A stretch of 64,000 nucleotides of DNA from Saprospiraceae bacterium (lineage in GTDB: Bacteria > Bacteroidota > Bacteroidia > Chitinophagales > Saprospiraceae). Position numbers and translations under genes: made by a program. Each line of letters starts with the position of its first letter. Within the stretch, counting starts at the first letter, position 1. This document shows, one piece after another, positions 1 to 64,000 of the stretch. The stretch is taken from assembly GCA_040397785.1 (NCBI GenBank), contig JBBAVI010000011.1, positions 12,930 through 76,929 of the forward strand, written 5' to 3'. A model generated the notes under the pieces. That model ran no database searches, was not told the origin of the DNA, and was given only the letters and a program-made list of their open reading frames with translations.

Positions 1-1553
1 TTTTCGTGTTCGTGTTCTGTTTCAGGTTGCTCCTTTTTGGGCAACGGACCATTGGGGCCCATAAAATTGGTGGTAACTCGGTCGATTACTTTTTCACCTG
101 ATAGAACTTCAATGGTTACCTGGGTTTTACGTCCAGTTAATTGATCCTGTGGCATTTCTACAAAAAAGGCACCCTCCGTTTTACCTGCTTTTGGAATGGC
201 CAAATGGGTATGTCCAATCCATTGCAACTGTGCTCCCGGGGTCGCCATGCGCAGCGAAAACGGCATTTCTTTGCCCGATTTGTTGATGATTACATAAGAA
301 TACAGGTTGGTAAGGTGGGTATCATCAGTTTGCTGGTACAATTGTCCAGGCGAACGCAAAATGATCGATTCGACAATTCCGCGATTGGCAATAAGCACCA
401 CATCAAGCGCCAGCAGCGCGAATAGAATGCCCGAATAGGCCCACACGCGGGGGGTAAAAATTTTGCGTTTGCCCGATTCGATGCCCGTCATAGAGTCATA
501 GCGCACCAGACCGCGCGGGCGCTCAATTTTGTCCATAATTTGATCGCAAGCATCCATGCAAGCCGTGCAGTTGGTGCATTCCAATTGGGTACCGTTGCGA
601 ATATCAATACCGGTTGGGCATACCGCCACACAAAGTTTGCAATCTATGCAATCGCCTTTAGGCAGACCATCTGTCCCTGTGCGCAGGGTTGCGGCGCTGC
701 CATTGACGCTGTTTCTGATGCTTTCTATCGGATTAGGCGTTGCAGGTTCGCTTTCACTCGTGCTCCCCTTTTTCAATTTCCCCCTTGGTTCGCCGCGCAG
801 GTGATCGTAGGCAACCACAATGGAATCTTTTACCAGCAACACACTTTGCAAGCGGCCATAAGGACAAATGGTGGTGCAAATTTGCTCCCGCATTCGGGCA
901 AACGTATAATAAAACACCCCGGAAAAAATTAACATGGCAACAAACCCACCCAGATGCTGCGACATTGGATCACGTATGATCTGTAATACACTGTCCATGC
1001 TGATGATATAGGCAAGGAAGTAATTGGCAAAAACAATGGCTATTCCGAAGAAAATACTGTGTTTTAAGGCCTTTTTTCTAATTTTTTCGGCATTCCAGGG
1101 GCCATTATCCAAACGCCGCATGGCGTTGGCATCGCCTTCTATCCAATATTCGATTTTCCGGAAAATCATTTCCATAAATACGGTTTGCGGACAAACCCAG
1201 CCGCAAAATAACCGACCAAAAACCACTGTAAACAAGATGATAAACACAATAAAGGTGAGCATCGCCAGAACAAACAGGTGGAAATCCTGGGGCGTAAACA
1301 ACATGCCCAATAATACGAATCTGCGTTCCAATACATTGAACAACAAAAACTGTTCGCCATCAATTTTAATAAACGGCATCGACAGGAAAAAGGCCAAAAA
1401 CACCAGGGTCACAATCGTTCGTGCATTGTAAAACCGACCAGACGGCTTTTTGGGATACAACCAAATCCGATTACCTTGTTGGTCAACTGTCGAAAGGTGG
1501 TCGCGATATTCCTCAGTATCTGCTATAATCTGGTGGATTGAATCTGGATTCAT
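1..1553 (-). CDS. ccoG: Cytochrome c oxidase accessory protein CcoG/FixG (4Fe-4S ferredoxin membrane protein), 3' end outside window
   Basis: The minus frame is open from the left edge to the ATG at 1553. It is absent from the ORF track because it is edge-truncated. My translation reads MNPDSIHQIIADTEEYRD...FCGWVCPQT...CIDCKLCVAVCPTGIDIRNG...CTNCTACMDAC. This gives a polytopic N-terminus plus two ferredoxin-type Cys clusters. The gene lies downstream of ccoP. Confidence 0.8.
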   Translation of the reverse strand, partial: MNPDSIHQIIADTEEYRDHLSTVDQQGNRIWLYPKKPSGRFYNARTIVTLVFLAFFLSMPFIKIDGEQFLLFNVLERRFVLLGMLFTPQDFHLFVLAMLTFIVFIILFTVVFGRLFCGWVCPQTVFMEMIFRKIEYWIEGDANAMRRLDNGPWNAEKIRKKALKHSIFFGIAIVFANYFLAYIISMDSVLQIIRDPMSQHLGGFVAMLIFSGVFYYTFARMREQICTTICPYGRLQSVLLVKDSIVVAYDHLRGEPRGKLKKGSTSESEPATPNPIESIRNSVNGSAATLRTGTDGLPKGDCIDCKLCVAVCPTGIDIRNGTQLECTNCTACMDACDQIMDKIERPRGLVRYDSMTGIESGKRKIFTPRVWAYSGILFALLALDVVLIANRGIVESIILRSPGQLYQQTDDTHLTNLYSYVIINKSGKEMPFSLRMATPGAQLQWIGHTHLAIPKAGKTEGAFFVEMPQDQLTGRKTQVTIEVLSGEKVIDRVTTNFMGPNGPLPKKEQPETEHEHE

Positions 1554-1652
1554 GACATGCTTATTGTAATGCTTACATCTATTTTTCGGGGTGTAAGTTC
1601 CGTTCAAATGCAACAGTGACAACTGACCATCGTCAGGATATCAGGTGATGTT

Positions 1653-1690
1653 GGTCAAAAAAAACAGCCGACGATGAACGCCGGCTGTTT
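1653..1690 (-). terminator. Rho-independent terminator/attenuator between ccoP and ccoG
   Basis: A perfect 9-bp stem (aaacagccg / cggctgttt) encloses an 11-nt loop. On the minus-strand RNA it is followed by a U-run (plus-strand A-run 1657-1664). Confidence 0.6.
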
Positions 1691-1716
1691 CGGGAAACAC
1701 AAAAAATTAAAACTTT

Positions 1717-2676
1717 TTATTTAGTAGGGCTGGGTAAGGTTTCTTTTGCAAGACTATCCTGTGGCGCAACGGTTTCTGTCCAGATAACCCCTTGTGGTGC
1801 TTTAGGGTTAGGAGGGTTGGTGCCACCCAATGTGAGGACATAACTGGCAATCTTTTGCATGTCGGCTGGCCGAAGTTGAGCTTGCCAAGCGATCATGCCC
1901 TTTTCTGGGACACCGTATTTAATGGTTTTAAAGACATTTTTAACGCCACCGCCGTGAATCCAGTAGGGATCGGCAAGATTGGGGCCGACGCCACCTTCGC
2001 CTTTTTGGCCATGACAGGCAACACAGTTGCCTTTGTAAATCAATTCACCTTCACCCAATGGACCACTTTCAGTGAGTGCAAACACATTTGACTCATCTAC
2101 GGAGTTGGCTTTGCCTGCCAGTGCGAGGGCGATTTCCTTTTTAGCGACTGCAACTTCCTGCTCGTATTCCTGTGTTTGGGAAAGGCCGTTGCCACCCCAA
2201 TGGTAATAAATCATGTATCCCAAACCATAAATAATGGTTAGAATAAACATATTGACCCACCATGGCGGCAAACGGTTATCAAGTTCACGAATACCATCGT
2301 AATCGTGGTGCAAAATAATATCAGCCTCCCGGTCGATCGGCACCGCATCTTCCCAGTATTTTTTGCGCATGCGGGTCCAGAAATCGTCTCCTGCCGGATT
2401 AACAACCGGTGCCACAGCCTCTTCCGGTAAGTTTACATTGTGCAAACGGGCTTCCAATTGAATCGCACGTTTGTACAAGAATTGGTTGACTTTAATCATA
2501 TAAAGCATGGCCACAAAAAAGAGCACGGCAGCTGCGCAAATTAAAACCCAGGTCATAATCTGGGGTAATTGCCCGACTTGTGGATCGAGGCTGGCTGTCG
2601 CAGTAGCAGATTGCGCCCAGACGGACACACTGGCAAGCAGCCAATAGAAAAGCAGGAGATATTTCTTCTTTTTCAT
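1717..2676 (-). CDS. ccoP: cbb3-type cytochrome c oxidase subunit III-like (CcoP, mono-haem form)
   Basis: 319 aa with a signal/TM N-terminus, a FixP-N-like region (DGIRELDNRLPPWW) and a C-terminal haem c motif CVACHG. It sits in the cco cluster. Confidence 0.8.
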   Translation of the reverse strand: MKKKKYLLLFYWLLASVSVWAQSATATASLDPQVGQLPQIMTWVLICAAAVLFFVAMLYMIKVNQFLYKRAIQLEARLHNVNLPEEAVAPVVNPAGDDFWTRMRKKYWEDAVPIDREADIILHHDYDGIRELDNRLPPWWVNMFILTIIYGLGYMIYYHWGGNGLSQTQEYEQEVAVAKKEIALALAGKANSVDESNVFALTESGPLGEGELIYKGNCVACHGQKGEGGVGPNLADPYWIHGGGVKNVFKTIKYGVPEKGMIAWQAQLRPADMQKIASYVLTLGGTNPPNPKAPQGVIWTETVAPQDSLAKETLPSPTK

Positions 2677-2764
2677 TTTTCAAAATTTTGAAAAACAGAG
2701 CGTTAGATTTGTGGTAAAGGTGTTGGGCAGGCATTACGGACTTCCCAAAAAACCTTGGTTGGTT

Positions 2765-2926
2765 TTAATCCTCAAGCGGCATGTTGGCCATATAGTCCAT
2801 ATCGGCCTTTTTACTCATAAAATAGGCGCGAAAAAAGGCGATACAAAACGCGGTAAAAAAAATGAGCAGCGCAGTAATGCCGAACCATTGGATGCCATTG
2901 ACGGATTGCAAAAGGTATTTGTACAT
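2765..2926 (-). CDS. ccoQ: Small membrane protein, CcoQ/FixQ-like cbb3 oxidase subunit
   Basis: 53-aa ORF below the ORF-track cutoff, translated by hand as MYKYLLQSVNGIQWFGITALLIFFTAFCIAFFRAYFMSKKADMDYMANMPLED. It has a single TM helix and lies between ccoNO and ccoP, as in known clusters. Confidence 0.6.
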   Translation of the reverse strand: MYKYLLQSVNGIQWFGITALLIFFTAFCIAFFRAYFMSKKADMDYMANMPLED

Positions 2927-3004
2927 AAAAATTTATATTTCAAGGCATACCGGTTGGCGCTGATCTTACTTGAACGCGGCGCCAACCGGTTCCCTTAGGA
3001 TGGT

Positions 3005-5155
3005 TTATTTACTGGTTTCTACAGGTTGGATTTTGATATCGGTGCCCAAACGCTGTAAATAGGCGATAATGGCCACGATTTCTTTGTTTTCCATACCTGG
3101 ATCATTAATGCCTTGCTCATTCAGACTTTTGGCAATGCTCAATGCCTGTTCTTTGGCTTTCCCAATGGCTTCTTTTTCAAAATTGCGTGGGTAAGGTGTA
3201 CCCAGGGTGCGCAAAGCCGCAATTTTTGAAGGCAACAAACTTAAATCCAAGTCGTAGTCAAGCAAGTATGGATAAGCTGGCATCAGCGAACCAGGCGACA
3301 TGGTGGTAGGATCCATCATATGGCTGTAGTGCCAGCTGTCAGGGTATTTTTTACCCTCACGCATCAAATCCGGGCCGGTACGCTTACTGCCAAACAAAAA
3401 TGGTCGGTCGTAAATGTATTCGCCAGACTTTGAGTATTCGCCATAACGTTCTGTTTCTGCACGGAACGGACGAATCATTTGGGAGTGACAACCCACGCAA
3501 CCTTCCCGGATGTAAAGATCGCGGCCGGTAAGTTCAAGCGGCGTGTAAGGCTTCACGGTAGATATTTTAGGCACTTGGCTTTCAATAAATACCATTGGCA
3601 TAATTTGAACGATACCTCCGATTGCAATCAAAATGGTGCTAAACAACAACATTTGCAATGGACGGCCTTCAATCCATTTGTGCCAATACTCGCCAGCCAC
3701 TGCTTTCGGAACGTAGCTTTCACGGGCAGGCGCTTCAGCAGCCTCATTTGCAAGGAAAGAGCCTTGTGCGCCTGTTTTGTACAAATTGTACACCCCAATA
3801 GCGGCACCAGCAAAATACATCAAGCCACCCGCACCACGAATGATGTACATCGGTACGATCTGTTTCACGGTGTCCAGGAAGTTACCCCAAGCCAGGGTGC
3901 CTTCCGGTGTGAATTCACGCCACATAAAGTATTGCGTCCAACCAGCCCAGTACAAGGGTACTGCGTAAAAAATGATACCCAGGGTACCTACCCAGAAATG
4001 GATGTTGGCAAGGTTGGTAGAATACAGGTTGGTGCGGTAAATACGCGGCCACAGCCAGTACAACATACCGAATGTAAGGAAGCCGTTCCAACCCAAAGCG
4101 CCTACGTGTACGTGCGCTATGGTCCAGTCGGTAAAGTGACTAATGGCATTCACCGATTTGATCGAAAGCATGGGGCCTTCAAAAGTGGCCATACCATAAG
4201 CAGTAACAGCCACGACCATGAATTTTAAAACAGGATCCTGACGAACGCGGTCCCAAGCGCCCCGCAAAGTGAGCAAGCCATTCAACATACCACCCCAAGA
4301 CGGTGCGATCAGCATAATGGAAAATACCGTACCCAGCGATTGTACCCAATCAGGCATGGATGAATAGAGTAAGTGGTGCGGTCCAGCCCAGATATAAATG
4401 AAAATCAATGCCCAAAAGTGTATAATAGATAGTTTATAAGAATAAACTGGACGATTAGCCGCTTTTGGCAGAAAATAATACATCAAGCCAAGATAAGGTG
4501 TGGTCAAAAAGAACGCTACCGCATTGTGGCCATACCACCATTGTACCAGCCCATCCTGGATGCCCGCAAAAACCGAATAACTGCCAAATAAAGAGTACGG
4601 TATTTCTAAACTCCGTACAATGTGCAATATCGCAACGGTAACCCAGGTAGCGATGTAGAACCAAATTGCTACATACAAGTGATCTTCACGGCGCTTCAAA
4701 ATGGTGCCAAACATATTGACACCAAAAATAACCCATACCAGGGTGATTAATATGTCAATAGGCCAGGAAAGTTCCCCATATTCCGAACTATTGGTTAAAC
4801 CCATCGGCAAAGTCAGGGCTGCGCACAAAATGACTACCTGCCAACTCCAGAAATGGATCCACGACAAGGTATCACTAAACATGCGCGCCTTCAATAAACG
4901 CTGCAGGGAATAATAAATGCCCGTAAACATGCCATTGCCCACAAAGGCGAAAATGACTGCGTTGGTGTGCAATGGACGCAGACGACCAAATGTGAGAAAT
5001 GGAACACCGTACTGACTAAAATTGAGGGGTGGATAAATCATCTGGAAGGCGATAATCAGCCCGACCAGCATGCCCACTAAACCCCAGATAAATGAGGCCG
5101 TCCCAAAGGCCCTCACGATCCGGTTATCGTATTGAAATTGTTCAATTCGGCTCAT
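3005..5155 (-). CDS. ccoN: cbb3-type cytochrome c oxidase, fused subunits I and II (CcoN-CcoO)
   Basis: 716 aa. The polytopic haem-copper oxidase core is rich in His and Trp (HFWALIFIYIWAGPHH, HVHVGALGW). The C-terminal CcoO-like domain carries the haem motif CVGCHSQMIRPF. Confidence 0.9.
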   Translation of the reverse strand: MSRIEQFQYDNRIVRAFGTASFIWGLVGMLVGLIIAFQMIYPPLNFSQYGVPFLTFGRLRPLHTNAVIFAFVGNGMFTGIYYSLQRLLKARMFSDTLSWIHFWSWQVVILCAALTLPMGLTNSSEYGELSWPIDILITLVWVIFGVNMFGTILKRREDHLYVAIWFYIATWVTVAILHIVRSLEIPYSLFGSYSVFAGIQDGLVQWWYGHNAVAFFLTTPYLGLMYYFLPKAANRPVYSYKLSIIHFWALIFIYIWAGPHHLLYSSMPDWVQSLGTVFSIMLIAPSWGGMLNGLLTLRGAWDRVRQDPVLKFMVVAVTAYGMATFEGPMLSIKSVNAISHFTDWTIAHVHVGALGWNGFLTFGMLYWLWPRIYRTNLYSTNLANIHFWVGTLGIIFYAVPLYWAGWTQYFMWREFTPEGTLAWGNFLDTVKQIVPMYIIRGAGGLMYFAGAAIGVYNLYKTGAQGSFLANEAAEAPARESYVPKAVAGEYWHKWIEGRPLQMLLFSTILIAIGGIVQIMPMVFIESQVPKISTVKPYTPLELTGRDLYIREGCVGCHSQMIRPFRAETERYGEYSKSGEYIYDRPFLFGSKRTGPDLMREGKKYPDSWHYSHMMDPTTMSPGSLMPAYPYLLDYDLDLSLLPSKIAALRTLGTPYPRNFEKEAIGKAKEQALSIAKSLNEQGINDPGMENKEIVAIIAYLQRLGTDIKIQPVETSK

Positions 5156-5231
5156 ATTGAGTTCCGAGTTAGTTTAGTTAAAAAAGTTGGTGGAAGTGCG
5201 CAGGATTGTACTCAAAAAAGGTAATCTGATA

Positions 5232-5396
5232 TTAAGCGTCATCTTTTTCGGGCTTCAGCTCATCCTCCAGCAACATCCGAATGGAAGGCGTGTATTCATC
5301 ATCAAACTGACCGTTGCGCGCTGCCCACAAATAAATCAACAGGAATCCTGCTGCGATGGTGAGACTAAAGAGTATGAGCAAAAACATGATTTTCAT
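5232..5396 (-). CDS. ccoS: cbb3 oxidase maturation protein CcoS/FixS
   Basis: 54-aa ORF below the ORF-track cutoff: MKIMFLLILFSLTIAAGFLLIYLWAARNGQFDDEYTPSIRMLLEDELKPEKDDA. A TM helix followed by the GQFDD motif is typical of CcoS. It lies directly upstream of ccoNO. Confidence 0.7.
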   Translation of the reverse strand: MKIMFLLILFSLTIAAGFLLIYLWAARNGQFDDEYTPSIRMLLEDELKPEKDDA

Positions 5397-5630
5397 GACT
5401 GTTCGTTTTTAAATCGGGTGCAATTTCCGACAGGATAGGGAGTGCCTAGATGATGGCAGTCAGACACGTTTATGACATTGATTAGCAAGCGCTGGGCTAC
5501 ACCTGGCTAAAACAAGAGAACAGTGCGATTACGCTGGAAACGCATCACAAACAGTATGTTTATCTAGGAAAATGGAGGAAATTGGCCTGTCGAACCACTA
5601 AATATGTAAGTAAATTTAAATCAAGGGCAT

Positions 5631-5682
5631 AAAAAAAGCCATCCTATTTGCTAAAGCCGGGCTTTATACAAATAGAATGGCT
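5631..5682 (-). terminator. Rho-independent terminator downstream of the M1 aminopeptidase gene
   Basis: A 14-bp stem (agccatcctatttg / caaatagaatggct; the single mismatch is a G-U pair in the minus-strand RNA) encloses an inner hairpin (aaagcc/ggcttt). A U6 run follows on the minus strand. Confidence 0.7.
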
Positions 5683-5726
5683 CCGAAATAAGTATAATAA
5701 ACTTAAAGCAGCAGGCGTCAAGTTAT

Positions 5727-8384
5727 TTAAAACATATCGTAATACATTTTAAGCGTCGGATCCGTCTCTTTAGCCTTAATTTCACTCAAAATCTGTTCTA
5801 AATTAGCCGCTTTCGCATCTTTCCCTTCCGCTTTTAAGCCATTTTTTAAATCTGAAATGGCTTTGGTCGCACCAAAACGACGCCATTGACTGGTTGCCAA
5901 ATTGAGGGAAATTACTTTTAATTTATCGACACCCGCCTCTATTGTAGCGTCATCATGGATTCCGGTGAGCATTTTTTGGTAAAAATCAAAAAATGTAAAA
6001 GCGCCCATATAATCAATTTTGTCCATCCGACGCTCAAAATAAGGCAAATTGTTGCGATCTGGTTTTTGTGCATACAATTCCGACAAGGACAGGATAATCT
6101 CATCATTATCATCGTTTTGCAGCGATTTGGATGCTTCAATGGCTGCCTCAGGATCCAGTTTGGTTAAGGCCGTGAGCGCTGCGCCTACTACGCTGTATGG
6201 CTGGGTGGGCTCCATCCCTTTTTTCAGGATTGGCACGTATTGCTTGTCTTCGCTTTCACCTAGCAAATTGATCGCCAGGGCCCGAACACTCGGTTCTTTT
6301 TCTGTTTCTGCCAATTTTGTCAATACAACAACCGTTTCTGCGTCTTTCGGATCAGCATGTTGCATGGCAATCGCACGCAAACCGTAATAAGCATCTTTCA
6401 ACGCTTCTTTAAATACGGGTTTGGCAGCAGCCGATTCGTCATTTTGTAAATTATCCAAAGCCTCAAACCGATCGCGGAACAAGGGGCCATGCTGGTACAT
6501 AAACACCCACTCTGCGGCTGTATGCTGGTCGTGCTTTACACACAACGTTGTTTTGGTTGCATCTACATTGATCAACGCCGGTTTTACCGCAGCGGCAAAT
6601 TCAAAGGTTTGCTTGCGCTTGGTGATGCGTATTTGTTCCCGCTTAACTGTCCCATCTGCATTGTAAATATCTACCGCCATCGGCAAATCAAACACAAACG
6701 GTACTTTCGGACCGTCCTGTATTTGATCAATTTGAACACTGGCCATTTTGCGGGCCTCATCGTAGCCATAACTGATTTCGAGATTAGGGTGGCCAGCACT
6801 AAAAAACCATTGATTCCAAAACCAGTTCAAATCCTGACCCGTCAAATCCTCAAATGCAAGGCGTAATTCGTGCGCCTCCACATCCGTGTACTCATTGCGT
6901 TTCAAATAACGACTCAAGGCCGCAAAAAAGGCCTCGTCGCCCAATTGGTTCCGCAACATATGAAGCACAGCGCCCCCCTTATTATAGGAATGCGCATCAA
7001 ACATATCCTCCCGATTGCCATAACCAAAGTTAATAAGCGGATGCCCGCCGTCCCCTGCCGAAAAAATATAGCCCTGCTGTTCCTGCATTTCATGGTCATC
7101 CGCAGCGTCGCGGCCGTGTTTGTGCTCTAACCACAGGTATTCCGAATAATTGGCAAAACCTTCATTGAGGGTCAGGTTTGCCCAGCTTTCGGTCGTCACA
7201 AGGTCGCCAAACCACTGGTGAAACATTTCGTGGGCAACTACTTTTTCGTTTGTCCAGTGCGCATCCAGCAAGCCACGCTTATTTTTTTGCATAAAGTCGC
7301 CAAAAATAACCGCCGAGGTATTTTCCATCGCGCCACTCACATAATCGCGCACCACTACCTGCGAAAATTTAGGCCAGGGGTAGGCATAGTTGAGTTTTGT
7401 AGAGAAAAACTCCAGCATTTCGGTCGTGTACGGGAAAATATCACGCGCATCCTGCTCAAAAGCCGGTTCCACATAATAGTCTACATCAATACCGCGCCAT
7501 TTGTCTTTTACCACGGCATATTCACCAATGGCCATCATAAATAAATAAGGTGCATGCGGTTTGTCCATTTTCCAGTAATCCGTACGGGTGCCGTCTGGGT
7601 TCTTTTTCGAACTCAACATCAGGCCATTCGACAAGGTTTTGTACTTATCTTCTACCGTAATGTATATTTCCTGGGTACAGCGTTCATTCGGCTTATCGAT
7701 GGTTGGAAACCAGCAAGAGTTGCTCTCTGTTTCACCTTGCGTCCAGATCTGTTTGGGTTTATCGGCTTCAGTCCCGTCGGCATTGATGAAATAAAGGCCT
7801 TTATCGCTGGTAATCGCGGCGCTGCCGCCGATGTTTGTGCGTTCGTCCGGTTTGGCGGTGTAGGTAACTACCACTTTAAATTCTTCCGAGCGGGTAAAAG
7901 TTTTCCCCAAATCAATATTCAATTGGCTCGAATCGTATTGGTATTTGAGTTGCTCGGTTTTTCCTTCCAGATTGACCGACAAAATGTCGAAATTCTTGGC
8001 ATCCAGGGTCAAATGGCTGCTTGGGTAAAACCACGGACGCAGCGTAAGGGTCGCTTTGCTGTTTGCGCGTTTTTTGGCCCAATCAAAGGAAATTTCAATT
8101 TTGGTATGCAGCAAATCATGTTCAAATGTATGCGATGGATTGTACGCACCCAAGGTGTCCAGATTTGTTTTTTGATCTGGACGCACCTCCGCACCTTCCA
8201 GTATTTTATATTCTTCAACGTCTTCCTCCGAGGCTTCACCCATTAAAGGTTTTTGGAGCGAATCCAATTCGGTTCGAGCCGCCGGCGGAATCGGGGTTGC
8301 AAGCGTGCCGGTTCCTGTTTTCGGTGTACAAGCGGCTAAAAGGAATAAGGCGGTCAAGTGTGCCGCGAAAAGGAGATTTTTCAT
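5727..8384 (-). CDS. M1-family zinc aminopeptidase (aminopeptidase N-like) lipoprotein with C-terminal helical-repeat region
   Basis: 885 aa with the GAMEN exopeptidase motif (SGAMENTSA) and the HEMFHQWFGD...E zinc motif. The lipoprotein-like signal is LFLLAAC. Confidence 0.9.
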   Translation of the reverse strand: MKNLLFAAHLTALFLLAACTPKTGTGTLATPIPPAARTELDSLQKPLMGEASEEDVEEYKILEGAEVRPDQKTNLDTLGAYNPSHTFEHDLLHTKIEISFDWAKKRANSKATLTLRPWFYPSSHLTLDAKNFDILSVNLEGKTEQLKYQYDSSQLNIDLGKTFTRSEEFKVVVTYTAKPDERTNIGGSAAITSDKGLYFINADGTEADKPKQIWTQGETESNSCWFPTIDKPNERCTQEIYITVEDKYKTLSNGLMLSSKKNPDGTRTDYWKMDKPHAPYLFMMAIGEYAVVKDKWRGIDVDYYVEPAFEQDARDIFPYTTEMLEFFSTKLNYAYPWPKFSQVVVRDYVSGAMENTSAVIFGDFMQKNKRGLLDAHWTNEKVVAHEMFHQWFGDLVTTESWANLTLNEGFANYSEYLWLEHKHGRDAADDHEMQEQQGYIFSAGDGGHPLINFGYGNREDMFDAHSYNKGGAVLHMLRNQLGDEAFFAALSRYLKRNEYTDVEAHELRLAFEDLTGQDLNWFWNQWFFSAGHPNLEISYGYDEARKMASVQIDQIQDGPKVPFVFDLPMAVDIYNADGTVKREQIRITKRKQTFEFAAAVKPALINVDATKTTLCVKHDQHTAAEWVFMYQHGPLFRDRFEALDNLQNDESAAAKPVFKEALKDAYYGLRAIAMQHADPKDAETVVVLTKLAETEKEPSVRALAINLLGESEDKQYVPILKKGMEPTQPYSVVGAALTALTKLDPEAAIEASKSLQNDDNDEIILSLSELYAQKPDRNNLPYFERRMDKIDYMGAFTFFDFYQKMLTGIHDDATIEAGVDKLKVISLNLATSQWRRFGATKAISDLKNGLKAEGKDAKAANLEQILSEIKAKETDPTLKMYYDMF

Positions 8385-8565
8385 CCAAAAATGAAGGTAA
8401 ATGGTGATAGTTGATTGATGGTTAACGGTTTACGCACGGCGTATGCCCCAAAGAGTTATTACAACTGCAAAAATCGCAAAAGGATCACAGCATTTTATGA
8501 ATCTTTGCCCCGCTTTTCGGCTAATGCGCCCAAAAGTAGGCGTTTCAACAAAATTATAAACGAAC

Positions 8566-9369
8566 GTGGAGACAAAAACGTACATCGATAAGCTCATAGA
8601 ATTTGCCTGGAATTATGGTCCCAAGGTGCTGATGGCAGCCCTGATTCTTTTTATCGGTCTTTGGGTCATTCGACGCCTCACCCGCGGATTCGAACAATTC
8701 CTCAAAGCACGCAAAGTGGATGATAGTTTGCGGCCGTTTTTTGTATCGCTCAACGATGTTGGCCTCAAAGTCGTTTTGCTGCTGGTGGTCGCCGGTATGA
8801 TCGGATTAGAAACGACATCGTTCATCGCTATTTTTTCGGCAATCGCGTTTTCTGTCGGGCTTGCCTTGCAGGGAAGTTTGGGTAACTTTGCCAGTGGTGT
8901 ATTGATTTTGTTGTTTCGCCCATATAAAGTGGGCGATTTGATCACGGTAAGTGGACTATCAGGCCGTGTCACAGAAATTCAAATCTTCAATACCATCTTG
9001 TTAACCGCTCAAGGCAAACGCATCATTATCCCCAATGGCAAAATTACAGAAGGCCCAATTGAAAACATTGCCGATAAAACAACGGTAAATGCAGAGATAT
9101 CACTTTTGGTCAATATCAACACCCCCATGAATAAGTTGCGCGCTGCCGCAAACGAAGTTGTCGCAAACTGGCAACACCGAATACCCAATTCCCAAGCAGA
9201 AGTGAAAATCAAAAGCATCAACCGCGATGATATGAAGGTGGATATCGCCTGCCCGACCATGGGCGAACATTACGAAGCCACGATGGATTATTTGGCTGAA
9301 GCGCTTAAAGCATCCTTCGATACCCACGGCATCGAACTAGCCAAAGAGCGCCGCAGAGAGCAATATTAA
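8566..9369 (+). CDS. Mechanosensitive ion channel (MscS family)
   Basis: 267 aa with N-terminal TM helices followed by an MscS beta-domain-like sequence (PYKVGDLITVSGLSGRVTEIQIFNTILLTAQGKRIIIPNGKI). The start is GTG as given in the ORF track. Confidence 0.8.
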   Translation: METKTYIDKLIEFAWNYGPKVLMAALILFIGLWVIRRLTRGFEQFLKARKVDDSLRPFFVSLNDVGLKVVLLLVVAGMIGLETTSFIAIFSAIAFSVGLALQGSLGNFASGVLILLFRPYKVGDLITVSGLSGRVTEIQIFNTILLTAQGKRIIIPNGKITEGPIENIADKTTVNAEISLLVNINTPMNKLRAAANEVVANWQHRIPNSQAEVKIKSINRDDMKVDIACPTMGEHYEATMDYLAEALKASFDTHGIELAKERRREQY

Positions 9370-10718
9370 ACGCTTTTTTGTGCCATCCACTTCAAAAACA
9401 CCGCTTCCACTTCCGGTCCATCCCACTGTGCTTCAACATCATTTATCGCTAGAATCTCCTCAAACAACTGGTTTTGGGCATCCTCCTCCTGCAAAGCAAG
9501 GTGGTAAGGTGTGTTGGAAAAGGAAACCATCGTGTACACGGGTATAAACTCCGGGTATTTCGCATGCAAGTGTGCCGCAATTTTTTTCCGTAAAAGGAAT
9601 TTGGGATCGCCCACTAAATCGCGCATTTCAATAAAATTGCGCAAAGCCAGGGCTGCAATCGCATCGCCATCGGGTTTGCGTCGCTTGGCAAATGCCGGAA
9701 TGATCGTTGACCAATCTCCGTCCATTTCATCGTACATCGCATCCAGGATGGTACAATCCTCAAAACCAGCATTCATCCCCTGCCCATAAAAAGGTACAAT
9801 GGCATGGGCCGAATCGCCCAACAACAAAATCCGACCTTGCCATTGCCATGGATTGCACTGCACGGTCGCCAGCGAAGAAGTTGGATTTTTTCGAAAATCT
9901 TCCAATAATCCAGGTATCAGGGGCAAAGTATCGGAGAAATATTGCTCAAAAAACGCAGTAACATCGGCATCGCTTTGCAAATGCTCGAACGCCACAGGAC
10001 CTTCAAAAGGTAAAAACAAGGTACAGGTAAAACTGCCATCGGCATTGGGCAACGCAATCATCATAAAATTGCCGCGTGGCCAAATATGCAAGGCGTGCGC
10101 ATCCATCAACTTGCCTTGTTCGGCCGGAATGGTCAATTCCTTGTACCCATGATCCAAATATTGCTGTGCGTAATTAAAACGGTCGGTGCGTTGTAGCGTT
10201 TGCCGAACTGCCGAAAATGCGCCATCCGTGGCAAAAATCAATGGCGCTTCAATGGTTTTAAGTTCGCCCGTTTTTAAATCTTCGAAATGAATGTAGGGCT
10301 GATTTAAATCAACATCCATGCATCGGTGCTCAAAAAAGAATTCTACTTGGGGGAAACTGCTGGCAATGTGCAACAATTCCAGGTTCAAACCACCCCGCGA
10401 GACGGAATAAATCGCCTCACTCGATTTGCCGTAGGCCTGAAACGTAAGGGTTCCATCCACTGCATGCATCATGCGTCCGGGCATTGGGATGGCTACAGGT
10501 TCAATTTTTTCACGAATACCGGCCATATCAATCGCTTTCCAACCGCGCGCACTCATGGCGAGGTTGATCGAGCGCCCGCCTGCGTATCCTTTCGCCCGCA
10601 TGTCTGGTCTACGTTCAAATACTTTTACAGCATACCCGCGGCGCGCGAGGGCTACTGCCCAAAGCGAGCCAACTAATCCAGCGCCTACAATTACGGCTGA
10701 TTTACTTGTTGCATTCAT
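9366..10718 (-). CDS. kmo: FAD-dependent kynurenine 3-monooxygenase
   Basis: 450 aa with an N-terminal FAD-binding GxGxxG (VIVGAGLVGSLWA...KVFERR) and the LLGDSAHAIVPFYGQGMNAGFED motif characteristic of KMO-type flavoprotein hydroxylases. Confidence 0.75.
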   Translation of the reverse strand: MNATSKSAVIVGAGLVGSLWAVALARRGYAVKVFERRPDMRAKGYAGGRSINLAMSARGWKAIDMAGIREKIEPVAIPMPGRMMHAVDGTLTFQAYGKSSEAIYSVSRGGLNLELLHIASSFPQVEFFFEHRCMDVDLNQPYIHFEDLKTGELKTIEAPLIFATDGAFSAVRQTLQRTDRFNYAQQYLDHGYKELTIPAEQGKLMDAHALHIWPRGNFMMIALPNADGSFTCTLFLPFEGPVAFEHLQSDADVTAFFEQYFSDTLPLIPGLLEDFRKNPTSSLATVQCNPWQWQGRILLLGDSAHAIVPFYGQGMNAGFEDCTILDAMYDEMDGDWSTIIPAFAKRRKPDGDAIAALALRNFIEMRDLVGDPKFLLRKKIAAHLHAKYPEFIPVYTMVSFSNTPYHLALQEEDAQNQLFEEILAINDVEAQWDGPEVEAVFLKWMAQKSV

Positions 10719-10722
10719 TTTT

Positions 10723-12027
10723 TTAAAGTTCTCCCGCCAATAGACGAAGTTGTAATTCAGTGATTTTTAGGTTGTACAAGGCCAAATTTCGGCGAAATAA
10801 TGCCTGTTCCAGGGTATTTTGCGCTGTTTGTGTTTCCAAGGCGTTGGTTTGCCCCAGTCGAAAGCGTTCTGTACTCACATTCAGGTTTTCCCGGGCATTG
10901 GTTACATTTTCCTCCTCCAACAAAAGTACTTGCTGCTGGGTTTTGAAAAAGGCCAATTGATTATCCAAAGTCGATTCAATACTCAAACGTTGCGCATCTA
11001 CCCGAATACCCGCTTGTTGTGCTTGCAACTGCGCCGCTTGTACCTGTCTTTTAAAATTGCCGCCACTATACAATGGATACACCAAACTGCCGCCAATGGT
11101 CAAACCTGCTTGGGTATTGCTCCGTTGAAAACCAGAACCATTGTCGGAGCGCAAGGCATTAAATTGACCAATACCATTAACACGTAGTTTATTCAGCGTT
11201 CGGGCTTCATCGGTCAAAAGCGCGGCTACGTCACTGCTTTTTTGCAATGAAAGCATGGTCGGATTTTGGGTTTGAATTTTTTGAAGCAAACTTGTGCGTT
11301 CCGGTGTATAATTATTCACCAGGGTTTCATCTACCTCAAAAGCGGTTTCCGGCACGCGCGCGAGCAACTGATTGAGGGTGCGTTTGGCCGATGAAGTGAC
11401 GTTTTCCTGGTTTAATAAATCAGAACGGCGCTGATTCAGGTCAATACGCGCTTGTAAGGCGTCTGTTTGACCGGAGAAACCCGCAGCCAACCGGGCCTCT
11501 GCAATACGCAAGCGTTCCTGGTTCAGGGTAATTACCTCCGCAAGGGCTTTTTCTTGCTGGCGGCCTCGCACAATATCGTAATAGGCTTGTAGCACATCTG
11601 CCGAGGTTTGCTGCACCTGGCTTTGCAGATTGAGCTGACCTAATGCCTCCTGGGCTTCCAGACGTTGCTTGGTAATAAACATACGCCGACCATCAAAAAG
11701 GGGCCAATTGAGTTGTACCCCCGCACTGGCCGTATTAAATGGCGCACCGAGGGCATTAAATTCGGTGCCATTCGACAGTTTTTGTTGAAAAGTACTGAGG
11801 GTAAAAGTTTCATTAGCAACCAGATTCGCGGTAGGCAGCATGCCCGCGTTGCCTTTGGTATTGTTGGCCTTTGCAATATCCGCATCCGCTTGTACTAATC
11901 GAATGGTAAAGTTATTTTCAAGGGCAATGCGCACGGCCTCCTCGGCGGTAAGCACTGGCGCATTTGTTTGAGCCAATAATAGGCTTGCGCAAAAGGTTAA
12001 AACAAACAAGAGGGACGTTCTATACAT
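10723..12027 (-). CDS. TolC-family outer membrane efflux protein
   Basis: The coiled-coil/beta-barrel repeat pattern is typical of TolC/OprM. The start was moved to the internal Met (MYRTSLLFVLTFCASLLLAQ), which gives a clean signal peptide. The ORF-track start at 12120 adds 31 non-signal residues. Confidence 0.8.
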   Translation of the reverse strand: MYRTSLLFVLTFCASLLLAQTNAPVLTAEEAVRIALENNFTIRLVQADADIAKANNTKGNAGMLPTANLVANETFTLSTFQQKLSNGTEFNALGAPFNTASAGVQLNWPLFDGRRMFITKQRLEAQEALGQLNLQSQVQQTSADVLQAYYDIVRGRQQEKALAEVITLNQERLRIAEARLAAGFSGQTDALQARIDLNQRRSDLLNQENVTSSAKRTLNQLLARVPETAFEVDETLVNNYTPERTSLLQKIQTQNPTMLSLQKSSDVAALLTDEARTLNKLRVNGIGQFNALRSDNGSGFQRSNTQAGLTIGGSLVYPLYSGGNFKRQVQAAQLQAQQAGIRVDAQRLSIESTLDNQLAFFKTQQQVLLLEEENVTNARENLNVSTERFRLGQTNALETQTAQNTLEQALFRRNLALYNLKITELQLRLLAGEL

Positions 12028-12130
12028 CGGTTTTTGATTGTATTCTGCTGATCTGCCCGCAGAGCAGGTGCTTTTTAGTAAACTATTGCAAAAGTACGAT
12101 TCCCTAAACCTGTTGCGCACTCCGATAATA

Positions 12131-12167
12131 TAAAAATCCCGCGCTCCAATACAATGGAACGCGGGAT
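12131..12167 (-). terminator. Rho-independent terminator downstream of fusA
   Basis: A perfect 8-bp GC-rich stem (atcccgcg / cgcgggat) with a 16-nt loop is followed by UUUUUA on the minus strand. Confidence 0.7.
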
Positions 12168-12217
12168 CGCACTTTATACCTTAGAAGCCCGTTAAAAACG
12201 GCTCCATTAAAATCAAC

Positions 12218-14347
12218 TTATTTACCGGCTTTCGATTTCTCAATTACTTGCTTAGCAACTGATTCTGGTGCTGGAGCATACTGGCTAAATTCCATTGTAG
12301 AAGATGCACGGCCAGAAGTGAGGGTACGCAACTGCGTTACATAACCAAACATTTCAGCCAAAGGCACCTCCGCCTGAATCGCAACTGCGCCACCCATCCG
12401 TGTTTCTTGTCCTTTCGGCAAACCACGACGACGGTTCAAGTCACCAATTACTGGACCAACATACTCTTCTGGTGTGATTACCTCCAACTTCATGATCGGT
12501 TCCATGATTTGTGGTTTGCAACTAGGAGCCGCCGCACGGAAGCCCTCTTTTGCACACAATTCAAAGGCAATTGGCTTCGAATCGACTGCGTGCATACCAC
12601 CATCTAATACCCGTACTTTCATGGAGTCGATGTTGTAACCTGCCAAAATACCGTTATTCATCATCTGGGTAAAACCGTCGACGATTGGTTTTTGGTAGTT
12701 TTTATCGATTGCACCACCTACAATCCCCCATTCGAACTGCAATTTTTTCTTGCCATTTTTGTAATCATCTGATTCCAAGAAGGCTTCATCTGCAGGTCCG
12801 AGTGTGAATTCCATATCCGCGAAGAGACCAGAACCACCCGTTTGCTTTTTCAAGCGCTCGCGGTGTTCAACTGTTTTCGTCAACGCCTCTTTGTAATTTA
12901 CTTGTGGCGCACCTTGGTTACATTCAACCTTGAATTCGCGACGCAGACGGTCAACGATGATCTCCAAGTGCAACTCACCCATACCGGAAATAACGGTTTG
13001 GTTGGTTTCTTCGTCATAACGTACGCGGAAGGTTGGATCCTCTTCGGCAAGTTTGTTGAGCGACATACCCAATTTATCCAGGTCTTTTTGTGTTTTTGGC
13101 TCAATCGCCAAACCGATAACCGGCTCAGGGAATACCATACTTTCCAAAACGATCGGATTATCTACGTCACACAGGGTATCTCCGGTGCGAATGTCTTTAA
13201 AGCCTACTGCCGCAGCAATGTCACCCGCTTCTACGCGATCAATCGGGTTTTGCTTGTTTGCGTGCATTTGGTACAAACGGCTAATCCGTTCTTTATCGCC
13301 TGTACGGGTGTTCAATACATAAGAACCGGCTTCCAATTTACCAGAGTAAACGCGGATAAAGCACAAGCGACCTACGAATGGATCCGTTGCAATTTTGAAT
13401 GCCAATGCAGCAAATGGATCATCCACCGATGGCTGACGGGTAATAACCTCATCGTTTTTCGGATTGATACCATTTACGCCATCAATATCAAGTGGAGAAG
13501 GCAGGAAGTAACAAACTGCATCCAAACAAGCCTGAACACCTTTGTTTTTGAATGCAGATCCGCACATTACGGGCGTCATCTTCATATCACAAACAGCAGC
13601 ACGTACCGCAGCACGCATTTCTTCAATAGAGATAGAATCTGGATCGACGAAGAATTTTTCGAGCAATGCATCATCATAAGCAGCCACCTCTTCGATCAAA
13701 ATCTGACGGTTTTCAGCCACGATTTCTTTCAAATCATCTGGAATTGGAATAATATCGAACGACATACCGTGATCTTCTTCTCTCCAAACAATCGCTTGGT
13801 TGGTTACCAAATCCACCACACCACGGAAATTGTGTTCGTTACCAATTGGAACCTGCAAAGGAATCGCATTGGCACCCAATTTCGCTTTCATGTCTTTTAC
13901 ACACATGAAAAAGTCAGAGCCCGCGCGGTCCATTTTGTTAATAAATGCGATACGCGGAACTTTATAGTTATCCGCCAAACGCCAGTTTGTTTCTGATTGT
14001 GGCTCAACACCATCTACCGCAGAGAACAAGAACACCAAACCGTCCAATACACGCAAGGAGCGGTTTACTTCCACCGTAAAGTCAACGTGACCTGGTGTGT
14101 CAATGATGTTAAAGTCATATTTTTGTTCGCCTACCATCCAGGTACACTTGGTAGCCGCAGAAGTAATCGTGATACCACGCTCCTGCTCTTGCTCCATCCA
14201 GTCCATGGTAGCAGCGCCTTCGTGTACTTCACCGATTTTGTGGTTTACACCAGTGTAATAAAGAATACGTTCGGTAGTAGTGGTTTTACCTGCGTCAATG
14301 TGCGCCGCAATACCGATATTTCGGGTAAACCTTAGGTCCGTTGCCAT
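12218..14347 (-). CDS. fusA: Translation elongation factor G
   Basis: 709 aa with the GTPase motifs [17 protein letters not shown] and NKMD. It lies downstream of rpsG in the str operon. Confidence 0.97.
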
Positions 14348-14639
14348 AACTTTGTTGTTACGTTATGAGTTAAGAGTGATGTGTTTAGAAAAAAGAGGAT
14401 GGGCCTTGGGGCTTTATCTAAAAACATTTTATTACGGCATGCAATAAAATGTACTCTTGCTGAATTTGAATTTAACGAAACGCCGTATTGGTTTTTGATA
14501 GTTTTGTAAAATAAAAACACGTTTTGATTTTACAAGCCCATAAAAACACCAAAACCGCCGAAAATTGTCGGGTGTCAGCAAACTTGCACAGCACCAGGCA
14601 ATTTTCGACGGTATAGTTTTCGTCGCATCGTTCCGTCGG

Positions 14640-15107
14640 TTAAGCGCGGTAGTGTGCAAACGCGCGGTTTGCTTCTGCCATTTTGTGCGTGTCCTCACGC
14701 TTCTTAACAGCACTGCCTTCCCCTTTACTTGCGGCAATAATTTCTGCTGCAAGTTTCTCGGACATACCTTTACCGCTACGGGCGCGTGCATATTTGATTA
14801 GCCATTTCATTCCAATTGAAATCTTGCGGTTTGCAGGAAGTTCAGTCGGAATTTGGAACGTGGCGCCACCAATACGGCGGCTGCGCACCTCAACTTGTGG
14901 CATAACGTTGTTCAACGCTTTTTTCCAAATTTGCAACTCGTCCTCGTTCGTGCGGTTCTTTACGATATCCAAAGAATCGTAAAAGAGACCAAATGCAACG
15001 CTCTTCTTGCCGTCCCACATTAAGTTATTTACGAAACGTGTTACCATCGTATCGTTATAACGGGGATCTGCGGCCAATACTCGAGGTTTCGGTTTGTGTT
15101 TACGCAT
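14640..15107 (-). CDS. rpsG: 30S ribosomal protein S7
   Basis: 155 aa, strongly S7-like (MRKHKPKPRV...NNLMWDGKKS...VEVRSRRIGGATFQIP). Confidence 0.97.
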   Translation of the reverse strand: MRKHKPKPRVLAADPRYNDTMVTRFVNNLMWDGKKSVAFGLFYDSLDIVKNRTNEDELQIWKKALNNVMPQVEVRSRRIGGATFQIPTELPANRKISIGMKWLIKYARARSGKGMSEKLAAEIIAASKGEGSAVKKREDTHKMAEANRAFAHYRA

Positions 15108-15113
15108 TGTATA

Positions 15114-15141
15114 TTAATGATGAATGATTAATGATGAATGA
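15114..15141. repeat. Perfect 14-nt tandem duplication (ttaatgatgaatga x2, plus partial third copy) in the rpsL-rpsG spacer
   Basis: Read directly. Copies lie at 15114-15127 and 15128-15141, beginning 7 nt upstream of the rpsG ATG. Confidence 0.8.
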
Positions 15142-15232
15142 TGAATTCCTGAAAAATCAGGCCAATGGATGCCGTTTGCCGAACCATAAGTTCTACGCAA
15201 ACCATGCAAATCCATCATGCACCATTGCAAAA

Positions 15233-15607
15233 TTATTTCTTCGGACGCTTAGAACCGTATTTAGAACGGCTCTTTTTGCGGTTGTTTACACCAGCAGTAT
15301 CCAGTGCTCCACGTACAATGGTGTAACGTACACCCGGAAGATCTTTTACACGACCACCCCGTACAAGCACAATGGAGTGCTCCTGGAGGTTGTGACCTTC
15401 ACCCGGAATGTAGCAAATCACCTCAATACCGTTCACCAAACGAACCTTAGCAACTTTGCGCAACGCAGAGTTCGGTTTTTTTGGTGTAGTAGTGTATACA
15501 CGGGTGCACACACCGCGCTTCTGTGGGCATGCGTTCAAAGCACGGCTCTTGCTCTTGTATTCAACTTTCTCGCGGCCCTGACGGACCATCTGATTAATCG
15601 TTGGCAT
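15233..15607 (-). CDS. rpsL: 30S ribosomal protein S12
   Basis: 124 aa: [14 protein letters not shown]...[16 protein letters not shown]...[14 protein letters not shown]. Confidence 0.97.
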
Positions 15608-15692
15608 AAATGCGTATGATCAAAAATGTTATAACTTGTTCAAAATCAACGGAAAAATGGCATTTTATTGCCCGCTCTCCGAAAAGCGAACG

Positions 15693-15700
15693 CAAAGATA
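15693..15700 (-). promoter_or_regulatory. Candidate Bacteroidota -7 promoter box TATCTTTG for the str operon
   Basis: Matches the TAnnTTTG consensus on the minus strand, 85 nt upstream of the rpsL ATG. Confidence 0.4.
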
Positions 15701-16000
15701 CTTGAATATCGATGAAAAAACCAAGCTCGTTTGAAAAATTATAAAAAAAGAGTGCAGTTCTTGTAAATCTACCCAAATTAAATTAAACCCAATTCCTTCC
15801 AATTTCCAATTGCGCACCCATTCCGCTCAATTTCTATTGCTTTACCCCTACGGCGCAATGTACAAAAGGAATTTGGTTAAGAAAAATATAAATGCCTTAA
15901 TAAAGTGTTAATGAATGAGGCTGTTTATGAACTGGCACAAGATTCGTACGTATAAAGAATAGTAACCGATTTTTAATTTTCAATCAAACACTATCTACCC

Positions 16001-17173
16001 ATGTGGTACCTGAAATCATTGCTCCCAATTGCATTATTAATCCCCGCTTTAATCCCCGCTCAGGAATTCAATGCCGCCGCTCCCAATACCATGGTGCGCA
16101 CCCACGGATTTGTATTTGACCAAGTATCAGGTGCCCCGCTTAGCCAAGTGAAGGTGACCTTGTTCGATGAAATGCTTAAAAAAGCAGTAAGCCAGGCAGA
16201 AACGGACGTAAATGGCAATTTTACCATGAACGCGCCTGCCGTCTCGCGCTATAAAGTACTGGCTGAAAAACCTACCTTCTTCGACAAAGAATTTGTTTTT
16301 GACGTAATTGATGCCCGTGCACCATTGAACCTCGGACTCGAGCGCAAGCCCGGTTATGTATTCGATATCACCATTTTTGATAAGGCCTTCGACCACAACC
16401 CAATCAATACACTGCGCGATTGTAAGGTGGAAATTTACAATAATACCACCCAACAACAGGAACTGGCCATCGAACGCCTGCCAAAATCAACGTTCAACTT
16501 CTCTTTTGCTGAAGGAAATCATTATACGGTGCTTGTTCGAAAGCCCGGCTACCTCAACCGCCGGATCGAAGTGTACGTTAATATCAATGGCTGTATCCTT
16601 TGCGTAGATGGCATGGGTATCAAAGAACCCGATTTGGTGCCGCTCATGACCAAACGCAATGAAGTAGGCTATTTTCTCGGTACGATCGACCTCGATTCTA
16701 TCCAAATTGGAAAGCGCTTCCAACTCAACAACATTTATTACGATTTTGATAAATGGGATCTGCGGCCAGAAGCCACAACGACCCTCGACAAACTTTCCGT
16801 GTTTTTAAAGGATAATGCAGGAATCAAAGTCGAATTAGGCTCACACACTGATGCTCGAGGTGCTGATGAATACAACCTGACGCTTTCCGACAAACGCGCA
16901 AAGTCTTGTGTCGATTACCTCGTGTCTAACCAAGGTATTCATGCCGATAATATTACCTGGAAAGGATATGGCGAAACCCAATTGCTGAATCCTTGCACCA
17001 ATTGCTCGGAAGCAGCCCACCAAATGAACCGACGAACCGAAATCAAAATCATCGGCCTTATTCAGGATCCACTGTGGTTCAAAAGCCTTAAGCAGATTAT
17101 TGAGGATAAAGATTTGTACCGCAAAATTATCCAACAGGAAAAACAACGCTCCTTCAACGCTAAAACGAAATAA
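16001..17173 (+). CDS. OmpA-family peptidoglycan-associated protein with N-terminal carboxypeptidase-regulatory-like beta-sandwich domains
   Basis: 390 aa with a signal peptide. The C-terminal OmpA_C motif reads NIYYDFDKWDLRPEA...LGSHTDARGADEYNLTLSDKRAKS...NRRTEIKI. Confidence 0.8.
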   Translation: MWYLKSLLPIALLIPALIPAQEFNAAAPNTMVRTHGFVFDQVSGAPLSQVKVTLFDEMLKKAVSQAETDVNGNFTMNAPAVSRYKVLAEKPTFFDKEFVFDVIDARAPLNLGLERKPGYVFDITIFDKAFDHNPINTLRDCKVEIYNNTTQQQELAIERLPKSTFNFSFAEGNHYTVLVRKPGYLNRRIEVYVNINGCILCVDGMGIKEPDLVPLMTKRNEVGYFLGTIDLDSIQIGKRFQLNNIYYDFDKWDLRPEATTTLDKLSVFLKDNAGIKVELGSHTDARGADEYNLTLSDKRAKSCVDYLVSNQGIHADNITWKGYGETQLLNPCTNCSEAAHQMNRRTEIKIIGLIQDPLWFKSLKQIIEDKDLYRKIIQQEKQRSFNAKTK

Positions 17174-17247
17174 AGGGAGCGCACTATAGCTTTCAATAAA
17201 TTTTAATCCATCCCGCTTTAATCCATTTTCTCACACCTGGATAATCC

Positions 17248-17910
17248 ATGATTTTTCACATGAAACAAGTTAATTTCTGGCTTAGTCTCGCAATCGCGAT
17301 GGCCGCCAACCACACAAACGCCCAAAACCTGATTAAAGGCGCTGGAACCGATGCCCAATTTGCCAACACCACGGTAGTTTTTAAGGATAGTACAGCCTCC
17401 GACCTGGATGTACTCAATCAGTTAAACAACAGCGACCTGGGGATTGGCGATGTAGTGCGTATCACAACACCACCGCCTGCTGCCAAAACTACCGCACCGA
17501 TTGCCGTGAAAAGAGCGGCCAATGTGAACGTACCCGCAGTTACACGCAAGCCCGACACGAAGCTGGCAAACAATACAGGTATGGTGGCATCTACCGACAA
17601 TCCTGTTTTGATGTTGGCAACGATTACCAATGCACCAAAAGTTCAACCAAGCAATCTGCGCCCTACAAAAACGACTACGACGGTGATAACACCGCGCATC
17701 ACACCCGCTTTGGTGGAGAATGACCGAGATAAAACCTCAAGTGTCAAAAGCCAAACTACTTATGCAGCCGCTAAATCGACTAAATCGGGCAAATCATTGC
17801 GATCGGCAAAAAGTGTAAAGAAGAGCCATAAAAAGGCTGCGCAACGCCACAATACGCCACGTAAGTACAAAGCGCGCGGTAAACAACGCTACGACTGTTA
17901 CCAGTTTTAA
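17248..17910 (+). CDS. Hypothetical secreted protein, Thr/Ala/Pro-rich with very basic C-terminal tail
   Basis: 220-aa ORF with a signal-like sequence (VNFWLSLAIAMAANHTNAQ), a low-complexity middle and a K/R-rich end. I recognise no family. The true start may be the Met at 17260. Confidence 0.45.
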   Translation: MIFHMKQVNFWLSLAIAMAANHTNAQNLIKGAGTDAQFANTTVVFKDSTASDLDVLNQLNNSDLGIGDVVRITTPPPAAKTTAPIAVKRAANVNVPAVTRKPDTKLANNTGMVASTDNPVLMLATITNAPKVQPSNLRPTKTTTTVITPRITPALVENDRDKTSSVKSQTTYAAAKSTKSGKSLRSAKSVKKSHKKAAQRHNTPRKYKARGKQRYDCYQF

Positions 17911-18971
17911 AAGAAGTCGCGCAGGTTGGTGCCAATGCCAACATGAACCACGCCACCTGCCAAATGATACGATGCATAGCCTACATCCACCCGAAAACGA
18001 CTGATACGCATACCTATTCCGCCCGAAAAGCCCGCTAGGCTGCGATAGTTACGCACGGTGAGTTCTTTTTTGCGCAAATGGTTGTAGCCTACACGAATGC
18101 GAAAACCTTCATTTCGGCCTAATAAAAATTCGCCATTAAATATCAGGTGGCGAAAAAAGTTGTCCACAGCATTGTTTCCGTTGCCGCCTTCGGTTTCATC
18201 TCCGCCGAATAACAATACATCGTCGGTTTGTGCATTCGGGTCATTGTATCGTATGTTCCACGATTGCAAATGATGCGCAATGATGCTCAGGCGGAAAGGC
18301 AGGTAACGCAACCGTTTGCTGACACCCACTTGGATGTCAAAGGGCAAATCTTCTCGAATGCCATTGTAGGTTGACAATTGAGTACCAGCGTTGCGCACCA
18401 CCAGTGCAGCGGCAAAACGACGCGCGGTGTCGGCGTACATTATGCCCGCATCGGCTGTAAGTGCCGAAGCCTTGTAAATATCAAGGGTTGAAAAGCCAAC
18501 TCGGGCGTTGAGTCCAATAGAAAGTCTTGGACCCAGCGCCCGGGCGGCACCCAGCGTAAAAGCGGTTTCAGAAGCGACTACTTTGCCCGTAATATTGCCT
18601 TGTGCGTCCGCCTGTTTGATATCGCCATAGTTCATATATTGGATGCCTCCATGCATGGTAAACCCTATTTTAGGCATTTGCCAGGCATATGCAGCATACC
18701 CATGTTGGATATCTGTAAGGAAAAAATTGTGGTTGAAGGCCAAACGACCGCTCATGGATGCATTCAGGGCCGCCGGATTGAGTGCAGCCAGCGCCAAATC
18801 GTCGTCTTTGATGGTAATTGCCAGTCCGCCCAAGGCCGTTGCACGGGCCGATGGCGACAAAGACAAATATTTAAACACGGTTTGTCCACCCGTCACTTGG
18901 GCAAGTAAAGCAGATTTGCCCGGCGCAAAGCAGCACAGCAGCGAAATGGCAAGCGGTAGAAAGTTCTTCAT
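17907..18971 (-). CDS. porQ: Type IX secretion system outer-membrane protein, PorQ family
   Basis: 354 aa with a signal peptide followed by GGQTVFKYLSLSPSARATALGG...LNPAALN. I recall this as the PorQ-family N-terminal signature. The remainder is beta-barrel-like. Confidence 0.6.
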   Translation of the reverse strand: MKNFLPLAISLLCCFAPGKSALLAQVTGGQTVFKYLSLSPSARATALGGLAITIKDDDLALAALNPAALNASMSGRLAFNHNFFLTDIQHGYAAYAWQMPKIGFTMHGGIQYMNYGDIKQADAQGNITGKVVASETAFTLGAARALGPRLSIGLNARVGFSTLDIYKASALTADAGIMYADTARRFAAALVVRNAGTQLSTYNGIREDLPFDIQVGVSKRLRYLPFRLSIIAHHLQSWNIRYNDPNAQTDDVLLFGGDETEGGNGNNAVDNFFRHLIFNGEFLLGRNEGFRIRVGYNHLRKKELTVRNYRSLAGFSGGIGMRISRFRVDVGYASYHLAGGVVHVGIGTNLRDFF

Positions 18972-18981
18972 GTTTTGTTAT

Positions 18982-19599
18982 TTACTCTTTTTTCCATTGG
19001 GTTGTACATCGGCCAGCCTTGCAATCTGCAACTCGAATCAACTCTCCTTTTTCGTCGTACTCTTTTAGCACGCCTTCTTCCAAAGGGAAATCATCGCCTG
19101 GAATATAATTACCTTCCGTTTTCAAGACACCATTTTCGTAATACTCCAGGAAAGGGCCGTACTCATCGTTGTCTTTGAGGGTCACCTTTTCCTTTAAATT
19201 GCCATTCGGGTAATACGAAAGGCTTAAACCTTGCAAGGCACCCTGCACAAATGTTTGTTCAATATGCAACTGACCATCTTGGTAATACTGCTCATATTTA
19301 CCGTGGTAAGTTCCATTGTTGAAGTGTTCTACGCTTTCGAGGGATTCATTTGGGTAATAATACTTTCGAAAGCCATGTAACGTGTCATTGGCATATTCGG
19401 CCTCCTCCACGAGGTTGCCATTTTCTCCAAATCGTTGATACAGGCCGTCTTTGGCAAAATCTTTTTTTCGGCGCTCATAACGAATCGTTCGGCCTTGCGC
19501 ATCCTTGGCATCAACGGTTTCGTGACGGGATGTGCAGCCGCACCATGCCAGGGCACTAATCAGGTATAGGCAAAAAGGGAAAGAACGTACATTTAGCAT
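18982..19599 (-). CDS. MORN-variant repeat lipoprotein (YwqK-like antitoxin/immunity family)
   Basis: 205 aa with a lipobox-like signal (ALAWCGC). It has repeated Y-x-N-G-x-L/K-x-E-G-x-Y units (YYPNGNLKEKVTL, YYENGVLKTEGNY, YYQDGQLHIEQTF). Confidence 0.7.
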   Translation of the reverse strand: MLNVRSFPFCLYLISALAWCGCTSRHETVDAKDAQGRTIRYERRKKDFAKDGLYQRFGENGNLVEEAEYANDTLHGFRKYYYPNESLESVEHFNNGTYHGKYEQYYQDGQLHIEQTFVQGALQGLSLSYYPNGNLKEKVTLKDNDEYGPFLEYYENGVLKTEGNYIPGDDFPLEEGVLKEYDEKGELIRVADCKAGRCTTQWKKE

Positions 19600-19683
19600 G
19601 GCTCAGTTGTTTTGAGCATGCAAACGTATAGAATGACGACAAAAGTTTGCTTCGGGATGCCTGTCCTTAAAAAAAACTGATAT

Positions 19684-20748
19684 TTACCAGGTGCTGAGTA
19701 CGCCCGGCTGGTTTGCATAATGCACTTTTAAGGCTGCAACGAGCCATTCACCGCCAAAAGTGATGGTCGCATGGTGGGAAAAATAAATAATCCAGTCGAA
19801 CCCATCATCAAACACAACCCCTTCGTAAGCACCGCGAAAAATATTTTCCAGGCTAATTTTAAAAATCCCCTCCTCGCAATCAAGCAGGTAAACAGATGTT
19901 TGTACTTTCTCTTTGAACAAGGGGAGCAAGGCCTTTTCTATGTGCGTATCGTGCTCAGTCAGGTACACGACCTCCGACTTGGCTGCTCCGCCCAAGGGGG
20001 GCCAATAATTGCAGGTAAATCCCCAGCGTTCGCGCAGAGCAAGGCGTAACACCTGCGCATCCAAGCCGCGTACACGCTGGCGGGAGGAGGTGTGCACAAC
20101 TTGTGGCGTAAGTGTAACCGATTGAAATACTACATGTTGGGACGCTTCTGAAATAGTCAGGGCCATTTGTTCAAACCCTTTATATAAATCGGCCAAAGGG
20201 GAGGGAACGCCATCGTCAAATTGTATTTCGGGCCTTAATTCGCGGTCACTGATATGAATTTCGAGTGGAATCTGCACGAGGGCCTTCGCAGCCACTTTCT
20301 CCACAATTGCTTTTGCCGCATTCGTATCCAATACATAATAATAAAGGAGGTAATGGCCACGCAAGCGATGGCTGCCATTGGCAAATCCATTGGCTGTTGC
20401 AGTGAGCAAATCATCTACCGGTTCTTGATAATAGGTTTTCCAATCCTCAAACCAGGGGGCGCCAGCCGGCCAGCCATTCATATTGGCTACCCGAAAATGC
20501 AGGCTCATGATTTTCATATCTTTCCGGTGCGGGTAATCGAAGCCCTGGAGGCGCCATTGGGCACCCGCTTGCTGGACCGCACTGGAAGGATCCGTATCGG
20601 TAGGCAACAATACTTCGATATGTTGTTCGGGCGCATCACCACATTGGCCCAGGGTTGTTACGAGCTTGCCAGTATCAGTTGCCGTCATTTGGCAATAGTG
20701 CCATACCGTATCAATTTGCTTGTACAGTGTTAAGCGATAAGCAGACAT
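19684..20748 (-). CDS. Hypothetical cytoplasmic protein, possible N-terminal WGR-like domain
   Basis: 354-aa ORF with no signal peptide. The N-terminus (YRLTLYKQIDTVWHYCQM...LVTTLGQCGDAPEQ...WRLQGFDY) loosely resembles WGR. The rest is unrecognised. Confidence 0.5.
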   Translation of the reverse strand: MSAYRLTLYKQIDTVWHYCQMTATDTGKLVTTLGQCGDAPEQHIEVLLPTDTDPSSAVQQAGAQWRLQGFDYPHRKDMKIMSLHFRVANMNGWPAGAPWFEDWKTYYQEPVDDLLTATANGFANGSHRLRGHYLLYYYVLDTNAAKAIVEKVAAKALVQIPLEIHISDRELRPEIQFDDGVPSPLADLYKGFEQMALTISEASQHVVFQSVTLTPQVVHTSSRQRVRGLDAQVLRLALRERWGFTCNYWPPLGGAAKSEVVYLTEHDTHIEKALLPLFKEKVQTSVYLLDCEEGIFKISLENIFRGAYEGVVFDDGFDWIIYFSHHATITFGGEWLVAALKVHYANQPGVLSTW

Positions 20749-20889
20749 AAAATCAGGTCTTTACGGACAGTTGGGATCAATTCCATCCTGTGAATTGAAA
20801 AGCATGCATAGAAGCGATTATTAAAAATGATGTAGGTGGAACTATCCCTACAGTCCAAATTTCGGGCCAATACTGCTTTCAAACTGGTT

Positions 20890-20931
20890 GAAAAAAGAAA
20901 ACCCCGGATTTCTACGCAGAGAAACCCGAGG
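20890..20931 (-). terminator. Rho-independent terminator downstream of the PDZ/T9SS cargo gene
   Basis: The minus-strand RNA reads CCUCGGGUUUCU-cugcgu-AGAAAUCCGGGG (12 bp including G-U pairs), followed by UUUUCUUUUUU. Confidence 0.75.
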
Positions 20932-20986
20932 AGTGTTTTGCTTAATTTTTAACAGTGCCGCAAACAGCGGCCATATATAAAGGTGT

Positions 20987-22669
20987 TTAATTAACAATAA
21001 TTTGCTCCGAAAATACTTTATTACCTTGCAGTACCTGAATCAGAATATTACCCTTGGCATATTCTGAAAGATCAAATTGTTGCACATAATCGCCATTAAA
21101 AGCGTTGAGTTCTTCGCGGAATAGTTGGCGGCCAGCAAGATCGAATAAGGAAACAACGGTTGGTACGGCAGGCGCGCGAAAAGCAATTGTAACCTGGCCC
21201 TGCGTTGGGTTGGGATAGGCCTGAAAGGATTCTAAACTTAAGCTACGGTCTGTCGCCGCATTATTATTAGGCGCAGTGGCAGCCTTTTCCTGATCGCCTT
21301 CCCCTTTATGAATGGTGATCACATGACGCTCGCGCATGCGATCTTGTTCGTTTGTGCCCCAATTCCAAATCATAAACTGGCGGCTTTGATTGTCGCCCTC
21401 CTCGTTGGTTTCATTCAAAATGATCTTATTGGAATTGTCTTGACAGGCCTTCAATGTAGCTTCTGCACGTATAATATTGTTGCCGCGTAAATAGTTTACC
21501 GTTACCTTATTACCCGGTTTATAGGTCGCGATTTCATTCCAAAGGTCATCGTGGGTTTTAACTTTTTTATCATTAATTGCGGTAATTACATCTCCTTCTG
21601 TCATGCCGGCCGCTCTGGCAGCAGATTCATCTGTAAAGTTTTCAACCTGAGCGCCTGTTGCATCATCTGTGGCAAAGGTGGCAGTGTACACGCCCAAACA
21701 GGCTTCTTTTTCTTTATTATTGACATCGAAACCATTCCAATTCCAATTCTTAGTATTCCAATTTTCCCAGTCCCAATCATTTTGGGCTCCAATTACGGCT
21801 TCTGTGGTCGCTTCTTTATTGTTACGGGTATAAGCAACGGCAATTTTGTCGCCCGGTTTAGTTTCCGCCATAAAATCGCTGATATCTTCCCAATCTTCGA
21901 TGGTAGTGTCATTGAGTTTGTTTATCCGGTCTCCATTTTTAAGTCCTGCTTTTTCTGCGGCGGCGTTTTTTACGATATCTACCGCGGTACCAGGTCCTGC
22001 TTCCTCCGATTCAGCGGGTTGTACACCTAAAAAACCATGTTTCTCCGTGGTAGTACCCATATTAATTGTGTTTCGATTGCCAAGCGTTGCAACTGTAACG
22101 GTTTCCACGCCATTGCGCGTGTAATGGATTTCCATGGCATCACCTGGTTTGCCTTTGCGGATCAATTTGGTAACATCCTTCCAGTAATTGACTTGTTTTC
22201 CGTTGAGAAATAAGATAATATCATTGGTTTTTAACCCCGCTTTGGCCGCAGCCGATTCTTTTACCACTTTTACCCGTAATCCGGGTTCATTTTCATCTTC
22301 GTCAGCATCTTCCTCAATCCCAAGAAATGGAGATTCATTGCCATTCAGATCAAACGATGCATCATCATTGTGGGTATTAAACCCATATACTTCGTTTCCA
22401 TCGTTGCTTTTGTTTTGAACCACCTGCACCTGCACCGTGACGCCCTCTTTGTTGTTTTCTTTCATGTATTGATCAACATCAAATTGTGCTGCGGCTTTTC
22501 CTTTTTTAATGATGGTTTCAATGACTTCAGAGCCATCTGCATCTACAGAGCGTTTGGTAATGATGATTTTTTTCTCAGGTTCGTTGTTGTCAGATTGTGC
22601 AAACAGGGCAGATTGGGGGATAATGCACATTGCAAAGAGCAGTAGGAGGAGCGTACGCAGTGGTTTCAT
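20987..22669 (-). CDS. Secreted multi-PDZ-domain protein with T9SS type-A C-terminal sorting domain
   Basis: 560 aa with a signal peptide. Three PDZ-like segments are present (AAKAGLKTNDIILFLNGKQV; AEKAGLKNGDRINKLNDTTI; AARAAGMTEGDVITAINDKKV). The C-terminus (FQAYPNPTQGQVTIAF...LFDLAGRQL...IIVN) is typical of Por_Secre_tail. Confidence 0.75.
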   Translation of the reverse strand: MKPLRTLLLLLFAMCIIPQSALFAQSDNNEPEKKIIITKRSVDADGSEVIETIIKKGKAAAQFDVDQYMKENNKEGVTVQVQVVQNKSNDGNEVYGFNTHNDDASFDLNGNESPFLGIEEDADEDENEPGLRVKVVKESAAAKAGLKTNDIILFLNGKQVNYWKDVTKLIRKGKPGDAMEIHYTRNGVETVTVATLGNRNTINMGTTTEKHGFLGVQPAESEEAGPGTAVDIVKNAAAEKAGLKNGDRINKLNDTTIEDWEDISDFMAETKPGDKIAVAYTRNNKEATTEAVIGAQNDWDWENWNTKNWNWNGFDVNNKEKEACLGVYTATFATDDATGAQVENFTDESAARAAGMTEGDVITAINDKKVKTHDDLWNEIATYKPGNKVTVNYLRGNNIIRAEATLKACQDNSNKIILNETNEEGDNQSRQFMIWNWGTNEQDRMRERHVITIHKGEGDQEKAATAPNNNAATDRSLSLESFQAYPNPTQGQVTIAFRAPAVPTVVSLFDLAGRQLFREELNAFNGDYVQQFDLSEYAKGNILIQVLQGNKVFSEQIIVN

Positions 22670-23025
22670 AACGGAAAGTTGTTTTGTCGTGAAAGCAAAA
22701 AATGGGCTTCGAAAATTGTTTTCATTGAATAATATTGTGCAGACCTGTGGAGAAAGACAGTCTGAATAGTACGAAGTTGCACCCGAAAGTGGCAGTTAAT
22801 AAAAAAATATCGACTGGTATACGTGTTTTGTTAGGAAATGACAATTTCTGGACATTTTTCGATTGAATTGTCAGCTATTATTCAAATTTTAACATTTTTT
22901 ATACTCCTGCCAATGATCTACATACTTGAAATCAAAGGACATGCGTTTAGTTTATCCGGCCTTGGAACTCATTCCCTCCAAAGTTGCTTACCCATCTCTT
23001 AATCTTATCCACGAACCGACTTCTT

Positions 23026-23760
23026 ATGGCTAGCGCAAACTACAAAATCTTATTGGTGGAGGATGACCAAAATTTTGGCGACGTTCTCCGTTCTTACCTC
23101 GAAATGCACGACTATGACGTCACCTTGGCGACAGATGGTGTGCTAGGATTTGAGGCTTTTAAAAAAAGTGATTTCGACCTTTGTGTTTTCGATGTCATGA
23201 TGCCTCGAAAAGATGGTTTTACGCTCGCCAAAGAAATACGGGAGCGCGACCAAGAGGTTCCGATCATTTTCCTGACTGCCAAAACCATGAAGGAGGATGT
23301 ACTCAACGGATTCAAAATTGGTGCGGATGACTACATCTCGAAACCGTTCAACTCAGAAGAATTGTTGCTGCGCATTCAAGCTGTGCTAAAACGCGTCAAC
23401 AAGTTAGCCGATCCAAGAGACGAGCAGCGTGAGTATGCAATTGGTAAATATCATTTTAACTACCCCTTGCGTATCCTCACCTTCAATGATGCCAAACCCG
23501 ATGAAGAAAGCCAATGGAAATTGAGTCCCAAAGAGGCTGAATTGCTAAAAATGTTCTGCAAGTATATCAACGATGTGACCCCGCGCTCAGAAGCGCTCAC
23601 GAAAATCTGGCACGAAGACAATTACTTTACGGCCCGTTCGATGGACGTATTTGTTACAAAATTGCGCAAATACCTGGCCAAGGACAGTGCCATTGAAATT
23701 GTAAATATCCACGGCAATGGATTTCAGTTGCTGGTAAAAGACATGATTGCAGCGCGTTAG
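23026..23760 (+). CDS. OmpR/PhoB-family response regulator (no adjacent kinase)
   Basis: A REC domain (ILLVEDD...DVMMPRKDG...LTAK) is followed by a winged-helix output domain. The start was moved to the ATG at 23026 (MASANYKILLVEDD). Confidence 0.85.
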   Translation: MASANYKILLVEDDQNFGDVLRSYLEMHDYDVTLATDGVLGFEAFKKSDFDLCVFDVMMPRKDGFTLAKEIRERDQEVPIIFLTAKTMKEDVLNGFKIGADDYISKPFNSEELLLRIQAVLKRVNKLADPRDEQREYAIGKYHFNYPLRILTFNDAKPDEESQWKLSPKEAELLKMFCKYINDVTPRSEALTKIWHEDNYFTARSMDVFVTKLRKYLAKDSAIEIVNIHGNGFQLLVKDMIAAR

Positions 23761-23813
23761 GACCTATGCAAGCAACCTGCTAGTGCCCCCTCAATGTAAC
23801 CGTTGTAAAACCA

Positions 23814-23850
23814 ACCCGGTCATCAAACGCCCCTGATGATCGGGTTTTTT
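23814..23850 (+). terminator. Rho-independent terminator after the OmpR-type regulator gene
   Basis: A 12-bp stem (acccggtcatca / tgatgatcgggt, one G-U pair) is followed by T6. Confidence 0.7.
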
Positions 23851-23864
23851 AGTTTTATGGCCAT

Positions 23865-24206
23865 TTAGGCCGCATGTTGAAACAAATTCATTTGTCCATT
23901 ATGCGCAAACGCTTCCAGTAAACGCGCATATTTTACCTTTTGCTTGCTGTTTGTGCGCAATACAATCAGTTTGGCCAATTCGAGCGTAATATAAAAATCC
24001 TCAATCGGCTCTCCCGGACGTGCGCGTTTCGCAAAATCGCGGTACATCTGCGGCTTGCGGATACCGTCCTGAAATTCATAGACGTCGCGCAACCATTTGC
24101 GGACTAAAGCACCATACTGCCGGACAGGCAATTTAAGGGCCGCATGTAAGTTAGAGGCGGTAACAACCTTGGTGCCTCTTTTGCTCTCTAGTACTTCAAG
24201 TTGCAT
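23865..24206 (-). CDS. Hypothetical small protein (possibly phage-type DNA-binding/antirepressor-like)
   Basis: 113-aa ORF adjacent to a strongly AT-rich noncoding stretch. I recognise no confident family. Confidence 0.4.
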   Translation of the reverse strand: MQLEVLESKRGTKVVTASNLHAALKLPVRQYGALVRKWLRDVYEFQDGIRKPQMYRDFAKRARPGEPIEDFYITLELAKLIVLRTNSKQKVKYARLLEAFAHNGQMNLFQHAA

Positions 24207-24683
24207 AAATCAAAGGGTTATGAACAAATTTTGATTGTTCCTTTGAGAAGAAGTTTGTTTTAAATGCGATACAAAAATAAACAAGTTGTGTTTAAAAAAC
24301 AAATAGTTTGACATAATATTTTTGTTATTTTTTAAATTATTTTCATAAAGTGCTGATAGTCAGCATTATGTATTTATATGTTTTTTTAGAAAAATTTTAT
24401 AAAACATTGTGAAACATCCTTTTGGATAAAATAATAACGTGCAACGGATAAAAAAACTGCGGTAAGTTCGCCCGATGACCGAACAATTTGGGCCTGTGCT
24501 TGTTATCTGCTCCTGACAAATGTGTGTCTTTTCCGGTAATTTGTATTACCTCTGCATGCTTTTTTGTCGGGCATTCCACAAGCCTGCTATGCTCAACAGG
24601 TATTGAATTGAATGGATTTATAATCTTATCGCCGACCAAGTATTGATTTTGGCACCCGTAACACCACAATACAGGTGCAGGTT

Positions 24684-24719
24684 TCTAAACGAAATCGTTT
24701 AGAGCGTTTCATAAATTTG
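24684..24719 (+). promoter_or_regulatory. Candidate mvaS promoter: perfect 9-2-9 palindrome TCTAAACGA-AA-TCGTTTAGA followed by -7 box TAAATTTG
   Basis: The palindrome lies at 24684-24703. The TAnnTTTG match at 24712-24719 ends 15 nt before the ATG at 24735. Confidence 0.45.
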
Positions 24720-24734
24720 TAGCACTACCATCAC

Positions 24735-26126
24735 ATGGCCAAACGCTTGCTCCCTGTCGGAATCGACGACATGGCATTTTACGTGCCGAAACTCTATCTG
24801 GACATACGTGCGCTTGCAGAAAAGCGCAATATTCCTTACGAAAAATTGTCATTAGGGCTAGGATTGCACAAAATGGCCCTGCCGGATGTGCACGAAGATG
24901 CGGCAACCATGGCCGCCGAAGCCATTTCCGAATTGATTGATCGGAACCAACTCGACCCAAACCGCATCGGACGTATTTATTTAGGTACAGAAAGTGCGCT
25001 GGATATGTCCAAACCTACCGGTACTTATGCGGTGGAGATGCTGCAAAACCGTTACGCAACGCAATTTGGCACCCACTGTTTTCGGCATTGCGACGTGCTG
25101 GATATGACCTTTGCCTGTATTGGCGCGGTCGATGCGTTGCTGAGTACCTTAGATTGGGTGGCAACCGACCCGGATAATATTGGCATTGTGGTCGCTAGCG
25201 ATATTGCTAAATACGAGCTCGACTCCACTGGTGAATACACCCAAGGGGCCGGGGCGGTTGCGATGTTGATTCGCTGGAATCCAAGACTGCTGGTCATTCG
25301 TCGCCTGATTGGTATTGCGATGGAAAGTGTACATGATTTTTACAAACCGCGTAGGGAGCGTTTTTCAGAAACCCCCGTTTTTGACGGCCAGTTTTCGAAT
25401 AATTGCTACCAAAATCGGATGCAAGAGGCGCTCGACGATTTTCGGAAGCGCGCTTTGGCTGTTGGACTTTTCAAAAACGAACAATACCAGGCACTTTCAG
25501 AACGCTGGAGTAAAATGATTTTTCACCTGCCGTACGCTTTTCATGCCAAACGAATCTATATTGAGCGCTTCATAGCAGAGCGCCAGGCCAAAGGTGTTTG
25601 GCAAGCCGATCTATTGCGTTTGGGATTGCAAGTGCCCGAACAGGCCCAATTTGGCGACGCAAAAGCGTACGAAAAGGCCCGCAATGGTTTTCTGAAAGCG
25701 GTGAGTGAATCTGTCCTGTATCAGCGTTTTGTACAAGAAAAACTCGAACAAGCACAACGCGCCAGCCAGGAAACAGGCAACCTTTATACGGCTTCAATCT
25801 TTCTGGCCTTAATGAGTGCGCTGGAATTGAGCCAAACTGCAGGGCAGGAACTACAAGGTAAGCGCATCGGCTTTGTGGCCTACGGAAGCGGATCCAAAGC
25901 CAAGGTGTTTGAAGCAATTGTCCAGCCTGACTGGCATCTGATGGCAACTAATTTTAACGTTTTTAAAAAAATTGAAAGTCGCGAGGCGATCGATTATAAT
26001 CAATACGAATCTTTGCACCAGGGCACACAAAATGACTCTATTCATCCAGAAACAGGCCGTTGGGGCCTCGCATCTATCGGAAATGAAGGGGTTACGCTGG
26101 GTGCACGATATTACAAGACGTTGTAA
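24735..26126 (+). CDS. mvaS: Hydroxymethylglutaryl-CoA synthase (mevalonate pathway)
   Basis: 463 aa with a thiolase-fold HMGS pattern (GIDDMAFYVP, LGTESALDMSKP, ACIGAVDAL, YTQGAGAVAML, GSGSKA). Confidence 0.85.
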   Translation: MAKRLLPVGIDDMAFYVPKLYLDIRALAEKRNIPYEKLSLGLGLHKMALPDVHEDAATMAAEAISELIDRNQLDPNRIGRIYLGTESALDMSKPTGTYAVEMLQNRYATQFGTHCFRHCDVLDMTFACIGAVDALLSTLDWVATDPDNIGIVVASDIAKYELDSTGEYTQGAGAVAMLIRWNPRLLVIRRLIGIAMESVHDFYKPRRERFSETPVFDGQFSNNCYQNRMQEALDDFRKRALAVGLFKNEQYQALSERWSKMIFHLPYAFHAKRIYIERFIAERQAKGVWQADLLRLGLQVPEQAQFGDAKAYEKARNGFLKAVSESVLYQRFVQEKLEQAQRASQETGNLYTASIFLALMSALELSQTAGQELQGKRIGFVAYGSGSKAKVFEAIVQPDWHLMATNFNVFKKIESREAIDYNQYESLHQGTQNDSIHPETGRWGLASIGNEGVTLGARYYKTL

Positions 26127-26127
26127 A

Positions 26128-26152
26128 AAAACGGGAAACCCCTGTTTTTATC
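26128..26152 (+). terminator. Weak terminator-like hairpin after mvaS
   Basis: The sequence aaaaaacggg-aaac-ccctgttttt forms a short bulged stem flanked by A and T runs. Confidence 0.35.
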
Positions 26153-26238
26153 GCATTAAACATATCTTTTATATCAAGATATACGTTTTTTGGTATCAAA
26201 ATTGCTTATTATAAATCCTACCAAAAATTTCGATCAAA

Positions 26239-26409
26239 ATGACTAATCAAGCACAACAAAAAGTAAATAAAAACGCAACCTTTTGGCTCGTTTTAAGTCT
26301 TCATATTGGCTTGGGTGCCGGATTGTATTATTACGTCCATGCGCCCGCACAGCCAACTATTTCCAAAGCAGCATACAACACAACTACCGCAAAACCGATT
26401 CTTCCATAA
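26239..26409 (+). CDS. Possible small membrane protein (56 aa)
   Basis: Hand-translated as MTNQAQQKVNKNATFWLVLSLHIGLGAGLYYYVHAPAQPTISKAAYNTTTAKPILP. It has one TM helix and ends 14 nt before the next gene. It falls below the ORF-track cutoff. Confidence 0.3.
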   Translation: MTNQAQQKVNKNATFWLVLSLHIGLGAGLYYYVHAPAQPTISKAAYNTTTAKPILP

Positions 26410-26423
26410 TTTTTTGCCCAACC

Positions 26424-27590
26424 ATGAAGCGCAACTTTGTAACACTTTTTCTTTCTATCATATGCATCGCTGGATTGAGCGCGCAAGGCATCGAGTTTTT
26501 TCACGGCAAATGGAGTGAAGCACTCGAAAAAGCAAAAGCGGAAGACAAATTAATTTTTGTGGATGCTTATGCCGCTTGGTGTGGCCCTTGCAAACGAATG
26601 TCTAGTCAGGTTTTCCCAGATCCGAAATCGGGCGCGTTTTACAATACCAGTTTTATATGCTTAAAGATTGACATGGAGAAGCCGGAAAACGCGGACTTTG
26701 CCGATAAATACCCGGTAGGTTCTTACCCGACCTTGTTATTTATTGATAGGGATGGTAAAATTGTCCTGAAAGAAGTCGGCTATCGTGATGTAGATCCATT
26801 TTTGGCACTCGGTAAAAAAGCGCTCGGTAAAAATACGAATTCGGCTGATTATGAAAAAATGTACAGTGAAGGCAATCGTGATCCGCAGTTTTTGTACAAA
26901 TATGTAGGTGTATTGAACCGCTTGGGCAACCCATCGCTCAAAATTACCAACGAATACCTGGCTACGCAAACCGACCTTAACAGCGATTTCAACCTGCGTT
27001 TCATCCTCGAAGGCGCTACGGAAGCCGATAGTCGCGTGTTTGATCTCTTGCTCAAAAACAAGGATAAAATAGCGGCACTTGCCGGACCGGATGCCGTCAA
27101 AAGCAAAATAGAACTTGCTTGTAAAAATACGGTTAAAAAAGCCATCAGTTTTAAAGACGAGGCCTTGTTGAAGGAAGCCAAAAACAAAATGAAAGCGGGC
27201 AGCCCAGATCGCGCCACGGCATTTGGCTATGAATCGGATTTGGCATTCTACACCGCTACAAAGGATGTGAAACAATACCTGAAAGTGGCTGGAAGTTACC
27301 AAAAAGCGGTCATTAAAAGCAATGCATCTTTGCAACATGAATTTGTAATAAGTATGCTGCGTGCCTTTCCGGAAGACGTAAAAGTGTTGGAATCTGCGGA
27401 GAAAATGGCAAAATCGGCTGCCGAAAATGGAGGTTTGCCGGAGTATTACATGACCCTTGCCGGTATTTACAAAATACAGGGAAACAAGTTGAAGGCCAAA
27501 ACAACTGCTCAAAAAGCCATTGAATTGATTGGTGACAAGGATAATGGGATGAAAGCGCGCATCGAATACTTTTTGAATGCACTAGGATAA
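26424..27590 (+). CDS. Secreted thioredoxin-fold protein (WCGPC) with C-terminal helical domain
   Basis: The start was moved to MKRNFVTLFLSIICIAGLSAQ (signal peptide). It carries the active-site motif WCGPCKRM and a thioredoxin_7-like N-terminal domain. Confidence 0.8.
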   Translation: MKRNFVTLFLSIICIAGLSAQGIEFFHGKWSEALEKAKAEDKLIFVDAYAAWCGPCKRMSSQVFPDPKSGAFYNTSFICLKIDMEKPENADFADKYPVGSYPTLLFIDRDGKIVLKEVGYRDVDPFLALGKKALGKNTNSADYEKMYSEGNRDPQFLYKYVGVLNRLGNPSLKITNEYLATQTDLNSDFNLRFILEGATEADSRVFDLLLKNKDKIAALAGPDAVKSKIELACKNTVKKAISFKDEALLKEAKNKMKAGSPDRATAFGYESDLAFYTATKDVKQYLKVAGSYQKAVIKSNASLQHEFVISMLRAFPEDVKVLESAEKMAKSAAENGGLPEYYMTLAGIYKIQGNKLKAKTTAQKAIELIGDKDNGMKARIEYFLNALG

Positions 27591-27616
27591 ATTTCGCCCT
27601 TTTATATTGCTGCGAT

Positions 27617-28768
27617 ATGCAACGTTATTCAGTTCTATTTGCGGTTATGTTACTTCCTTTTTGGTTGCATGCACAAGGTGTTGACTTTGAGCATTTGTCG
27701 TGGGGAGATGCCATGGCTAAAGCCAGGAAGGAACACAAAATGGTTTTTTTGGATGCCTACACCCTTTGGTGTGGTCCTTGTAAATTGATGGTGAGTAATG
27801 TTTTCCCTGATTCGAGCGTCGGTGCTTTTTTTAATAGCCATTTTGTAAATTTAAAAATGGATATGGAGCATGGCGATGGGATTGTGTTGGCAAAAAAATA
27901 CGGTATTGCGATCTTTCCAACCTTGCTTTTTTTCGATGATGCTGGTAATGTGCAGCACCGGGCGCCGGGTTTTCATGGCGTACAAGACTTAATCAGTTTG
28001 GCCAAAGCAGCCACCAATTTGCAAAATAATATGGCTGCCCTTGAAAAACGGTATGCCCTTGGCGAACGCACCCCGGAATTTCTGCAAAAACTGACAGCGC
28101 TAAAGTCTGCTGCACTCGATCCAGATGTTCATAAAGTTGCGCAGGCTTACCTGCAAACCCAGGACAATTACGATACGCCAACCAACATGCGGTTTATCAT
28201 GCAATACGCAGATGATCCGTTTTCGGATGCCTTTTATTACCTTATCCACCACCGCGCAAAATTTGATTCCGTGTACACCAAGGCAACCGTTAAAGACCGC
28301 CTGGATCAGATTTTTGAAAATTACCTGCAAGCACATCCAAAATTGCAATTGGGCGAGGTGCAACGGTTGTATGGCACCGTTTATCCCGAACAAGGTGAAT
28401 TGCTTGCCTCCTCCTATCGCATCACCTATTACCGGAAACGCGAAGATTTGGAACGTTTCGTTTTGTCGGCGGTAGATCATTACGCCCGTTTCCCTTGCGA
28501 TGAGCCTGATGAACTGGTTGAAATTTCTAAAATATTTAGTGAAGAAGTAGCCGATCCAGCCATGTTAAAGCAGGCGCTCGAATGGGTGAAAAGTGCAATC
28601 AAGATACAAGAACACTATTACGCCTACGAAACACAAGCGAATCTTTACGCCAAATTGGATCAGAAAAAAGCCGCCATCAAATCGGCTAAACGCGCCATCG
28701 AATTGGCCGAACAAAACGATGAGGAAGCCTTGGAGGCCAAAGCGCTCCTCGAAATATTGGAGCAATAA
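27617..28768 (+). CDS. Secreted thioredoxin-fold protein (WCGPC), tandem paralogue of the preceding gene
   Basis: It has a signal peptide, the WCGPCKLM motif and the same domain layout as 26424-27590 (FLDAYTLWCGPCKLM vs FVDAYAAWCGPCKRM; FPTLLFFDDAGN vs YPTLLFIDRDGK). Confidence 0.8.
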   Translation: MQRYSVLFAVMLLPFWLHAQGVDFEHLSWGDAMAKARKEHKMVFLDAYTLWCGPCKLMVSNVFPDSSVGAFFNSHFVNLKMDMEHGDGIVLAKKYGIAIFPTLLFFDDAGNVQHRAPGFHGVQDLISLAKAATNLQNNMAALEKRYALGERTPEFLQKLTALKSAALDPDVHKVAQAYLQTQDNYDTPTNMRFIMQYADDPFSDAFYYLIHHRAKFDSVYTKATVKDRLDQIFENYLQAHPKLQLGEVQRLYGTVYPEQGELLASSYRITYYRKREDLERFVLSAVDHYARFPCDEPDELVEISKIFSEEVADPAMLKQALEWVKSAIKIQEHYYAYETQANLYAKLDQKKAAIKSAKRAIELAEQNDEEALEAKALLEILEQ

Positions 28769-28792
28769 AGCCAATCCCATCCCGGCGCTGCC

Positions 28793-28800
28793 TATATTTG
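28793..28800 (+). promoter_or_regulatory. Candidate -7 promoter box TATATTTG for fur
   Basis: Exact TAnnTTTG match ending 19 nt upstream of the ATG at 28820. Confidence 0.45.
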
Positions 28801-28819
28801 CTCCCACAAGCACATCCTT

Positions 28820-29344
28820 ATGACCGCTCAACGCAACGAAGAAGACATTATCCGGCAGGTTTTAAATATTTTTTCGGCTCATCTGGAAAAAAGCGGTTTC
28901 CGCAAAACCCCCGAACGGTTTGCCATTTTAGAAGAAATATACAAGCGAACCGACCATTTTGATGCCGAGGCTTTGTATATCCACATGAAAAACAGGAGTT
29001 ACCGCGTCAGCCGCGCAACCGTGTACAATACCCTGGAGCTATTGGTATCTTGTGATTTGGTAAAAAAACATCAATTTGGGAAAAACCTTGCCCAGTATGA
29101 AAAATCATATGGCTTTAAGCAGCACGACCACGTCATCTGTGCCAATTGTGGCAAGGTGGTAGAGTTTTGCGACCCGCGGGTGCAGCAGATTAAAGATATG
29201 GTGGGCGATTTATTAAACTTTAAAATCACCCACCATTCCCTGAATCTGTATGGTATTTGTGGAAATTGCCAGAAAGAAATCGAATTCGGTATCGTACGCA
29301 CCCACCCTAAAGCCGTAGAAGACGAGCCAGGCTGGGGCGATTAA
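28820..29344 (+). CDS. fur: Fur-family metalloregulator
   Basis: 174 aa with a winged-helix N-terminus ([12 protein letters not shown]), [15 protein letters not shown] and a second Cys pair (CGNC). Confidence 0.8.
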
Positions 29345-29352
29345 TCCGATTT

Positions 29353-30840
29353 TTAAACAATTTCTGTTACTTTCAACATGTTTGTACGGTGCCGTTGGTG
29401 CAAAGGCATGGAGCCCGTATTGATTACGGTATCACCCACTTCAACATAGCCTGTGGCTTTCAAAATAGCCACAGAATCGTCAATGGTTTCATCGGTTGTG
29501 GTGAATCGGTCATAGTAGAAACACTGTACGCCCCAAAGCAGGTTCATGGTATTCAACATGTGCATTTGGTCGCTAAAGATAAAGATAGCCGCCTTTGGAC
29601 GGAAACTGCTCACTTTAAATGCAGTATAACCAGAAGTGGTCATGCCAATAATTCCTTTTGCGCCAATTTCTTCCGCTACGCGACAAGCATTAAAACACAC
29701 CACATCCGAATGGAAAATACGTGATTTTTCAACGGCACGTGGGCGTTTGCCTTCAATTTGTGGCCAATAACACTTTTCCGCTTCGGCAATAATTTTGGTC
29801 ATGTAATCAATCACGAGTGCCGGGTGGTCCCCCACAGAGGTTTCACCGCTCAGCATTACCGCATCAGCGCCATCTAGTACCGCATTGGCAACGTCGGTTA
29901 CTTCAGCACGGGTGGGCGACGGATTTTTGATCATGCTATCCATCATTTGTGTGGCAACAATCACCGGGCGGGCATATTGCATACAAATTTGAATAATTTC
30001 TTTTTGCGTCATAGGCAGGCGTTCAATCGGCATTTCTACGCCTAAGTCGCCACGCGCCACCATAATTCCATTGCTGGCCTTTACAATTTCGCGGATATTG
30101 CGAATCGCCTCCGGCTTTTCAATTTTGGAAAGTAACTTGGCAGGGTGTCCTTTTGCTTCCACGCGCACGCGCAAATCTTCAATATCTTCAGCACGGCGTA
30201 CAAAAGACAAGGCGATCCAGTTGACAGGCTGGGTCAGGATAAATTCCAAATCCTCCAGGTCTTTTTCAGTCAGGGAAGGCTGTTTGATGTTAGTATCAGG
30301 CAGGTTTACACCTTTATTGCTGCTTAAAATGCCACCAAACAGCGTTTTAAGTTTTACGGTGTCTTTTTTGTTGGTTTCAAGCACCTCAAACACCAGCTTG
30401 CCATCGTCCATCATAATCCGTTCACCCGCTTCACAGTCTTCAGCAAACTCCTTGTAAGACATGTAAATATGCTCCATGGTGCCTTCGCAGTCATAGTTAA
30501 CGATGGTGATCACATCGCCTGCTTCCAGTTTCAGGGCATTGTCTTTAATTTTACCAACCCGCAGTTTTGGGCCTTGTAAATCGGCCAGGATGCTGATATG
30601 CGTTTGATATTGGTTATTAATGGCCTGCACATGTTCGATCACCTTGAGGTGGTCGGCGTGCGAGCCGTGGCTGAAATTGAGTCGAAAAACATCTACTCCA
30701 GCTTTAACAAGTTCTAACAGTTTGTCATAACTGCTACAAGCCGGGCCGACGGTGGCCACGATCTTGGTGTTTTGTGATCCGTCTTTGCGCATTGAACTCG
30801 TATTTTTGTCCGCCAAAGAAACAGCTTCCATTTTTGTCAT
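29353..30840 (-). CDS. pyk: Pyruvate kinase
   Basis: 495 aa with TKIVATVGPA, FRLNFSHG, MVARGDLGVE and LSGETSVG motifs. The true start could be an internal Met. Confidence 0.95.
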   Translation of the reverse strand: MTKMEAVSLADKNTSSMRKDGSQNTKIVATVGPACSSYDKLLELVKAGVDVFRLNFSHGSHADHLKVIEHVQAINNQYQTHISILADLQGPKLRVGKIKDNALKLEAGDVITIVNYDCEGTMEHIYMSYKEFAEDCEAGERIMMDDGKLVFEVLETNKKDTVKLKTLFGGILSSNKGVNLPDTNIKQPSLTEKDLEDLEFILTQPVNWIALSFVRRAEDIEDLRVRVEAKGHPAKLLSKIEKPEAIRNIREIVKASNGIMVARGDLGVEMPIERLPMTQKEIIQICMQYARPVIVATQMMDSMIKNPSPTRAEVTDVANAVLDGADAVMLSGETSVGDHPALVIDYMTKIIAEAEKCYWPQIEGKRPRAVEKSRIFHSDVVCFNACRVAEEIGAKGIIGMTTSGYTAFKVSSFRPKAAIFIFSDQMHMLNTMNLLWGVQCFYYDRFTTTDETIDDSVAILKATGYVEVGDTVINTGSMPLHQRHRTNMLKVTEIV

Positions 30841-31233
30841 CCCAATTTTTTTAATAGTGTACTATTTACAATAAGAATTCGCAACAAAAGTAGTTAAAAG
30901 TAAAGCAGTATTTGCATGGCAGTCATCGGCTTTAAGAATAATTAATATCAAGTGTCTTGGATTTGTCAAAACATATGTTGGGCAACCATGGCAAAATACC
31001 AATCTGGCTAAAAAAAGCAGGCATGGCGGTCCATCGAAACTGCCTTGTAGGCCCAGATTTATGCGTTTTTTTAAAAAAAAATAAAATCTTCAAATCCTAT
31101 TGGATCAGGGGCTATTTTGCCTTTTTAGGATGTAAATAAAAATTTCATTGGGAAAAACTTTTTTTTGGTCGGCAATCACCGTTTCTTTGCCGCTCGAAAA
31201 ATTGACTTTTTTTCACTAAAAGTTCAGAAAAAC

Positions 31234-31473
31234 ATGGCAGACGTAGCCGCACGCGTAAAAAAAATTATTGTTGACAAACTAGGTGTTGACGAAAAGGAAG
31301 TTGTAGCAGAAGCAAATTTCATTCAGGACCTGGGTGCTGACTCGCTTGATACGGTTGAGTTGATCATGGAATTCGAAAAAGAATTCGATGTCGCTATCCC
31401 GGATGAGCAAGCCGAAAAAATCCAAACTGTTGGACAGGCTGTTGCGTACCTCGAAGGTCAGGTGAATGCCTGA
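31234..31473 (+). CDS. acpP: Acyl carrier protein
   Basis: 79 aa from the internal ATG ([18 protein letters not shown]...), with the phosphopantetheine site [13 protein letters not shown]. Confidence 0.95.
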
Positions 31474-31515
31474 TAAAAAGCCTCCGGCCCACCTGATACC
31501 CGGTTTTAGTTTGCT

Positions 31516-31550
31516 GAAAGGTTCAAGGCGTGCAACGTCTTGAACCTTTC
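31516..31550 (+). terminator. Strong hairpin (terminator/attenuator) between acpP and fabF
   Basis: A perfect 12-bp stem (gaaaggttcaag / cttgaacctttc) is followed by a GUUGUUUC tract. Confidence 0.6.
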
Positions 31551-31610
31551 GTTGTTTCATCTGTCTCTAATTTGCTGTACAAGCGCTAACATGATTTTGT
31601 GTGAACCTTG

Positions 31611-31618
31611 TACATTTG
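31611..31618 (+). promoter_or_regulatory. Candidate -7 promoter box TACATTTG upstream of fabF
   Basis: TAnnTTTG match 52 nt upstream of the fabF ATG, downstream of the acpP hairpin. Confidence 0.35.
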
Positions 31619-31670
31619 TCTATTGAAACTCCAAAAGCCCTCTGTTCAATCAAACAACCTAACTATTTGC

Positions 31671-32912
31671 ATGAAACGAGTTGTCGTAACTGGCATTGGT
31701 GCAATCACGCCAATTGGTAATACGGTTTCTGAATACCTCGCAGGCCTTCAAAATGGCACAAGTGGCGCCAATCTCATTACCTTATTCGATGCGTCGCTTT
31801 TTAAGACCAAATTTGCTTGTGAGGTAAAGGGATTTAATCCGGAAGCACATTTGGACCGCCGTGACGCCCGTAGGATGGACCGCTTTACTCAGTTTGCCAT
31901 GGTGGCTGCGGCCGAAAGTATCCAGAATTCGGGTCTAGACCTTGATGCGATCAATAAACATCGCGTGGGGGTCATTTGGGCATCCGGTATTGGTGGCCTG
32001 GCTACCTTGGAAAAAGAAATTGAAGAACATGTGCTCGGAAACGGTATTCCAAAGCACAATCCGTTTTTGATACCCAAAATGATATCCGACATCGCTGCTG
32101 GCCAAATTTCTATGCAATATGGCTTTATGGGTGTCAATTACTGTACAGTTTCGGCGTGTGCATCCTCTTCGCATGCCATCATGAACGCTTTTGATTACAT
32201 TCGACTAGGTAAGGCCGATATTATTGTGACTGGAGGATCGGAAGCGACCATCACTAAAACAGCTGTTGGTGGGTTTAATTCGATGAAAGCGTTAAGCGAA
32301 CGCAATGAAGGATTTGAAACCGCTTCCCGTCCTTTCGACCTTGACCGGGATGGGTTTGTACTGGGAGAAGGGGCTGGTTCGCTGATTTTGGAGGAATATG
32401 AACATGCAATAAAACGCGGCGCACATATCTTTGCTGAGGTGATGGGCACCGGCGCAACTGCCGATGCTTACCACATTACAGCACCTCACCCAGAAGGTTT
32501 GGGTGTAACCAACGTAATGCGTTTTGCCTTGGAAGAAGCAGGCATGGCTCCGGAAGACATTGATTACGTGAATGTGCATGGTACCTCAACCCCATTGGGC
32601 GATGTTGCGGAGTTAAAAGCCATAAAAACGGTATTCGGTGACCACGCAAGCAAACTGAATATTTCTTCTACAAAAAGTATGACCGGACATCTTTTGGGGG
32701 CAGCCGGTGCAATTGAAGCCATTGCCAGTATTTTGGCGATGCAACACGAATTTGTGCCACCTACCATCAACCACTTTACCGATGATCCCGAAATTGATCC
32801 AACACTCAATCTGACTTTCAACAAAGCACAACCGCGTAAGCTACGGGCTGTGATAAGCAATACTTTTGGATTTGGCGGACATAATGCTTCGGTAATCTTA
32901 AGGCAGGTATAA
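31671..32912 (+). CDS. fabF: Beta-ketoacyl-ACP synthase II
   Basis: The start was moved to MKRVVVTGIGAITPIG. The active-site region is ACASSSHAI, with HGTSTP and GHLLGAAG motifs. Confidence 0.95.
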   Translation: MKRVVVTGIGAITPIGNTVSEYLAGLQNGTSGANLITLFDASLFKTKFACEVKGFNPEAHLDRRDARRMDRFTQFAMVAAAESIQNSGLDLDAINKHRVGVIWASGIGGLATLEKEIEEHVLGNGIPKHNPFLIPKMISDIAAGQISMQYGFMGVNYCTVSACASSSHAIMNAFDYIRLGKADIIVTGGSEATITKTAVGGFNSMKALSERNEGFETASRPFDLDRDGFVLGEGAGSLILEEYEHAIKRGAHIFAEVMGTGATADAYHITAPHPEGLGVTNVMRFALEEAGMAPEDIDYVNVHGTSTPLGDVAELKAIKTVFGDHASKLNISSTKSMTGHLLGAAGAIEAIASILAMQHEFVPPTINHFTDDPEIDPTLNLTFNKAQPRKLRAVISNTFGFGGHNASVILRQV

Positions 32913-32935
32913 GGCAGGTTTAAAACATAGATGCT

Positions 32936-33724
32936 GTGCGATTTCTTCGAAGACTTTACAATTTTTACATTCATCCGGATAAGGAACTGGCTCGTCGACT
33001 GAAGGGACTGATCGGTTTTACGCCGGTCCATATGACGCTGTTCAAGCTGGCTTTTTTTCACAAAAGCACGTTTTCTACTGGAGAATACGCCATTTCTAAC
33101 AATGAACGCCTCGAATTTTTGGGCGATGCCGTACTCAGCACTATTGTAGCCGAATACCTGTTTAAAAAATACCCAAACAGTGATGAAGGCTTTCTGACCA
33201 AGATGCGGTCAAAAATTGTGAAGCGGAATTCATTGGACGAAATCGCAGACAAAATGGGGCTTGACCTTTTTTTGGCAAACTATAACCAGACGCGGCTCTC
33301 CAAATCTATGTTGGGAAACGCCCTGGAGGCATTGGTTGGAGCCATCTATATTGAAGTAGGTTACGAAAAGACCAAAGAATACGTGATTCGAAGGGTATTG
33401 CGCAGGTATCTGGACATCCACGAATTGGAAAGTTTTGACGATAATTACAAAAGCCAACTCTTGGAGTGGTGCCAAAAAAACGGCCGTCAAATTGAGTACA
33501 AAGTGATGGCCAAATATAAAAGTGAAAAGCGGGACAAGTTTAAAGTAGCGGTGTACGTGGATAATAAGAAACTGGGTACTGCCGACGATTTTAACAAAAA
33601 AAGCGCTGAGCAACTCGCCAGTGAACGGGCTATGACGGCATTGGGAATTTTGGGCAATGCCGGTGCCCCCCCGATCTCTGTGACCGAGGAGGAGGAGGAA
33701 GACAATGCAAGCGCTAATACTTAG
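32936..33724 (+). CDS. rnc: Ribonuclease III
   Basis: It has the RNase III signature NERLEFLGDAVL and a C-terminal dsRBD (KSQLLEWCQK...YKV). The start is GTG per the ORF track and is uncertain. Confidence 0.9.
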   Translation: MRFLRRLYNFYIHPDKELARRLKGLIGFTPVHMTLFKLAFFHKSTFSTGEYAISNNERLEFLGDAVLSTIVAEYLFKKYPNSDEGFLTKMRSKIVKRNSLDEIADKMGLDLFLANYNQTRLSKSMLGNALEALVGAIYIEVGYEKTKEYVIRRVLRRYLDIHELESFDDNYKSQLLEWCQKNGRQIEYKVMAKYKSEKRDKFKVAVYVDNKKLGTADDFNKKSAEQLASERAMTALGILGNAGAPPISVTEEEEEDNASANT

Positions 33725-33729
33725 AAATC

Positions 33730-34152
33730 GTGTTTATGGAATTGACCATTCAGACCCCCGCATTGCTTTTTCCGGCGATTTCCCTGTTGTTATTGGCATT
33801 TACCAATAAGTTTCTGGCAATCGCAAATCTGATTCGCAACCTGGTGTCTGATTACGAAAAACATCGTCATGATTTGCTCATGACGCAAATCGCCAGTTTG
33901 AAACGCAGGTTGCAATTGATTCGATGGATGCAGGTATTTGGGATCAGCAGCATGTTATTGTGTGTGGTAACCATGTTTTTGGTTTTTGAAAACTGGCAAA
34001 TAGCCGCAAAAGTATTGTTTGGCGTCAGCCTGTTGTTGATGATCATTTCTTTGCTGCTCAGTTTGCTGGAAATCATCCTTTCGGCTGGTGCGTTGCGCCT
34101 GATTTTGCGTGATTTTGAAGAAAAGGAGCGTACGTTGAAGCTACACGAATAA
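33730..34152 (+). CDS. DUF2721-like membrane protein
   Basis: 140 aa with three hydrophobic helices. The N-terminal LLFPAISLLLLAFTNKFLAIANLIRNL resembles DUF2721. The alternative ATG is at 33736. Confidence 0.55.
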   Translation: MFMELTIQTPALLFPAISLLLLAFTNKFLAIANLIRNLVSDYEKHRHDLLMTQIASLKRRLQLIRWMQVFGISSMLLCVVTMFLVFENWQIAAKVLFGVSLLLMIISLLLSLLEIILSAGALRLILRDFEEKERTLKLHE

Positions 34153-34212
34153 AATATTTGAAAAATTGAAGAATTTGCTTACCTTTGCAGGCGATTAGAT
34201 TAACTGGCGAAT

Positions 34213-34246
34213 AAAAGAGGGAACCAAAAGTTCCCTCTTTTCTTTA
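34213..34246 (+). terminator. Rho-independent terminator
   Basis: A perfect 12-bp stem (aaaagagggaac / gttccctctttt) with a 5-nt loop is followed by a T-rich tail. Confidence 0.8.
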
Positions 34247-34295
34247 TAGGTGCTTGATTTTCAAGTGTTCGTCGGAGTTTTTTGAAGTTAAAAAT

Positions 34296-34775
34296 ATGGA
34301 ACTGACGGAACGCATTGACCAACTTTTATCAGAGAAATACAGCACGGACGAGATGTTTACCGATTGCTTTACGGTGGATATTGAACTGAGGCCAGCACAA
34401 AAGCTGTATGTTTTTGTAGATTGCGATTCAGGTATGACGTTTGAAAAATGTCGCAAACTGAGTCGTTACCTTGAGCAGCACATTGATACCAATAATTGGC
34501 TGGGCGAAAAGTACGTGCTCGAGGTGAGCAGCCCCGGCATTGAACGCCCACTGAAGTTTTTGCGACAGTATCAAAAGAACCTGGGGCGTACCTTGGAAAT
34601 AACCCTTACCGACAAAACGAAAAAGAAAGGCGTGCTCAAATCAGCGGATGAACAGCAGGTCATTTTAGAAGATACGGTCATTGAAAAAATTGAGAAGAAA
34701 AAAGTGGAAGTACAGGTCGAAATGCCGATTCCATTTGATCAGATCGAAAAGGCCGTTATAAAAGTTGTGTTTTGA
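34296..34775 (+). CDS. rimP: Ribosome maturation factor RimP
   Basis: The start was moved to MELTERIDQLL. It has the LEVSSPGIERPL motif and lies directly upstream of nusA-infB. Confidence 0.85.
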   Translation: MELTERIDQLLSEKYSTDEMFTDCFTVDIELRPAQKLYVFVDCDSGMTFEKCRKLSRYLEQHIDTNNWLGEKYVLEVSSPGIERPLKFLRQYQKNLGRTLEITLTDKTKKKGVLKSADEQQVILEDTVIEKIEKKKVEVQVEMPIPFDQIEKAVIKVVF

Positions 34776-34854
34776 GTAAAAAGGCAAAAGTATCTTTGCG
34801 CCCAAGCATTTAATAAACCAAACATCACATCACAATCAATCCTACCATTTTCCT

Positions 34855-36120
34855 ATGGTTAATTTAGTAGATGTCTTTGCTGACTTTAAATCGGGAAAGA
34901 ATATAGACCGTCCCACGATGGTGCGCGTTTTGGAAGACGTTTTTAGAACATTGATTAAGAAAAAATACGGCTCCGATGAAAATTTTGACGTAATTGTCAA
35001 TACCAACAAAGGTGACCTAGAGATCTGGCGTGTGCGGGAAGTGGTAACGGATGGAGAGGTCACCGACGAGCGCAGCCAAATCAGTTTGTCAGAAGCGCAC
35101 AGCGTAGATGAAAGTATCGCCACGGGTGATGAATGTTACGAGCAGTTGTCAATCGAAGATTTTGGACGCCGTGCTATTATGGCAGCGCGCCAAACCTTGG
35201 TTTCGCGGATTATGGAACTGGAAAAAGACGAGGTGTTCCGCAAATATACAGAACGGGTAGGCGAGGTCGTGATCGGCGAAATAAGCCAGATTATGAAAAA
35301 AGAAGTGTTGGTGTTGGATGATGCAACCGGAAACGAATTGGTGTTGCCGCGCACAGAAATGATTAAAGGCGATTACTACCGCAAGGGCGATGTAGTAAAA
35401 GGCGTGATACGGAAAGTGGAAATGCGCAACAATGCACCGTTTGTAATGTTAAGCCGTACAGATTCTATTTTCCTCGAAAAATTATTGCGTGCGGAGGTTC
35501 CAGAAATTGAAGACGGCGTGATTGAAGTAAAACACATTGTACGGCTCCCGGGCGAACGTGCGAAAGTGGCCGTTGAAAGCCACGATGATCGGGTCGATCC
35601 GGTTGGTGCATGTGTTGGTATGAAAGGTAGCCGTATCCACGGAATCGTACGCGAATTGCGTAATGAAAATATTGACATCATCAATTACACGACCAACTTG
35701 CCGCTGTATATCACACGTAGTTTGACGCCAGCGAAAATCAGCAATATTGAGATCGATCATGAACGCAAGCGTGTTTCGGTGTTTTTAGATGCAGATCAGG
35801 TGAGTTTGGCCATCGGTAAGGCCGGTTCAAACATTAAATTGGCATCCAAACTGACCGGCTACGAAATTGATGTGTACCGCAACCAGGCACAGGAGTACGA
35901 AATTGACGATGTGGATCTGGAAGAATTCGGCGACGAAATCGAACCATGGGTAATCGAAGCGTTCAAAAATATTGGTTGCGATACAGCCCGTCAGGTACTG
36001 GAACTCAGTGCAGAAGAGTTGATTCGCCGCACCGATCTTGAAGAAGAAACTGTGCGTTTTGTCTTGTCTATTCTGGCAGCAGAATTTGAAGAAGGCGGCG
36101 GGAACGAACCAAAGGCTTAA
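34855..36120 (+). CDS. nusA: Transcription termination/antitermination factor NusA
   Basis: 421 aa with an S1 domain and KH domains (DPVGACVGMKGSRI, AIGKAGSNIKLASKLTG). Confidence 0.95.
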   Translation: MVNLVDVFADFKSGKNIDRPTMVRVLEDVFRTLIKKKYGSDENFDVIVNTNKGDLEIWRVREVVTDGEVTDERSQISLSEAHSVDESIATGDECYEQLSIEDFGRRAIMAARQTLVSRIMELEKDEVFRKYTERVGEVVIGEISQIMKKEVLVLDDATGNELVLPRTEMIKGDYYRKGDVVKGVIRKVEMRNNAPFVMLSRTDSIFLEKLLRAEVPEIEDGVIEVKHIVRLPGERAKVAVESHDDRVDPVGACVGMKGSRIHGIVRELRNENIDIINYTTNLPLYITRSLTPAKISNIEIDHERKRVSVFLDADQVSLAIGKAGSNIKLASKLTGYEIDVYRNQAQEYEIDDVDLEEFGDEIEPWVIEAFKNIGCDTARQVLELSAEELIRRTDLEEETVRFVLSILAAEFEEGGGNEPKA

Positions 36121-36330
36121 GGTGTTTTAGGAGAAATATTGGGCTGCCGTTAAAAAGACTTGCAGCACTTTCATTTCAAACCTAAATCCTCCAAGCTTTT
36201 TTCGTACTTTCGCACCACTTTTCACACATACTAAATTTTTTGAGCCTTCTAAACGGATTTATAAGCGGAAAACGCTAAATTGCACACAAAACCAACAAAA
36301 TTAATTTCAACAAAGCAGGAAAAACGCTGC

Positions 36331-39300
36331 ATGGCAATAAAACTAATTAAGGTAGCAAAGGAATTCAACGTTGGCTTACACACCATCGTCGAGACACTAC
36401 ATGGAAAGGGCTTCCAAGTAGATGAGAAACCGACGACTGATATCACCGACGAAATGTTGGCGGTACTTCAAAAAGAGTTCCAGAAAGACCTTGTTATCAA
36501 ACAGGAAGCAGACAAACTCGCGCGGCCCGTGCTCAAAAAAGAGCCAGCCACTGCTGCAGCAGCTCCTGTATCCAATACGACTACAACTGGGCCGCCACCA
36601 GCGCGACCCTCCTTCCTCCCTCCAAGAGAAGAAGGACCTAAACCTGCGCTTCCCAAAGTGGAGCAGGAAACGCCTGTACAGCCTGCTGCCCCTAAAAAAG
36701 AAGAGCAGGAACCAATACAGCGTGAACGCCAGGGCGGTTTGAAAATCGTGGGTAAAATTGATTTAGATGCGCACAAAACAGCACCTAAAACAGCAGAAAA
36801 GCCCGTTCCACCAACACCCGTTGTGGAGCCTGAACTTAAAAAAGCAGCACCTGTAGTGCCTGTACCACCAGTGGTCGAAACTGTAAAACCAGCGCCGCCA
36901 CCTGTTAACGTACCCCGTACTGCTGATAAAACTCCGAACGTTGCTCCGACACCAAAACCGGAACCAACACCCGTAAAGTCGGAGCCACCACCGCGTAGAG
37001 AGCCACGGCAAGATTTCCTCAAAAAGGAAACACCGCCGCCGGTCGTAAAAAAAGCCGATCCTGCTCCTCCAGTGCAAAGGCCAAAACCACAGGACCGCGT
37101 TGTGCCTCCGGTTCAAAAAGAACCAACGCCGCCGCCCGCTACAACAGAGCCACCAGTTGCAGAAGAAGCAAAAGGTGATGAATTGTACCGCGCGGATGCA
37201 ACACCGTTGCGTGGTCTGAAAATTTTGGGCCGCATTAACCTGAACCCACCACGCAAACCCGAACCACCGGCCGAACGCCCCAACCAGGGCGGACAAGGCG
37301 GACAGGGCGGCAACCGCAACCAACAAGGTGGCGGAAATCGCAACCAGGGCGGACAAGGCGGCAACCGCAACCAACAAGGTGGCGGAAATCGCAACAACCC
37401 ACAAAATGCAGGTCCAGGCGGCCAAAATCGCCCAGTAACCCCTGCTGGAGGTGGAACAGGAACTCCTGCTGCTGGTGGCGCAACAAATGCAAATAGCGAT
37501 GACGCACGCCGCAAGCGCAAGCGCAAAAAAGTGCCACAACAACCGGTAACTGCCGCAACGCTGCAGGCTACCATGACAGGCAACCAAGGCGATAAGAAAG
37601 GCAAAGGCCGTGTAGATGCTCCGAAAGAGGTTTCTCAAAAAGAAATTGAGGACCAAATCAAGCAAACTATGGCACGGCTCGGCGCAGGTGCCAGCCGCAA
37701 ACGCCAAAAAATGCGCCGCGATAAACGCGATGTCATGCGCGAACGTGCGGAACTTGCTGAACAAGCCCGCAGCGAAAGCGACAAAACACTACAAGTAACA
37801 GAGTTTATCTCGGTTTCCGACCTGGCTTCACTGCTGAGCGTAAAACCTGCCGATATTATCAAGTCTTGTATGACCCTCGGCATTTTCGTTTCCATCAACC
37901 AACGCCTCGATGCGGAAATCATCGAACTGGTTGCCAACGAAAATGGCTATACCGTGCAGTTTATCAGTGCCGAAGAACAGGTGGAGGTTGAAGAAGAAGA
38001 AGTTGACGATCCTGCTGACCTGCGCCCACGCCAACCTATTGTTACGGTAATGGGCCACGTCGATCACGGTAAAACCTCGCTGCTCGACTTTATCCGGAGC
38101 GCCGACGTAGCCAGTGGTGAGGCCGGTGGTATCACCCAACATATTGGTGCTTATGAGGTGGCCATCGATAAAGATGACATAAATAAAAAGATCACCTTCC
38201 TGGATACACCGGGTCACGAAGCCTTTACGGCCATGCGTGCACGGGGTGCGAAAGTTACAGACATAGCCGTCATCATGATTGCGGCCGACGATAGTATCAT
38301 GCCACAAACGCGAGAAGCAATTAGCCACGCGCAAGCGGCCGGTGTACCACTCGTATTTGCCATTAATAAAATTGATAAGGCGGGTGCCGACCCTGAACGC
38401 ATCAAAAACGAACTGGCTCAAATGAACCTGCTCGTGGAAGAATGGGGCGGTAAATACCAAAGCCAAGACATTTCGGCCAAAAAAGGTCTGAATATCGATA
38501 AATTACTCGAAAAAATCCTGCTCGAAGCCGAATTGCTCGAATTGAAAGCAAATCCAAAACGCCGGGCATCCGGTACTGTTTTGGAGGCATCGCTCGACAA
38601 AGGCCGGGGGTATGTGACAAAGATTTTGATTGATAATGGCTCGTTGCATAAAGGAGACCCGATTATTGCGGGTGAATTTGCCGGTAAGGTGAAGGCCATG
38701 TACAACGAACGCGGTAAGGAAGTAAAAGAAGCAGGCCCTGCAGCACCTGTATTGGTGTTGGGCTTGCCCGGCGCACCACAAGCGGGTGAAAAGATCAAAG
38801 TTACTTCGAGTGATAGCGAGGCAAAAGAAATTGCCAACAAACGCGCACAAATCATTCGCGAACAATCGAACCGTGCCAACAAACGGATCAGCTTGGAAGA
38901 GATTGGTCGTCGTTTGGCACTGGGCAACTTTAAAGAACTGAAACTCATCGTTAAAGGTGACGTGGATGGTTCGGTAGAGGCCTTGAGCGATTCCTTGATC
39001 AAACTGTCGATCGAAAAAGTTGCGGTATCGGTTATCCACAAAGCCGTTGGTCAAATTGCCGACAGCGACGTGATGCTGGCTTCCGCTTCGGATGCAATCA
39101 TTATCGGTTTCCAGGTGCGACCATCTATTACTGCCCGCAAACTGGCCGAGAAAGAAGGCGTGGAGATCAAATTGTACTCCATCATTTACGAAGCCATCGA
39201 AGAGGTCAAAGCGGCCATACTCGGTATGTTGGAGCCTACCAAAGAAGAAGAAATCATGGGCCAAGTGGAAATCCGCGAGGTGTACAAGATTTCGAAGGTG

Positions 39301-39561
39301 GGTACCGTGGCAGGTTGTATCGTACAAGAGGGCAAAATCAGCCGCAACCATTATGTGCGGATCATCCGCGATGGTATCGTGGTGTACCCAACCAATCCGA
39401 ACCAACATGCAGAACTCGCTTCGCTGAAACGTTTCAAAGAAGATGCGAAAGAGGTGAAAGCAGGCTTGGAATGTGGTTTGACCATCAAGAACTTCAACGA
39501 CATTAAAGACGGCGATGTAGTCGAATCTTATGTGATCAATGAAGTGAAAGCGACAATTTAA
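36331..39561 (+). CDS. infB: Translation initiation factor IF-2 with long Pro-rich/Gly-Asn-Gln-rich N-terminal extension
   Basis: The start was moved to [14 protein letters not shown] (IF2_N). GTPase motifs are [17 protein letters not shown] and NKID. Confidence 0.95.
37281..37391. repeat. In-frame tandem duplication inside infB (51-nt unit; first copy carries a 9-nt insert)
   Basis: The unit caaccagggcggacaaggcg[gacagggcg]gcaaccgcaaccaacaaggtggcggaaatcg occurs at 37281-37340 and is repeated at 37341-37391. It encodes NQGGQGG(QGG)[10 protein letters not shown]. Confidence 0.85.
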
Positions 39562-39584
39562 GTGTTAGTTCAGAATATTTTACC

Positions 39585-39621
39585 AAAAAATGCCTTCGTT
39601 CGAAACGAGGGCATTTTTTTT
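39585..39621 (+). terminator. Rho-independent terminator after infB
   Basis: An 11-bp stem (atgccttcgtt / aacgagggcat, one G-U pair) has an A-run upstream and T7-8 downstream, so it could work in both directions. Confidence 0.8.
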
Positions 39622-39646
39622 GCATAGAAAAGAAAAACACAACTTC

Positions 39647-40525
39647 ATGAAAGGAATCATTTTGGCGGGCGGTTTAGGTACCCGACTTTATCCGCTCACG
39701 CTGGCTGTCAGCAAACAGCTTATGCCTGTTTACGACAAGCCTATGATCTATTACCCGCTTTCAACCTTGATGCTGGCGGGCATTCGCGACATCCTGATTA
39801 TTTCTACGCCTTACGACCTGCCCAAGTTTGAACAACTGTTCGGCGACGGAAAGGAGCTGGGCATGAATTTTTCTTATGTTGCACAGCCAGAGCCCAATGG
39901 TCTGGCACAGGCCTTTGTACTCGGAGCGCCTTTTATCGGAAAGGACAACGCATCGTTGATTCTGGGTGATAATATTTTTTATGGCGCCGGATTGGGTGAA
40001 AAGGTGCGCTCCTGCAACACGCCAGAAGGGGGGATCATTTTCGCTTACCAAGTAGCCGATCCTGAACGTTATGGGGTGGTGGAGTTTGATAAAGAAAACC
40101 GCGCTTTGAGTATTGAGGAAAAGCCGAGTCATCCCAAAAGCAACTTTGCGGTGCCTGGCTTGTATTTTTATGATAACAGTGTGGTGGAGGTAGCAAAAAA
40201 CCTGAAACCATCGGCCAGGGGCGAATATGAAATTACCGATGTAAACCGCTATTACCTCGAACAAGGTAAGTTGCAAGTGCGCGCAATGGGCCGCGGCTAT
40301 GCCTGGTTGGATACAGGTACCCATGAATCTTTGATGCAAGCAGGGCATTTTGTACAAGCAATTGAGGATCGTCAAGGCCTCAAAATTGGTTGTATTGAAG
40401 AGATTGCGTGGGAAATGGGATTTATCGACGATGAAGGTCTGGAGGCGCTGGGCAACAAATTTATCAAAAGCGGCTACGGTGAATACCTGTTAAATTTGTT
40501 AAAATTTCGTTATGGCGGAAAATAA
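39647..40525 (+). CDS. rfbA: Glucose-1-phosphate thymidylyltransferase
   Basis: The start was moved to [18 protein letters not shown]. The sequence is RmlA-like throughout ([32 protein letters not shown]). Confidence 0.93.
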
Positions 40526-40614
40526 TGTGGCCTGAAAAGCAACCCTTTAGGTAATTGGGCTGACTTTCTTTGCGTTCGTGAAATGAAATTGATGTAAAAA
40601 AGGCTTACCTTTAG

Positions 40615-40667
40615 AGCATGTTTAAATCTTGAAAATTATGATGTTTTAAAATTTAAACATGCTTTTT
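40615..40667 (+). terminator. Terminator-like long hairpin after rfbA
   Basis: A perfect 13-bp AT-rich stem (agcatgtttaaat / atttaaacatgct) with a 23-nt loop is followed by TTTTT. Confidence 0.55.
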
Positions 40668-40711
40668 AGGTAATTCAACCTATTTTAGTATTTCTTCGGA
40701 ATGTAAACTTA

Positions 40712-41488
40712 ATGCCGCAAAAAATTATGCAGCGTCCAACTACCCTTCACAAGCCTGGTTCTAATCCTGCGCAGCGCGCCTTGATGAGCGATGCTACCTT
40801 GCGTAAGGAATTGCGTCGCGTGCGCGCTACCCGACGGTCTGCACCCCGCGAAAATTCCAAGGGTCTTCATCTTTGGTTGATTGGTATTTGTCTGTTCGCA
40901 TTGAGCGGATTATTCTATCGTTTTTGGCCGCATCAAGACCTGCCTGTCATGGCGGTTGTTGAAAAAGAACAAGCGCCGGTAGACCGTGCAAATTTTGCCG
41001 CAGCTGCCGCGCCACGCTTGGCCCCACCCAGCAATACGACCAGTCCCACGTTGACAGTGCAGGCCAAGCCTAAAGTAGTAGAAATTACACCTTGCCCAAC
41101 AGAAGAACCCCTTCCGATGGCTTATGAGCCCAATATTTACCTGGAGCAGTTGGCTGGTAATATGAATTGCAGCTCAGGTGTTATCCAAACGGTTTCACCC
41201 GCACCCGACACTTTTTACGCAGTACGCAATTGTGTAGTTCAAATTCCATTCGAAGGAACGGTTTGCGGCGCACAGGAATCGCTCAACTTGTCGGTATATT
41301 CTAACCAGCCGGAGCATTATAAACAAGATCGCCCCATTTTTGAGGAGCCCTTGTTGCTTGAAAAAACGGGTAAAAATCAGCGGTATGCCTTGAAGGCCAT
41401 ACTCAACTTGCCGCCTGGATTGTATTATTTTGTGATCGAAAATAAGGCGGAAAAAACGGTCGCAGTTGGCAAATTTAAAGTGGGCTAA
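40712..41488 (+). CDS. Hypothetical single-pass membrane protein
   Basis: 258 aa with a basic cytoplasmic N-terminus, one TM helix (LHLWLIGICLFALSGLFY) and a Cys-containing extracytoplasmic domain. No family recognised. A perfect 12-bp hairpin (41477-41515) overlaps its stop codon. Confidence 0.5.
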   Translation: MPQKIMQRPTTLHKPGSNPAQRALMSDATLRKELRRVRATRRSAPRENSKGLHLWLIGICLFALSGLFYRFWPHQDLPVMAVVEKEQAPVDRANFAAAAAPRLAPPSNTTSPTLTVQAKPKVVEITPCPTEEPLPMAYEPNIYLEQLAGNMNCSSGVIQTVSPAPDTFYAVRNCVVQIPFEGTVCGAQESLNLSVYSNQPEHYKQDRPIFEEPLLLEKTGKNQRYALKAILNLPPGLYYFVIENKAEKTVAVGKFKVG

Positions 41489-41515
41489 TCCCCTACTTTG
41501 GGTTTAGCCCACTTT

Positions 41516-41678
41516 GAGCCTGTAAAAATTTATATTTTTCGATAATATGACAGTCTTTTTTTGTCATACGTCGTTCCTTTTTTTCGCCGTAATTAGTCCC
41601 ATTACGTCTGCAAAAAGCGCCTAGTCTGACTAAAAAATCCTTGTCATATTAATCGAAAATACAATTTTTTACAGGCTC
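41516..41678. mobile_element. MITE-like element or large intergenic hairpin with ~38-bp imperfect terminal inverted repeats
   Basis: The left arm is gagcctgtaaaaatttatatttttcgataatatgaca. The reverse complement of the right arm is gagcctgtaaaaaattgtattttcgattaatatgaca. It has no coding capacity and lies between convergent genes. Confidence 0.45.
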
Positions 41679-41689
41679 TTAAAATGGTT

Positions 41690-43345
41690 TTATTTCTTCA
41701 AAATATCGGTAATCACTTTTCCGGTCGAACCATTGGGCTCCATAATACGCAGAATGGCCGCAAGGGTGGGCGCAATATCAGTGATGTTTACCGGATCAAA
41801 GTTTTCTCCAGGTTTTACTTTCCAGCCATACCACAACAACGGTACATGTGTATCATAGGCATACGATGATCCGTGGGTAGTGCCGCCCAATTTGAATAAT
41901 TGATCATCGGCATGCCACGCGGGGTCTAATTGGTAAATAATATCGCCCGAACGGCGCGGATGAATTCCCTGCCGGATTTCACTTGCAAACGGATAATCGG
42001 TTGGCAGCATCATCACTGCTTCACGGGTATATGCGTCATAAACACCCGGTTGGTGCCGCATAAAATCGATAATAACCTGCGCAATTTCATTCGGATCTTG
42101 ATCAAGGTCGGCCACCGCATTCCAGTTGAGGTAAATTTGCTGGTTTACAATTTCAATAATATAATCGCCATTGATGCCCAGCGCAAATCCGATGGATTGC
42201 TCTAGTTTTTCCTCCAATTTGCTTTCTTCAAAAACACCAGCCGGAATTTGAAGATCGCGCAGGTGGGCGGGTGTCTCCGCACCGCCGTGGTCGGCTGTAA
42301 GGAATACCAACACGTTGTTTTTGCCAAATTTTTTGTCTAAATATTCCAAAAAGTTGGAAATGTCCCGATCCAGGCGCAAAAACAAGTCTTCCGTTTCTTC
42401 TCCATGCACGCCAAACTGGTGCGCGCAATAATCAGAACTGGAAAAACTCAGACATAAAAAATCGGGTACCTCATCCATGCCCATTTCATTGTTATCGATG
42501 GCGGCCTGTGCAAATTCGAGGGTAAGGGTATTTCCAAAGGGGGTAAAACGCAAAACACCGTACCCTTCCGACCTTTTGATCGTCGAGAAATCATGTGGAA
42601 ATCCACTTTTGATGCTTTTGGAATAAGTAGCATCATCGTAACGGTCCCAGTTTTCAAAACTTTCGGTATAAGGCGTTGTGAGGAGTTTGTTCCAGGTTTG
42701 CTTCATGTACGATTCGGGCAAACGGCGGTCATTAAAATCTTGCACCCATTTTGGCAGGGAGGTATCCTTGGGCTGATAATAGGAAGACGTAATGAAGCAG
42801 CCCGAGGCATCATCAAACCAGAAAGCACCATTGGGAATATGGCCTGCTGGCAAAATACTCGCCCGATCCTTCAGGCAAACGCCGATGACTTTCGATTGGA
42901 AATTGTTGGAAAGCCGCAGCTCATCCGTAATGGTGGTAGACAACAAAACGCGGGGCGAATGTTGACCCACCGATTTTTTTACACTGCGCGGTACCGATAG
43001 TACGGTGGTATCGGTGGTGACATACCGGTGTTTTCCCCATTCCGGATCGTACCAATCGTTGGCTATAATGCCGGAAACTGCCGGTACTGCACCAGCGTAA
43101 ATGGCTGCATGGCCTGGCGCGGTGTAGGTAGGAACGAAATTGTAGTGGGTGTTTTCGCAGGAAAATCCTTCGCGTAACAAGCGGTTAAAACCACCTGAAC
43201 CTAATTTTGATTGATAGCGGTACAAGTAATCATAACGCATTTGATCAACAACAATGCCCACAATTAGCTTTGGCTTAACAGGAGCATTTTGAGCAAAAGC
43301 AGTAAAAAAACTGATCGAAAATAATAAAACAAGCGTTTTGCGCAT
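41690..43345 (-). CDS. Alkaline phosphatase / nucleotide pyrophosphatase superfamily enzyme (PafA-like)
   Basis: 551 aa with a signal peptide. Motifs are GIVVDQMRYDYL, TYTAPGHAAIYAG, LTADHGG and HGSSYAYDTHVP, which are typical metal-ligand regions. Confidence 0.8.
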   Translation of the reverse strand: MRKTLVLLFSISFFTAFAQNAPVKPKLIVGIVVDQMRYDYLYRYQSKLGSGGFNRLLREGFSCENTHYNFVPTYTAPGHAAIYAGAVPAVSGIIANDWYDPEWGKHRYVTTDTTVLSVPRSVKKSVGQHSPRVLLSTTITDELRLSNNFQSKVIGVCLKDRASILPAGHIPNGAFWFDDASGCFITSSYYQPKDTSLPKWVQDFNDRRLPESYMKQTWNKLLTTPYTESFENWDRYDDATYSKSIKSGFPHDFSTIKRSEGYGVLRFTPFGNTLTLEFAQAAIDNNEMGMDEVPDFLCLSFSSSDYCAHQFGVHGEETEDLFLRLDRDISNFLEYLDKKFGKNNVLVFLTADHGGAETPAHLRDLQIPAGVFEESKLEEKLEQSIGFALGINGDYIIEIVNQQIYLNWNAVADLDQDPNEIAQVIIDFMRHQPGVYDAYTREAVMMLPTDYPFASEIRQGIHPRRSGDIIYQLDPAWHADDQLFKLGGTTHGSSYAYDTHVPLLWYGWKVKPGENFDPVNITDIAPTLAAILRIMEPNGSTGKVITDILKK

Positions 43346-43373
43346 TTTTTACACGGTTTGGTGAATCAGATCC

Positions 43374-43381
43374 CAAAGGTA
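43374..43381 (-). promoter_or_regulatory. Candidate -7 promoter box TACCTTTG for the phosphatase gene
   Basis: TAnnTTTG match on the minus strand, 28 nt upstream of the ATG at 43345. Confidence 0.45.
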
Positions 43382-43547
43382 GAGAAAACGCAGTTTCCTG
43401 CTAACTTTGTGGCGGAATCAAACCGTTAAACACGAACTACCCAAGCGCCGCCTTTTTACATTAGAAGGCCGCTTTGGACGCACCTGGTAGTTTGTGCTTG
43501 GTTGTTTAAAAATAAACACCATTATTCACCTTATTACGAATTGTTTT

Positions 43548-44945
43548 ATGTCTCGTCCTGTACTTGAAACCGAACAGAAAGCGCTGGAAATTAATTTAGA
43601 TGAACCAATTTATGGCGCTTTTGCCGAAATAGGTGCTGGACAAGAAGTTGCACGCCATTTTTTTCAAGTAGGTGCGGCAGCGGGTACGATCGCCAAATCG
43701 ATGAGTGCTTACGATAAAATCGTTTCGGATGATATTTATGGCCCTGAACTGTTGGGGAAAGGCCGATATGTGTGCGAATCGCGCTTGTACAAGATGCTCG
43801 ATCACGAATATGGGCTGATGGAAACCCGATTGCGTACGCGCCAGCCCGATCGTACGTTTTTTGCCTTTGCCGATACGGTTGCTGCGATCAATTACACCAA
43901 AACCATCAAGGGGGATGGCTGGTTGGGACTTCGTTTTCAATTAAAACCAGATACGGCGCCAAACGATTTAATCCTGCATGTTCGTATGCTCGATCAGGAT
44001 AATCGGCTGCAGCAGCAAGCAGTTGGTATTTTGGGTGTAAACATGATTTATGGTTGTTACCGCCACCACCTTGATCCCGAAACCTTGATAAAATCGCTGA
44101 TGGACAACCTGCGTGGCCGGGTCATGATTGATATGGTTCGAATTGTTGGTCCCGATTTTCAGTGGGTGGATAACCGTTTGATTTGTTTGTGGATGGTTAA
44201 AAATGAACTGAGCAATGTGGCCATTTTTGGTCCGGATGGCAACAGTATGCATGCGGGCGAATTTTTATACAAAAAATCCATTCTCATTGCACGGGGGAGT
44301 TATAGGCCACCAACTTTGGTGCAGGAAGATATGATTCGGCATTCCTTTGAGCAGTTTCGGTCCGAACCGGACGAAGATCCTGAAAACACCCATTTTTTAA
44401 CAGAAATTACCTTGGATAACCTGATGTCCGATGGCAATTTGGACGAGCGTGATTTTATGGATCGTGCCCAATTGTTGTGCGGCTTGCATCAAACGGTGAT
44501 TGTTTCAAATTGTGTGCAGCATAAAAAACTGATCAGTTATTTTTCCGATTATAAAGTGAAGCGTATCGGGTTGGCTTTGGGCGTACGCAAACTAAAAAGC
44601 ATCATTACCGAAACCTGGCAATCGAATACCGGCCACATCCTGGGGGCGTTTGGCGAACTTTTCATTCAAAATGTGCGTTTTTATATTTATCCGGCACGCG
44701 ATGAAGCCACTGGGAATTTGATTACCAGTCGAAACATTGAAATACCTGCTGAAATTCGATTTTTGTACGAACATCTGCTCGAAAATCGGAACATTGTTGA
44801 TATTTCGACCTTCAATCCAGACATTCTTTTGATTTACCACAAAGCCGTGTTGGATATGATACAGCAGGGTGTTGCTGGCTGGGAGCAATTTGTGCCTGCT
44901 CCGGTGGCGCGTTTGATCAAAGCAAAACGTTTATTCATTCGATAA
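43548..44945 (+). CDS. Conserved-looking cytoplasmic protein of unknown function
   Basis: 465 aa from the internal ATG (MSRPVLETEQKALEI...IYGAFAEIGAGQEVARHFFQVGAAAGTIAKSMSAYDK). No TM helix or signal peptide, and I cannot place the family. Confidence 0.6.
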   Translation: MSRPVLETEQKALEINLDEPIYGAFAEIGAGQEVARHFFQVGAAAGTIAKSMSAYDKIVSDDIYGPELLGKGRYVCESRLYKMLDHEYGLMETRLRTRQPDRTFFAFADTVAAINYTKTIKGDGWLGLRFQLKPDTAPNDLILHVRMLDQDNRLQQQAVGILGVNMIYGCYRHHLDPETLIKSLMDNLRGRVMIDMVRIVGPDFQWVDNRLICLWMVKNELSNVAIFGPDGNSMHAGEFLYKKSILIARGSYRPPTLVQEDMIRHSFEQFRSEPDEDPENTHFLTEITLDNLMSDGNLDERDFMDRAQLLCGLHQTVIVSNCVQHKKLISYFSDYKVKRIGLALGVRKLKSIITETWQSNTGHILGAFGELFIQNVRFYIYPARDEATGNLITSRNIEIPAEIRFLYEHLLENRNIVDISTFNPDILLIYHKAVLDMIQQGVAGWEQFVPAPVARLIKAKRLFIR

Positions 44946-44981
44946 GCGTACATTTATACATTCATTCAATTCAAGGAGCGC

Positions 44982-45428
44982 ATGAGCTTAGAAGCAAAAA
45001 TTAATGAGGATTTGAAAACGGCGATGAAAGCCAAAGACGAGGTCGCTTTGCGGGGTATCCGTGCCATAAAAAGTGCCATTATCTTGGTTAAAACAGATGG
45101 CTCGGGACAAGAAGTAGACGAAGCCCGGGAGGTTCAGATTTTGCAAAAATTGGTCAAGAGCAGACAGGAATCCTTAGAGATTTACTTGAAAAATGACCGG
45201 GAAGCCTTAGCCGTCATTGAGCAGGAAGAAATTGACGTGATTAAAAAATATTTGCCTGCGATGTTGGTAGGTGCTGAATTAGAGGCAATTATCCAAAAAA
45301 TTGTAGATGAAGCAGGTGCTACTTCTGCCAAAGATATGGGCAAAGTAATGGGTGCGGCCAATAAAGCCCTGGCTGGTAAAGCCGAAGGGCGCGCTATTTC
45401 TGAAATTGTGAAACGTTTGCTGTCTTAA
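44982..45428 (+). CDS. GatB/YqeY domain protein
   Basis: 148 aa: INEDLKTAMKAKDEVALRGIRAIKSAI...KDMGKVMGAANKALAGKAEGRAISEIVKRLL. Confidence 0.85.
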   Translation: MSLEAKINEDLKTAMKAKDEVALRGIRAIKSAIILVKTDGSGQEVDEAREVQILQKLVKSRQESLEIYLKNDREALAVIEQEEIDVIKKYLPAMLVGAELEAIIQKIVDEAGATSAKDMGKVMGAANKALAGKAEGRAISEIVKRLLS

Positions 45429-45443
45429 TTGACCAACCTGAAT

Positions 45444-46184
45444 ATGATATTAAGAGCTGAAAATTTAGTGCGTCGATATGGCAAACGTGTTGTTGTACGC
45501 GGAGTGTCTTTCGACGTTAAACAAGGCGAAATCGTGGGTTTGCTGGGGCCAAATGGCGCTGGCAAAACCACGTCATTTTATATGGTGGTTGGCTTTATTA
45601 AGCCCACGGAAGGCAAGGTTTTTTTGAATGAGGTCGAAATTACAGACTTGCCCATGTATAAACGCGCCCAAAATGGCATCGGGTATTTGCCACAAGAGCC
45701 GAGTGTTTTTCGGAAACTTACGGTGGAGGACAACATTCGGGCTGTTTTGGAAATGACGAAGTTGAACAAGGCGGCCCAAGACGAACAATTAGAGATATTG
45801 CTCGACGAATTTAACCTGCATAAAGTACGCAAAAGCAATGGCGATACTTTATCAGGTGGTGAACGTCGGCGGACAGAGATCGCGCGGGCGCTTGCGAGTG
45901 ATCCTAAATTTATTTTGCTCGACGAACCTTTTGCCGGTATTGATCCAATCGCCGTAGAAGATATTCAATACATCGTGGCCAAACTTAAAACCCGCAATAT
46001 TGGTATTTTAATTACCGATCACAATGTGCAGGAAACCCTAAGTATCACCGACCGCGCTTATTTGATGTTTGAAGGCGCTATTTTGAAAGCAGGTACGGCT
46101 GAAGAATTGGCGGCTGATGAAATGGTACGCAAAGTATATTTGGGTAAAAACTTCGAATTGCGCAGAAAAGTAATGGATATTTAG
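45444..46184 (+). CDS. lptB: LPS export ABC transporter ATP-binding protein
   Basis: Walker [10 protein letters not shown], signature LSGGERRR, Walker [10 protein letters not shown] and an LptB-like C-terminal extension. The start is taken at the ATG (MILRAENL). Confidence 0.85.
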
Positions 46185-46229
46185 CGTAGCATTTTCTGTA
46201 AATGCGGCATAAAAGCTCGAATTTGCAGC

Positions 46230-48518
46230 ATGAAAACGGGGAAAATATTTTTACTATCCTTCCTTTTTTGTTGCTCGGCACCCTTCTTGTGCGCGCAAAG
46301 TAACGAAGGCAACCATTTTTGGTTCGGATTTATGCAACACCACGATGTTGGCGAAAATTCGATGGTGGTGATGATTACCTCTAAGTATAACACCAGTGGG
46401 GTGGTGCGGATTCCATTGCACGCTTGGGAGGTCAGTTTTACCGTAAACGCCAATTCGGTAACCATTCTGCCGCTTCCTTCTTATGTGGAAAATTTGAATT
46501 CCGAAATCATTGATGATAATGGCGTGGAGGTGCTTTCCAATGCCCCTGTTTCGGTGTACATCCACCAGTATTATAAAAGTCGATCAGAAGCAACCCTGGT
46601 TTTGCCCATTTCCTCCTTGGGACAGGAATATTACATGATGAGTTACACCGGAAACCAGCAAGGTGCGGTGTACCCATCCGAATTTTTATTGTTGGGGATG
46701 GAGGATTCTACCAATATATCCATTACCCTGAGCGATGAGACGGAAAGTGGTAGACCTGCGGGCACCACCTATCAGATACAATTGCAAACCGGTGAAAGTT
46801 ACCTTGTGCAGGCCAAACAAGGCGCCGGTGATCTTACGGGAACCTATGTGAAAGGCGATAAAAAATTTAATGCACTTTCGGGTTCTGTGTGGACCGGCGT
46901 ACCCGTTAATTGCAGTTTCAGGGATAATTTGTTGGAGCAAATGTACCCGGTTCCTACTTGGGGCAAACAATTTGTAAGCGCCCCTTTTGCCCACATGCCC
47001 TACGATATTTTCAGGGTATTGGCCGCCGAGGATAGCACCATCGTAACAGTACAAGGTTCGGGAGTCCCGGTGCAATACAGCCTAAACAAAGGAGCATATG
47101 TGGAGTACCAGCGATCGGAACCCACCAAAATTACAGCAAATCACCCGATTGCCGTGGCACAATACCTGATTGGCAGCGCTTGTAGCGGGTACCCCGTTGG
47201 GGATCCTTCCATGATATTACTCAACAGTATTTCACAAATTCGAGATACTGTTACACTATATAATTCGTCGTTTGAGGAGATTGTAGAAAACTATATCAGC
47301 CTGATTGCCAAAACCGAAGACGTAAGTGCGATTTATTTAGATGGACAATTATTGAGTAATTTTAATGCGATCGTTCAGCCTGTTGGTGCGGATTCCAACT
47401 TTTCAGTTGTTACAATAGCGGTACAAGTCGGGCCGCATACCATTATTTCACAAGGGTGTGGGATAATCGCTTCCGCTTATGGGTACGGCTATCTGGAATC
47501 ATATGCTTACGGTGGCGGTGCAAATTTTAGCCGCATGGATGCCAATAACCTGATCCCGGAAGGCGGCTGTTTGACCGATTCGATTCTTTTTCAGACGGAT
47601 TTACAAATACCGCGTTTTAGTTTTAAATGGGATTTGGGCGATGGCACCAGCAGCGAGGCAGCAAGTTTTTATCATAAATATTCGGCAACGGGTATGTACA
47701 AGGTGCAATTATTCCGCACGGATCTATGCCTGAATACCACTGATACACTTGTCTATCCGGTTCAGATTACTTTGCGCCAGGCGGCAGTGGTACCGGAAGA
47801 TTCGGAAGTATGCGCTGGTGCAACCATTTCGTTGCGCGCCGACGATATTGCCGGCGCTACTTACCGCTGGAAAGGTCCCAATCAGTTTGTTGCATTTGAG
47901 CAAAATCCGGATTTACTTGCGGCCACCGTGGCGATGACTGGGCAATATGCCGTAGTTGGAACGGTAAATGGCTGTGAAAGTTATCCGGCTTATGCGCAGG
48001 TGCTCGTTCATCCGTTGCCCGAACCAGCCCTTGGAAGCGACACGTTTGTTTGTCCTGAGGAAAATATGCCGTTGACAGTACTGGATCCAGGCACATTTGA
48101 ACAATATCAATGGCAGGATCAATCGCGAAGCGCCACGTACACTGTTATAGAACCTGGTTTTTATGCGGTGCTGGTAAAAGATGAATATGATTGTTGGGGG
48201 AGCGACACCATCCGGGTTTCGACCATTTGCCCAACGAAATACTATATCCCGAATATATTTAGCCCGAATGATGACGGGATTAATGATTATTTTGAAGTAT
48301 TGGGTTCTGATATTCGAAGTTTAAACCTGCGTGTTTTTGATCGTTGGGGTAGTTTGGTGTTTGAAGGAACCCAGGCAACGGCGCGTTGGGATGGTAGTTA
48401 TCGTGGTAAGCCGCTAACGCCTGGCGTATACCCGTGGGTTGCCCAGATTGGTGCCTACAACAGCGATGGCAGCACCTATGAAGTGGAGGCACACGGCACG
48501 ATAACGTTGGTTAAGTAA
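46230..48518 (+). CDS. Large secreted adhesin-like protein with T9SS type-B (gliding-motility-associated) C-terminal domain
   Basis: 762 aa with a signal peptide and a PKD-like segment (FKWDLGDGTSS). The C-terminus is YYIPNIFSPNDDGINDYFEV...RVFDRWGSLVF...WDGSYRGKPLTPGVYPW. Confidence 0.8.
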   Translation: MKTGKIFLLSFLFCCSAPFLCAQSNEGNHFWFGFMQHHDVGENSMVVMITSKYNTSGVVRIPLHAWEVSFTVNANSVTILPLPSYVENLNSEIIDDNGVEVLSNAPVSVYIHQYYKSRSEATLVLPISSLGQEYYMMSYTGNQQGAVYPSEFLLLGMEDSTNISITLSDETESGRPAGTTYQIQLQTGESYLVQAKQGAGDLTGTYVKGDKKFNALSGSVWTGVPVNCSFRDNLLEQMYPVPTWGKQFVSAPFAHMPYDIFRVLAAEDSTIVTVQGSGVPVQYSLNKGAYVEYQRSEPTKITANHPIAVAQYLIGSACSGYPVGDPSMILLNSISQIRDTVTLYNSSFEEIVENYISLIAKTEDVSAIYLDGQLLSNFNAIVQPVGADSNFSVVTIAVQVGPHTIISQGCGIIASAYGYGYLESYAYGGGANFSRMDANNLIPEGGCLTDSILFQTDLQIPRFSFKWDLGDGTSSEAASFYHKYSATGMYKVQLFRTDLCLNTTDTLVYPVQITLRQAAVVPEDSEVCAGATISLRADDIAGATYRWKGPNQFVAFEQNPDLLAATVAMTGQYAVVGTVNGCESYPAYAQVLVHPLPEPALGSDTFVCPEENMPLTVLDPGTFEQYQWQDQSRSATYTVIEPGFYAVLVKDEYDCWGSDTIRVSTICPTKYYIPNIFSPNDDGINDYFEVLGSDIRSLNLRVFDRWGSLVFEGTQATARWDGSYRGKPLTPGVYPWVAQIGAYNSDGSTYEVEAHGTITLVK

Positions 48519-48526
48519 CACAGACC

Positions 48527-49756
48527 TTACTCCCGACGAATGGCTTCTACTGGGTCCAGTTTAGCCGCCTTCATGGCCGGGTAGGTACCAAAGATGATTC
48601 CAATTAAAATGGCAATCAGGGTAATGATCCCAAAGGTGTTCCAGGTGTACACGGCCGTAAAGGGAAGTTTGACAAAGAGGCGTATTATTGGAATAATGAT
48701 CATGGTGGCTAAAATGCCGCCAATGAGGCCCAAACCGCTCCCAAAAGCAGAAATTGCGAGCGATTCGGAGAGAAACAGATTCCGAATATCCGATTTTTTA
48801 GCACCTAAAGCTTTGCGTAATCCTACCTCAACGGTGCGTTCGGTAACCGAAATGAGCAGCACATTCATCACACCGACCCCGCCTACCAACACAGAAATGC
48901 CCACAATAAAGCCCATAATAATACGGAACAATAAAAAACCATCGGCGGCTTGATCGACCCGCACGTCATTCGATAAAACCCTGAAATCTTGGTGGGCTGC
49001 TCCATAGCGTTTTTGAAGCCATGTTTCCGTTTGCGTTTTTAACACAGGTACATTTTCTACTTGATTGGCCTCTAAAATGCAGGCAGGCGGTGCAGCCCGC
49101 AGTTCATTGGCATGGAGGATGGAGATGGGGATAAATGCCATGGGCGGCTGGTCGGCTTTAGGCCTTAAGGTTGCCACAATTTGAACAGAATGGTTGCCGA
49201 ATCGGAAAAATTTGCCAACCACTGCTCCGGTAGAATCGATTAATTTGGCCAGGGTGTGGTTTACCACTGCCACTGGTTGTTGCTGTTCGATCGCTGAATT
49301 TGAAAAAGCAGCACCTGAAACGACGATCGAGTCGGGGCAATCTAAAGTGGAGACCGCTTGTAATATGGCAGCAACCGGTTCGGGTTGGTGTTCGAAATAC
49401 AATTGCCGGTTAAACTCCGTGTTCAGGTTGGACTTTCCTGCGTCGCCCGAATGTGCGTTGGTTTCGCGCAAGAGTTGTCGGAAATCCGCGTAGTCGATTA
49501 CCTGAAAGCTGTCTTTTTTTATGGATAGGTTGTTTACCGATTTTTGCGTTAGGGTTTCTACCATAACCGCCCGCAAATTGGTTGTATCAGAAATTTGGTC
49601 GCGCACGTATTTTTCCAATCCATCAATCAGCGAAAGGATGGATACCAGGGCTGCTACGCCAATTACGATCCCTAGTACGGATAAAAACGTATGGAAAAGG
49701 TTGGTTCGGATGTTTTCGAGGGCGTACAGAAACGACGACAGGAAGCGCTTGATCAT
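48527..49756 (-). CDS. ABC transporter permease, FtsX/MacB type (no adjacent ATPase)
   Basis: 409 aa with an N-terminal TM helix, a large periplasmic domain and a C-terminal FtsX-like 3-TM bundle (GIRKALGAKKSDI). Confidence 0.8.
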   Translation of the reverse strand: MIKRFLSSFLYALENIRTNLFHTFLSVLGIVIGVAALVSILSLIDGLEKYVRDQISDTTNLRAVMVETLTQKSVNNLSIKKDSFQVIDYADFRQLLRETNAHSGDAGKSNLNTEFNRQLYFEHQPEPVAAILQAVSTLDCPDSIVVSGAAFSNSAIEQQQPVAVVNHTLAKLIDSTGAVVGKFFRFGNHSVQIVATLRPKADQPPMAFIPISILHANELRAAPPACILEANQVENVPVLKTQTETWLQKRYGAAHQDFRVLSNDVRVDQAADGFLLFRIIMGFIVGISVLVGGVGVMNVLLISVTERTVEVGLRKALGAKKSDIRNLFLSESLAISAFGSGLGLIGGILATMIIIPIIRLFVKLPFTAVYTWNTFGIITLIAILIGIIFGTYPAMKAAKLDPVEAIRRE

Positions 49757-49915
49757 AGGGTAGTGCGATATTTAGTAAGGCAAATAAGCGGATACACCTT
49801 GCTTTTTCGACTTTTTTTCGACTATAACCTATTGTCATCCGATGAGTGCACTAGAACAGTACTAAAGCGGGTGCAACAATCCGAATCGTTGCACCCGATC
49901 TCTCAAGATGGAGGA

Positions 49916-50494
49916 TTAAATTGCTTGCCGGCCCAAATCAGCCACTTTTTTGAGCCATTGCTCCCTTTTTGCAGCTGTTGAAAACCGCAACCGATCGAAC
50001 GTGGTGACTTTTACAGGCTTAATTCCACAATATTGCAGGGTGGCCACTTTGACCGATTTGATATTGGCATTGCCGTACATAAGCCAATTGTAGATCGCAG
50101 GGGAGTCCATCGTAAGCAGGATGCGCGCACTTTTGCCGCTAAGATACTTGTCCCACCAAGGTGAATTCGGCCGGTATTTGAAGGCAAAACCCGGTAAGAA
50201 AGTACGGTCAAAGAACCCTTTTAGCAAGGCGGGTATACTTCCCCACCAACTTGGGTAAACGACGACAAGGTGTTCGGCCCAGACAATATCTTGTTGTGCC
50301 TGCACCAAATCGGGCTCAAGTTCCTGGGTTTGTGCATAACCCGTGCGCAAAACGGGGTCAAATTGCAGAGTACCTAACTTTAGCAGGCGCACTTCATGTC
50401 CACCAGCACGGGCACCTTCGGCATAACTTTCGGCGAGGGCATGGTTGAAGGAGGTATTGCTTGGGTGGCCCAAAAGGATCAAAATCTTTTTCAT
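49916..50494 (-). CDS. NAD(P)H-dependent quinone oxidoreductase, flavodoxin-like fold
   Basis: The start was moved to MKKILILLGHPSNTSFNHAL. It resembles Flavodoxin_2/NQO-type proteins (YPSWWGSIPALLKGFFDR). Confidence 0.8.
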   Translation of the reverse strand: MKKILILLGHPSNTSFNHALAESYAEGARAGGHEVRLLKLGTLQFDPVLRTGYAQTQELEPDLVQAQQDIVWAEHLVVVYPSWWGSIPALLKGFFDRTFLPGFAFKYRPNSPWWDKYLSGKSARILLTMDSPAIYNWLMYGNANIKSVKVATLQYCGIKPVKVTTFDRLRFSTAAKREQWLKKVADLGRQAI

Positions 50495-50619
50495 GGTTGT
50501 TGTTTTTCTGTTTGTTACAAGGCGAAAGTATAAGGGGCTTTCTGCAAACAAAACCTGATTTCAATCAGTAGCAAGCATGATCTGGTGAACGGTCGCAAAT
50601 TCCGGTTGAGTTGTCGCAC

Positions 50620-51477
50620 CTATTTTTTTACAAATTGGCCTTTTAAAAGCCCGGTCCAGCCCAACCAAACCATCGTATAAATCAGTTTTGCGTCTACCCC
50701 AACCAATATTCTAAGCCGTGGATGTTTTGCCTGAATGGCCTTTTGAATGGCTTTCGCCACTTTTTCGGGCGGGGAGGCAAATCGTGCAGCCGTATTGGCA
50801 ACTGTTATCATTGCCTCCATATTACGGCGATAGTATGAACCATTCGGGCCGGCAAGGGCTGCGGTGGCTATATTAATGTCATTGTTGGTTTTGGTAAAAA
50901 ACGGCGTTTTAATACCACCCGGCATAATGCAGGCGACCTTGATATTGAGTGCCTCCAATTCAAATTTCCAGGATTGACTTAAGCCTAAAACTGCGAATTT
51001 AGAGGTGTGGTAAGCAAATTCCCAAGGAATCCCTATCGCGCTTCCGATCGAGCCGACATTGATAATTTTAGCGCCTGCGGGGTTGTTTTGCCCATTGCGC
51101 TGGAGCAAAGGCAGCATGCGCTGGGTCAAATTGATTAATCCGAAAACATTCACCTCCATCAATTGGCGTACTTTCTTTTCTTCGGAAACTTCAAAAGGTG
51201 CGACATAATTGATTCCGGCATTGTTGATTAAGGCGGCAAGTCCGGCGGATCCTGTTTCTGCATCGATGCGTTCGAACGCGGCGTTAATATCCTGGGCATT
51301 GGTTACATCCAATTGAATGGGCCGGATATGGTCGGGTGCAGCCGCAAGCAACGCCGCAGCATCTTTTTCGTTGCGCACGCCTGCGTACACGATCATTCCC
51401 TGGCGCGCCAAATACAAGGCGGTAGCGTTACCAATGCCTGTGGAGGTGCCGCTGAGTAATACAAATTGAGTTTGCAT
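50620..51477 (-). CDS. Short-chain dehydrogenase/reductase
   Basis: 285 aa with TGTSTGIG, NNAG and YxxxK (YHTSKFAV). Confidence 0.85.
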   Translation of the reverse strand: MQTQFVLLSGTSTGIGNATALYLARQGMIVYAGVRNEKDAAALLAAAPDHIRPIQLDVTNAQDINAAFERIDAETGSAGLAALINNAGINYVAPFEVSEEKKVRQLMEVNVFGLINLTQRMLPLLQRNGQNNPAGAKIINVGSIGSAIGIPWEFAYHTSKFAVLGLSQSWKFELEALNIKVACIMPGGIKTPFFTKTNNDINIATAALAGPNGSYYRRNMEAMITVANTAARFASPPEKVAKAIQKAIQAKHPRLRILVGVDAKLIYTMVWLGWTGLLKGQFVKK

Positions 51478-51529
51478 GTTATGTTTGTTTTAAAAGTGAG
51501 CACTTACTTGCAATTGAAGTTAAAAAAAA

Positions 51530-52066
51530 TCATCCATATTTGGACTTTAGCAACGCGACGATCGTATCCACGCCGTCCATAGCAGGTTGGGTGATGAGTT
51601 GGTTGACCAATCCGTCAAGGGTGAAATACAGGATATTGGCCTCTACTTTAGGATTTTCCCATTCTAATGCCTGTAAAGCAACGATGAGTCGCTGCATGAG
51701 TGGCAACATGTAGGCTGGCGGTCCGGCATCATTTTTTCGATACCTGCGCTGCCATTTGAGGGAAATCTGTAAAGTCCAGAATGCACGCTCTTGCTGGAAG
51801 AGCAAAATGGGCAAATCAATTATTTTATGGATCGCCGTTACATGATTTGCTTCCTGTGAAATATCAATAATAAATGGTTGTAGATGCTCCTGCCCCAATT
51901 CGAGCAGGGCATCCATCAAGCCGTCTTTATTTGTGAAATGCCGAAAAATCAAACCTTCCGATACATGCGCCTCGCGTGCAATCTGGCTCGTGGGCGTAGC
52001 ATCGTAACCTTGTTCAGAAAACAAGCGCAAGGCAGTTTGGAGGATTTGTTCTTTCTTCTCAGTCAT
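51530..52066 (-). CDS. TetR-family transcriptional regulator
   Basis: 178 aa with the N-terminal HTH LFSEQGYDATPTSQIAREAHVSEGLIFRHF. Confidence 0.85.
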   Translation of the reverse strand: MTEKKEQILQTALRLFSEQGYDATPTSQIAREAHVSEGLIFRHFTNKDGLMDALLELGQEHLQPFIIDISQEANHVTAIHKIIDLPILLFQQERAFWTLQISLKWQRRYRKNDAGPPAYMLPLMQRLIVALQALEWENPKVEANILYFTLDGLVNQLITQPAMDGVDTIVALLKSKYG

Positions 52067-52070
52067 AAAA

Positions 52071-52095
52071 TTGTGAGTAATCGCTCACAAAGGTA
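52071..52095 (-). promoter_or_regulatory. Candidate TetR operator (7-6-7 inverted repeat TTGTGAG-n6-CTCACAA) overlapping a TACCTTTG -7 box
   Basis: The inverted repeat is at 52071-52090 and the -7 box at 52088-52095 (minus strand). Both lie within 30 nt upstream of the tetR ATG at 52066. Confidence 0.45.
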
Positions 52096-52157
52096 TGGGG
52101 TTAATTTATTTCTTCCAAATTATTTTAAATAATTTAAAAATCCTGCTGTTTAAACGG

Positions 52158-52487
52158 TTACCCAATAATCCGATCATCTTTTGCCGCATACCGCGCAAAA
52201 CCCAACAATGCCCCGGTCACCATGATGTTGCGGAATACATTTACCATTTCCAGTTCCATTTCTCGGGCAAGGTTTTCGGCCATAATTTCCGCACCAATTT
52301 CATGGCCCATGGCGCGTGGAATATGTACCAGCACGGCCATTAGGATCACATAAACCGACATACAGGTGTAGGCTAATTTGTCGTACTTACCGACCACTGC
52401 GCTGATGATAAACAGCGCGATACACAGTGCTGTGAAATAATTCCCAAAAAGCGCATCAGGACGCGGATATTTTAAAAGCGCAAGACT
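52158..52487 (-). pseudogene. 5'-truncated membrane-protein gene remnant (DoxX-like?)
   Basis: The minus frame is open from 52487, but there is no ATG before the GTG at 52397. The hydrophobic helices are NYFTALCIALFIISAVVG and SVYVILMAVLV. The frame runs into the antisense of the AraC fragment. Confidence 0.4.
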
Positions 52488-52789
52488 TTATAGAATCCAA
52501 TGCCCATCAAAAGATCACCGTTTCTGCGGTTTCTGAAAAAATGGCTATGAGTGAGCGCTCCTTTATTCGGCGCTTTAAATTGGCTACTGGCAATACGCCT
52601 TCCGAATATATTCAACGGGTAAAAGTAGAACACGCCAAACAACGCCTGGAGGAAGGGAAAGACAATATCAAGGAGGTTTCATACAGCACAGGGTATGAGG
52701 ATTTGAAGTATTTCCGCGATGTATTCAAGCGATATACCGGACTTACCCCTTTGGAGTATCGTCGTATGTTTTCTTTTGAGGGGCAATAG
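52436..52789 (+). pseudogene. AraC/GlxA-family regulator remnant: C-terminal HTH region only
   Basis: The open frame from 52436 reads ...DILKAQDFIESNAHQKITVSAVSEKMAMSERSFIRRFKLATGNTPSEYIQRVKVEHAKQRL...YEDLKYFRDVFKRYTGLTPLEYRR. This is a complete dual-HTH AraC C-terminus with no N-terminal sensor domain and no start codon before Met 52541. Confidence 0.6.
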
Positions 52790-52878
52790 TGTACTTGCCT
52801 GGTTGTCTATCCATTTATGCCTATTTTTAAATCTCGCAATTCTGCGGCGGTGTATTTGAGTGAATTCGGGTTTAAGTA

Positions 52879-55800
52879 CTAACGCAAAATCGTGATGATC
52901 GGAAAATCCTGTCCATAACCGTAACTTGACGGGTACTGCGGCGAACCTTTATACCGCGCCGTGACATCGGGTACTTTTTCCTGCAAATAAGCATCCAACT
53001 CCTTCACCGTCAGTTTTTTATCGCCGGTATCACCCGCACCTTTGAAGGCCTCCAGTAAACAATACGTAAATGCACCATGCCCCAATTGGGCAAACTCAGA
53101 AGCAAATTGTGCACTTCCAGAGGCCGTTAGCCAATGCGTGCCGGTGGAGCGGGCAAGTTGGGCAATGGCTTTTTCTTCGGCCGCACCCCGCGCCACAACC
53201 ACCTGCTCCAATGCGCCTGCCGACTGACAAGCATCCAGGATAAACAATTGTTTTTGGGCTTTTATTTCCTTCGAATAGCTTTGTAGTTCATTGGCACTCA
53301 GTCCTTTTTGCGCCAGGGCTTCATCATTTCCATACAACTGGGTTACATCTTGCGGCACCAGGAAAAAGGTCTTTTGATCGTTGATGACCCCATGACCGGC
53401 ATAGTAAAACAAGAACAAATCTTGTGGATTGGCGGTGGCTTTCACTTTATCGAGGGCCGCTACGATCCCCGCTTTTGTGGCTTGTTCGTTGGTGATAAAA
53501 ATGGTGTTTACCTTGCTAAAAATACTTTTAGCACCTTGTTCGATGGCATCTTTAAAGGCCAATGCATCCGCTTGTGCATAGTTCAGGCTGTATTTTGGGT
53601 TTTTATAGGTATTAATCCCGATGACCACCAAGTGCAATTGCAGACCACCCGTAGTGCTTGTATTTTTGTTTGATCCAGCCAGGAAAATCACCATCTCTGC
53701 CGGTACGGATTCGGTGCGTTGTTTGTTGATGGCGACTGCACGGATCGTGTTTTCACCGGGTAAAAGCGGGAGGGTGTATGATTTGTTAAATTGACTATTG
53801 CTGGCATTTTCCTCCTCTACGATCAGGTTGCGGGTGCTGGACTCGACCAATTTTCCATTCAGAAACAGTCGGATTTCGGCAATTTCACCGTCTTTGCTGG
53901 CTGCTTCCAGTTGGATATTTACCGAGGATTGCGTGGCGTCGTACACCTCCAATTTGGGGTCGTTGCGCTTTTTGCCACCGTTAAACATCATTTTGATGGT
54001 AGGAAGGGGCTTTAATTGCTTGATATTGGGCAGGTTTTGTGGCAAATTTTGGTCCCACACCTGGGAAAGTAAGCCCGGTACGTAATATTGCTCGTATAAA
54101 CTTTCCAGTGGAATAATTTCGTTACCCCGGCTGTAATACATTTTCTGCATAGCGCCCGCAGAAGCATCGAAGCGCCCATCGGGGGTAAAAACAACCCAGT
54201 CCTCGGTTTCTTCAAAAAGTAAAATCCGAGCCACCTGCCGCTTTTTTTCCAAATCGTATATGCTCAATCCGCTGCTTTCGGAAGTAACCAGGTAGCGTTC
54301 ATTGCGCATGAAAAAAACATCTCCGCCGCGCTCTTCCGGGCATTTAATCACATGGGTTTGCTTTTGGGTAATTACGTCTACAATGGCAAGGTCATCGCCC
54401 ACTGCATCATTTGTCTTGTTGTTAAGTTGCACCGCCGCTGTCTTTCCGGAAGGAGAAAGGGTCGTCCACCATTCCGTAGCCGGGAGTTGGCAGGTGGCTT
54501 TGTTGGGCGTTCCGGTGGCCGCATCCAGCCAGATCAGTTGATCTTTTTCGGTGAAACTGGCCGTTTTACCACCATTTTCGAACCGAACATTATCGAGCCA
54601 GTTGCCAACATGCTGCCAAAGGATCCGTTTACCCACTAAATCATAACAATACACCAAATCAAAACCTTCCGATCCATCGGTGCGAAAAAGCAGCCGTGAT
54701 TTGTCGGGCGAAAGGTCACAGATGTAATTATGGCCGCTTTCATACAACACGTAACCGCTGGAGGCTTCCGGTTTGGGCACAAAACTCCGCAGCTTGTAGT
54801 TTTTTAAGTCAATAATATAAATCCCTTCATTGGCCACAGCCGCCAGAAAACCTGCCGCCTCAAATATCCGCAAACCCACCAGTCCGACAGCTGGTATGGT
54901 TTCTATTTGTTTATAAACGAGTTCTTTGCTACTCGGATCAAATTCATACAATCCCTGGGTATTTACCACCACAAATCCGCGTTTGCCATCGGCGGTAAGT
55001 CGATAAACACAATTTGCATTTTCCACCGGTGCTTTAAACCGCTTCACATGCAGGCTATTTTGGTCAAAATACAACGCACGGTCTTGCAACCATAAGCCAT
55101 CGGTGTGTTGCATGGAATAATTTTGTTCGGCATGCAAAGGCGTGTATCCGTATTTACCTTGATACACGTCGCCCGGCATCGCATATTTACCCATCGTGAT
55201 CCCCATGATATAATATTTTCCAGACGGGGCAAAACGCAGGTTTTGGGGGCCATTTATACCGTAACCAGGATATTCGAATTTGCTGATGGCGCTTGCCGTA
55301 AAATTGCGCACATCAAAAATCCGGTATTCCCCCTGGTATTCGAGCGCAAGTTGGTTGGCATTAATTGGGTAGGCCTCCGTAATACTCATCGGATCTATAT
55401 CTGATTCGACGCGGAACAGCTCTAAAGATTTGCGTTTCGACTGGCCGCTGTTGGCGTCTAATTCTTCCAAAAAGAAGGTCTTTTCATCTTCACCAGAAAA
55501 GGCCAGTAAATTGCCATTGGGCAGGTAAGTGTACGGAAAGGTTTTTTTATCGTAATTTTTTACTAACTTTTTGGTATTCAGGTTGATAATACGCGTTCCC
55601 ATCACCTGATCGTACAAAAGCAATTGTTGCTCATCGAGGCTCAGGCTTAGGCGGTTGATGGCGTGGGTGGCCATGGTTTTTACCGTATAGGCGTATATCG
55701 TGGACGAAATTCCTGTTGCAAGGGTAATTTTTTGCACAAAAAGGTTGTCATATTGCGCCGTTTCGCGGCCGCCGCCATACAACGTTTTCCCATCGGCGGA

Positions 55801-56178
55801 AAAAATCAGCGTTCCCAGGGTATGGGCTAATTTGATTTTTTGCGTCAACACAAAACGATTGAGGTTGTATAGGTACAAGGTATCGGCGTTTTGGAAAGCC
55901 AGCCATTGATTATCGGAACTTACCGTGAGTATATGCTCAAAGTTGAGTTGTCGGCCGCCAGTGTATGTAGGGAACATGATGTTTTTGAGCAGCCGTCGGG
56001 TTTCGTTTTCCCAAATTTTTATTTCTGAAGCCCCCGCTGTAATCAGGTATTTTTCATCATGTGTAAAAACAACATTATCAGCATAGTGCCGTGCGGGAAA
56101 AATCAATGCTGGCGCTTCTGTTTGTGCCAGAGAAACAAAAGCCTGAAGCAAAAGTAGAATGGAAAAGAGGTATTTCAT
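52879..56178 (-). CDS. Secreted beta-propeller (WD40-like) protein with C-terminal caspase-like C14 peptidase domain
   Basis: 1099 aa with the signal peptide MKYLFSILLLLQAFVSLAQ. About 800 aa are repeat-rich and beta-propeller-like, followed by an Ig-like segment and then a caspase fold. The His motif is FYYAGHG (His codon 53392-53394). The Cys motif is FILDACQSAG (Cys codon 53227-53229). Confidence 0.8.
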   Translation of the reverse strand: MKYLFSILLLLQAFVSLAQTEAPALIFPARHYADNVVFTHDEKYLITAGASEIKIWENETRRLLKNIMFPTYTGGRQLNFEHILTVSSDNQWLAFQNADTLYLYNLNRFVLTQKIKLAHTLGTLIFSADGKTLYGGGRETAQYDNLFVQKITLATGISSTIYAYTVKTMATHAINRLSLSLDEQQLLLYDQVMGTRIINLNTKKLVKNYDKKTFPYTYLPNGNLLAFSGEDEKTFFLEELDANSGQSKRKSLELFRVESDIDPMSITEAYPINANQLALEYQGEYRIFDVRNFTASAISKFEYPGYGINGPQNLRFAPSGKYYIMGITMGKYAMPGDVYQGKYGYTPLHAEQNYSMQHTDGLWLQDRALYFDQNSLHVKRFKAPVENANCVYRLTADGKRGFVVVNTQGLYEFDPSSKELVYKQIETIPAVGLVGLRIFEAAGFLAAVANEGIYIIDLKNYKLRSFVPKPEASSGYVLYESGHNYICDLSPDKSRLLFRTDGSEGFDLVYCYDLVGKRILWQHVGNWLDNVRFENGGKTASFTEKDQLIWLDAATGTPNKATCQLPATEWWTTLSPSGKTAAVQLNNKTNDAVGDDLAIVDVITQKQTHVIKCPEERGGDVFFMRNERYLVTSESSGLSIYDLEKKRQVARILLFEETEDWVVFTPDGRFDASAGAMQKMYYSRGNEIIPLESLYEQYYVPGLLSQVWDQNLPQNLPNIKQLKPLPTIKMMFNGGKKRNDPKLEVYDATQSSVNIQLEAASKDGEIAEIRLFLNGKLVESSTRNLIVEEENASNSQFNKSYTLPLLPGENTIRAVAINKQRTESVPAEMVIFLAGSNKNTSTTGGLQLHLVVIGINTYKNPKYSLNYAQADALAFKDAIEQGAKSIFSKVNTIFITNEQATKAGIVAALDKVKATANPQDLFLFYYAGHGVINDQKTFFLVPQDVTQLYGNDEALAQKGLSANELQSYSKEIKAQKQLFILDACQSAGALEQVVVARGAAEEKAIAQLARSTGTHWLTASGSAQFASEFAQLGHGAFTYCLLEAFKGAGDTGDKKLTVKELDAYLQEKVPDVTARYKGSPQYPSSYGYGQDFPIITILR

Positions 56179-56217
56179 GTTGGAATATTTGATTGTTTAT
56201 AACCGCTGCGCTGAATT

Positions 56218-57213
56218 TTACTCTTTACCCGTTTCAATTTTTACCCCAAAACGGTTGCCGCCCAAGGCATACAATTGAATTTTAAGCAACACACCAAGAT
56301 CTTGATCGTCAAAGGTTTGTACTTTCCAAACATGGGTATTGCCCGTATTGGTGCTGTATGCTGCTTTGTACACCAGGCGGTATTCCAGACCTTCGAGGCT
56401 TGCAATACTTTTCAAGGTTTCATCGTAATAGGTACGGGCCTCGTTCAGCGCATCAAAGTTCCTTCTGGCTTCCAGGCGCCATTGCCCGGCGGCATTTTTG
56501 CGAATAATGGTTTGTTCGGCGCCATCAAAAGCAATGGCTGCGATAAATTCATCTTTTTTACCTTCAATCGGGGTGGCCCGCAAGTCTTTAAGATCCTGCT
56601 CCGCCGCACTTTTCAGGTAGGTATTAAGCGCCAGGGTTTGGGTTTCATCGGCTTTAGGCGCCGGAGCAACACCGTCCTCAACGGGCTCGTCGTTAAACAG
56701 GTTGTCCGGCACATCAAAGCTGGGTTCTTGGGCAAATTCAGTATCCGGCAGGTTGGCAGCAATAACGATTTTATTGTTAAAAAACCAAAGCATTGAAACC
56801 GTGCCCTCTGCTGTTTTATTCAATAACCAGTGGTTGGCAAGGCTGGGATGGGTGGCGGGACCTAAATCGGCCGTAAGCAAAGCCTCCAACGTATCGGCGT
56901 CTTCAAATTCAAAAATTACCTCGTACAAAGGCCGGTAACCATCCATGTCAAAAATATAAGAGATGCCCAGCAAACCTTTTTCCTGGATAGGCCAGTAATA
57001 CTCCTGGCGAAAATTAATGCCGCTGTCCACTTTTTTAACCGGAAAACGGCGGCTCAGAAAAGTATCTAAAGGCGTAGTGATCGGCACATTTTGGTTGGCC
57101 GTAACGGTGGCAAAAATTTCACCATACTCCTTTCTGGTAGCACCGCTTTGGGCATAGATTAAATCATTGAAAATCAAAAAAATATACAGAATATGCAGGA
57201 TTCGCTTGTTCAT
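56218..57213 (-). CDS. Secreted hypothetical protein
   Basis: 331 aa with the signal peptide MNKRILHILYIFLIFNDLIYAQ. No family recognised. It is co-directional with its neighbours, with 39- and 41-nt gaps. Confidence 0.6.
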   Translation of the reverse strand: MNKRILHILYIFLIFNDLIYAQSGATRKEYGEIFATVTANQNVPITTPLDTFLSRRFPVKKVDSGINFRQEYYWPIQEKGLLGISYIFDMDGYRPLYEVIFEFEDADTLEALLTADLGPATHPSLANHWLLNKTAEGTVSMLWFFNNKIVIAANLPDTEFAQEPSFDVPDNLFNDEPVEDGVAPAPKADETQTLALNTYLKSAAEQDLKDLRATPIEGKKDEFIAAIAFDGAEQTIIRKNAAGQWRLEARRNFDALNEARTYYDETLKSIASLEGLEYRLVYKAAYSTNTGNTHVWKVQTFDDQDLGVLLKIQLYALGGNRFGVKIETGKE

Positions 57214-57254
57214 GTTGCGACAGATTTATTTGAAAAAAGGAGCATGTGCAAGGA

Positions 57255-58991
57255 TTATAAAGAAAAGCCCAGGGTCATACCCATACGTATTTGAAAACCC
57301 CAATAGGTTTCTTTTCGGGCAGATAAAAAGGCGTTGCTGAAATTGTAATCGGCGCGCGGATAGGCAGGGTTGTTGAGGTCGAACAGGTTATACGTGGCGC
57401 CCAAGCCAAAGTAGAAATCGGCGCCAAAGGGGCGGTGCTGCCAAAGTTGTCCAAAATTCAACATAACACCATAAGCGGTAAGTTTTGGGGTAAAAGGCAA
57501 GTCTGTGGTGATCGCAACACCACTCGTTTTATCTAGTACGGCACTCATTTGAGGCTGATAATTGCGTTCATTGTAGGTAAGCAAAAAGCCACTATACCCG
57601 CGGGATGCACTACGCTCGGATTTCAATTTTTTGTATCCGAAGTGGGCATAGAAACCGTCCCAATGCGGGTTCGGGAAATCTGTCAGGTTATCGGCATTGC
57701 TCAGCCGCTCGTTCTGGAGGTAATCCTGGTCATTTTTGGCCTTCATGTAAGAAAACTCGAGCATCGATTGGCCAATTGGAAGGTTGATCACGCCGCCTAA
57801 ATCAATATATTGCGGACGTTGCACTATGCGTAAAACATAAGCGCCTACATACATACGGTTTCTGTTGGCGCGTTTTGCGGCCCGCTCTTGCCGTTTTTGG
57901 GCTTCCTGGGCGCGCTTTTGGGCTGCTGCGCGGCATCGATTGGCTGTTTCCTCGATGGCTTTCGCTTTGTTGACATCCCCAAATTTTTTAAAATAAGCCG
58001 CCAGGCGCTCATATTCTGCACAATTGTCGGAGCCGATTTGTGGTAAAATTTTATTGCAAAATTTCCAGCCGCCTGCCGATTCACCCGCCTGTTCAAATAA
58101 GGGCAACAAATCCCAGCATTGCGCATTGGTAAAACCGTAACCCAAATCCAGGGCCTGGCTGTAAAACTGGCCGGCCAGGGCATTCATATCGCCTGAACGG
58201 TGCAAATCCTCCGCAATTGAAAACGAGGCCGACCCGTTTTTATCCCAACCCACAGGGGCCGATTTACCGGTGAGGAACAAATCCGCCACGGATTTCAGGA
58301 GCACGGTACCAAAATTAACCCGATTCATATCAGCCCGTTGGGTTGCATCCATTTTGGCGTACAAATCAATCATTTTTCGGGCTTGATCTATTTTACCTGG
58401 TTTTTCTACGGTAAAGTCATACAGGTACTTATGCATAAAAAATGTTACTACATAGTATCCTTCCGGTTGTAGATCAAATACCTTTTGCGCATATTTTCTC
58501 AAATTGACGGCATCTGTCTTTTTGAAATAGTATTCGGCCAATTCGCCATAAAAGCGCTGTCGGGTTTGCAAAAAGGCAGTATATTCAATGACAAATGCCT
58601 TTCCGCCGGATTGATACCGAAAAGGGAATTCGGTAGGGCCCAGTCGATCGAATTCGCTTTCAATGGATTTTAGTAGCTGGTCGCCTAGGCCTGTATCCGT
58701 GTTGCCCAGTTTGTTGTAGTACACTTCCGCCCGCAAATGGACCAGCACTGCCAGGAAATATTTTGCGGTACGCTTTTCTTCTGCCGTTCCTTTTTTGAGC
58801 ACGCTTTTCAGGAGTATTTCGGCATTATCCGCTAGTTTTAACAAACTGGCAGGATCTACATCCGGTTTAGTGGAGGATTCGGTGATGGTTTGATAAACGC
58901 GGACTGCATTTTCGAGTTGCTGCTCGGTTTGTGCCATAGCAGTCAAGTGCAACATGGTGAGCATGCTGCCAATCAAGTAGTATTTTTTCAT
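57255..58991 (-). CDS. Secreted hypothetical protein: N-terminal helical (TPR-like) region, basic coiled coil, C-terminal beta-rich (possible outer-membrane barrel) region
   Basis: 578 aa with the signal peptide MKKYYLIGSMLTMLHLTAMAQ. The central segment is AAAQKRAQEAQKRQERAAKRANR. The last ~200 aa show alternating aromatic/Gly strand patterns and end in ...RMGMTLGFSL. Confidence 0.6.
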   Translation of the reverse strand: MKKYYLIGSMLTMLHLTAMAQTEQQLENAVRVYQTITESSTKPDVDPASLLKLADNAEILLKSVLKKGTAEEKRTAKYFLAVLVHLRAEVYYNKLGNTDTGLGDQLLKSIESEFDRLGPTEFPFRYQSGGKAFVIEYTAFLQTRQRFYGELAEYYFKKTDAVNLRKYAQKVFDLQPEGYYVVTFFMHKYLYDFTVEKPGKIDQARKMIDLYAKMDATQRADMNRVNFGTVLLKSVADLFLTGKSAPVGWDKNGSASFSIAEDLHRSGDMNALAGQFYSQALDLGYGFTNAQCWDLLPLFEQAGESAGGWKFCNKILPQIGSDNCAEYERLAAYFKKFGDVNKAKAIEETANRCRAAAQKRAQEAQKRQERAAKRANRNRMYVGAYVLRIVQRPQYIDLGGVINLPIGQSMLEFSYMKAKNDQDYLQNERLSNADNLTDFPNPHWDGFYAHFGYKKLKSERSASRGYSGFLLTYNERNYQPQMSAVLDKTSGVAITTDLPFTPKLTAYGVMLNFGQLWQHRPFGADFYFGLGATYNLFDLNNPAYPRADYNFSNAFLSARKETYWGFQIRMGMTLGFSL

Positions 58992-58992
58992 A

Positions 58993-59637
58993 TCAGATGA
59001 TTCCTTTGCGACGGGCCTGTTCGACGGCGGCGGTTTTATTGTTTACCTGAAGTTTTCTGTAAACATGTTCAATATGGGTTCGTACGGTGCCGGTCGAAAC
59101 AATTAGGTTGTTGGCTACTTGTTGGTAGCTCAGACCTCGGCTCAATTGTTCTAAAATTTCAACTTCGCGGGGAGTAAGATTATGTTCGGGCGTTTCGGCG
59201 GGCGGGGTGCCCCGACGCATCATTTGTAGTGCTTTTCGGGCAACGGCGGGCGACATTGGTGCGCCGCCTTCCAATGCTTCATGGAGGTTGCGGTGTAAAC
59301 TTTCTGGTGTTTCATCTTTTAACAAATAACCATCGGCACCCGCAAGAATGGCATCAAAAATGTGGTTTTCATCTTCAAAAACCGTTGCCATCACCACTTT
59401 TACCTGTGGATACAGATCTTTAAGCGCCTGGGTGGCCACAATTCCATTCATTTCAGGCATATTAATATCCATCAGCACCAAATCGGGTTTGTGGAAGCAG
59501 CCTTCGAGCCATTGCAGCAGCAAGCGGCCATTCATGGCCACGTGCACCACCTGAAAATCGGCAGAGGCCTCTACATTTTCCTGTAACATCCGCGCCAAAC
59601 GCGGCAGGTCTTCAGCAATGGCGATGTGGTATGGCAT
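58993..59637 (-). CDS. NarL/LuxR-family response regulator
   Basis: The start was moved to MPYHIAIAEDLP. It has a REC domain (LVLMDINMPEMNG) and a LuxR HTH (LTPREVEILEQLSRGLSYQQVANNLIVSTGTVRTHIEHVYRKL). The stop codon is 1 nt from the next gene's start. Confidence 0.9.
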   Translation of the reverse strand: MPYHIAIAEDLPRLARMLQENVEASADFQVVHVAMNGRLLLQWLEGCFHKPDLVLMDINMPEMNGIVATQALKDLYPQVKVVMATVFEDENHIFDAILAGADGYLLKDETPESLHRNLHEALEGGAPMSPAVARKALQMMRRGTPPAETPEHNLTPREVEILEQLSRGLSYQQVANNLIVSTGTVRTHIEHVYRKLQVNNKTAAVEQARRKGII

Positions 59638-59688
59638 GCGTGGACTGGGTTTGCGGCTGCTTATTTCGAAGCAACCTGTTCTACACGA

Positions 59689-59739
59689 CAAAGGTAGGCT
59701 TCCTTTTCTTGTCGGCTTATCCGACGAATATCGGATATT
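59689..59739 (-). promoter_or_regulatory. Candidate regulated promoter: 22-bp palindrome TATCCGACGAATATCGGATATT, 21-nt spacer, -7 box TACCTTTG
   Basis: The palindrome is at 59718-59739 (inverted repeat TATCCGA/TCGGATA) and the box at 59689-59696, 51 nt upstream of the regulator ATG. A near-identical module occurs at 63122-63172. Confidence 0.5.
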
Positions 59740-59750
59740 GCGGGTAAGGC

Positions 59751-61544
59751 TTAGGGTGTGCGCAAAGGCACCAGGATCGTTATCGATGTTCCCGTATCGG
59801 GTATGCTGGAGATATTGCAAGTGCCGCCAATTTCGACGGCGCGCTGGCGCATATTTTGCAGGCCATAGCCCATGGTAAGTTGCGTGTCTATCTGGAATCC
59901 TTGGCCATTATCATACAGCACCATGCGCAATTGCGGCTCCTGGAGGTCGAACAAAATATGCACTGCATCGGCAGCAGCATGTTTGATGGCATTGGTGATG
60001 CCTTCCTGGGCAATACGGTACAAGTTGAGCAAAATGCCAGGACTGAGTATCAGCGACTCTAAATCGGATTTGCAGGTGATATTTACTTCAACCTGGGTGT
60101 TTTTACCTGCAAATTCGCTTATTTTGGTCAATAATTCCTGCAATGGAGCATCCTGGGTTTGAATGGCCCAGATCGTTTCCCGCAATTGCTGCATGGCGGT
60201 TCGCGTATTGTCCACAATATTTTTTAGGGCATTTTGTTGCGTTTGATCGCCGGTACGCTGCACCTGGCGGGTCAGTTCCGATCCGATCAGGGTCAATTCG
60301 GCCCCTAAATTGTCGTGCAGGTCGCGGCTGATGCGCAGTCGTTCTTCCTGCAGTCCGTTGTACATTTCGGCCCGAAGCAGTTCTTCCTGCAGTTGGGCTT
60401 CCCGTTGCAATTGGGCTTGTTTTTCGCGTTGCCGTTTGATCAGCACAGATCCAACAGCGATACTCAGCAGCAACAGCCCAATCAATGCTAACAGCCAAAA
60501 ATTCCGGCTGCGCACCCGCAATTGTTCCCGAATGAGGTCCTTTTCTTTCCGGGCCGTTTCGTATTTAGTTTGCATTTCTGCAATCTGTCGGCTGCGGTTA
60601 ATGTTAAAAAGGCTGTCTTTAAGGGAATTGCTCAAGTTAAGCCAGTGGAGTGCTTCTTTAAAATTGCCGCTTTCTTGCTCGCATTTCGCCAGCATTTCGA
60701 GGTTATATTGCCGTAAAGCCAGAAAATTGATGCTCGACGCGATGGCTAAACTTTTTTCAAAATAGGCTTTTGCGTCTTTGTAACTGGCTGCTACCAGGTA
60801 CGCTTCCCCAATGTTGCAATAATTGACGGCCATACCTTGTTTGTCGCCCATTTTTGCCCGAATTTGCGTCGATTGTTCGATCAAATCAATCGCCAAGCGC
60901 GTATTCCCTGCGTCAGAGGCGACGGAAGCGAGGTTATTTAACACATATCCCAGTCCGATACTATCGCCAATGGCCTGCCGGATCGAAAATACGCGCAAAA
61001 ACAATTCCTGCGCCTGAGGCCATTCATTGTGCTGCATGGCTATGATGCCCCGATTATCGAGTGCCGTTGCCAGCAAACTCGAATCCCGGGCTTTCAAGGC
61101 TGCCTGCTCTGCGGCTACCGTATATTGTACCGCCTTTTCTTGTTCCTTAAAACGGGAATAATAAATGGCCATTTCATTGAGCACCGAGGCTTTGCCTGCC
61201 TCCTCGCTCAAGGCTTCGAAAAGGTCGAGCGCCTGCTGGTAATAACCCAGTGCTAATTCATATTTTCCTAGCAAATAGTAGTTTACCCCCAGGTTTTTGA
61301 GGGTTTTGGCCTCTAATAATCGGAGTTTGTCGTTCCGTGCAATGGTGAGCGCACGTTCTCCCAACACCTTACCCTGTTCGAAATCGGCCGATGAAATCGC
61401 GTAAAACCGTGCATTAATCAGCGTTACCTGTGCCTCCGGGGCAAGATTGGGCAAGGCTGCCAGTACTGAGTCAAGCGTAGTTTGTGCCTGGCAGCCGACC
61501 GCCAGGCACAAACAAACTATCCATGTCAGTATCCGTTTTTGCAA
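59751..61544 (-). CDS. Sensor histidine kinase (HisKA_3/NarX type) with signal peptide and extracytoplasmic TPR sensor domain
   Basis: 597 aa with a TTG start 2 nt after the upstream stop. The signal/lipobox is CLCLAVGCQAQ. About 330 aa are TPR-like repeats. One TM helix is present (FWLLALIGLLLLSIAVGSVLI), then the H-box RISRDLHDNLGAELT and an HATPase_c domain (DNGQGF...GYGLQNMRQRA). Confidence 0.85.
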   Translation of the reverse strand: MQKRILTWIVCLCLAVGCQAQTTLDSVLAALPNLAPEAQVTLINARFYAISSADFEQGKVLGERALTIARNDKLRLLEAKTLKNLGVNYYLLGKYELALGYYQQALDLFEALSEEAGKASVLNEMAIYYSRFKEQEKAVQYTVAAEQAALKARDSSLLATALDNRGIIAMQHNEWPQAQELFLRVFSIRQAIGDSIGLGYVLNNLASVASDAGNTRLAIDLIEQSTQIRAKMGDKQGMAVNYCNIGEAYLVAASYKDAKAYFEKSLAIASSINFLALRQYNLEMLAKCEQESGNFKEALHWLNLSNSLKDSLFNINRSRQIAEMQTKYETARKEKDLIREQLRVRSRNFWLLALIGLLLLSIAVGSVLIKRQREKQAQLQREAQLQEELLRAEMYNGLQEERLRISRDLHDNLGAELTLIGSELTRQVQRTGDQTQQNALKNIVDNTRTAMQQLRETIWAIQTQDAPLQELLTKISEFAGKNTQVEVNITCKSDLESLILSPGILLNLYRIAQEGITNAIKHAAADAVHILFDLQEPQLRMVLYDNGQGFQIDTQLTMGYGLQNMRQRAVEIGGTCNISSIPDTGTSITILVPLRTP

Positions 61545-61546
61545 AT

Positions 61547-63040
61547 TTAGTTGTGTGTTATTTCCACCATCAGCGGCACCACGGTACCCTGATGTTTAAC
61601 TTTTTTTACTTGAAATCCAATTTCGTCCAAAGCGTAACTGACTTCCGACGGGAGGATTAATTGATCACCCAGGGCGGCTTTGATTTTTTGCGATAAACCG
61701 CCCGCCGTTTGGTTCATTTTATTTAGTATTTGAGCCGTATTGAGCGGTCCCTGGCTGTATAAAATCAGCATATAGTCCGTACCCGCTTGTTGGTCCATTT
61801 TTACAATTTTTGTTTCAGAAGGGAAGGCCACTTCACTTTCGGCTCCGATGTGCGGCGACATATTATCGTCAAAAGGCAGGATTTTATTCACTTTGCCTGA
61901 CAAATCGGTTGCGAAGGCGTAAATATAAGATTCTGAATTGGTAGTAATGTAAAATCTAAATTTAGTGCCACTTGAATAGGCTTCATCCATGCGGTAGGCC
62001 ATCAAATCTTCTTTGTAAGCAGGCGTATCATCTTCTACAATCAGGTTGCGGGTGAGGATCCGGTTGGCAGGCATTTGGGCACCCGTATTGGTTTGAAAAC
62101 GCACTTTTCCTGCCAACAACACATCCATAACCGGGTCGATCGGGCTCGGCGTTGGAGTAGGTGCGGGTGTCGGCGTAGGCTCAGGCTGTACAACGGTAGC
62201 AGGATAAGCCTGGATTGCAATCAGAGAATATTCGGCAAAATCTTTGTATTTTATCCATACAAAACCGCCATCGCCCCAAGTACTGCCCCAGCTGTTGAGC
62301 ACCCGAAATGCGCCCCCGTATTGATTGTCATCATACCCAACGATGCACATAGCGTGCCGTCCGTGTTGTCCGGTTGGACCATCGTCGGTCGCCAAGGGTT
62401 CCCAGAGTGCTTTGGAATTGTAAAATGATTCGGTTACCAAAAAGCCCAGCATGCAGGGATAACCTTCTGAAAGCGCTTTTTTCACACTGTTTATTTTTAT
62501 GGAAGCGTCTATTTCATCGGGCAAATAAAGGATCTGGTAGTCGGCAATGCGAAAATCAAAACCTTCGAGCATGGCTTCCACGGCCACGGATGCGCCACAT
62601 TGATAAGGCATGGTTTGGTTGGTGGCAACCCCCAGGTTTTTCATCAGTTCAAAAGCGTCGACCGGGTTGGTACCTTCCTGGCAATTGACATCCCCTTCAG
62701 CCTTGATTTGTTCGTATACGTAAGAGGGCGAAAAGATGCGCTGGTTGATTTTTGAGGAGCTTGTGATATTGTTTTGTTTGGCCCATAAAATGGTACGCAA
62801 ATGATAGGCCACCGAAAAAGCCACGCAAGTGCTGTATTGTCCCTGATCGCCCGGTGTTGGGCAGAATTTTTCGAGGGAAGCCGCCCTAGGCATGGCCTTA
62901 TAACTTTGAGTGGTGAGTTTGGCTTTGTAGGGGATGGTCCGCAGTGTAGGCGGATCAAAGATCATTCCGGTAGTTTTTTTTTGGGCAAAAACGGTCGTAG
63001 CTGCCAACAAGAGCGCAGCAAGCAAAGTAACATGTTTCAT
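61547..63040 (-). CDS. Secreted papain-like (C1) cysteine peptidase with Pro/Thr linker and C-terminal DUF4384-like domain
   Basis: 497 aa with a signal peptide. The catalytic Cys context is GDQGQYSTCVAFS (Cys codon ~62825-62827). The His/Asn contexts are GRHAMCIVGY and VLNSWGSTWGDGGFVWI. The linker is PEPTPTPAPTPTPSP. The tail (YSSGTKFRFYITTNSESYIYAFATDLSGKVNKILPF) resembles DUF4384. Confidence 0.75.
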   Translation of the reverse strand: MKHVTLLAALLLAATTVFAQKKTTGMIFDPPTLRTIPYKAKLTTQSYKAMPRAASLEKFCPTPGDQGQYSTCVAFSVAYHLRTILWAKQNNITSSSKINQRIFSPSYVYEQIKAEGDVNCQEGTNPVDAFELMKNLGVATNQTMPYQCGASVAVEAMLEGFDFRIADYQILYLPDEIDASIKINSVKKALSEGYPCMLGFLVTESFYNSKALWEPLATDDGPTGQHGRHAMCIVGYDDNQYGGAFRVLNSWGSTWGDGGFVWIKYKDFAEYSLIAIQAYPATVVQPEPTPTPAPTPTPSPIDPVMDVLLAGKVRFQTNTGAQMPANRILTRNLIVEDDTPAYKEDLMAYRMDEAYSSGTKFRFYITTNSESYIYAFATDLSGKVNKILPFDDNMSPHIGAESEVAFPSETKIVKMDQQAGTDYMLILYSQGPLNTAQILNKMNQTAGGLSQKIKAALGDQLILPSEVSYALDEIGFQVKKVKHQGTVVPLMVEITHN

Positions 63041-63121
63041 AAGGACGATCGGATCGTAAGTTTCGAAATACGCGAGGGCCGCCTGAGCATTCGGCGCTCA
63101 AGCAACAATGCGATAGTCAAA

Positions 63122-63172
63122 CAAAGGTCGGGGTAGTAGGGCAGCGGGCCTATCCGATGTTTATCGGATATT
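63122..63172 (-). promoter_or_regulatory. Second copy of the palindrome module: TATCCGATGTTTATCGGATATT, 21-nt spacer, GACCTTTG box
   Basis: The palindrome at 63151-63172 matches 59718-59739 at 19 of 22 positions. The box at 63122-63129 lies 81 nt upstream of the C1 peptidase ATG. Confidence 0.45.
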
Positions 63173-63175
63173 AGC

Positions 63176-63553
63176 GTTGGCTCAAGTCCAGACACTAGGA
63201 TACTTTTTGTAAGTAAGGCCTACGTTGGGAAGGAACACGACTACGCATTATTAAAGGCAGCGTTCCCTTGCGCGATACCTTGGTTTAAGAATTTTATCGT
63301 ACGATTGGATTCTGGTTATCAAGGTTTTCAGTCAGATTACGAATCTTAAAAAAGTTACCTACCACATAAGAAGTCGAAAAAGAAGGAACTAACTGATGGA
63401 CAAAAAAATTAAAATTAAGTGGCTGCTAGGGAACGAATAAAAGTTGAGCACAGCACAGGTGGATTAAAACGTTATCGAATTCTAAGTGAACGCACAAGAA
63501 TTAAGGATTTTGTCTTATTTGATGAAATTATTGGTATTTGTGCAGGCTTATAG
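63176..63553 (+). pseudogene. Decayed, 5'-truncated DDE transposase gene (IS5/Harbinger-like DDE_Tnp_4 type)
   Basis: A single frame reads ...ILFVSKAYVGKEHDYALLKAAFPCAIPWFKNFIVRLDSGYQGFQSDYES*KSYLPHKKSKKKELTDGQKN*N*VAARERIKVEHSTGGLKRYRILSERTRIKDFVLFDEIIGICAGL*. It has the D(x)GYQG and R-I-K-V-E-H motifs, three in-frame TAA stops and no N-terminal third. Confidence 0.65.
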
Positions 63554-63650
63554 AATTACACTAAAATCAACACAAATGATTGATTGTAATCATGTCACCA
63601 ACTCTATTAATTATGGGATAAAAGTACTATGCATTGTTTATAAATAAAAG

Positions 63651-63788
63651 GGGTTCCACGGAGAAGCTTGGAGGGACGGAGTTACGCGGAGAAAAAAGGG
63701 TTCCACGGAGAAGCTTGGAGGGACGGAGTTACGCGGAGAAAAACTCTGTGCAACTCCGTCCCTCCAAGCTTCTCCGTGGAACCCTTTT
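63651..63788. repeat. Composite repeat: two perfect 46-bp direct copies plus an inverted partial copy forming a ~35-bp perfect hairpin
   Basis: The unit gggttccacggagaagcttggagggacggagttacgcggagaaaaa occurs at 63651-63696 and 63698-63743. The reverse complement of its first 31 nt lies at 63754-63784. The stem 63694-63728 pairs with 63754-63788. Confidence 0.9.
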
Positions 63789-63887
63789 AAAAACCGCGTC
63801 TCGGAGGGACAAGCACGAAAAAACTTGCACCCCTCCCATTTTCTCCCCACTTTTGCCCCAAAATAAAGCATCACTATGCACAATACC

Positions 63888-64000
63888 ATGAAATTCCCAG
63901 CGATTCTTTTTGTCCTTTTCCTCGCCATCTCCAGCTGGCAATGCGGCAGTGAGCCAGCCCCAAGCACACCTACAACTACCACCGCCCCGGCTCCGAAAAC
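63888..64000 (+). CDS. Putative lipoprotein, 5' end only (runs off window)
   Basis: It begins MKFPAILFVLFLAISSWQCGSEPAPSTPTTTTAPAPK. The frame is open to the window end. An alternative in-frame ATG lies at 63876. Confidence 0.5.
   Translation, partial: MKFPAILFVLFLAISSWQCGSEPAPSTPTTTTAPAPK

Follow-up and report, generated by a model that had tools for sequence, protein, structure and literature searches.

Enzymes with the caspase fold typically process proteins at specific sites, and metacaspases carry an Asp two residues before the catalytic Cys. In Porphyromonas, Arg-gingipain processes fimbrial subunits under the control of FimS/FimR. Activators of the LuxR/NarL family bind 20-bp palindromes near position -42 (e.g. 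the lux box), TPR domains often bind peptides, and some members of the family Saprospiraceae are protein hydrolysers. The Saprospiraceae are also rich in caspase homologue genes, of which Haliscomenobacter has 28 (PMC3501461), and the domain DUF4384, according to its family description, is often found fused to protease domains and supplies the C-terminal domain of certain Csx30 proteins, themselves substrates of a caspase-like protease.

Our analyses concern a six-gene cluster in a 64,000-nucleotide stretch of DNA (the window) from a member of the Saprospiraceae, which we interpret, with moderate confidence, as a self-regulated cassette whose products form an inducible proteolytic module of the cell envelope and, most likely, of the periplasm. 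The first-pass annotation of the window knew of no described system with this composition, and we likewise found no published description of the cassette in the literature.

Composition and surroundings of the cluster

The cluster occupies positions 52879-63172 and consists of six co-directional genes, all on the minus strand, which are separated by gaps of 2, 113, 1, 41, and 39 nt according to the ORF coordinates (Table 1); the same six genes were called independently, by a separate gene caller, on the identical contig L001. The first-pass annotation had given this gene count, strand and these gaps, had assigned C14, C1, DUF4384, HisKA_3, and GerE domains, and had placed a dead transposase with repeats on one side of the cluster and a deletion scar on the other. 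The ORF coordinates and independent gene calls agree with it, profile searches matched all of these domains, and the flanks contain a degenerate DDE_Tnp_4 remnant ~45 nt past the left boundary, a 47-nt repeat (two direct copies and one inverted copy, 63646-63788) and, immediately past the right boundary, a truncated AraC-family gene that lies head-to-head with a 5'-truncated membrane-protein fragment.

Table 1. Coordinates of genes, candidate regulatory elements and flanking remnants in the window.
Feature	Position	Strand	Characteristics
C1-DUF4384 peptidase, 497 aa	61547..63040	-	Peptidase_C1 E 1.4e-13; DUF4384 E 2.4e-9
Sensor histidine kinase, 597 aa, TTG start	59751..61544	-	TPR_12 (5 stretches, E 1.5e-33), HisKA_3, HATPase_c
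NarL/LuxR-type response regulator, 214 aa from MPYHIA	58993..59637	-	Response_reg E 6e-23, GerE E 5e-16
Accessory protein, 578 aa	57255..58991	-	AlphaFold model, pLDDT 79
Accessory protein, 331 aa	56218..57213	-	Without Pfam or NCBIfam match
Exported caspase homologue, 1099 aa	52879..56178	-	Peptidase_C14 residues 851-1084, E 2.4e-16
Candidate operator O1, perfect 20-bp palindrome TATCCGAT-N4-ATCGGATA	63151..63170	.	Upstream of C1 gene
-7-like box GACCTTTG of promoter P1	63122..63129	-	Exactly 21 nt downstream of O1
Candidate operator O2, palindrome with one mismatch	59718..59737	.	Within the 113-nt kinase-regulator gap
-7 box TACCTTTG of promoter P2	59689..59696	-	Exact TAnnTTTG match, 21 nt downstream of O2
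DDE_Tnp_4 transposase remnant, degenerate	63218..63560	+	C-terminal half, three in-frame stops
AraC-family DNA-binding domain without N-terminal domain (deletion scar)	52436..52789	+	HTH_18, E 1.5e-24

Behind its signal peptide (VFA/QK) and a short N-terminal segment, the C1-DUF4384 peptidase has a papain-like C1 domain, which a Pro/Thr linker connects to DUF4384 (37.6 bits, cut-off 27); a conserved extension forms the C-terminus. Its catalytic Cys (GDQG...TCVAF), His (HAMCIVGYDD), and Asn (NSW) are invariant in 13 homologues, a Gln lies 6 residues N-terminal of the catalytic Cys, and its DUF4384 tail is 48-71% identical between distant lineages, mostly above the identity of the catalytic domain. 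The caspase homologue consists of a signal peptide (SLA/QT), a beta-propeller of ~700 aa, an Ig-like domain (~720-845), and the C14 domain, N-terminal of which the WD40/propeller profile matches are weak. Its catalytic His (YYAGHG) is invariant in 20 homologues and its Cys (DACQS) is present in at least 80% of these 20 rows, some of which are ORFs cut by locus ends; hence, the catalytic residues that had been read as intact in both proteases prove to be conserved. As in metacaspases, an Asp stands two positions ahead of the catalytic Cys, so that the specificity is probably for Arg/Lys. Between lineages the C14 domain is 50-79% identical and the propeller mostly ~22-45%, and some homologues bear Big_7 or PDZ domains.

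The domain sets of the two-component proteins are both complete, the HisKA_3 His (DLHD) and the receiver Asp (LVLMDINMP) are present in their translations, and the regulator matches the NarL model with 135 bits. The kinase starts 2 nt past the C1 stop codon with a signal peptide or anchor, which is followed by the TPR array (~22-350). Since a single strong transmembrane helix (351-369) and then KRQREK follow the array, the array is predicted to be extracytoplasmic, as the first-pass annotation had held.

Conservation of the protease pair and its accessories

In metagenomic loci anchored on the DUF4384 tail, a C1-DUF4384 gene and a propeller-Ig-caspase gene are present within one locus in 23 of the 24 evaluable lineages, the caspase gene usually lying directly next after the C1-DUF4384 gene in 1-3 tandem copies. 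The genes upstream of the pair vary and are often housekeeping genes (e.g. Mfd and E1 dehydrogenase, and, as judged from N-terminal sequence, leucyl-tRNA synthetase and ribosomal proteins S12/S7). A NarL-type two-component system, with one of three sensor types, is found in 9 of 29 lineages and the 331-aa protein in 8 of 29. Because no two-component system lies within 10 kb of the protease pair in two thirds of its loci, two-component control would be a feature of certain lineages that lies outside the core. The complete six-gene order is found in close relatives only (L001, L003, L014, L015, L033, and L034), and four or more of the six genes, the measure proposed in the first-pass annotation, co-occur in rearranged orders in ~8 independent lineages from the Saprospiraceae, Chitinophagales, Lentimicrobiaceae, and Bacteroidales. 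The conserved core, as delineated by these loci, is the pair of C1-DUF4384 peptidase and propeller-caspase, and is smaller than six genes. The earlier suggestion that the adjacency is not due to chance is borne out by this co-occurrence; of the six-gene module that had been proposed, the linkage recurs, but the unit is the protease pair, to which the two-component system and the 331-aa and 578-aa proteins are accessory.

The block 52879-63172 recurs with the same boundaries in three genomic contexts, with ~88-91% nucleotide identity to its relatives, and is, to judge from this recurrence, a movable 10.3-kb cassette. Its presence as an exact block at three different positions supports the accessory island that had been suspected from the flanks.

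Behind its signal peptide, the 331-aa protein is predicted to have two alpha+beta domains, A (~27-165) and B (~190-331), with an acidic disordered linker between them (structure model, pLDDT 85). Neither this protein nor the 578-aa protein matched any entry in Pfam or NCBIfam, and the 331-aa model matched no PDB fold at E<1e-3. The family of the 331-aa protein comprises 26 clusters, and there are also lipoproteins of ~160 aa that consist of domain A alone. In a search anchored on the 331-aa protein, a propeller-caspase gene adjoins the 331-aa gene in ~12 of 14 lineages from four Bacteroidota families or orders. A natural fusion, represented by a single protein (P0178) that is without genomic context and may be cut at its C-terminus, links domain A with the N-terminus of a mature propeller-caspase (34% identity, E 2e-40, from caspase residue 25); since it lacks domain B as well as the caspase signal peptide, it is not a simple read-through. 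On this comparative evidence, the 331-aa protein is a partner of the propeller-caspase.

In the model of the 578-aa protein, a signal peptide precedes a TPR-like helical solenoid (22-376), after which come a long helix and, at the C-terminus, a beta-barrel (397-576) that is probably an outer-membrane anchor; a fold search with this model returned generic TPR matches only. Its family consists of 13 clusters in 5.8 billion proteins. Elsewhere, the gene occurs alone, beside a regulator or beside an M16 peptidase, with no protease pair, and in the context of the cassette the protein is restricted to close relatives of the window. By this distribution, it is a lineage-specific addition.

Candidate operators, export and proposed mode of action

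The 20-bp palindrome has only two occurrences in the 64 kb (0.18 expected with <=3 mismatches), one before each of the putative transcription units, and the -7 box of P2 lies 51 nt upstream of the regulator ATG. O1 is retained in L014, L003, L008, and L009, where the sequence around it is not conserved, and the position of O2 is likewise occupied in the same loci. The layout of palindrome, 21 nt and nAnnTTTG is invariant in 9 aligned promoters from 5 loci, the spacer sequences of which differ. An orthologue of the regulator in L004 (72% identity), near which the proteases are absent, has the palindrome ~40 nt upstream of its start. Scans for consensus promoters and terminators gave matches no better than chance. 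The position and co-occurrence of the palindromes suggest that the regulator is their probable binder, and their conservation before both transcription units supports the dedicated two-component control that had been postulated for the cluster.

By inspection, the five non-regulator proteins all have the Sec signal peptides ascribed to them at the outset, with a basic n-region, a hydrophobic core and an A/Q cleavage motif in keeping with the Q-rule of Bacteroidetes (PMC5837995). A profile search found no type IX secretion C-terminal domain in any cluster protein; a CHU_C protein in the same window (46230-48518) does carry one. The genome uses type IX secretion. Because they lack a type IX signal, the cluster proteins are probably periplasmic or located in the outer membrane rather than secreted, so that of the first description of the proteases as secreted the signal peptides stand, but a periplasmic location is likelier than an extracellular one. 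Outer-membrane vesicles may serve as a release route.

These observations are most simply combined as follows. The two-component regulator appears to switch on the two exported cysteine proteases. The periplasmic TPR array of the kinase would sense an extracytoplasmic cue, leading to phosphorylation of the NarL-type regulator, a dimer of which would bind the palindrome, centred by our estimate near -43, at two promoters. P1 would drive the C1-DUF4384 and kinase genes, and P2 the regulator, 578-aa, 331-aa, and caspase genes, with positive feedback and co-induction of all exported proteins as the expected outcome. The products would cross the inner membrane via Sec, be cut before Gln by signal peptidase I and remain in the periplasm for want of a type IX signal, with the 578-aa protein probably held in the outer membrane through its barrel. 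The co-occurrence of the papain-like C1-DUF4384 peptidase and the propeller-Ig-caspase indicates that they operate as an obligate pair; that the two act in a complex or a zymogen-activation cascade, with the caspase protein as the docking site of the highly conserved DUF4384 tail, is a tentative guess. The divergent and often duplicated propellers would choose the substrates, and the 331-aa protein, bound to the propeller by domain A, would act as an adaptor, chaperone or inhibitor.

Alternative explanations and relationship to known systems

That the genes are unrelated, and adjacent by chance or for purely historical reasons, is hardly credible: the restriction of the complete gene order to close relatives would agree with it, but it is contradicted by the recurrence of the pair between differing flanks, the recurrence of the accessories in rearranged orders and with different kinase types, the operator common to both promoters, and the natural fusion of two components. 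The pair might instead form an envelope-level conflict or cell-death module, with the propeller-caspases as a repertoire of periplasmic receptors that, on meeting invading proteins (e.g. competitor toxins or phage components) or envelope damage, initiate destructive proteolysis together with the C1 peptidase. We consider this rather unlikely. The caspase domain is nearest to the caspases of NTPase-linked conflict systems (best curated subfamily NCBIfam caspase_w_EACC1, NF047832, E 3.4e-27; PADLOC label 'caspase'), yet it scores 95, short of the family cut-off of 140, no EACC1, NTPase or other conflict-system partner was detected in the six cluster proteins or in the Pfam tables of those related loci for which genes were called, and models of defence systems matched generic domains only. 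A patchy distribution (the 331-aa marker is found at 15 loci in 185,579 species genomes), the three contexts of the cassette with a transposase remnant alongside, and the occurrence in tandem of as many as three paralogues, conserved in their caspase domains and divergent in their propellers, are also features that such a module could have; however, propellers are expected to outpace catalytic domains in divergence without an arms race too, and a search of viral contigs found no relatives of the 331-aa protein.

By analogy with Porphyromonas, the two enzymes could be maturation proteases that trim or activate specific envelope or surface precursors in the periplasm, which is unlikely in our assessment. 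The site-specific habit of caspase-fold enzymes and a kinase laid out like FimS (TPR array and membrane helix, with an 83-bit match there) speak for it, and the high conservation of the caspase and DUF4384 domains suggests a conserved target; against it, no candidate substrate gene (fimbrial subunit, adhesin or lipoprotein) is conserved beside the pair, the kinase sensor types differ by lineage, and the FimS score is far under its cut-off. It is quite improbable that the module serves nutrition by degrading imported proteins or peptides in the periplasm upon induction through peptide sensing by the TPR array. Protein hydrolysers in the host family, peptide binding by TPR domains, and the PDZ domains on some caspase homologues, which resemble those of periplasmic degradative proteases, would accord with this, but no TonB-dependent, SusC/SusD-type or peptide transporter is conserved in any locus, caspase-family enzymes are usually specific endopeptidases rather than bulk degraders, and the module is rare even among protein-degrading Bacteroidota. 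The inducible envelope module set out above is the reading that we retain.

Several known systems share parts with this cluster. Like the orthocaspases and metacaspase-like Peptidase_C14 proteins of bacteria, its caspase has a C14 fold, a His/Cys dyad, and WD40-type propeller accessories, and its relatives form tandem paralogues as in the multi-caspase operons of Bacteroidetes; it differs in being exported, in its N-terminal propeller and Ig-like spacer before the caspase domain, and in its obligatory pairing with a C1-DUF4384 gene, an association absent from the survey of PMC3501461. The EACC1-associated caspases of NTPase-dependent conflict systems provide the best-scoring model (NF047832), but the cluster has no EACC1 or NTPase partner and is extracytoplasmic rather than cytoplasmic. 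With LuxR/NarL activators and HisKA_3/NarL systems it shares the GerE helix-turn-helix regulator, the HisKA_3 kinase, and a 20-bp inverted repeat just upstream of the core promoter element in a layout that implies autoregulation, whereas the putative operator TATCCGAT-N4-ATCGGATA and its fixed 21 nt to a Bacteroidota -7 box are specific to its regulator lineage. FimS/FimR of Porphyromonas gingivalis likewise combines a kinase having a periplasmic TPR array and then a membrane helix with control over envelope proteins; however, the cluster kinase matches the FimS model in the TPR/TM region only (82.8 bits against a cut-off of 600), the output genes are not the same, and other cassette lineages carry 7TMR-DISM or Reg_prop/Y_Y_Y sensors. 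The type III-E CRISPR Craspase (TPR-CHAT protease Csx29 with its substrate Csx30) also joins a caspase-fold protease to a partner in trans, which in some variants bears a C-terminal DUF4384, but it is cytoplasmic and RNA-guided, its sequence relationship to the cluster is limited to DUF4384, and the parallel is an analogy only. The nearest solved structure for the C1 catalytic domain is 3ois_A (deposited as 'Cysteine protease', E 4e-13), which we take to be xylellain, a papain-like C1 cysteine protease of Xylella fastidiosa. Both enzymes have a short N-terminal segment in place of a long prodomain, and to this shared plan the peptidase of the cluster adds a signal peptide and a 200-aa tail with DUF4384; this tail is better conserved than the catalytic domain itself.

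The six-gene cluster and its protease core

Our analyses have confirmed what the first-pass annotation observed in the gene cluster at 52879-63172 of the window, and they partly support the interpretation placed upon it. The six co-directional minus-strand genes are all present as open reading frames, separated by gaps of 2, 113, 1, 41 and 39 nt, and they agree with the gene calls of an identical public contig (L001). No paralogue of any cluster gene is found elsewhere within the 64-kb window, which is considered chromosomal because it carries the gene for IF-2 (36280-39561). Saprospiraceae MAGs are the genomes closest to the window, and the GenBank entries that fall into the same 90% clusters, from Saprospiraceae bacterium, carry the annotation "hypothetical protein" or "response regulator transcription factor".

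Genes of the cluster (from the ORF listing) and candidate operators
Feature	Position	Strand	Description
Caspase	52879-56178	-	1099 aa
331-aa protein	56218-57213	-	331 aa
578-aa protein	57255-58991	-	578 aa
Regulator	58993-59637	-	214 aa from MPYHIA
Kinase	59751-61544	-	597 aa
C1-DUF4384	61547-63040	-	497 aa
Operator O1 (candidate)	63151-63170		perfect palindrome TATCCGATGTTTATCGGATA, upstream of C1 gene
Operator O2 (candidate)	59718-59737		second palindrome copy, within 113-nt kinase-regulator gap

Searches against Pfam detected every domain that had been named in the first reading. The product of the first gene contains Peptidase_C1 (PF00112; 51.9 bits against a cut-off of 20.7, E 1.4e-13) and DUF4384 (PF14326; residues 355-431, 37.6 bits against 27, E 2.4e-9); its residues 25-269 align to 3ois, and all 13 homologues compared retain the catalytic Cys, His and Asn, while the Gln located 6 residues before the Cys was read in the window protein only. 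In the caspase, weak WD40/propeller matches precede Peptidase_C14 (PF00656; residues 851-1084, 60.6 bits against 21.4, E 2.4e-16), the His of YYAGHG is invariant in 20 homologues, and the Cys of DACQS is retained in at least 80% of these 20 rows, which include ORFs truncated at the end of a locus. The catalytic residues have thus been kept in both proteases, as had been claimed, and both are shown, at the level of sequence, to be catalytically competent. Metacaspases have an Asp two residues before the catalytic Cys, and the same Asp in the cluster caspase would, by analogy, predict Arg/Lys specificity. No PDB relative of the caspase domain alone was detected by phmmer, and a PDB profile search with the DUF4384-tail alignment gave no match.

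Gene context was compared using three anchors (viz. the 578-aa family, the 331-aa family, and the DUF4384 tail of the C1 peptidase), the last of which yielded 40 further loci from metagenome contigs. Lineages were defined as clusters at 85% identity, 29 in all, and the 24 with at least 1.5 kb of downstream sequence were evaluable; the caspase-anchored loci L029-L032 are mostly cut at contig or locus ends. A beta-propeller-Ig-caspase is encoded within the locus in 23 of the 24 evaluable lineages, usually by the gene that follows C1-DUF4384 and often in two or three tandem copies. A two-component system is present in 9/29 lineages and the 331-aa gene in 8/29, and the genes upstream of the pair in the remaining loci are unrelated and often housekeeping, including Mfd and an E1 dehydrogenase (by Pfam) as well as leucyl-tRNA synthetase and ribosomal proteins S12/S7 (recognised from N-terminal sequences). 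The proposed linkage of six genes therefore stands insofar as the adjacency recurs, but the six-gene set is not the core; from these comparisons, the universal unit is the pair of proteases, of which the window carries the most elaborate form. Identity across lineages is 50-79% for the caspase domain and mostly about 22-45% for the propeller, and in distant lineages it is 48-71% for the DUF4384 tail and 38-68% for the C1 catalytic domain, so that the propeller has been conserved far less than the caspase domain and the DUF4384 tail, and the C1 catalytic domain usually less than these two. The tail shows the motif SGTKFRF[YF].

Additional genes were also observed in some of these loci. Two genes, encoding a ~195-aa unknown protein and a 340-368-aa protein with its own DUF4384 (E 2e-6), are inserted between the C1 peptidase and the caspase in L010, L011, L018, L020 and L038. 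A conserved ~466-aa protein with a signal peptide and no Pfam match is encoded after the caspase genes in L039, L041, L055, L059 and L060, lineages that have no two-component system. A gene for an ECF-type sigma factor, which may provide an alternative regulatory input, lies near the caspase arrays in L013, L031, L065 and L066.

Export and candidate regulation

All five non-regulator proteins possess a basic/hydrophobic leader ending in A|Q, which bears out the signal peptides ascribed to them; in Bacteroidetes such an ending marks substrates of signal peptidase I (the "Q-rule"; PMC5837995). The extracytoplasmic placement of the kinase TPR array also holds, because a single strong membrane helix (residues 351-369) precedes KRQREK. 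The proteases had further been described as secreted, and here only export is borne out by their leaders: since none of the six proteins contains a type IX secretion C-terminal domain (Por_Secre_tail or CHU_C) at E<=0.01 and none is a lipoprotein, the two proteases most likely reside in the periplasm and are not secreted. The organism itself uses type IX secretion, as the neighbouring 762-aa product of 46230-48518 bears CHU_C together with IgGFc_binding and PKD domains.

The kinase (five copies of TPR_12, HisKA_3, and HATPase_c) and the regulator (Response_reg and GerE) have the full set of features of a HisKA_3/NarL-type two-component system, and the DLHD H-box of the former and the receiver Asp of the latter (in LVLMDINMP) are both present in the translations. 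Copies of the palindrome (allowing up to 3 mismatches) occur in the 64-kb window only at O1 and O2, against a chance expectation of 0.18. On the coding strand, the palindrome is followed after exactly 21 nt by GACCTTTG or TACCTTTG; TACCTTTG agrees at every fixed position with TAnnTTTG, the -7 consensus of Bacteroidota. Both sites, with identical 21-nt spacing, are also found in four related loci (L014, L003, L008 and L009); the sequences between palindrome and box are not conserved, identity over coding DNA falls to about 66-76% in L003 and L008, and in nine aligned promoters the palindrome and TTTG are the sole invariant blocks. These alignments show the footprint of a candidate operator. The palindrome also travels with the regulator: L004 has a regulator orthologue (72% identity) next to a 578-aa homologue, no protease lies in the vicinity, and a palindrome copy with two mismatches is located about 40 nt before the start of the orthologue.

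Assuming that the -7 box spans about -12 to -5, we estimate that the palindrome is centred near -43; LuxR-type activators bind a 20-bp lux box at a like position. Positional and comparative evidence suggests that the regulator binds the palindrome. One promoter (P1, at O1) would then drive C1-DUF4384 and the kinase, and the other (P2, at O2) the regulator, the 578-aa and 331-aa proteins and the caspase, both units being activated by the regulator in a positive feedback. The dedicated two-component control proposed earlier is supported by candidate operators at both promoter positions, in a layout kept in the same four loci. A sigma-70 promoter scan, an intrinsic-terminator scan and a count of bare TAnnTTTG performed no better on the sequence than on shuffled sequence, and for promoters the comparative footprint was the only informative approach.

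Two loci with a different NarL-type regulator (L010 and L018) share another upstream motif, which matches expectation. In these loci (about 3520-3560 and about 1040-1075, respectively) GGTAAAyACCyTAGACAAA occurs upstream of the C1 gene and is followed by GACTTTTG, which points to a second kind of operator for this module. In L004 a gene for a TPR-guanylate/adenylate cyclase (7523-9280) adjoins the regulator orthologue and 578-aa homologue in place of the histidine kinase, which hints that this pair can be wired to another signalling enzyme.

Accessory proteins and mobility of the cassette

Neither the 331-aa nor the 578-aa protein has a match in Pfam or NCBIfam, and PDB profile searches with both alignments gave no match. 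The 331-aa family comprises 26 clusters and is found at 15 loci among 185,579 species genomes, all of them Bacteroidota MAGs (viz. Saprospiraceae, Chitinophagales, Lentimicrobiaceae, and Bacteroidales); no relatives were found in viral contigs. A profile search of 1.84 billion representatives yielded no more than about 20 strong matches (E up to 1e-30), most of them over the full length. The propeller-caspase adjoins the 331-aa gene in about 12/14 independent lineages, usually accompanied by C1-DUF4384 and a NarL-type two-component system, in a gene order that varies between lineages and with kinases of three sensor types (TPR, 7TMR-DISM, and Reg_prop/Y_Y_Y). The predicted structure (pLDDT 85) consists of two alpha+beta domains, A and B, joined by a disordered acidic linker; a fold search against the PDB returned nothing at E<1e-3, only weak START/PsbP/Flpp3/SciW-like similarities. 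In one protein, P0178, a signal peptide, domain A and a short linker are followed by the propeller of this caspase family, which begins where the N-terminus of the mature caspase would lie (E 2e-40). As domain B and the caspase signal peptide are both absent, P0178 is a genuine domain fusion and not a read-through, and it argues that domain A works on the propeller.

Domain A is also widespread as a standalone ~160-aa lipoprotein without a Pfam family. More than 100 representatives were observed at 50% clustering (e.g., P0187, P0189, P0200, P0205, and P0222), with the motif DFR.EY...YYFD..G.PLYE.I.EY...FG.PN..EW...W.F.NK..I.....TEW.

The 578-aa family consists of 13 clusters among 5.8 billion proteins. 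Beyond the near relatives of the window its gene occurs without proteases of the pair, by itself in L002, behind a regulator orthologue in L004, and behind an M16 peptidase gene in L005-L007; the protein is accordingly regarded as an accessory, and its candidacy as core anchor was rejected. In the model (pLDDT 79) a TPR-like solenoid is followed by a long helix and then by a beta-barrel of ~180 residues at the C-terminus; a fold search against the PDB gave only generic TPR matches and nothing at E<1e-3. The model suggests an outer-membrane-anchored periplasmic scaffold.

The first-pass annotation had set the cluster between a dead transposase with repeats and a deletion scar, and these features were seen. 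One flank contains half of a DDE_Tnp_4 transposase with in-frame stops, and at 63646-63788 a 47-nt element, AAAAGGGGTTCCACGGAGAAGCTTGGAGGGACGGAGTTACGCGGAGA, is present in two tandem direct copies and one inverted copy, an arrangement that can fold into a long hairpin; the element resembles intergenic repeats of the REP type. At 52165-52789, a 5'-truncated membrane protein gene (-) stands head-to-head with an AraC DNA-binding domain lacking its N-terminal sensor domain (+), consistent with a deletion that took both 5' ends and the common promoter region. BLASTN aligns exactly 52879-63172 with L014 (90.9% identity) and L033/L034 (about 88%), and found no flank similarity to these loci beyond this block. 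L014 and L034 have flanks in common, the block lying on opposite sides of a 3.3-kb segment (A-block-B-C vs A-B-block-C). In each of the three contexts, the block runs from a few bases ahead of O1 to the caspase stop codon. Because its ends agree in this way, the cassette relocates as a unit, in repeat-rich surroundings, and its description as an accessory island is upheld. An IS or transposon was rejected: the degenerate half transposase lies on one side only, and no terminal repeats or target duplications were seen at the cassette ends.

Repeat arrays of GTCTGAACGGGGATTTGGG...GGATTTTGGGATTT and its complement adjoin the cassette in L034 (2200-2900) and L014 (3600-4010) and may favour the rearrangements by which the block is moved. 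In L014, a short sequence immediately ahead of flank segment C (19500-19530), ATTTGCGTTAA, resembles the last bases of the caspase gene, ATTTTGCGTTAG, and may represent microhomology or a remnant at a former cassette junction.

Proposed mechanism and comparison with known systems

The explanation that we favour, with confidence slightly above even, is that an extracytoplasmic signal would act through the kinase and regulator at the two operators and would thereby induce an envelope proteolytic module, whose working core would be the papain-like/caspase-like pair; the 331-aa protein would be an accessory that binds the propeller, and the 578-aa protein a scaffold in the outer membrane. Gene linkage and the P0178 fusion are shown by the sequences compared; a physical or cascade coupling of the two proteases is our inference. 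Chance adjacency is highly improbable beside the recurrence of the pair across lineages. An envelope conflict or cell-death module is unlikely; PADLOC anti-phage models gave only generic caspase, TPR and helix-turn-helix matches to the cluster, and no system was assigned. A system for protein maturation seems unlikely as well, and nutritional proteolysis is improbable; a SusC/SusD-type transporter pair is not conserved in 72 related loci. A bolder form of the favoured proteolytic module, which we put forward as doubtful, is a periplasmic cascade so far overlooked in Bacteroidota, with an obligate pair of the two proteases at its base. Its propeller-caspases would be sensor proteases gated by a ligand and would parallel, in the periplasm, the way in which an apoptosome or inflammasome activates caspases. 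DUF4384, as a module for docking or cleavage, would link them to a second executioner protease, and the cascade would result in regulated remodelling of the envelope, in defence or in cell death.

To our knowledge, bacterial caspase homologues have been studied almost only as cytoplasmic cell-death or immunity proteases, and the present module would put a caspase outside the cytoplasm, tied to a papain-like partner through DUF4384. DUF4384 is a domain of unknown function that accompanies many proteases, and the module offers a concrete route to learning its role. The analysis further defines two uncharacterised protein families and provides an operator-regulator pair open to testing, in a compact system of two genes at minimum, for which one palindrome, two catalytic cysteines and a predicted protein-protein contact serve as handles. 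In freshwater and wastewater, where Saprospiraceae are abundant, regulated proteolysis in the envelope could play into feeding, competition or filament turnover.

The cluster matches no defined defence system, Sus-like locus or type IX secretion cargo, and these assignments were rejected. Its caspase differs from the EACC1-associated caspase (NF047832; 95.3 bits, below the cut-off of 140), and no EACC1 or NTPase domain was detected in the six proteins or, by Pfam, in the related loci that had gene calls; its kinase is not FimS (NF053520; 82.8 bits, below 600). Saprospiraceae are unusually rich in caspase homologues (28 in Haliscomenobacter) and multi-caspase operons occur in Bacteroidetes (PMC3501461), and a 2012 survey of prokaryotic caspase operons lists proteases and signalling genes as general neighbours, not this pair (PMC3501461). 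Relatives of the caspase are annotated in Mucilaginibacter, Ginsengibacter and Flavobacteriaceae. In the literature, DUF4384 appears only as a domain often fused to proteases and also in some Csx30 proteins. No account of this cluster emerged from literature searches on DUF4384, on caspases that are periplasmic or from Bacteroidota, and on signal peptides of orthocaspases, in agreement with the initial view that no system of this composition had been described. The parts belong to known families (viz. C14, C1, DUF4384, and the HisKA_3/NarL two-component system), and we class the cluster with operons of known kinds, those for exported proteases under two-component control and those for bacterial caspases; its conserved core is newly defined, two of its protein families are new, and a candidate operator has been defined for it.

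Follow-up and report, generated by a model that had tools for sequence, protein, structure and literature searches.

A conserved palindrome at a fixed distance from Bacteroidota-type −7 boxes as the candidate operator of a NarL-type response regulator in a Saprospiraceae protease cluster

In a bacterium of the family Saprospiraceae, a cluster of genes for secreted proteases and a two-component system carries the same palindrome twice, each time at the same distance from a putative −7 promoter box, and this raises the question of what recognizes the palindrome and how it may act on the genes that follow. The stretch studied, referred to below as the window, comprises 64,000 nt (assembly GCA_040397785.1, contig JBBAVI010000011.1, positions 12,930–76,929 of the forward strand). 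To our knowledge, regulation in Saprospiraceae and in most environmental Bacteroidota is essentially unstudied, and the action of activators at −33/−7 promoters is poorly known. According to our analysis, the palindrome is very probably bound by the NarL-type response regulator that the cluster itself encodes. We further consider it likely that the two copies serve as operators through which this regulator (58993–59637) stimulates its own expression from two promoters, designated here P1 and P2.

All genes of the cluster region lie on the minus strand (Table 1). The kinase gene begins 2 nt past the end of the peptidase gene, and its product is composed of a signal/transmembrane segment, TPR repeats, a second transmembrane segment, HisKA_3 and HATPase_c; the regulator thus has a HisKA_3-class partner kinase (PF07730 and PF02518) in the adjacent 597-aa protein. 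The regulator itself combines a receiver domain (PF00072, E 3.5e-23) with a C-terminal GerE/LuxR helix-turn-helix (PF00196, E 3.2e-16), and the alignment of regulators has E9, D10, D57, T85 and K107 invariant, that is, the acidic pocket, the phospho-acceptor Asp, the Thr and the Lys of the receiver. Judged by its sequence, it is a bona fide member of the NarL/FixJ family and not an orthologue of NarL. The cargo of the cluster is unusual. It includes a signal-peptide-bearing beta-propeller/caspase protein, for which the best NCBIfam model, below its cut-off, is "caspase, EACC1-associated type," and a papain-like peptidase fused to DUF4384 (61547–63040). Homologues of the 578-aa protein (45% and 25% identity) adjoin related regulators in other contexts (L118 3631–5418 and L008 8124–9923), and DUF6498 proteins are recurrent near regulators related to that of the window.

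Table 1. Genes and predicted regulatory features of the cluster in the window, and positions of B-type sites in related loci
Feature	Coordinates	Strand	Basis
P1 unit, gene 1: secreted papain-family (C1) peptidase with DUF4384 domain	61547..63040	-	Pfam
P1 unit, gene 2: sensor histidine kinase, 597 aa, TPR repeats, HisKA_3 and HATPase_c	59751..61544	-	Pfam, NCBIfam
P2 unit, first gene: NarL/FixJ-type response regulator, receiver and GerE HTH, recognition helix GTVRTHIEHVYRKL	58993..59637	-	Pfam, NCBIfam, NarL alignment
P2 unit: 578-aa secreted protein, no known family	57255..58991	-	Pfam
P2 unit: 331-aa secreted protein, no known family	56218..57213	-	Pfam
P2 unit: 1099-aa beta-propeller protein, C-terminal caspase (C14) domain	52879..56178	-	Pfam, NCBIfam
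Operator P2 (predicted): 20-bp 7-6-7 palindrome, minus strand TATCCGATATTCGTCGGATA, predicted position -53..-34	59718..59737	-	kept in L002, L005, L121, L017, L029
P2 spacer, 21 nt: length conserved, sequence not, no TTG -33 element	59697..59717	-	alignment of 17 sites
P2 -7 box TACCTTTG; predicted TSS ~59684, 5'UTR ~47 nt	59689..59696	-	box position -12..-5 from PMC9723704
Operator P1 (predicted): 20-bp palindrome, minus strand TATCCGATAAACATCGGATA	63151..63170	-	kept in L002, L005, L121, L014, L022
P1 -7 box GACCTTTG, 21 nt past palindrome; predicted TSS ~63117, 5'UTR ~77 nt	63122..63129	-	relatives' alignment
B-type sites	L008 7267, 7430; L010 6788; L122 6250, 7152; L123 7948, 9803; L124 5990/6009, 6948; L057 72		

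The P2 copy is the 22-mer TATCCGACGAATATCGGATATT (59718–59739), accompanied by CAAAGGTA at 59689–59696, which reads TACCTTTG on the minus strand; it lies inside the gap between the kinase and regulator genes (coding strand: cAATATCCGATATTCGTCGGATAagccgacaagaaaaggaagccTACCTTTGtcg). The P1 copy, TATCCGATGTTTATCGGATATT (63151–63172), is identical to it at 19 of 22 positions and lies ahead of the first gene of the cluster (sequence upstream of the peptidase gene, coding strand: tAATATCCGATAAACATCGGATAggcccgctgccctactaccccGACCTTTGttt). From each copy, exactly 21 nt lead downstream on the coding (minus) strand to (T/G)ACCTTTG. The initial annotation had reported the 22-mer with its inverted 7-mers, the coordinates, the spacing at both sites and the degree of identity between the copies, and the sequence read-out agrees with it throughout, including the 113-nt length of the gap (the kinase ORF with its stop ends at 59751, and the ATG of the regulator is at 59637). 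Its statement that the window holds no further copy was also borne out: a search for TATCCGA-N6-TCGGATA with up to two mismatches returned only P1 and P2, each of them a perfect match, with 0.08 matches expected and none of 100 shuffles giving two or more. The identical octamer that it had noticed before a tetR gene and a phosphatase gene is indeed present at 52088–52095 (tetR start at 52066) and 43374–43381 (start of the phosphatase-family gene at 43345). A fourth exact copy of TACCTTTG was observed at 34180–34187 on the plus strand, approximately 70 nt upstream of a rimP-nusA operon, as would be expected if the octamer were a common variant of the −7 box in the host.

Conservation of the two sites was assessed in orthologous loci that had been fetched by the protein identity of the regulator, independently of the motif. 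The nearest relatives of the regulator were found in metagenome bins of Saprospiraceae/Lewinellaceae, at 94% (L002–L004), 87% (L005–L007) and 86% identity (L121); the gene order in these loci is that of the window, with the 578-aa gene missing from the L005–L007 lineage. At both promoters of L002, L005 and L121 we found ATATCCGAT-N4-(A/G)TCGGAT(A/G), 21 nt and nAnnTTTG, and the spacer and the flanks are unrecognisably diverged in L005 and L121. The alignment of 17 sites has the consensus AATATCCGAT-N4-aTCGGAT(a)-g.cc-N-cc-nAccTTTGt, in which the two boxes at a fixed distance stand out as a clean phylogenetic footprint. The closest orthologues (L002, L014/29 and L017/22) are too similar to inform on conservation. 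Both sites with the exact 21 nt are present in every cluster fetched, so the conservation that the initial annotation had proposed to look for in orthologous clusters was found.

A scan of 185,579 genomes with the pattern TATCCGA-N6-TCGGAT-N23-ANNTTTG gave 24 matches, with about 17 expected by chance according to our estimate. Real flanking similarity was limited to P1 and P2, both of which were matched in each of two related bins, Saprospiraceae E1_MAG_00004 and Bacteroidetes Ja1_bin-1389; since the pattern required exact half-sites and a −7 box, this count of two per genome sets a minimum for the size of the regulon. Matches in Ruminococcus, Nitrospira, Bacillus and similar genomes were rejected, as they occurred in a chance-level number and had no flanking similarity. 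Matches in two Verrucomicrobiaceae bins (L024 2970–3018 and L028 299–347) were likewise set aside as coincidental and unrelated to the Bacteroidota system; these two loci share a conserved TATCCGACAAAAGTCGGATA palindrome upstream of a gene beginning MTPEQVHLIRKSFAEL. No publication on the motif or on this regulator family in Bacteroidota was found in the open-access literature searched.

These counts bear on the possibility that the palindrome belongs to a dispersed repeat or an IS end, which the initial annotation had named as a refuting case, or to a MITE, or that the two copies are a chance pair. Such an origin could draw on the AT-rich stretch just upstream of P1 (63200–63790), which contains a repeat element and an ORF that looks transposase-like by eye. 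However, only two copies are present in the 64 kb of the window and two per related genome in the scan, P1 and P2 resemble each other only in the palindrome and the −7 box, and P1 is retained in orthologues with entirely different upstream neighbours. We regard this origin as extremely improbable. As observations in their own right, the short plus-strand ORF at 63419–63553 (…KVEHSTGGLKRYRILSERTRIKDF…), within the AT-rich part at 63200–63640, looks by eye like the C-terminus of a DDE transposase and may be the trace of an insertion that has decayed just upstream of P1. A 47-nt unit at 63646–63788, present in two tandem direct copies and one inverted copy that form a hairpin with 45-nt arms, gave only spurious sub-threshold miRNA matches in Rfam and looks like a REP- or MITE-like intergenic repeat.

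Beyond the orthologous clusters, the palindrome accompanies the regulator into other gene contexts. In L116–L120, the regulator is 72% identical, with the helix ATVRTHIENVY, and stands in the order PrsW protease, regulator, 595-aa homologue of the 578-aa protein and DUF6498, with no kinase upstream; here TATCCGATATTCATCCGATT, 21 nt and GACTTTTG lie directly ahead of the regulator ATG. The regulator of L044, a soil metagenome contig, is approximately 46% identical over residues 50–207, and its kinase–regulator gap contains ATATCCGATAAATATCCGATT, 21 nt and CATTTTTG; the locus was found through a scan for the palindrome only, and the 21-nt spacing is therefore an independent observation. Two Pontibacter species also matched, P. 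rugosus (L034 2126–2174) and P. silvestris (L027 5742–5790), and in these two species the A-type palindrome (half-site TCGGATA), 21 nt and TAG(C/T)TTTG precede genes for very large proteins that are secreted or located at the cell surface. In P. rugosus, TATCCGATATTTATCGGATT, 21 nt and TAGCTTTG come about 100 nt after a HisKA_3 kinase gene and the gene for a NarL-type regulator, with a gene for a 1507-aa secreted protein downstream; the regulator is 39% identical overall, and its helix, GTVRTHIEHVY, is that of the window. Across the loci compared, the NarL-type regulator is the sole gene common to all that bear the motif.

The same variants help to judge whether the palindrome might instead act as an RNA hairpin, serving downstream of the kinase gene to end transcription, to direct processing or to stabilize the RNA, or else acting at the 5' end of the transcripts. 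An 8-bp stem of about −9 kcal/mol is possible, with z-scores of −4 to −4.6. The sequence has no T-run, however, and the terminator scan makes no call; moreover, the stem is invariant in sequence, with compensatory changes absent, and the variants of L116–L120 and L044 break it by a central C–C mismatch and keep the position and the spacing. The P1 element lies upstream of the predicted TSS and hence would be outside the transcript, and with E values up to 1 allowed, Rfam 15 still matches neither P1 nor P2. An RNA element is accordingly very improbable.

Indications as to which protein may read the palindrome come from the covariation of the recognition helix and the half-site. Regulators at 52–66% identity to that of the window carry VRKHIEN/H in place of VRTHIEH, and their loci contain a second form of the palindrome, AATACGC-N6-TCGTATT, designated here B-type, with a geometry (7-6-7) identical to that of the A-type. 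All five VRKHIEN/H lineages (L008/9, L010, L122, L123 and L124/5) have B-type sites with zero mismatches and none has an A-type site, and A-type sites are present in all VRTHIEH/N lineages, none of which has a B-type site. The type of motif thus tracks the recognition helix across at least 10 lineages and differing gene neighbourhoods. Two bases of the half-site differ between the A-type and the B-type, with T in place of G at position 4 and T in place of A at position 7. In the HMMER alignment, residues 2–205 of the regulator are placed on NarL, with R186, T187 and E190 on Lys188, Val189 and Lys192, the residues by which NarL makes base-specific contacts (PMC10853779). As residue 187 (Thr or Lys) is aligned with NarL Val189, the residue that distinguishes the two classes would be a base-contacting one.

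The two-component systems encoded in the B-type loci are NarL-type paralogues, for the most part with TPR-type sensor kinases, and the sites precede either operons in which the regulator is included or comes last, or neighbouring genes for large secreted proteins. The distance from the B-type palindrome to nAnnTT(T)G is 21–22 nt, and the −7-like box is often nAnnTTGC, resembling the SM5 motif TAnnTTGY (PMC9723704). In L010, the segment between the kinase gene and the B-type site (6440–6700) was observed to contain an extended series of degenerate short tandem repeats (GGATACTTGATGCTGGATACT…) with hairpin-forming GC-rich units scattered among them. As a control, we used 80 metagenome loci (539 kb) with NarL-type regulators at 35–46% identity; the search alignment behind this set included the Pontibacter regulator, which led to degenerate receiver-domain peptide patterns, and it returned no orthologues. 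No A-type site at up to one mismatch was present in these 80 loci (539 kb), and one B-type site was; the half-site ATCCGAT/ATCGGAT occurred 77 times against 66 expected in them, that is, without enrichment.

Two exceptions to the correspondence were noted, a hybrid A/B site (AATCCGATGTTTATCGTATT) in the kinase–regulator gap of L123 and a B-like site in L057 upstream of an operon whose regulator has RTHIRN. The apparent code between helix and half-site holds in the close subfamily and is not universal. Nothing speaks directly for the idea that the palindrome is bound by another transcription factor, encoded elsewhere, and that its association with the regulator gene is purely positional, but these exceptions leave some room for it. 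We consider this improbable, as it would leave unexplained why the type of motif follows the helix of the regulator through so many different neighbourhoods, and as Pfam identifies no DNA-binding domain in the cluster other than that of the regulator.

The position of the palindrome relative to the promoter may indicate what a bound regulator would do. In Flavobacterium, the sigma-A −7 box occupies −12 to −5 and has the consensus TAnnTTTG (PMC9723704). The −33 element of Bacteroidota is TTTG/TTG. Bayley et al. in 2000 and Chen et al. in 2007 are said to have described a usual spacing of 19–21 nt between the −33 element and the −7 box. By itself, TAnnTTTG is not enriched in the window (70 occurrences against 62.7 expected), and the assignment of a −7 box therefore needs a conserved position in relatives. 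Such a position was found: TACCTTTG at P2 matches the Bacteroidota sigma-A consensus, GACCTTTG at P1 matches it without the first T, and nAnnTTTG is present at the same offset in all relatives. A scan for sigma-70 promoters found nothing at P1 or P2, but such a scan is irrelevant to this phylum.

If the −7 box is placed at −12 to −5, the palindrome would span −53 to −34 and be centred at −43.5. A TTG at −35 to −33 arises from the final TT of the palindrome and the G next to it in all B-type sites as well as in L116–L120, Pontibacter and L044. As the promoter-proximal end of the palindrome sits at the place of the −33 TTG, we read the fixed 21 nt as the spacing between the sigma-A −33 and −7 elements, with the operator and the −33 element probably fused. 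In the window and in orthologues of at least 86% identity, no TTG is present at −35 to −33 or elsewhere in the P1 or P2 spacer, and the position of the −33 element reads ATAG, ATAA or ATGG; this lack of a −33 element is the pattern expected of an activator-dependent promoter. In the 17-site alignment, 11 bp separate the centres of the half-sites and the 4 bp in the middle are A/T-rich, as would suit a dimer of LuxR-type HTH domains bound to a single face of the helix. Because the half-site core, ATC(C/G)GAT, is nearly self-complementary, a change of the central base in the promoter-proximal half-site, together with the outermost flanking base, is essentially all that separates the seemingly direct variants of L116 and L044 from the inverted form. 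In Ja1_bin-1389, the P1 palindrome read on the opposite strand (L022 1388–1436, minus strand) is followed after 21 nt by GACATTTG; this could be a divergent promoter with GACATTTG as its −7 box, and it has no conserved counterpart in the window.

With the same operator and the same regulator, the sign of the regulation could also be the reverse: a regulator seated on the −33 region could block sigma-A and repress its own synthesis. The overlap of the operator with the −33 TTG in the group at 72% identity, in Pontibacter, in L044 and in all B-type sites is compatible with this, and a bound regulator could equally occlude sigma region 4. Nevertheless, the promoters of the window and its orthologues, which read ATAG, ATAA or ATGG and not TTG, are of a kind typical of activator dependence; the strict helical phasing and the centre at −43.5 match those of activating NarL at yeaR; and FimR, the studied analogue from Bacteroidota, is an activator. 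Repression therefore seems rather unlikely to us, and autoregulation is probably positive.

The initial annotation had taken the palindrome for a plausible cognate operator and the cluster for an autoregulated two-promoter regulon, and this reading gains support from the conservation in orthologues, the copy number and the association with the regulator. In the scheme that we favour, positive autoregulation from two promoters, we infer that the TPR sensor kinase would phosphorylate the regulator, a dimer of which would occupy the two ATC(C/G)GAT half-sites, with centres 11 bp apart, on a single face of the DNA. With the centre of the palindrome at about −43.5 and its promoter-proximal end abutting the would-be sigma-A −33 element, the dimer may aid RNA polymerase at a promoter whose −7 box is good but which lacks a −33 TTG. 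P1 would drive the peptidase and kinase genes, and P2 the genes for the regulator, the 578-aa and 331-aa proteins and the caspase. As one site would drive the peptidase and kinase and the other the regulator and its cargo, the system would amplify both of its own components and turn on the protease cargo.

The operator, the promoter and the regulator can thus be assigned to each other, as predictions, from sequence alone, and the secreted protease cluster, with its papain-like peptidase and caspase-like beta-propeller protein, would constitute a self-amplifying regulatory unit. Autoregulation by a NarL-type regulator through a palindrome near −43 is a textbook principle. In kind, this is an ordinary autoregulated two-component system, though one to which the genomes of relatives give unusually good support; what is modestly new is the family-wide promoter module and the correspondence between helix and half-site. 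We propose only tentatively, as something slightly less probable than its converse, that the 7-6-7 palindrome, the 21 nt, the −7 box and the dimer at −43.5 fused to or replacing the −33 element make up one rigid Bacteroidota-wide module of a large family of FimS/FimR-like NarL-type systems, many with TPR-type kinases, in which a partly readable code pairs Thr187 with TCGGATA and Lys187 with TCGTATT. If true, this would offer a first general account of how activators support transcription at the unusual sigma-A promoters of the phylum and would open a route to regulon prediction for many uncharacterised systems.

Inverted repeats bound by dimers of LuxR-type HTH proteins include the palindromic boxes of LuxR/TraR (18–20 bp) and the 20-bp palindrome of DosR, and the lux box, centred near −42.5, is an activator site of class II type. 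The predicted operator of the window resembles such boxes in its 20-bp geometry, but LuxR and TraR are controlled by ligands, DosR belongs to other lineages, and the window has neither their sequence nor their type of promoter.

The resemblance to Escherichia coli NarX/NarL is closer in architecture. A receiver is joined to a LuxR/GerE HTH and served by a HisKA_3 kinase, the best PDB match of the regulator is 1a04 (E 3e-30), and its best NCBIfam match is also NarL. The NarL dimer activates yeaR from an inverted repeat centred at −43.5 (PMC10853779), the centre predicted here, just upstream of or abutting the −35/−33 element. The operators differ, however: NarL binds inverted TACYYMT heptamers 2 bp apart (7-2-7, 16 bp; PMC10853779), and the site in the window is 7-6-7 (20 bp) with the half-site TATCCGA. 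In addition, the score against NCBIfam NF007935 is 136 bits against a cut-off of 250 bits, and the promoter is of the Bacteroidota sigma-A type (−7 TAnnTTTG) and not a sigma-70 promoter.

Porphyromonas gingivalis FimS/FimR provides a counterpart from the same phylum. FimS has clustered TPR repeats in its periplasmic sensor domain (PMC11053733), and the window kinase is likewise a TPR sensor kinase that matches the FimS model (E 1.7e-23), but at 83 bits against a cut-off of 600 bits it is not an orthologue. Neither PMC11053733 nor PMC1974823 gives a consensus site of FimR with which the operator could be compared. FimR is an activator and binds the promoter regions of mfa1 and of the gene that heads its target cluster (PMC1974823); its targets are fimbriae, whereas the predicted targets in the window are proteases and a caspase.
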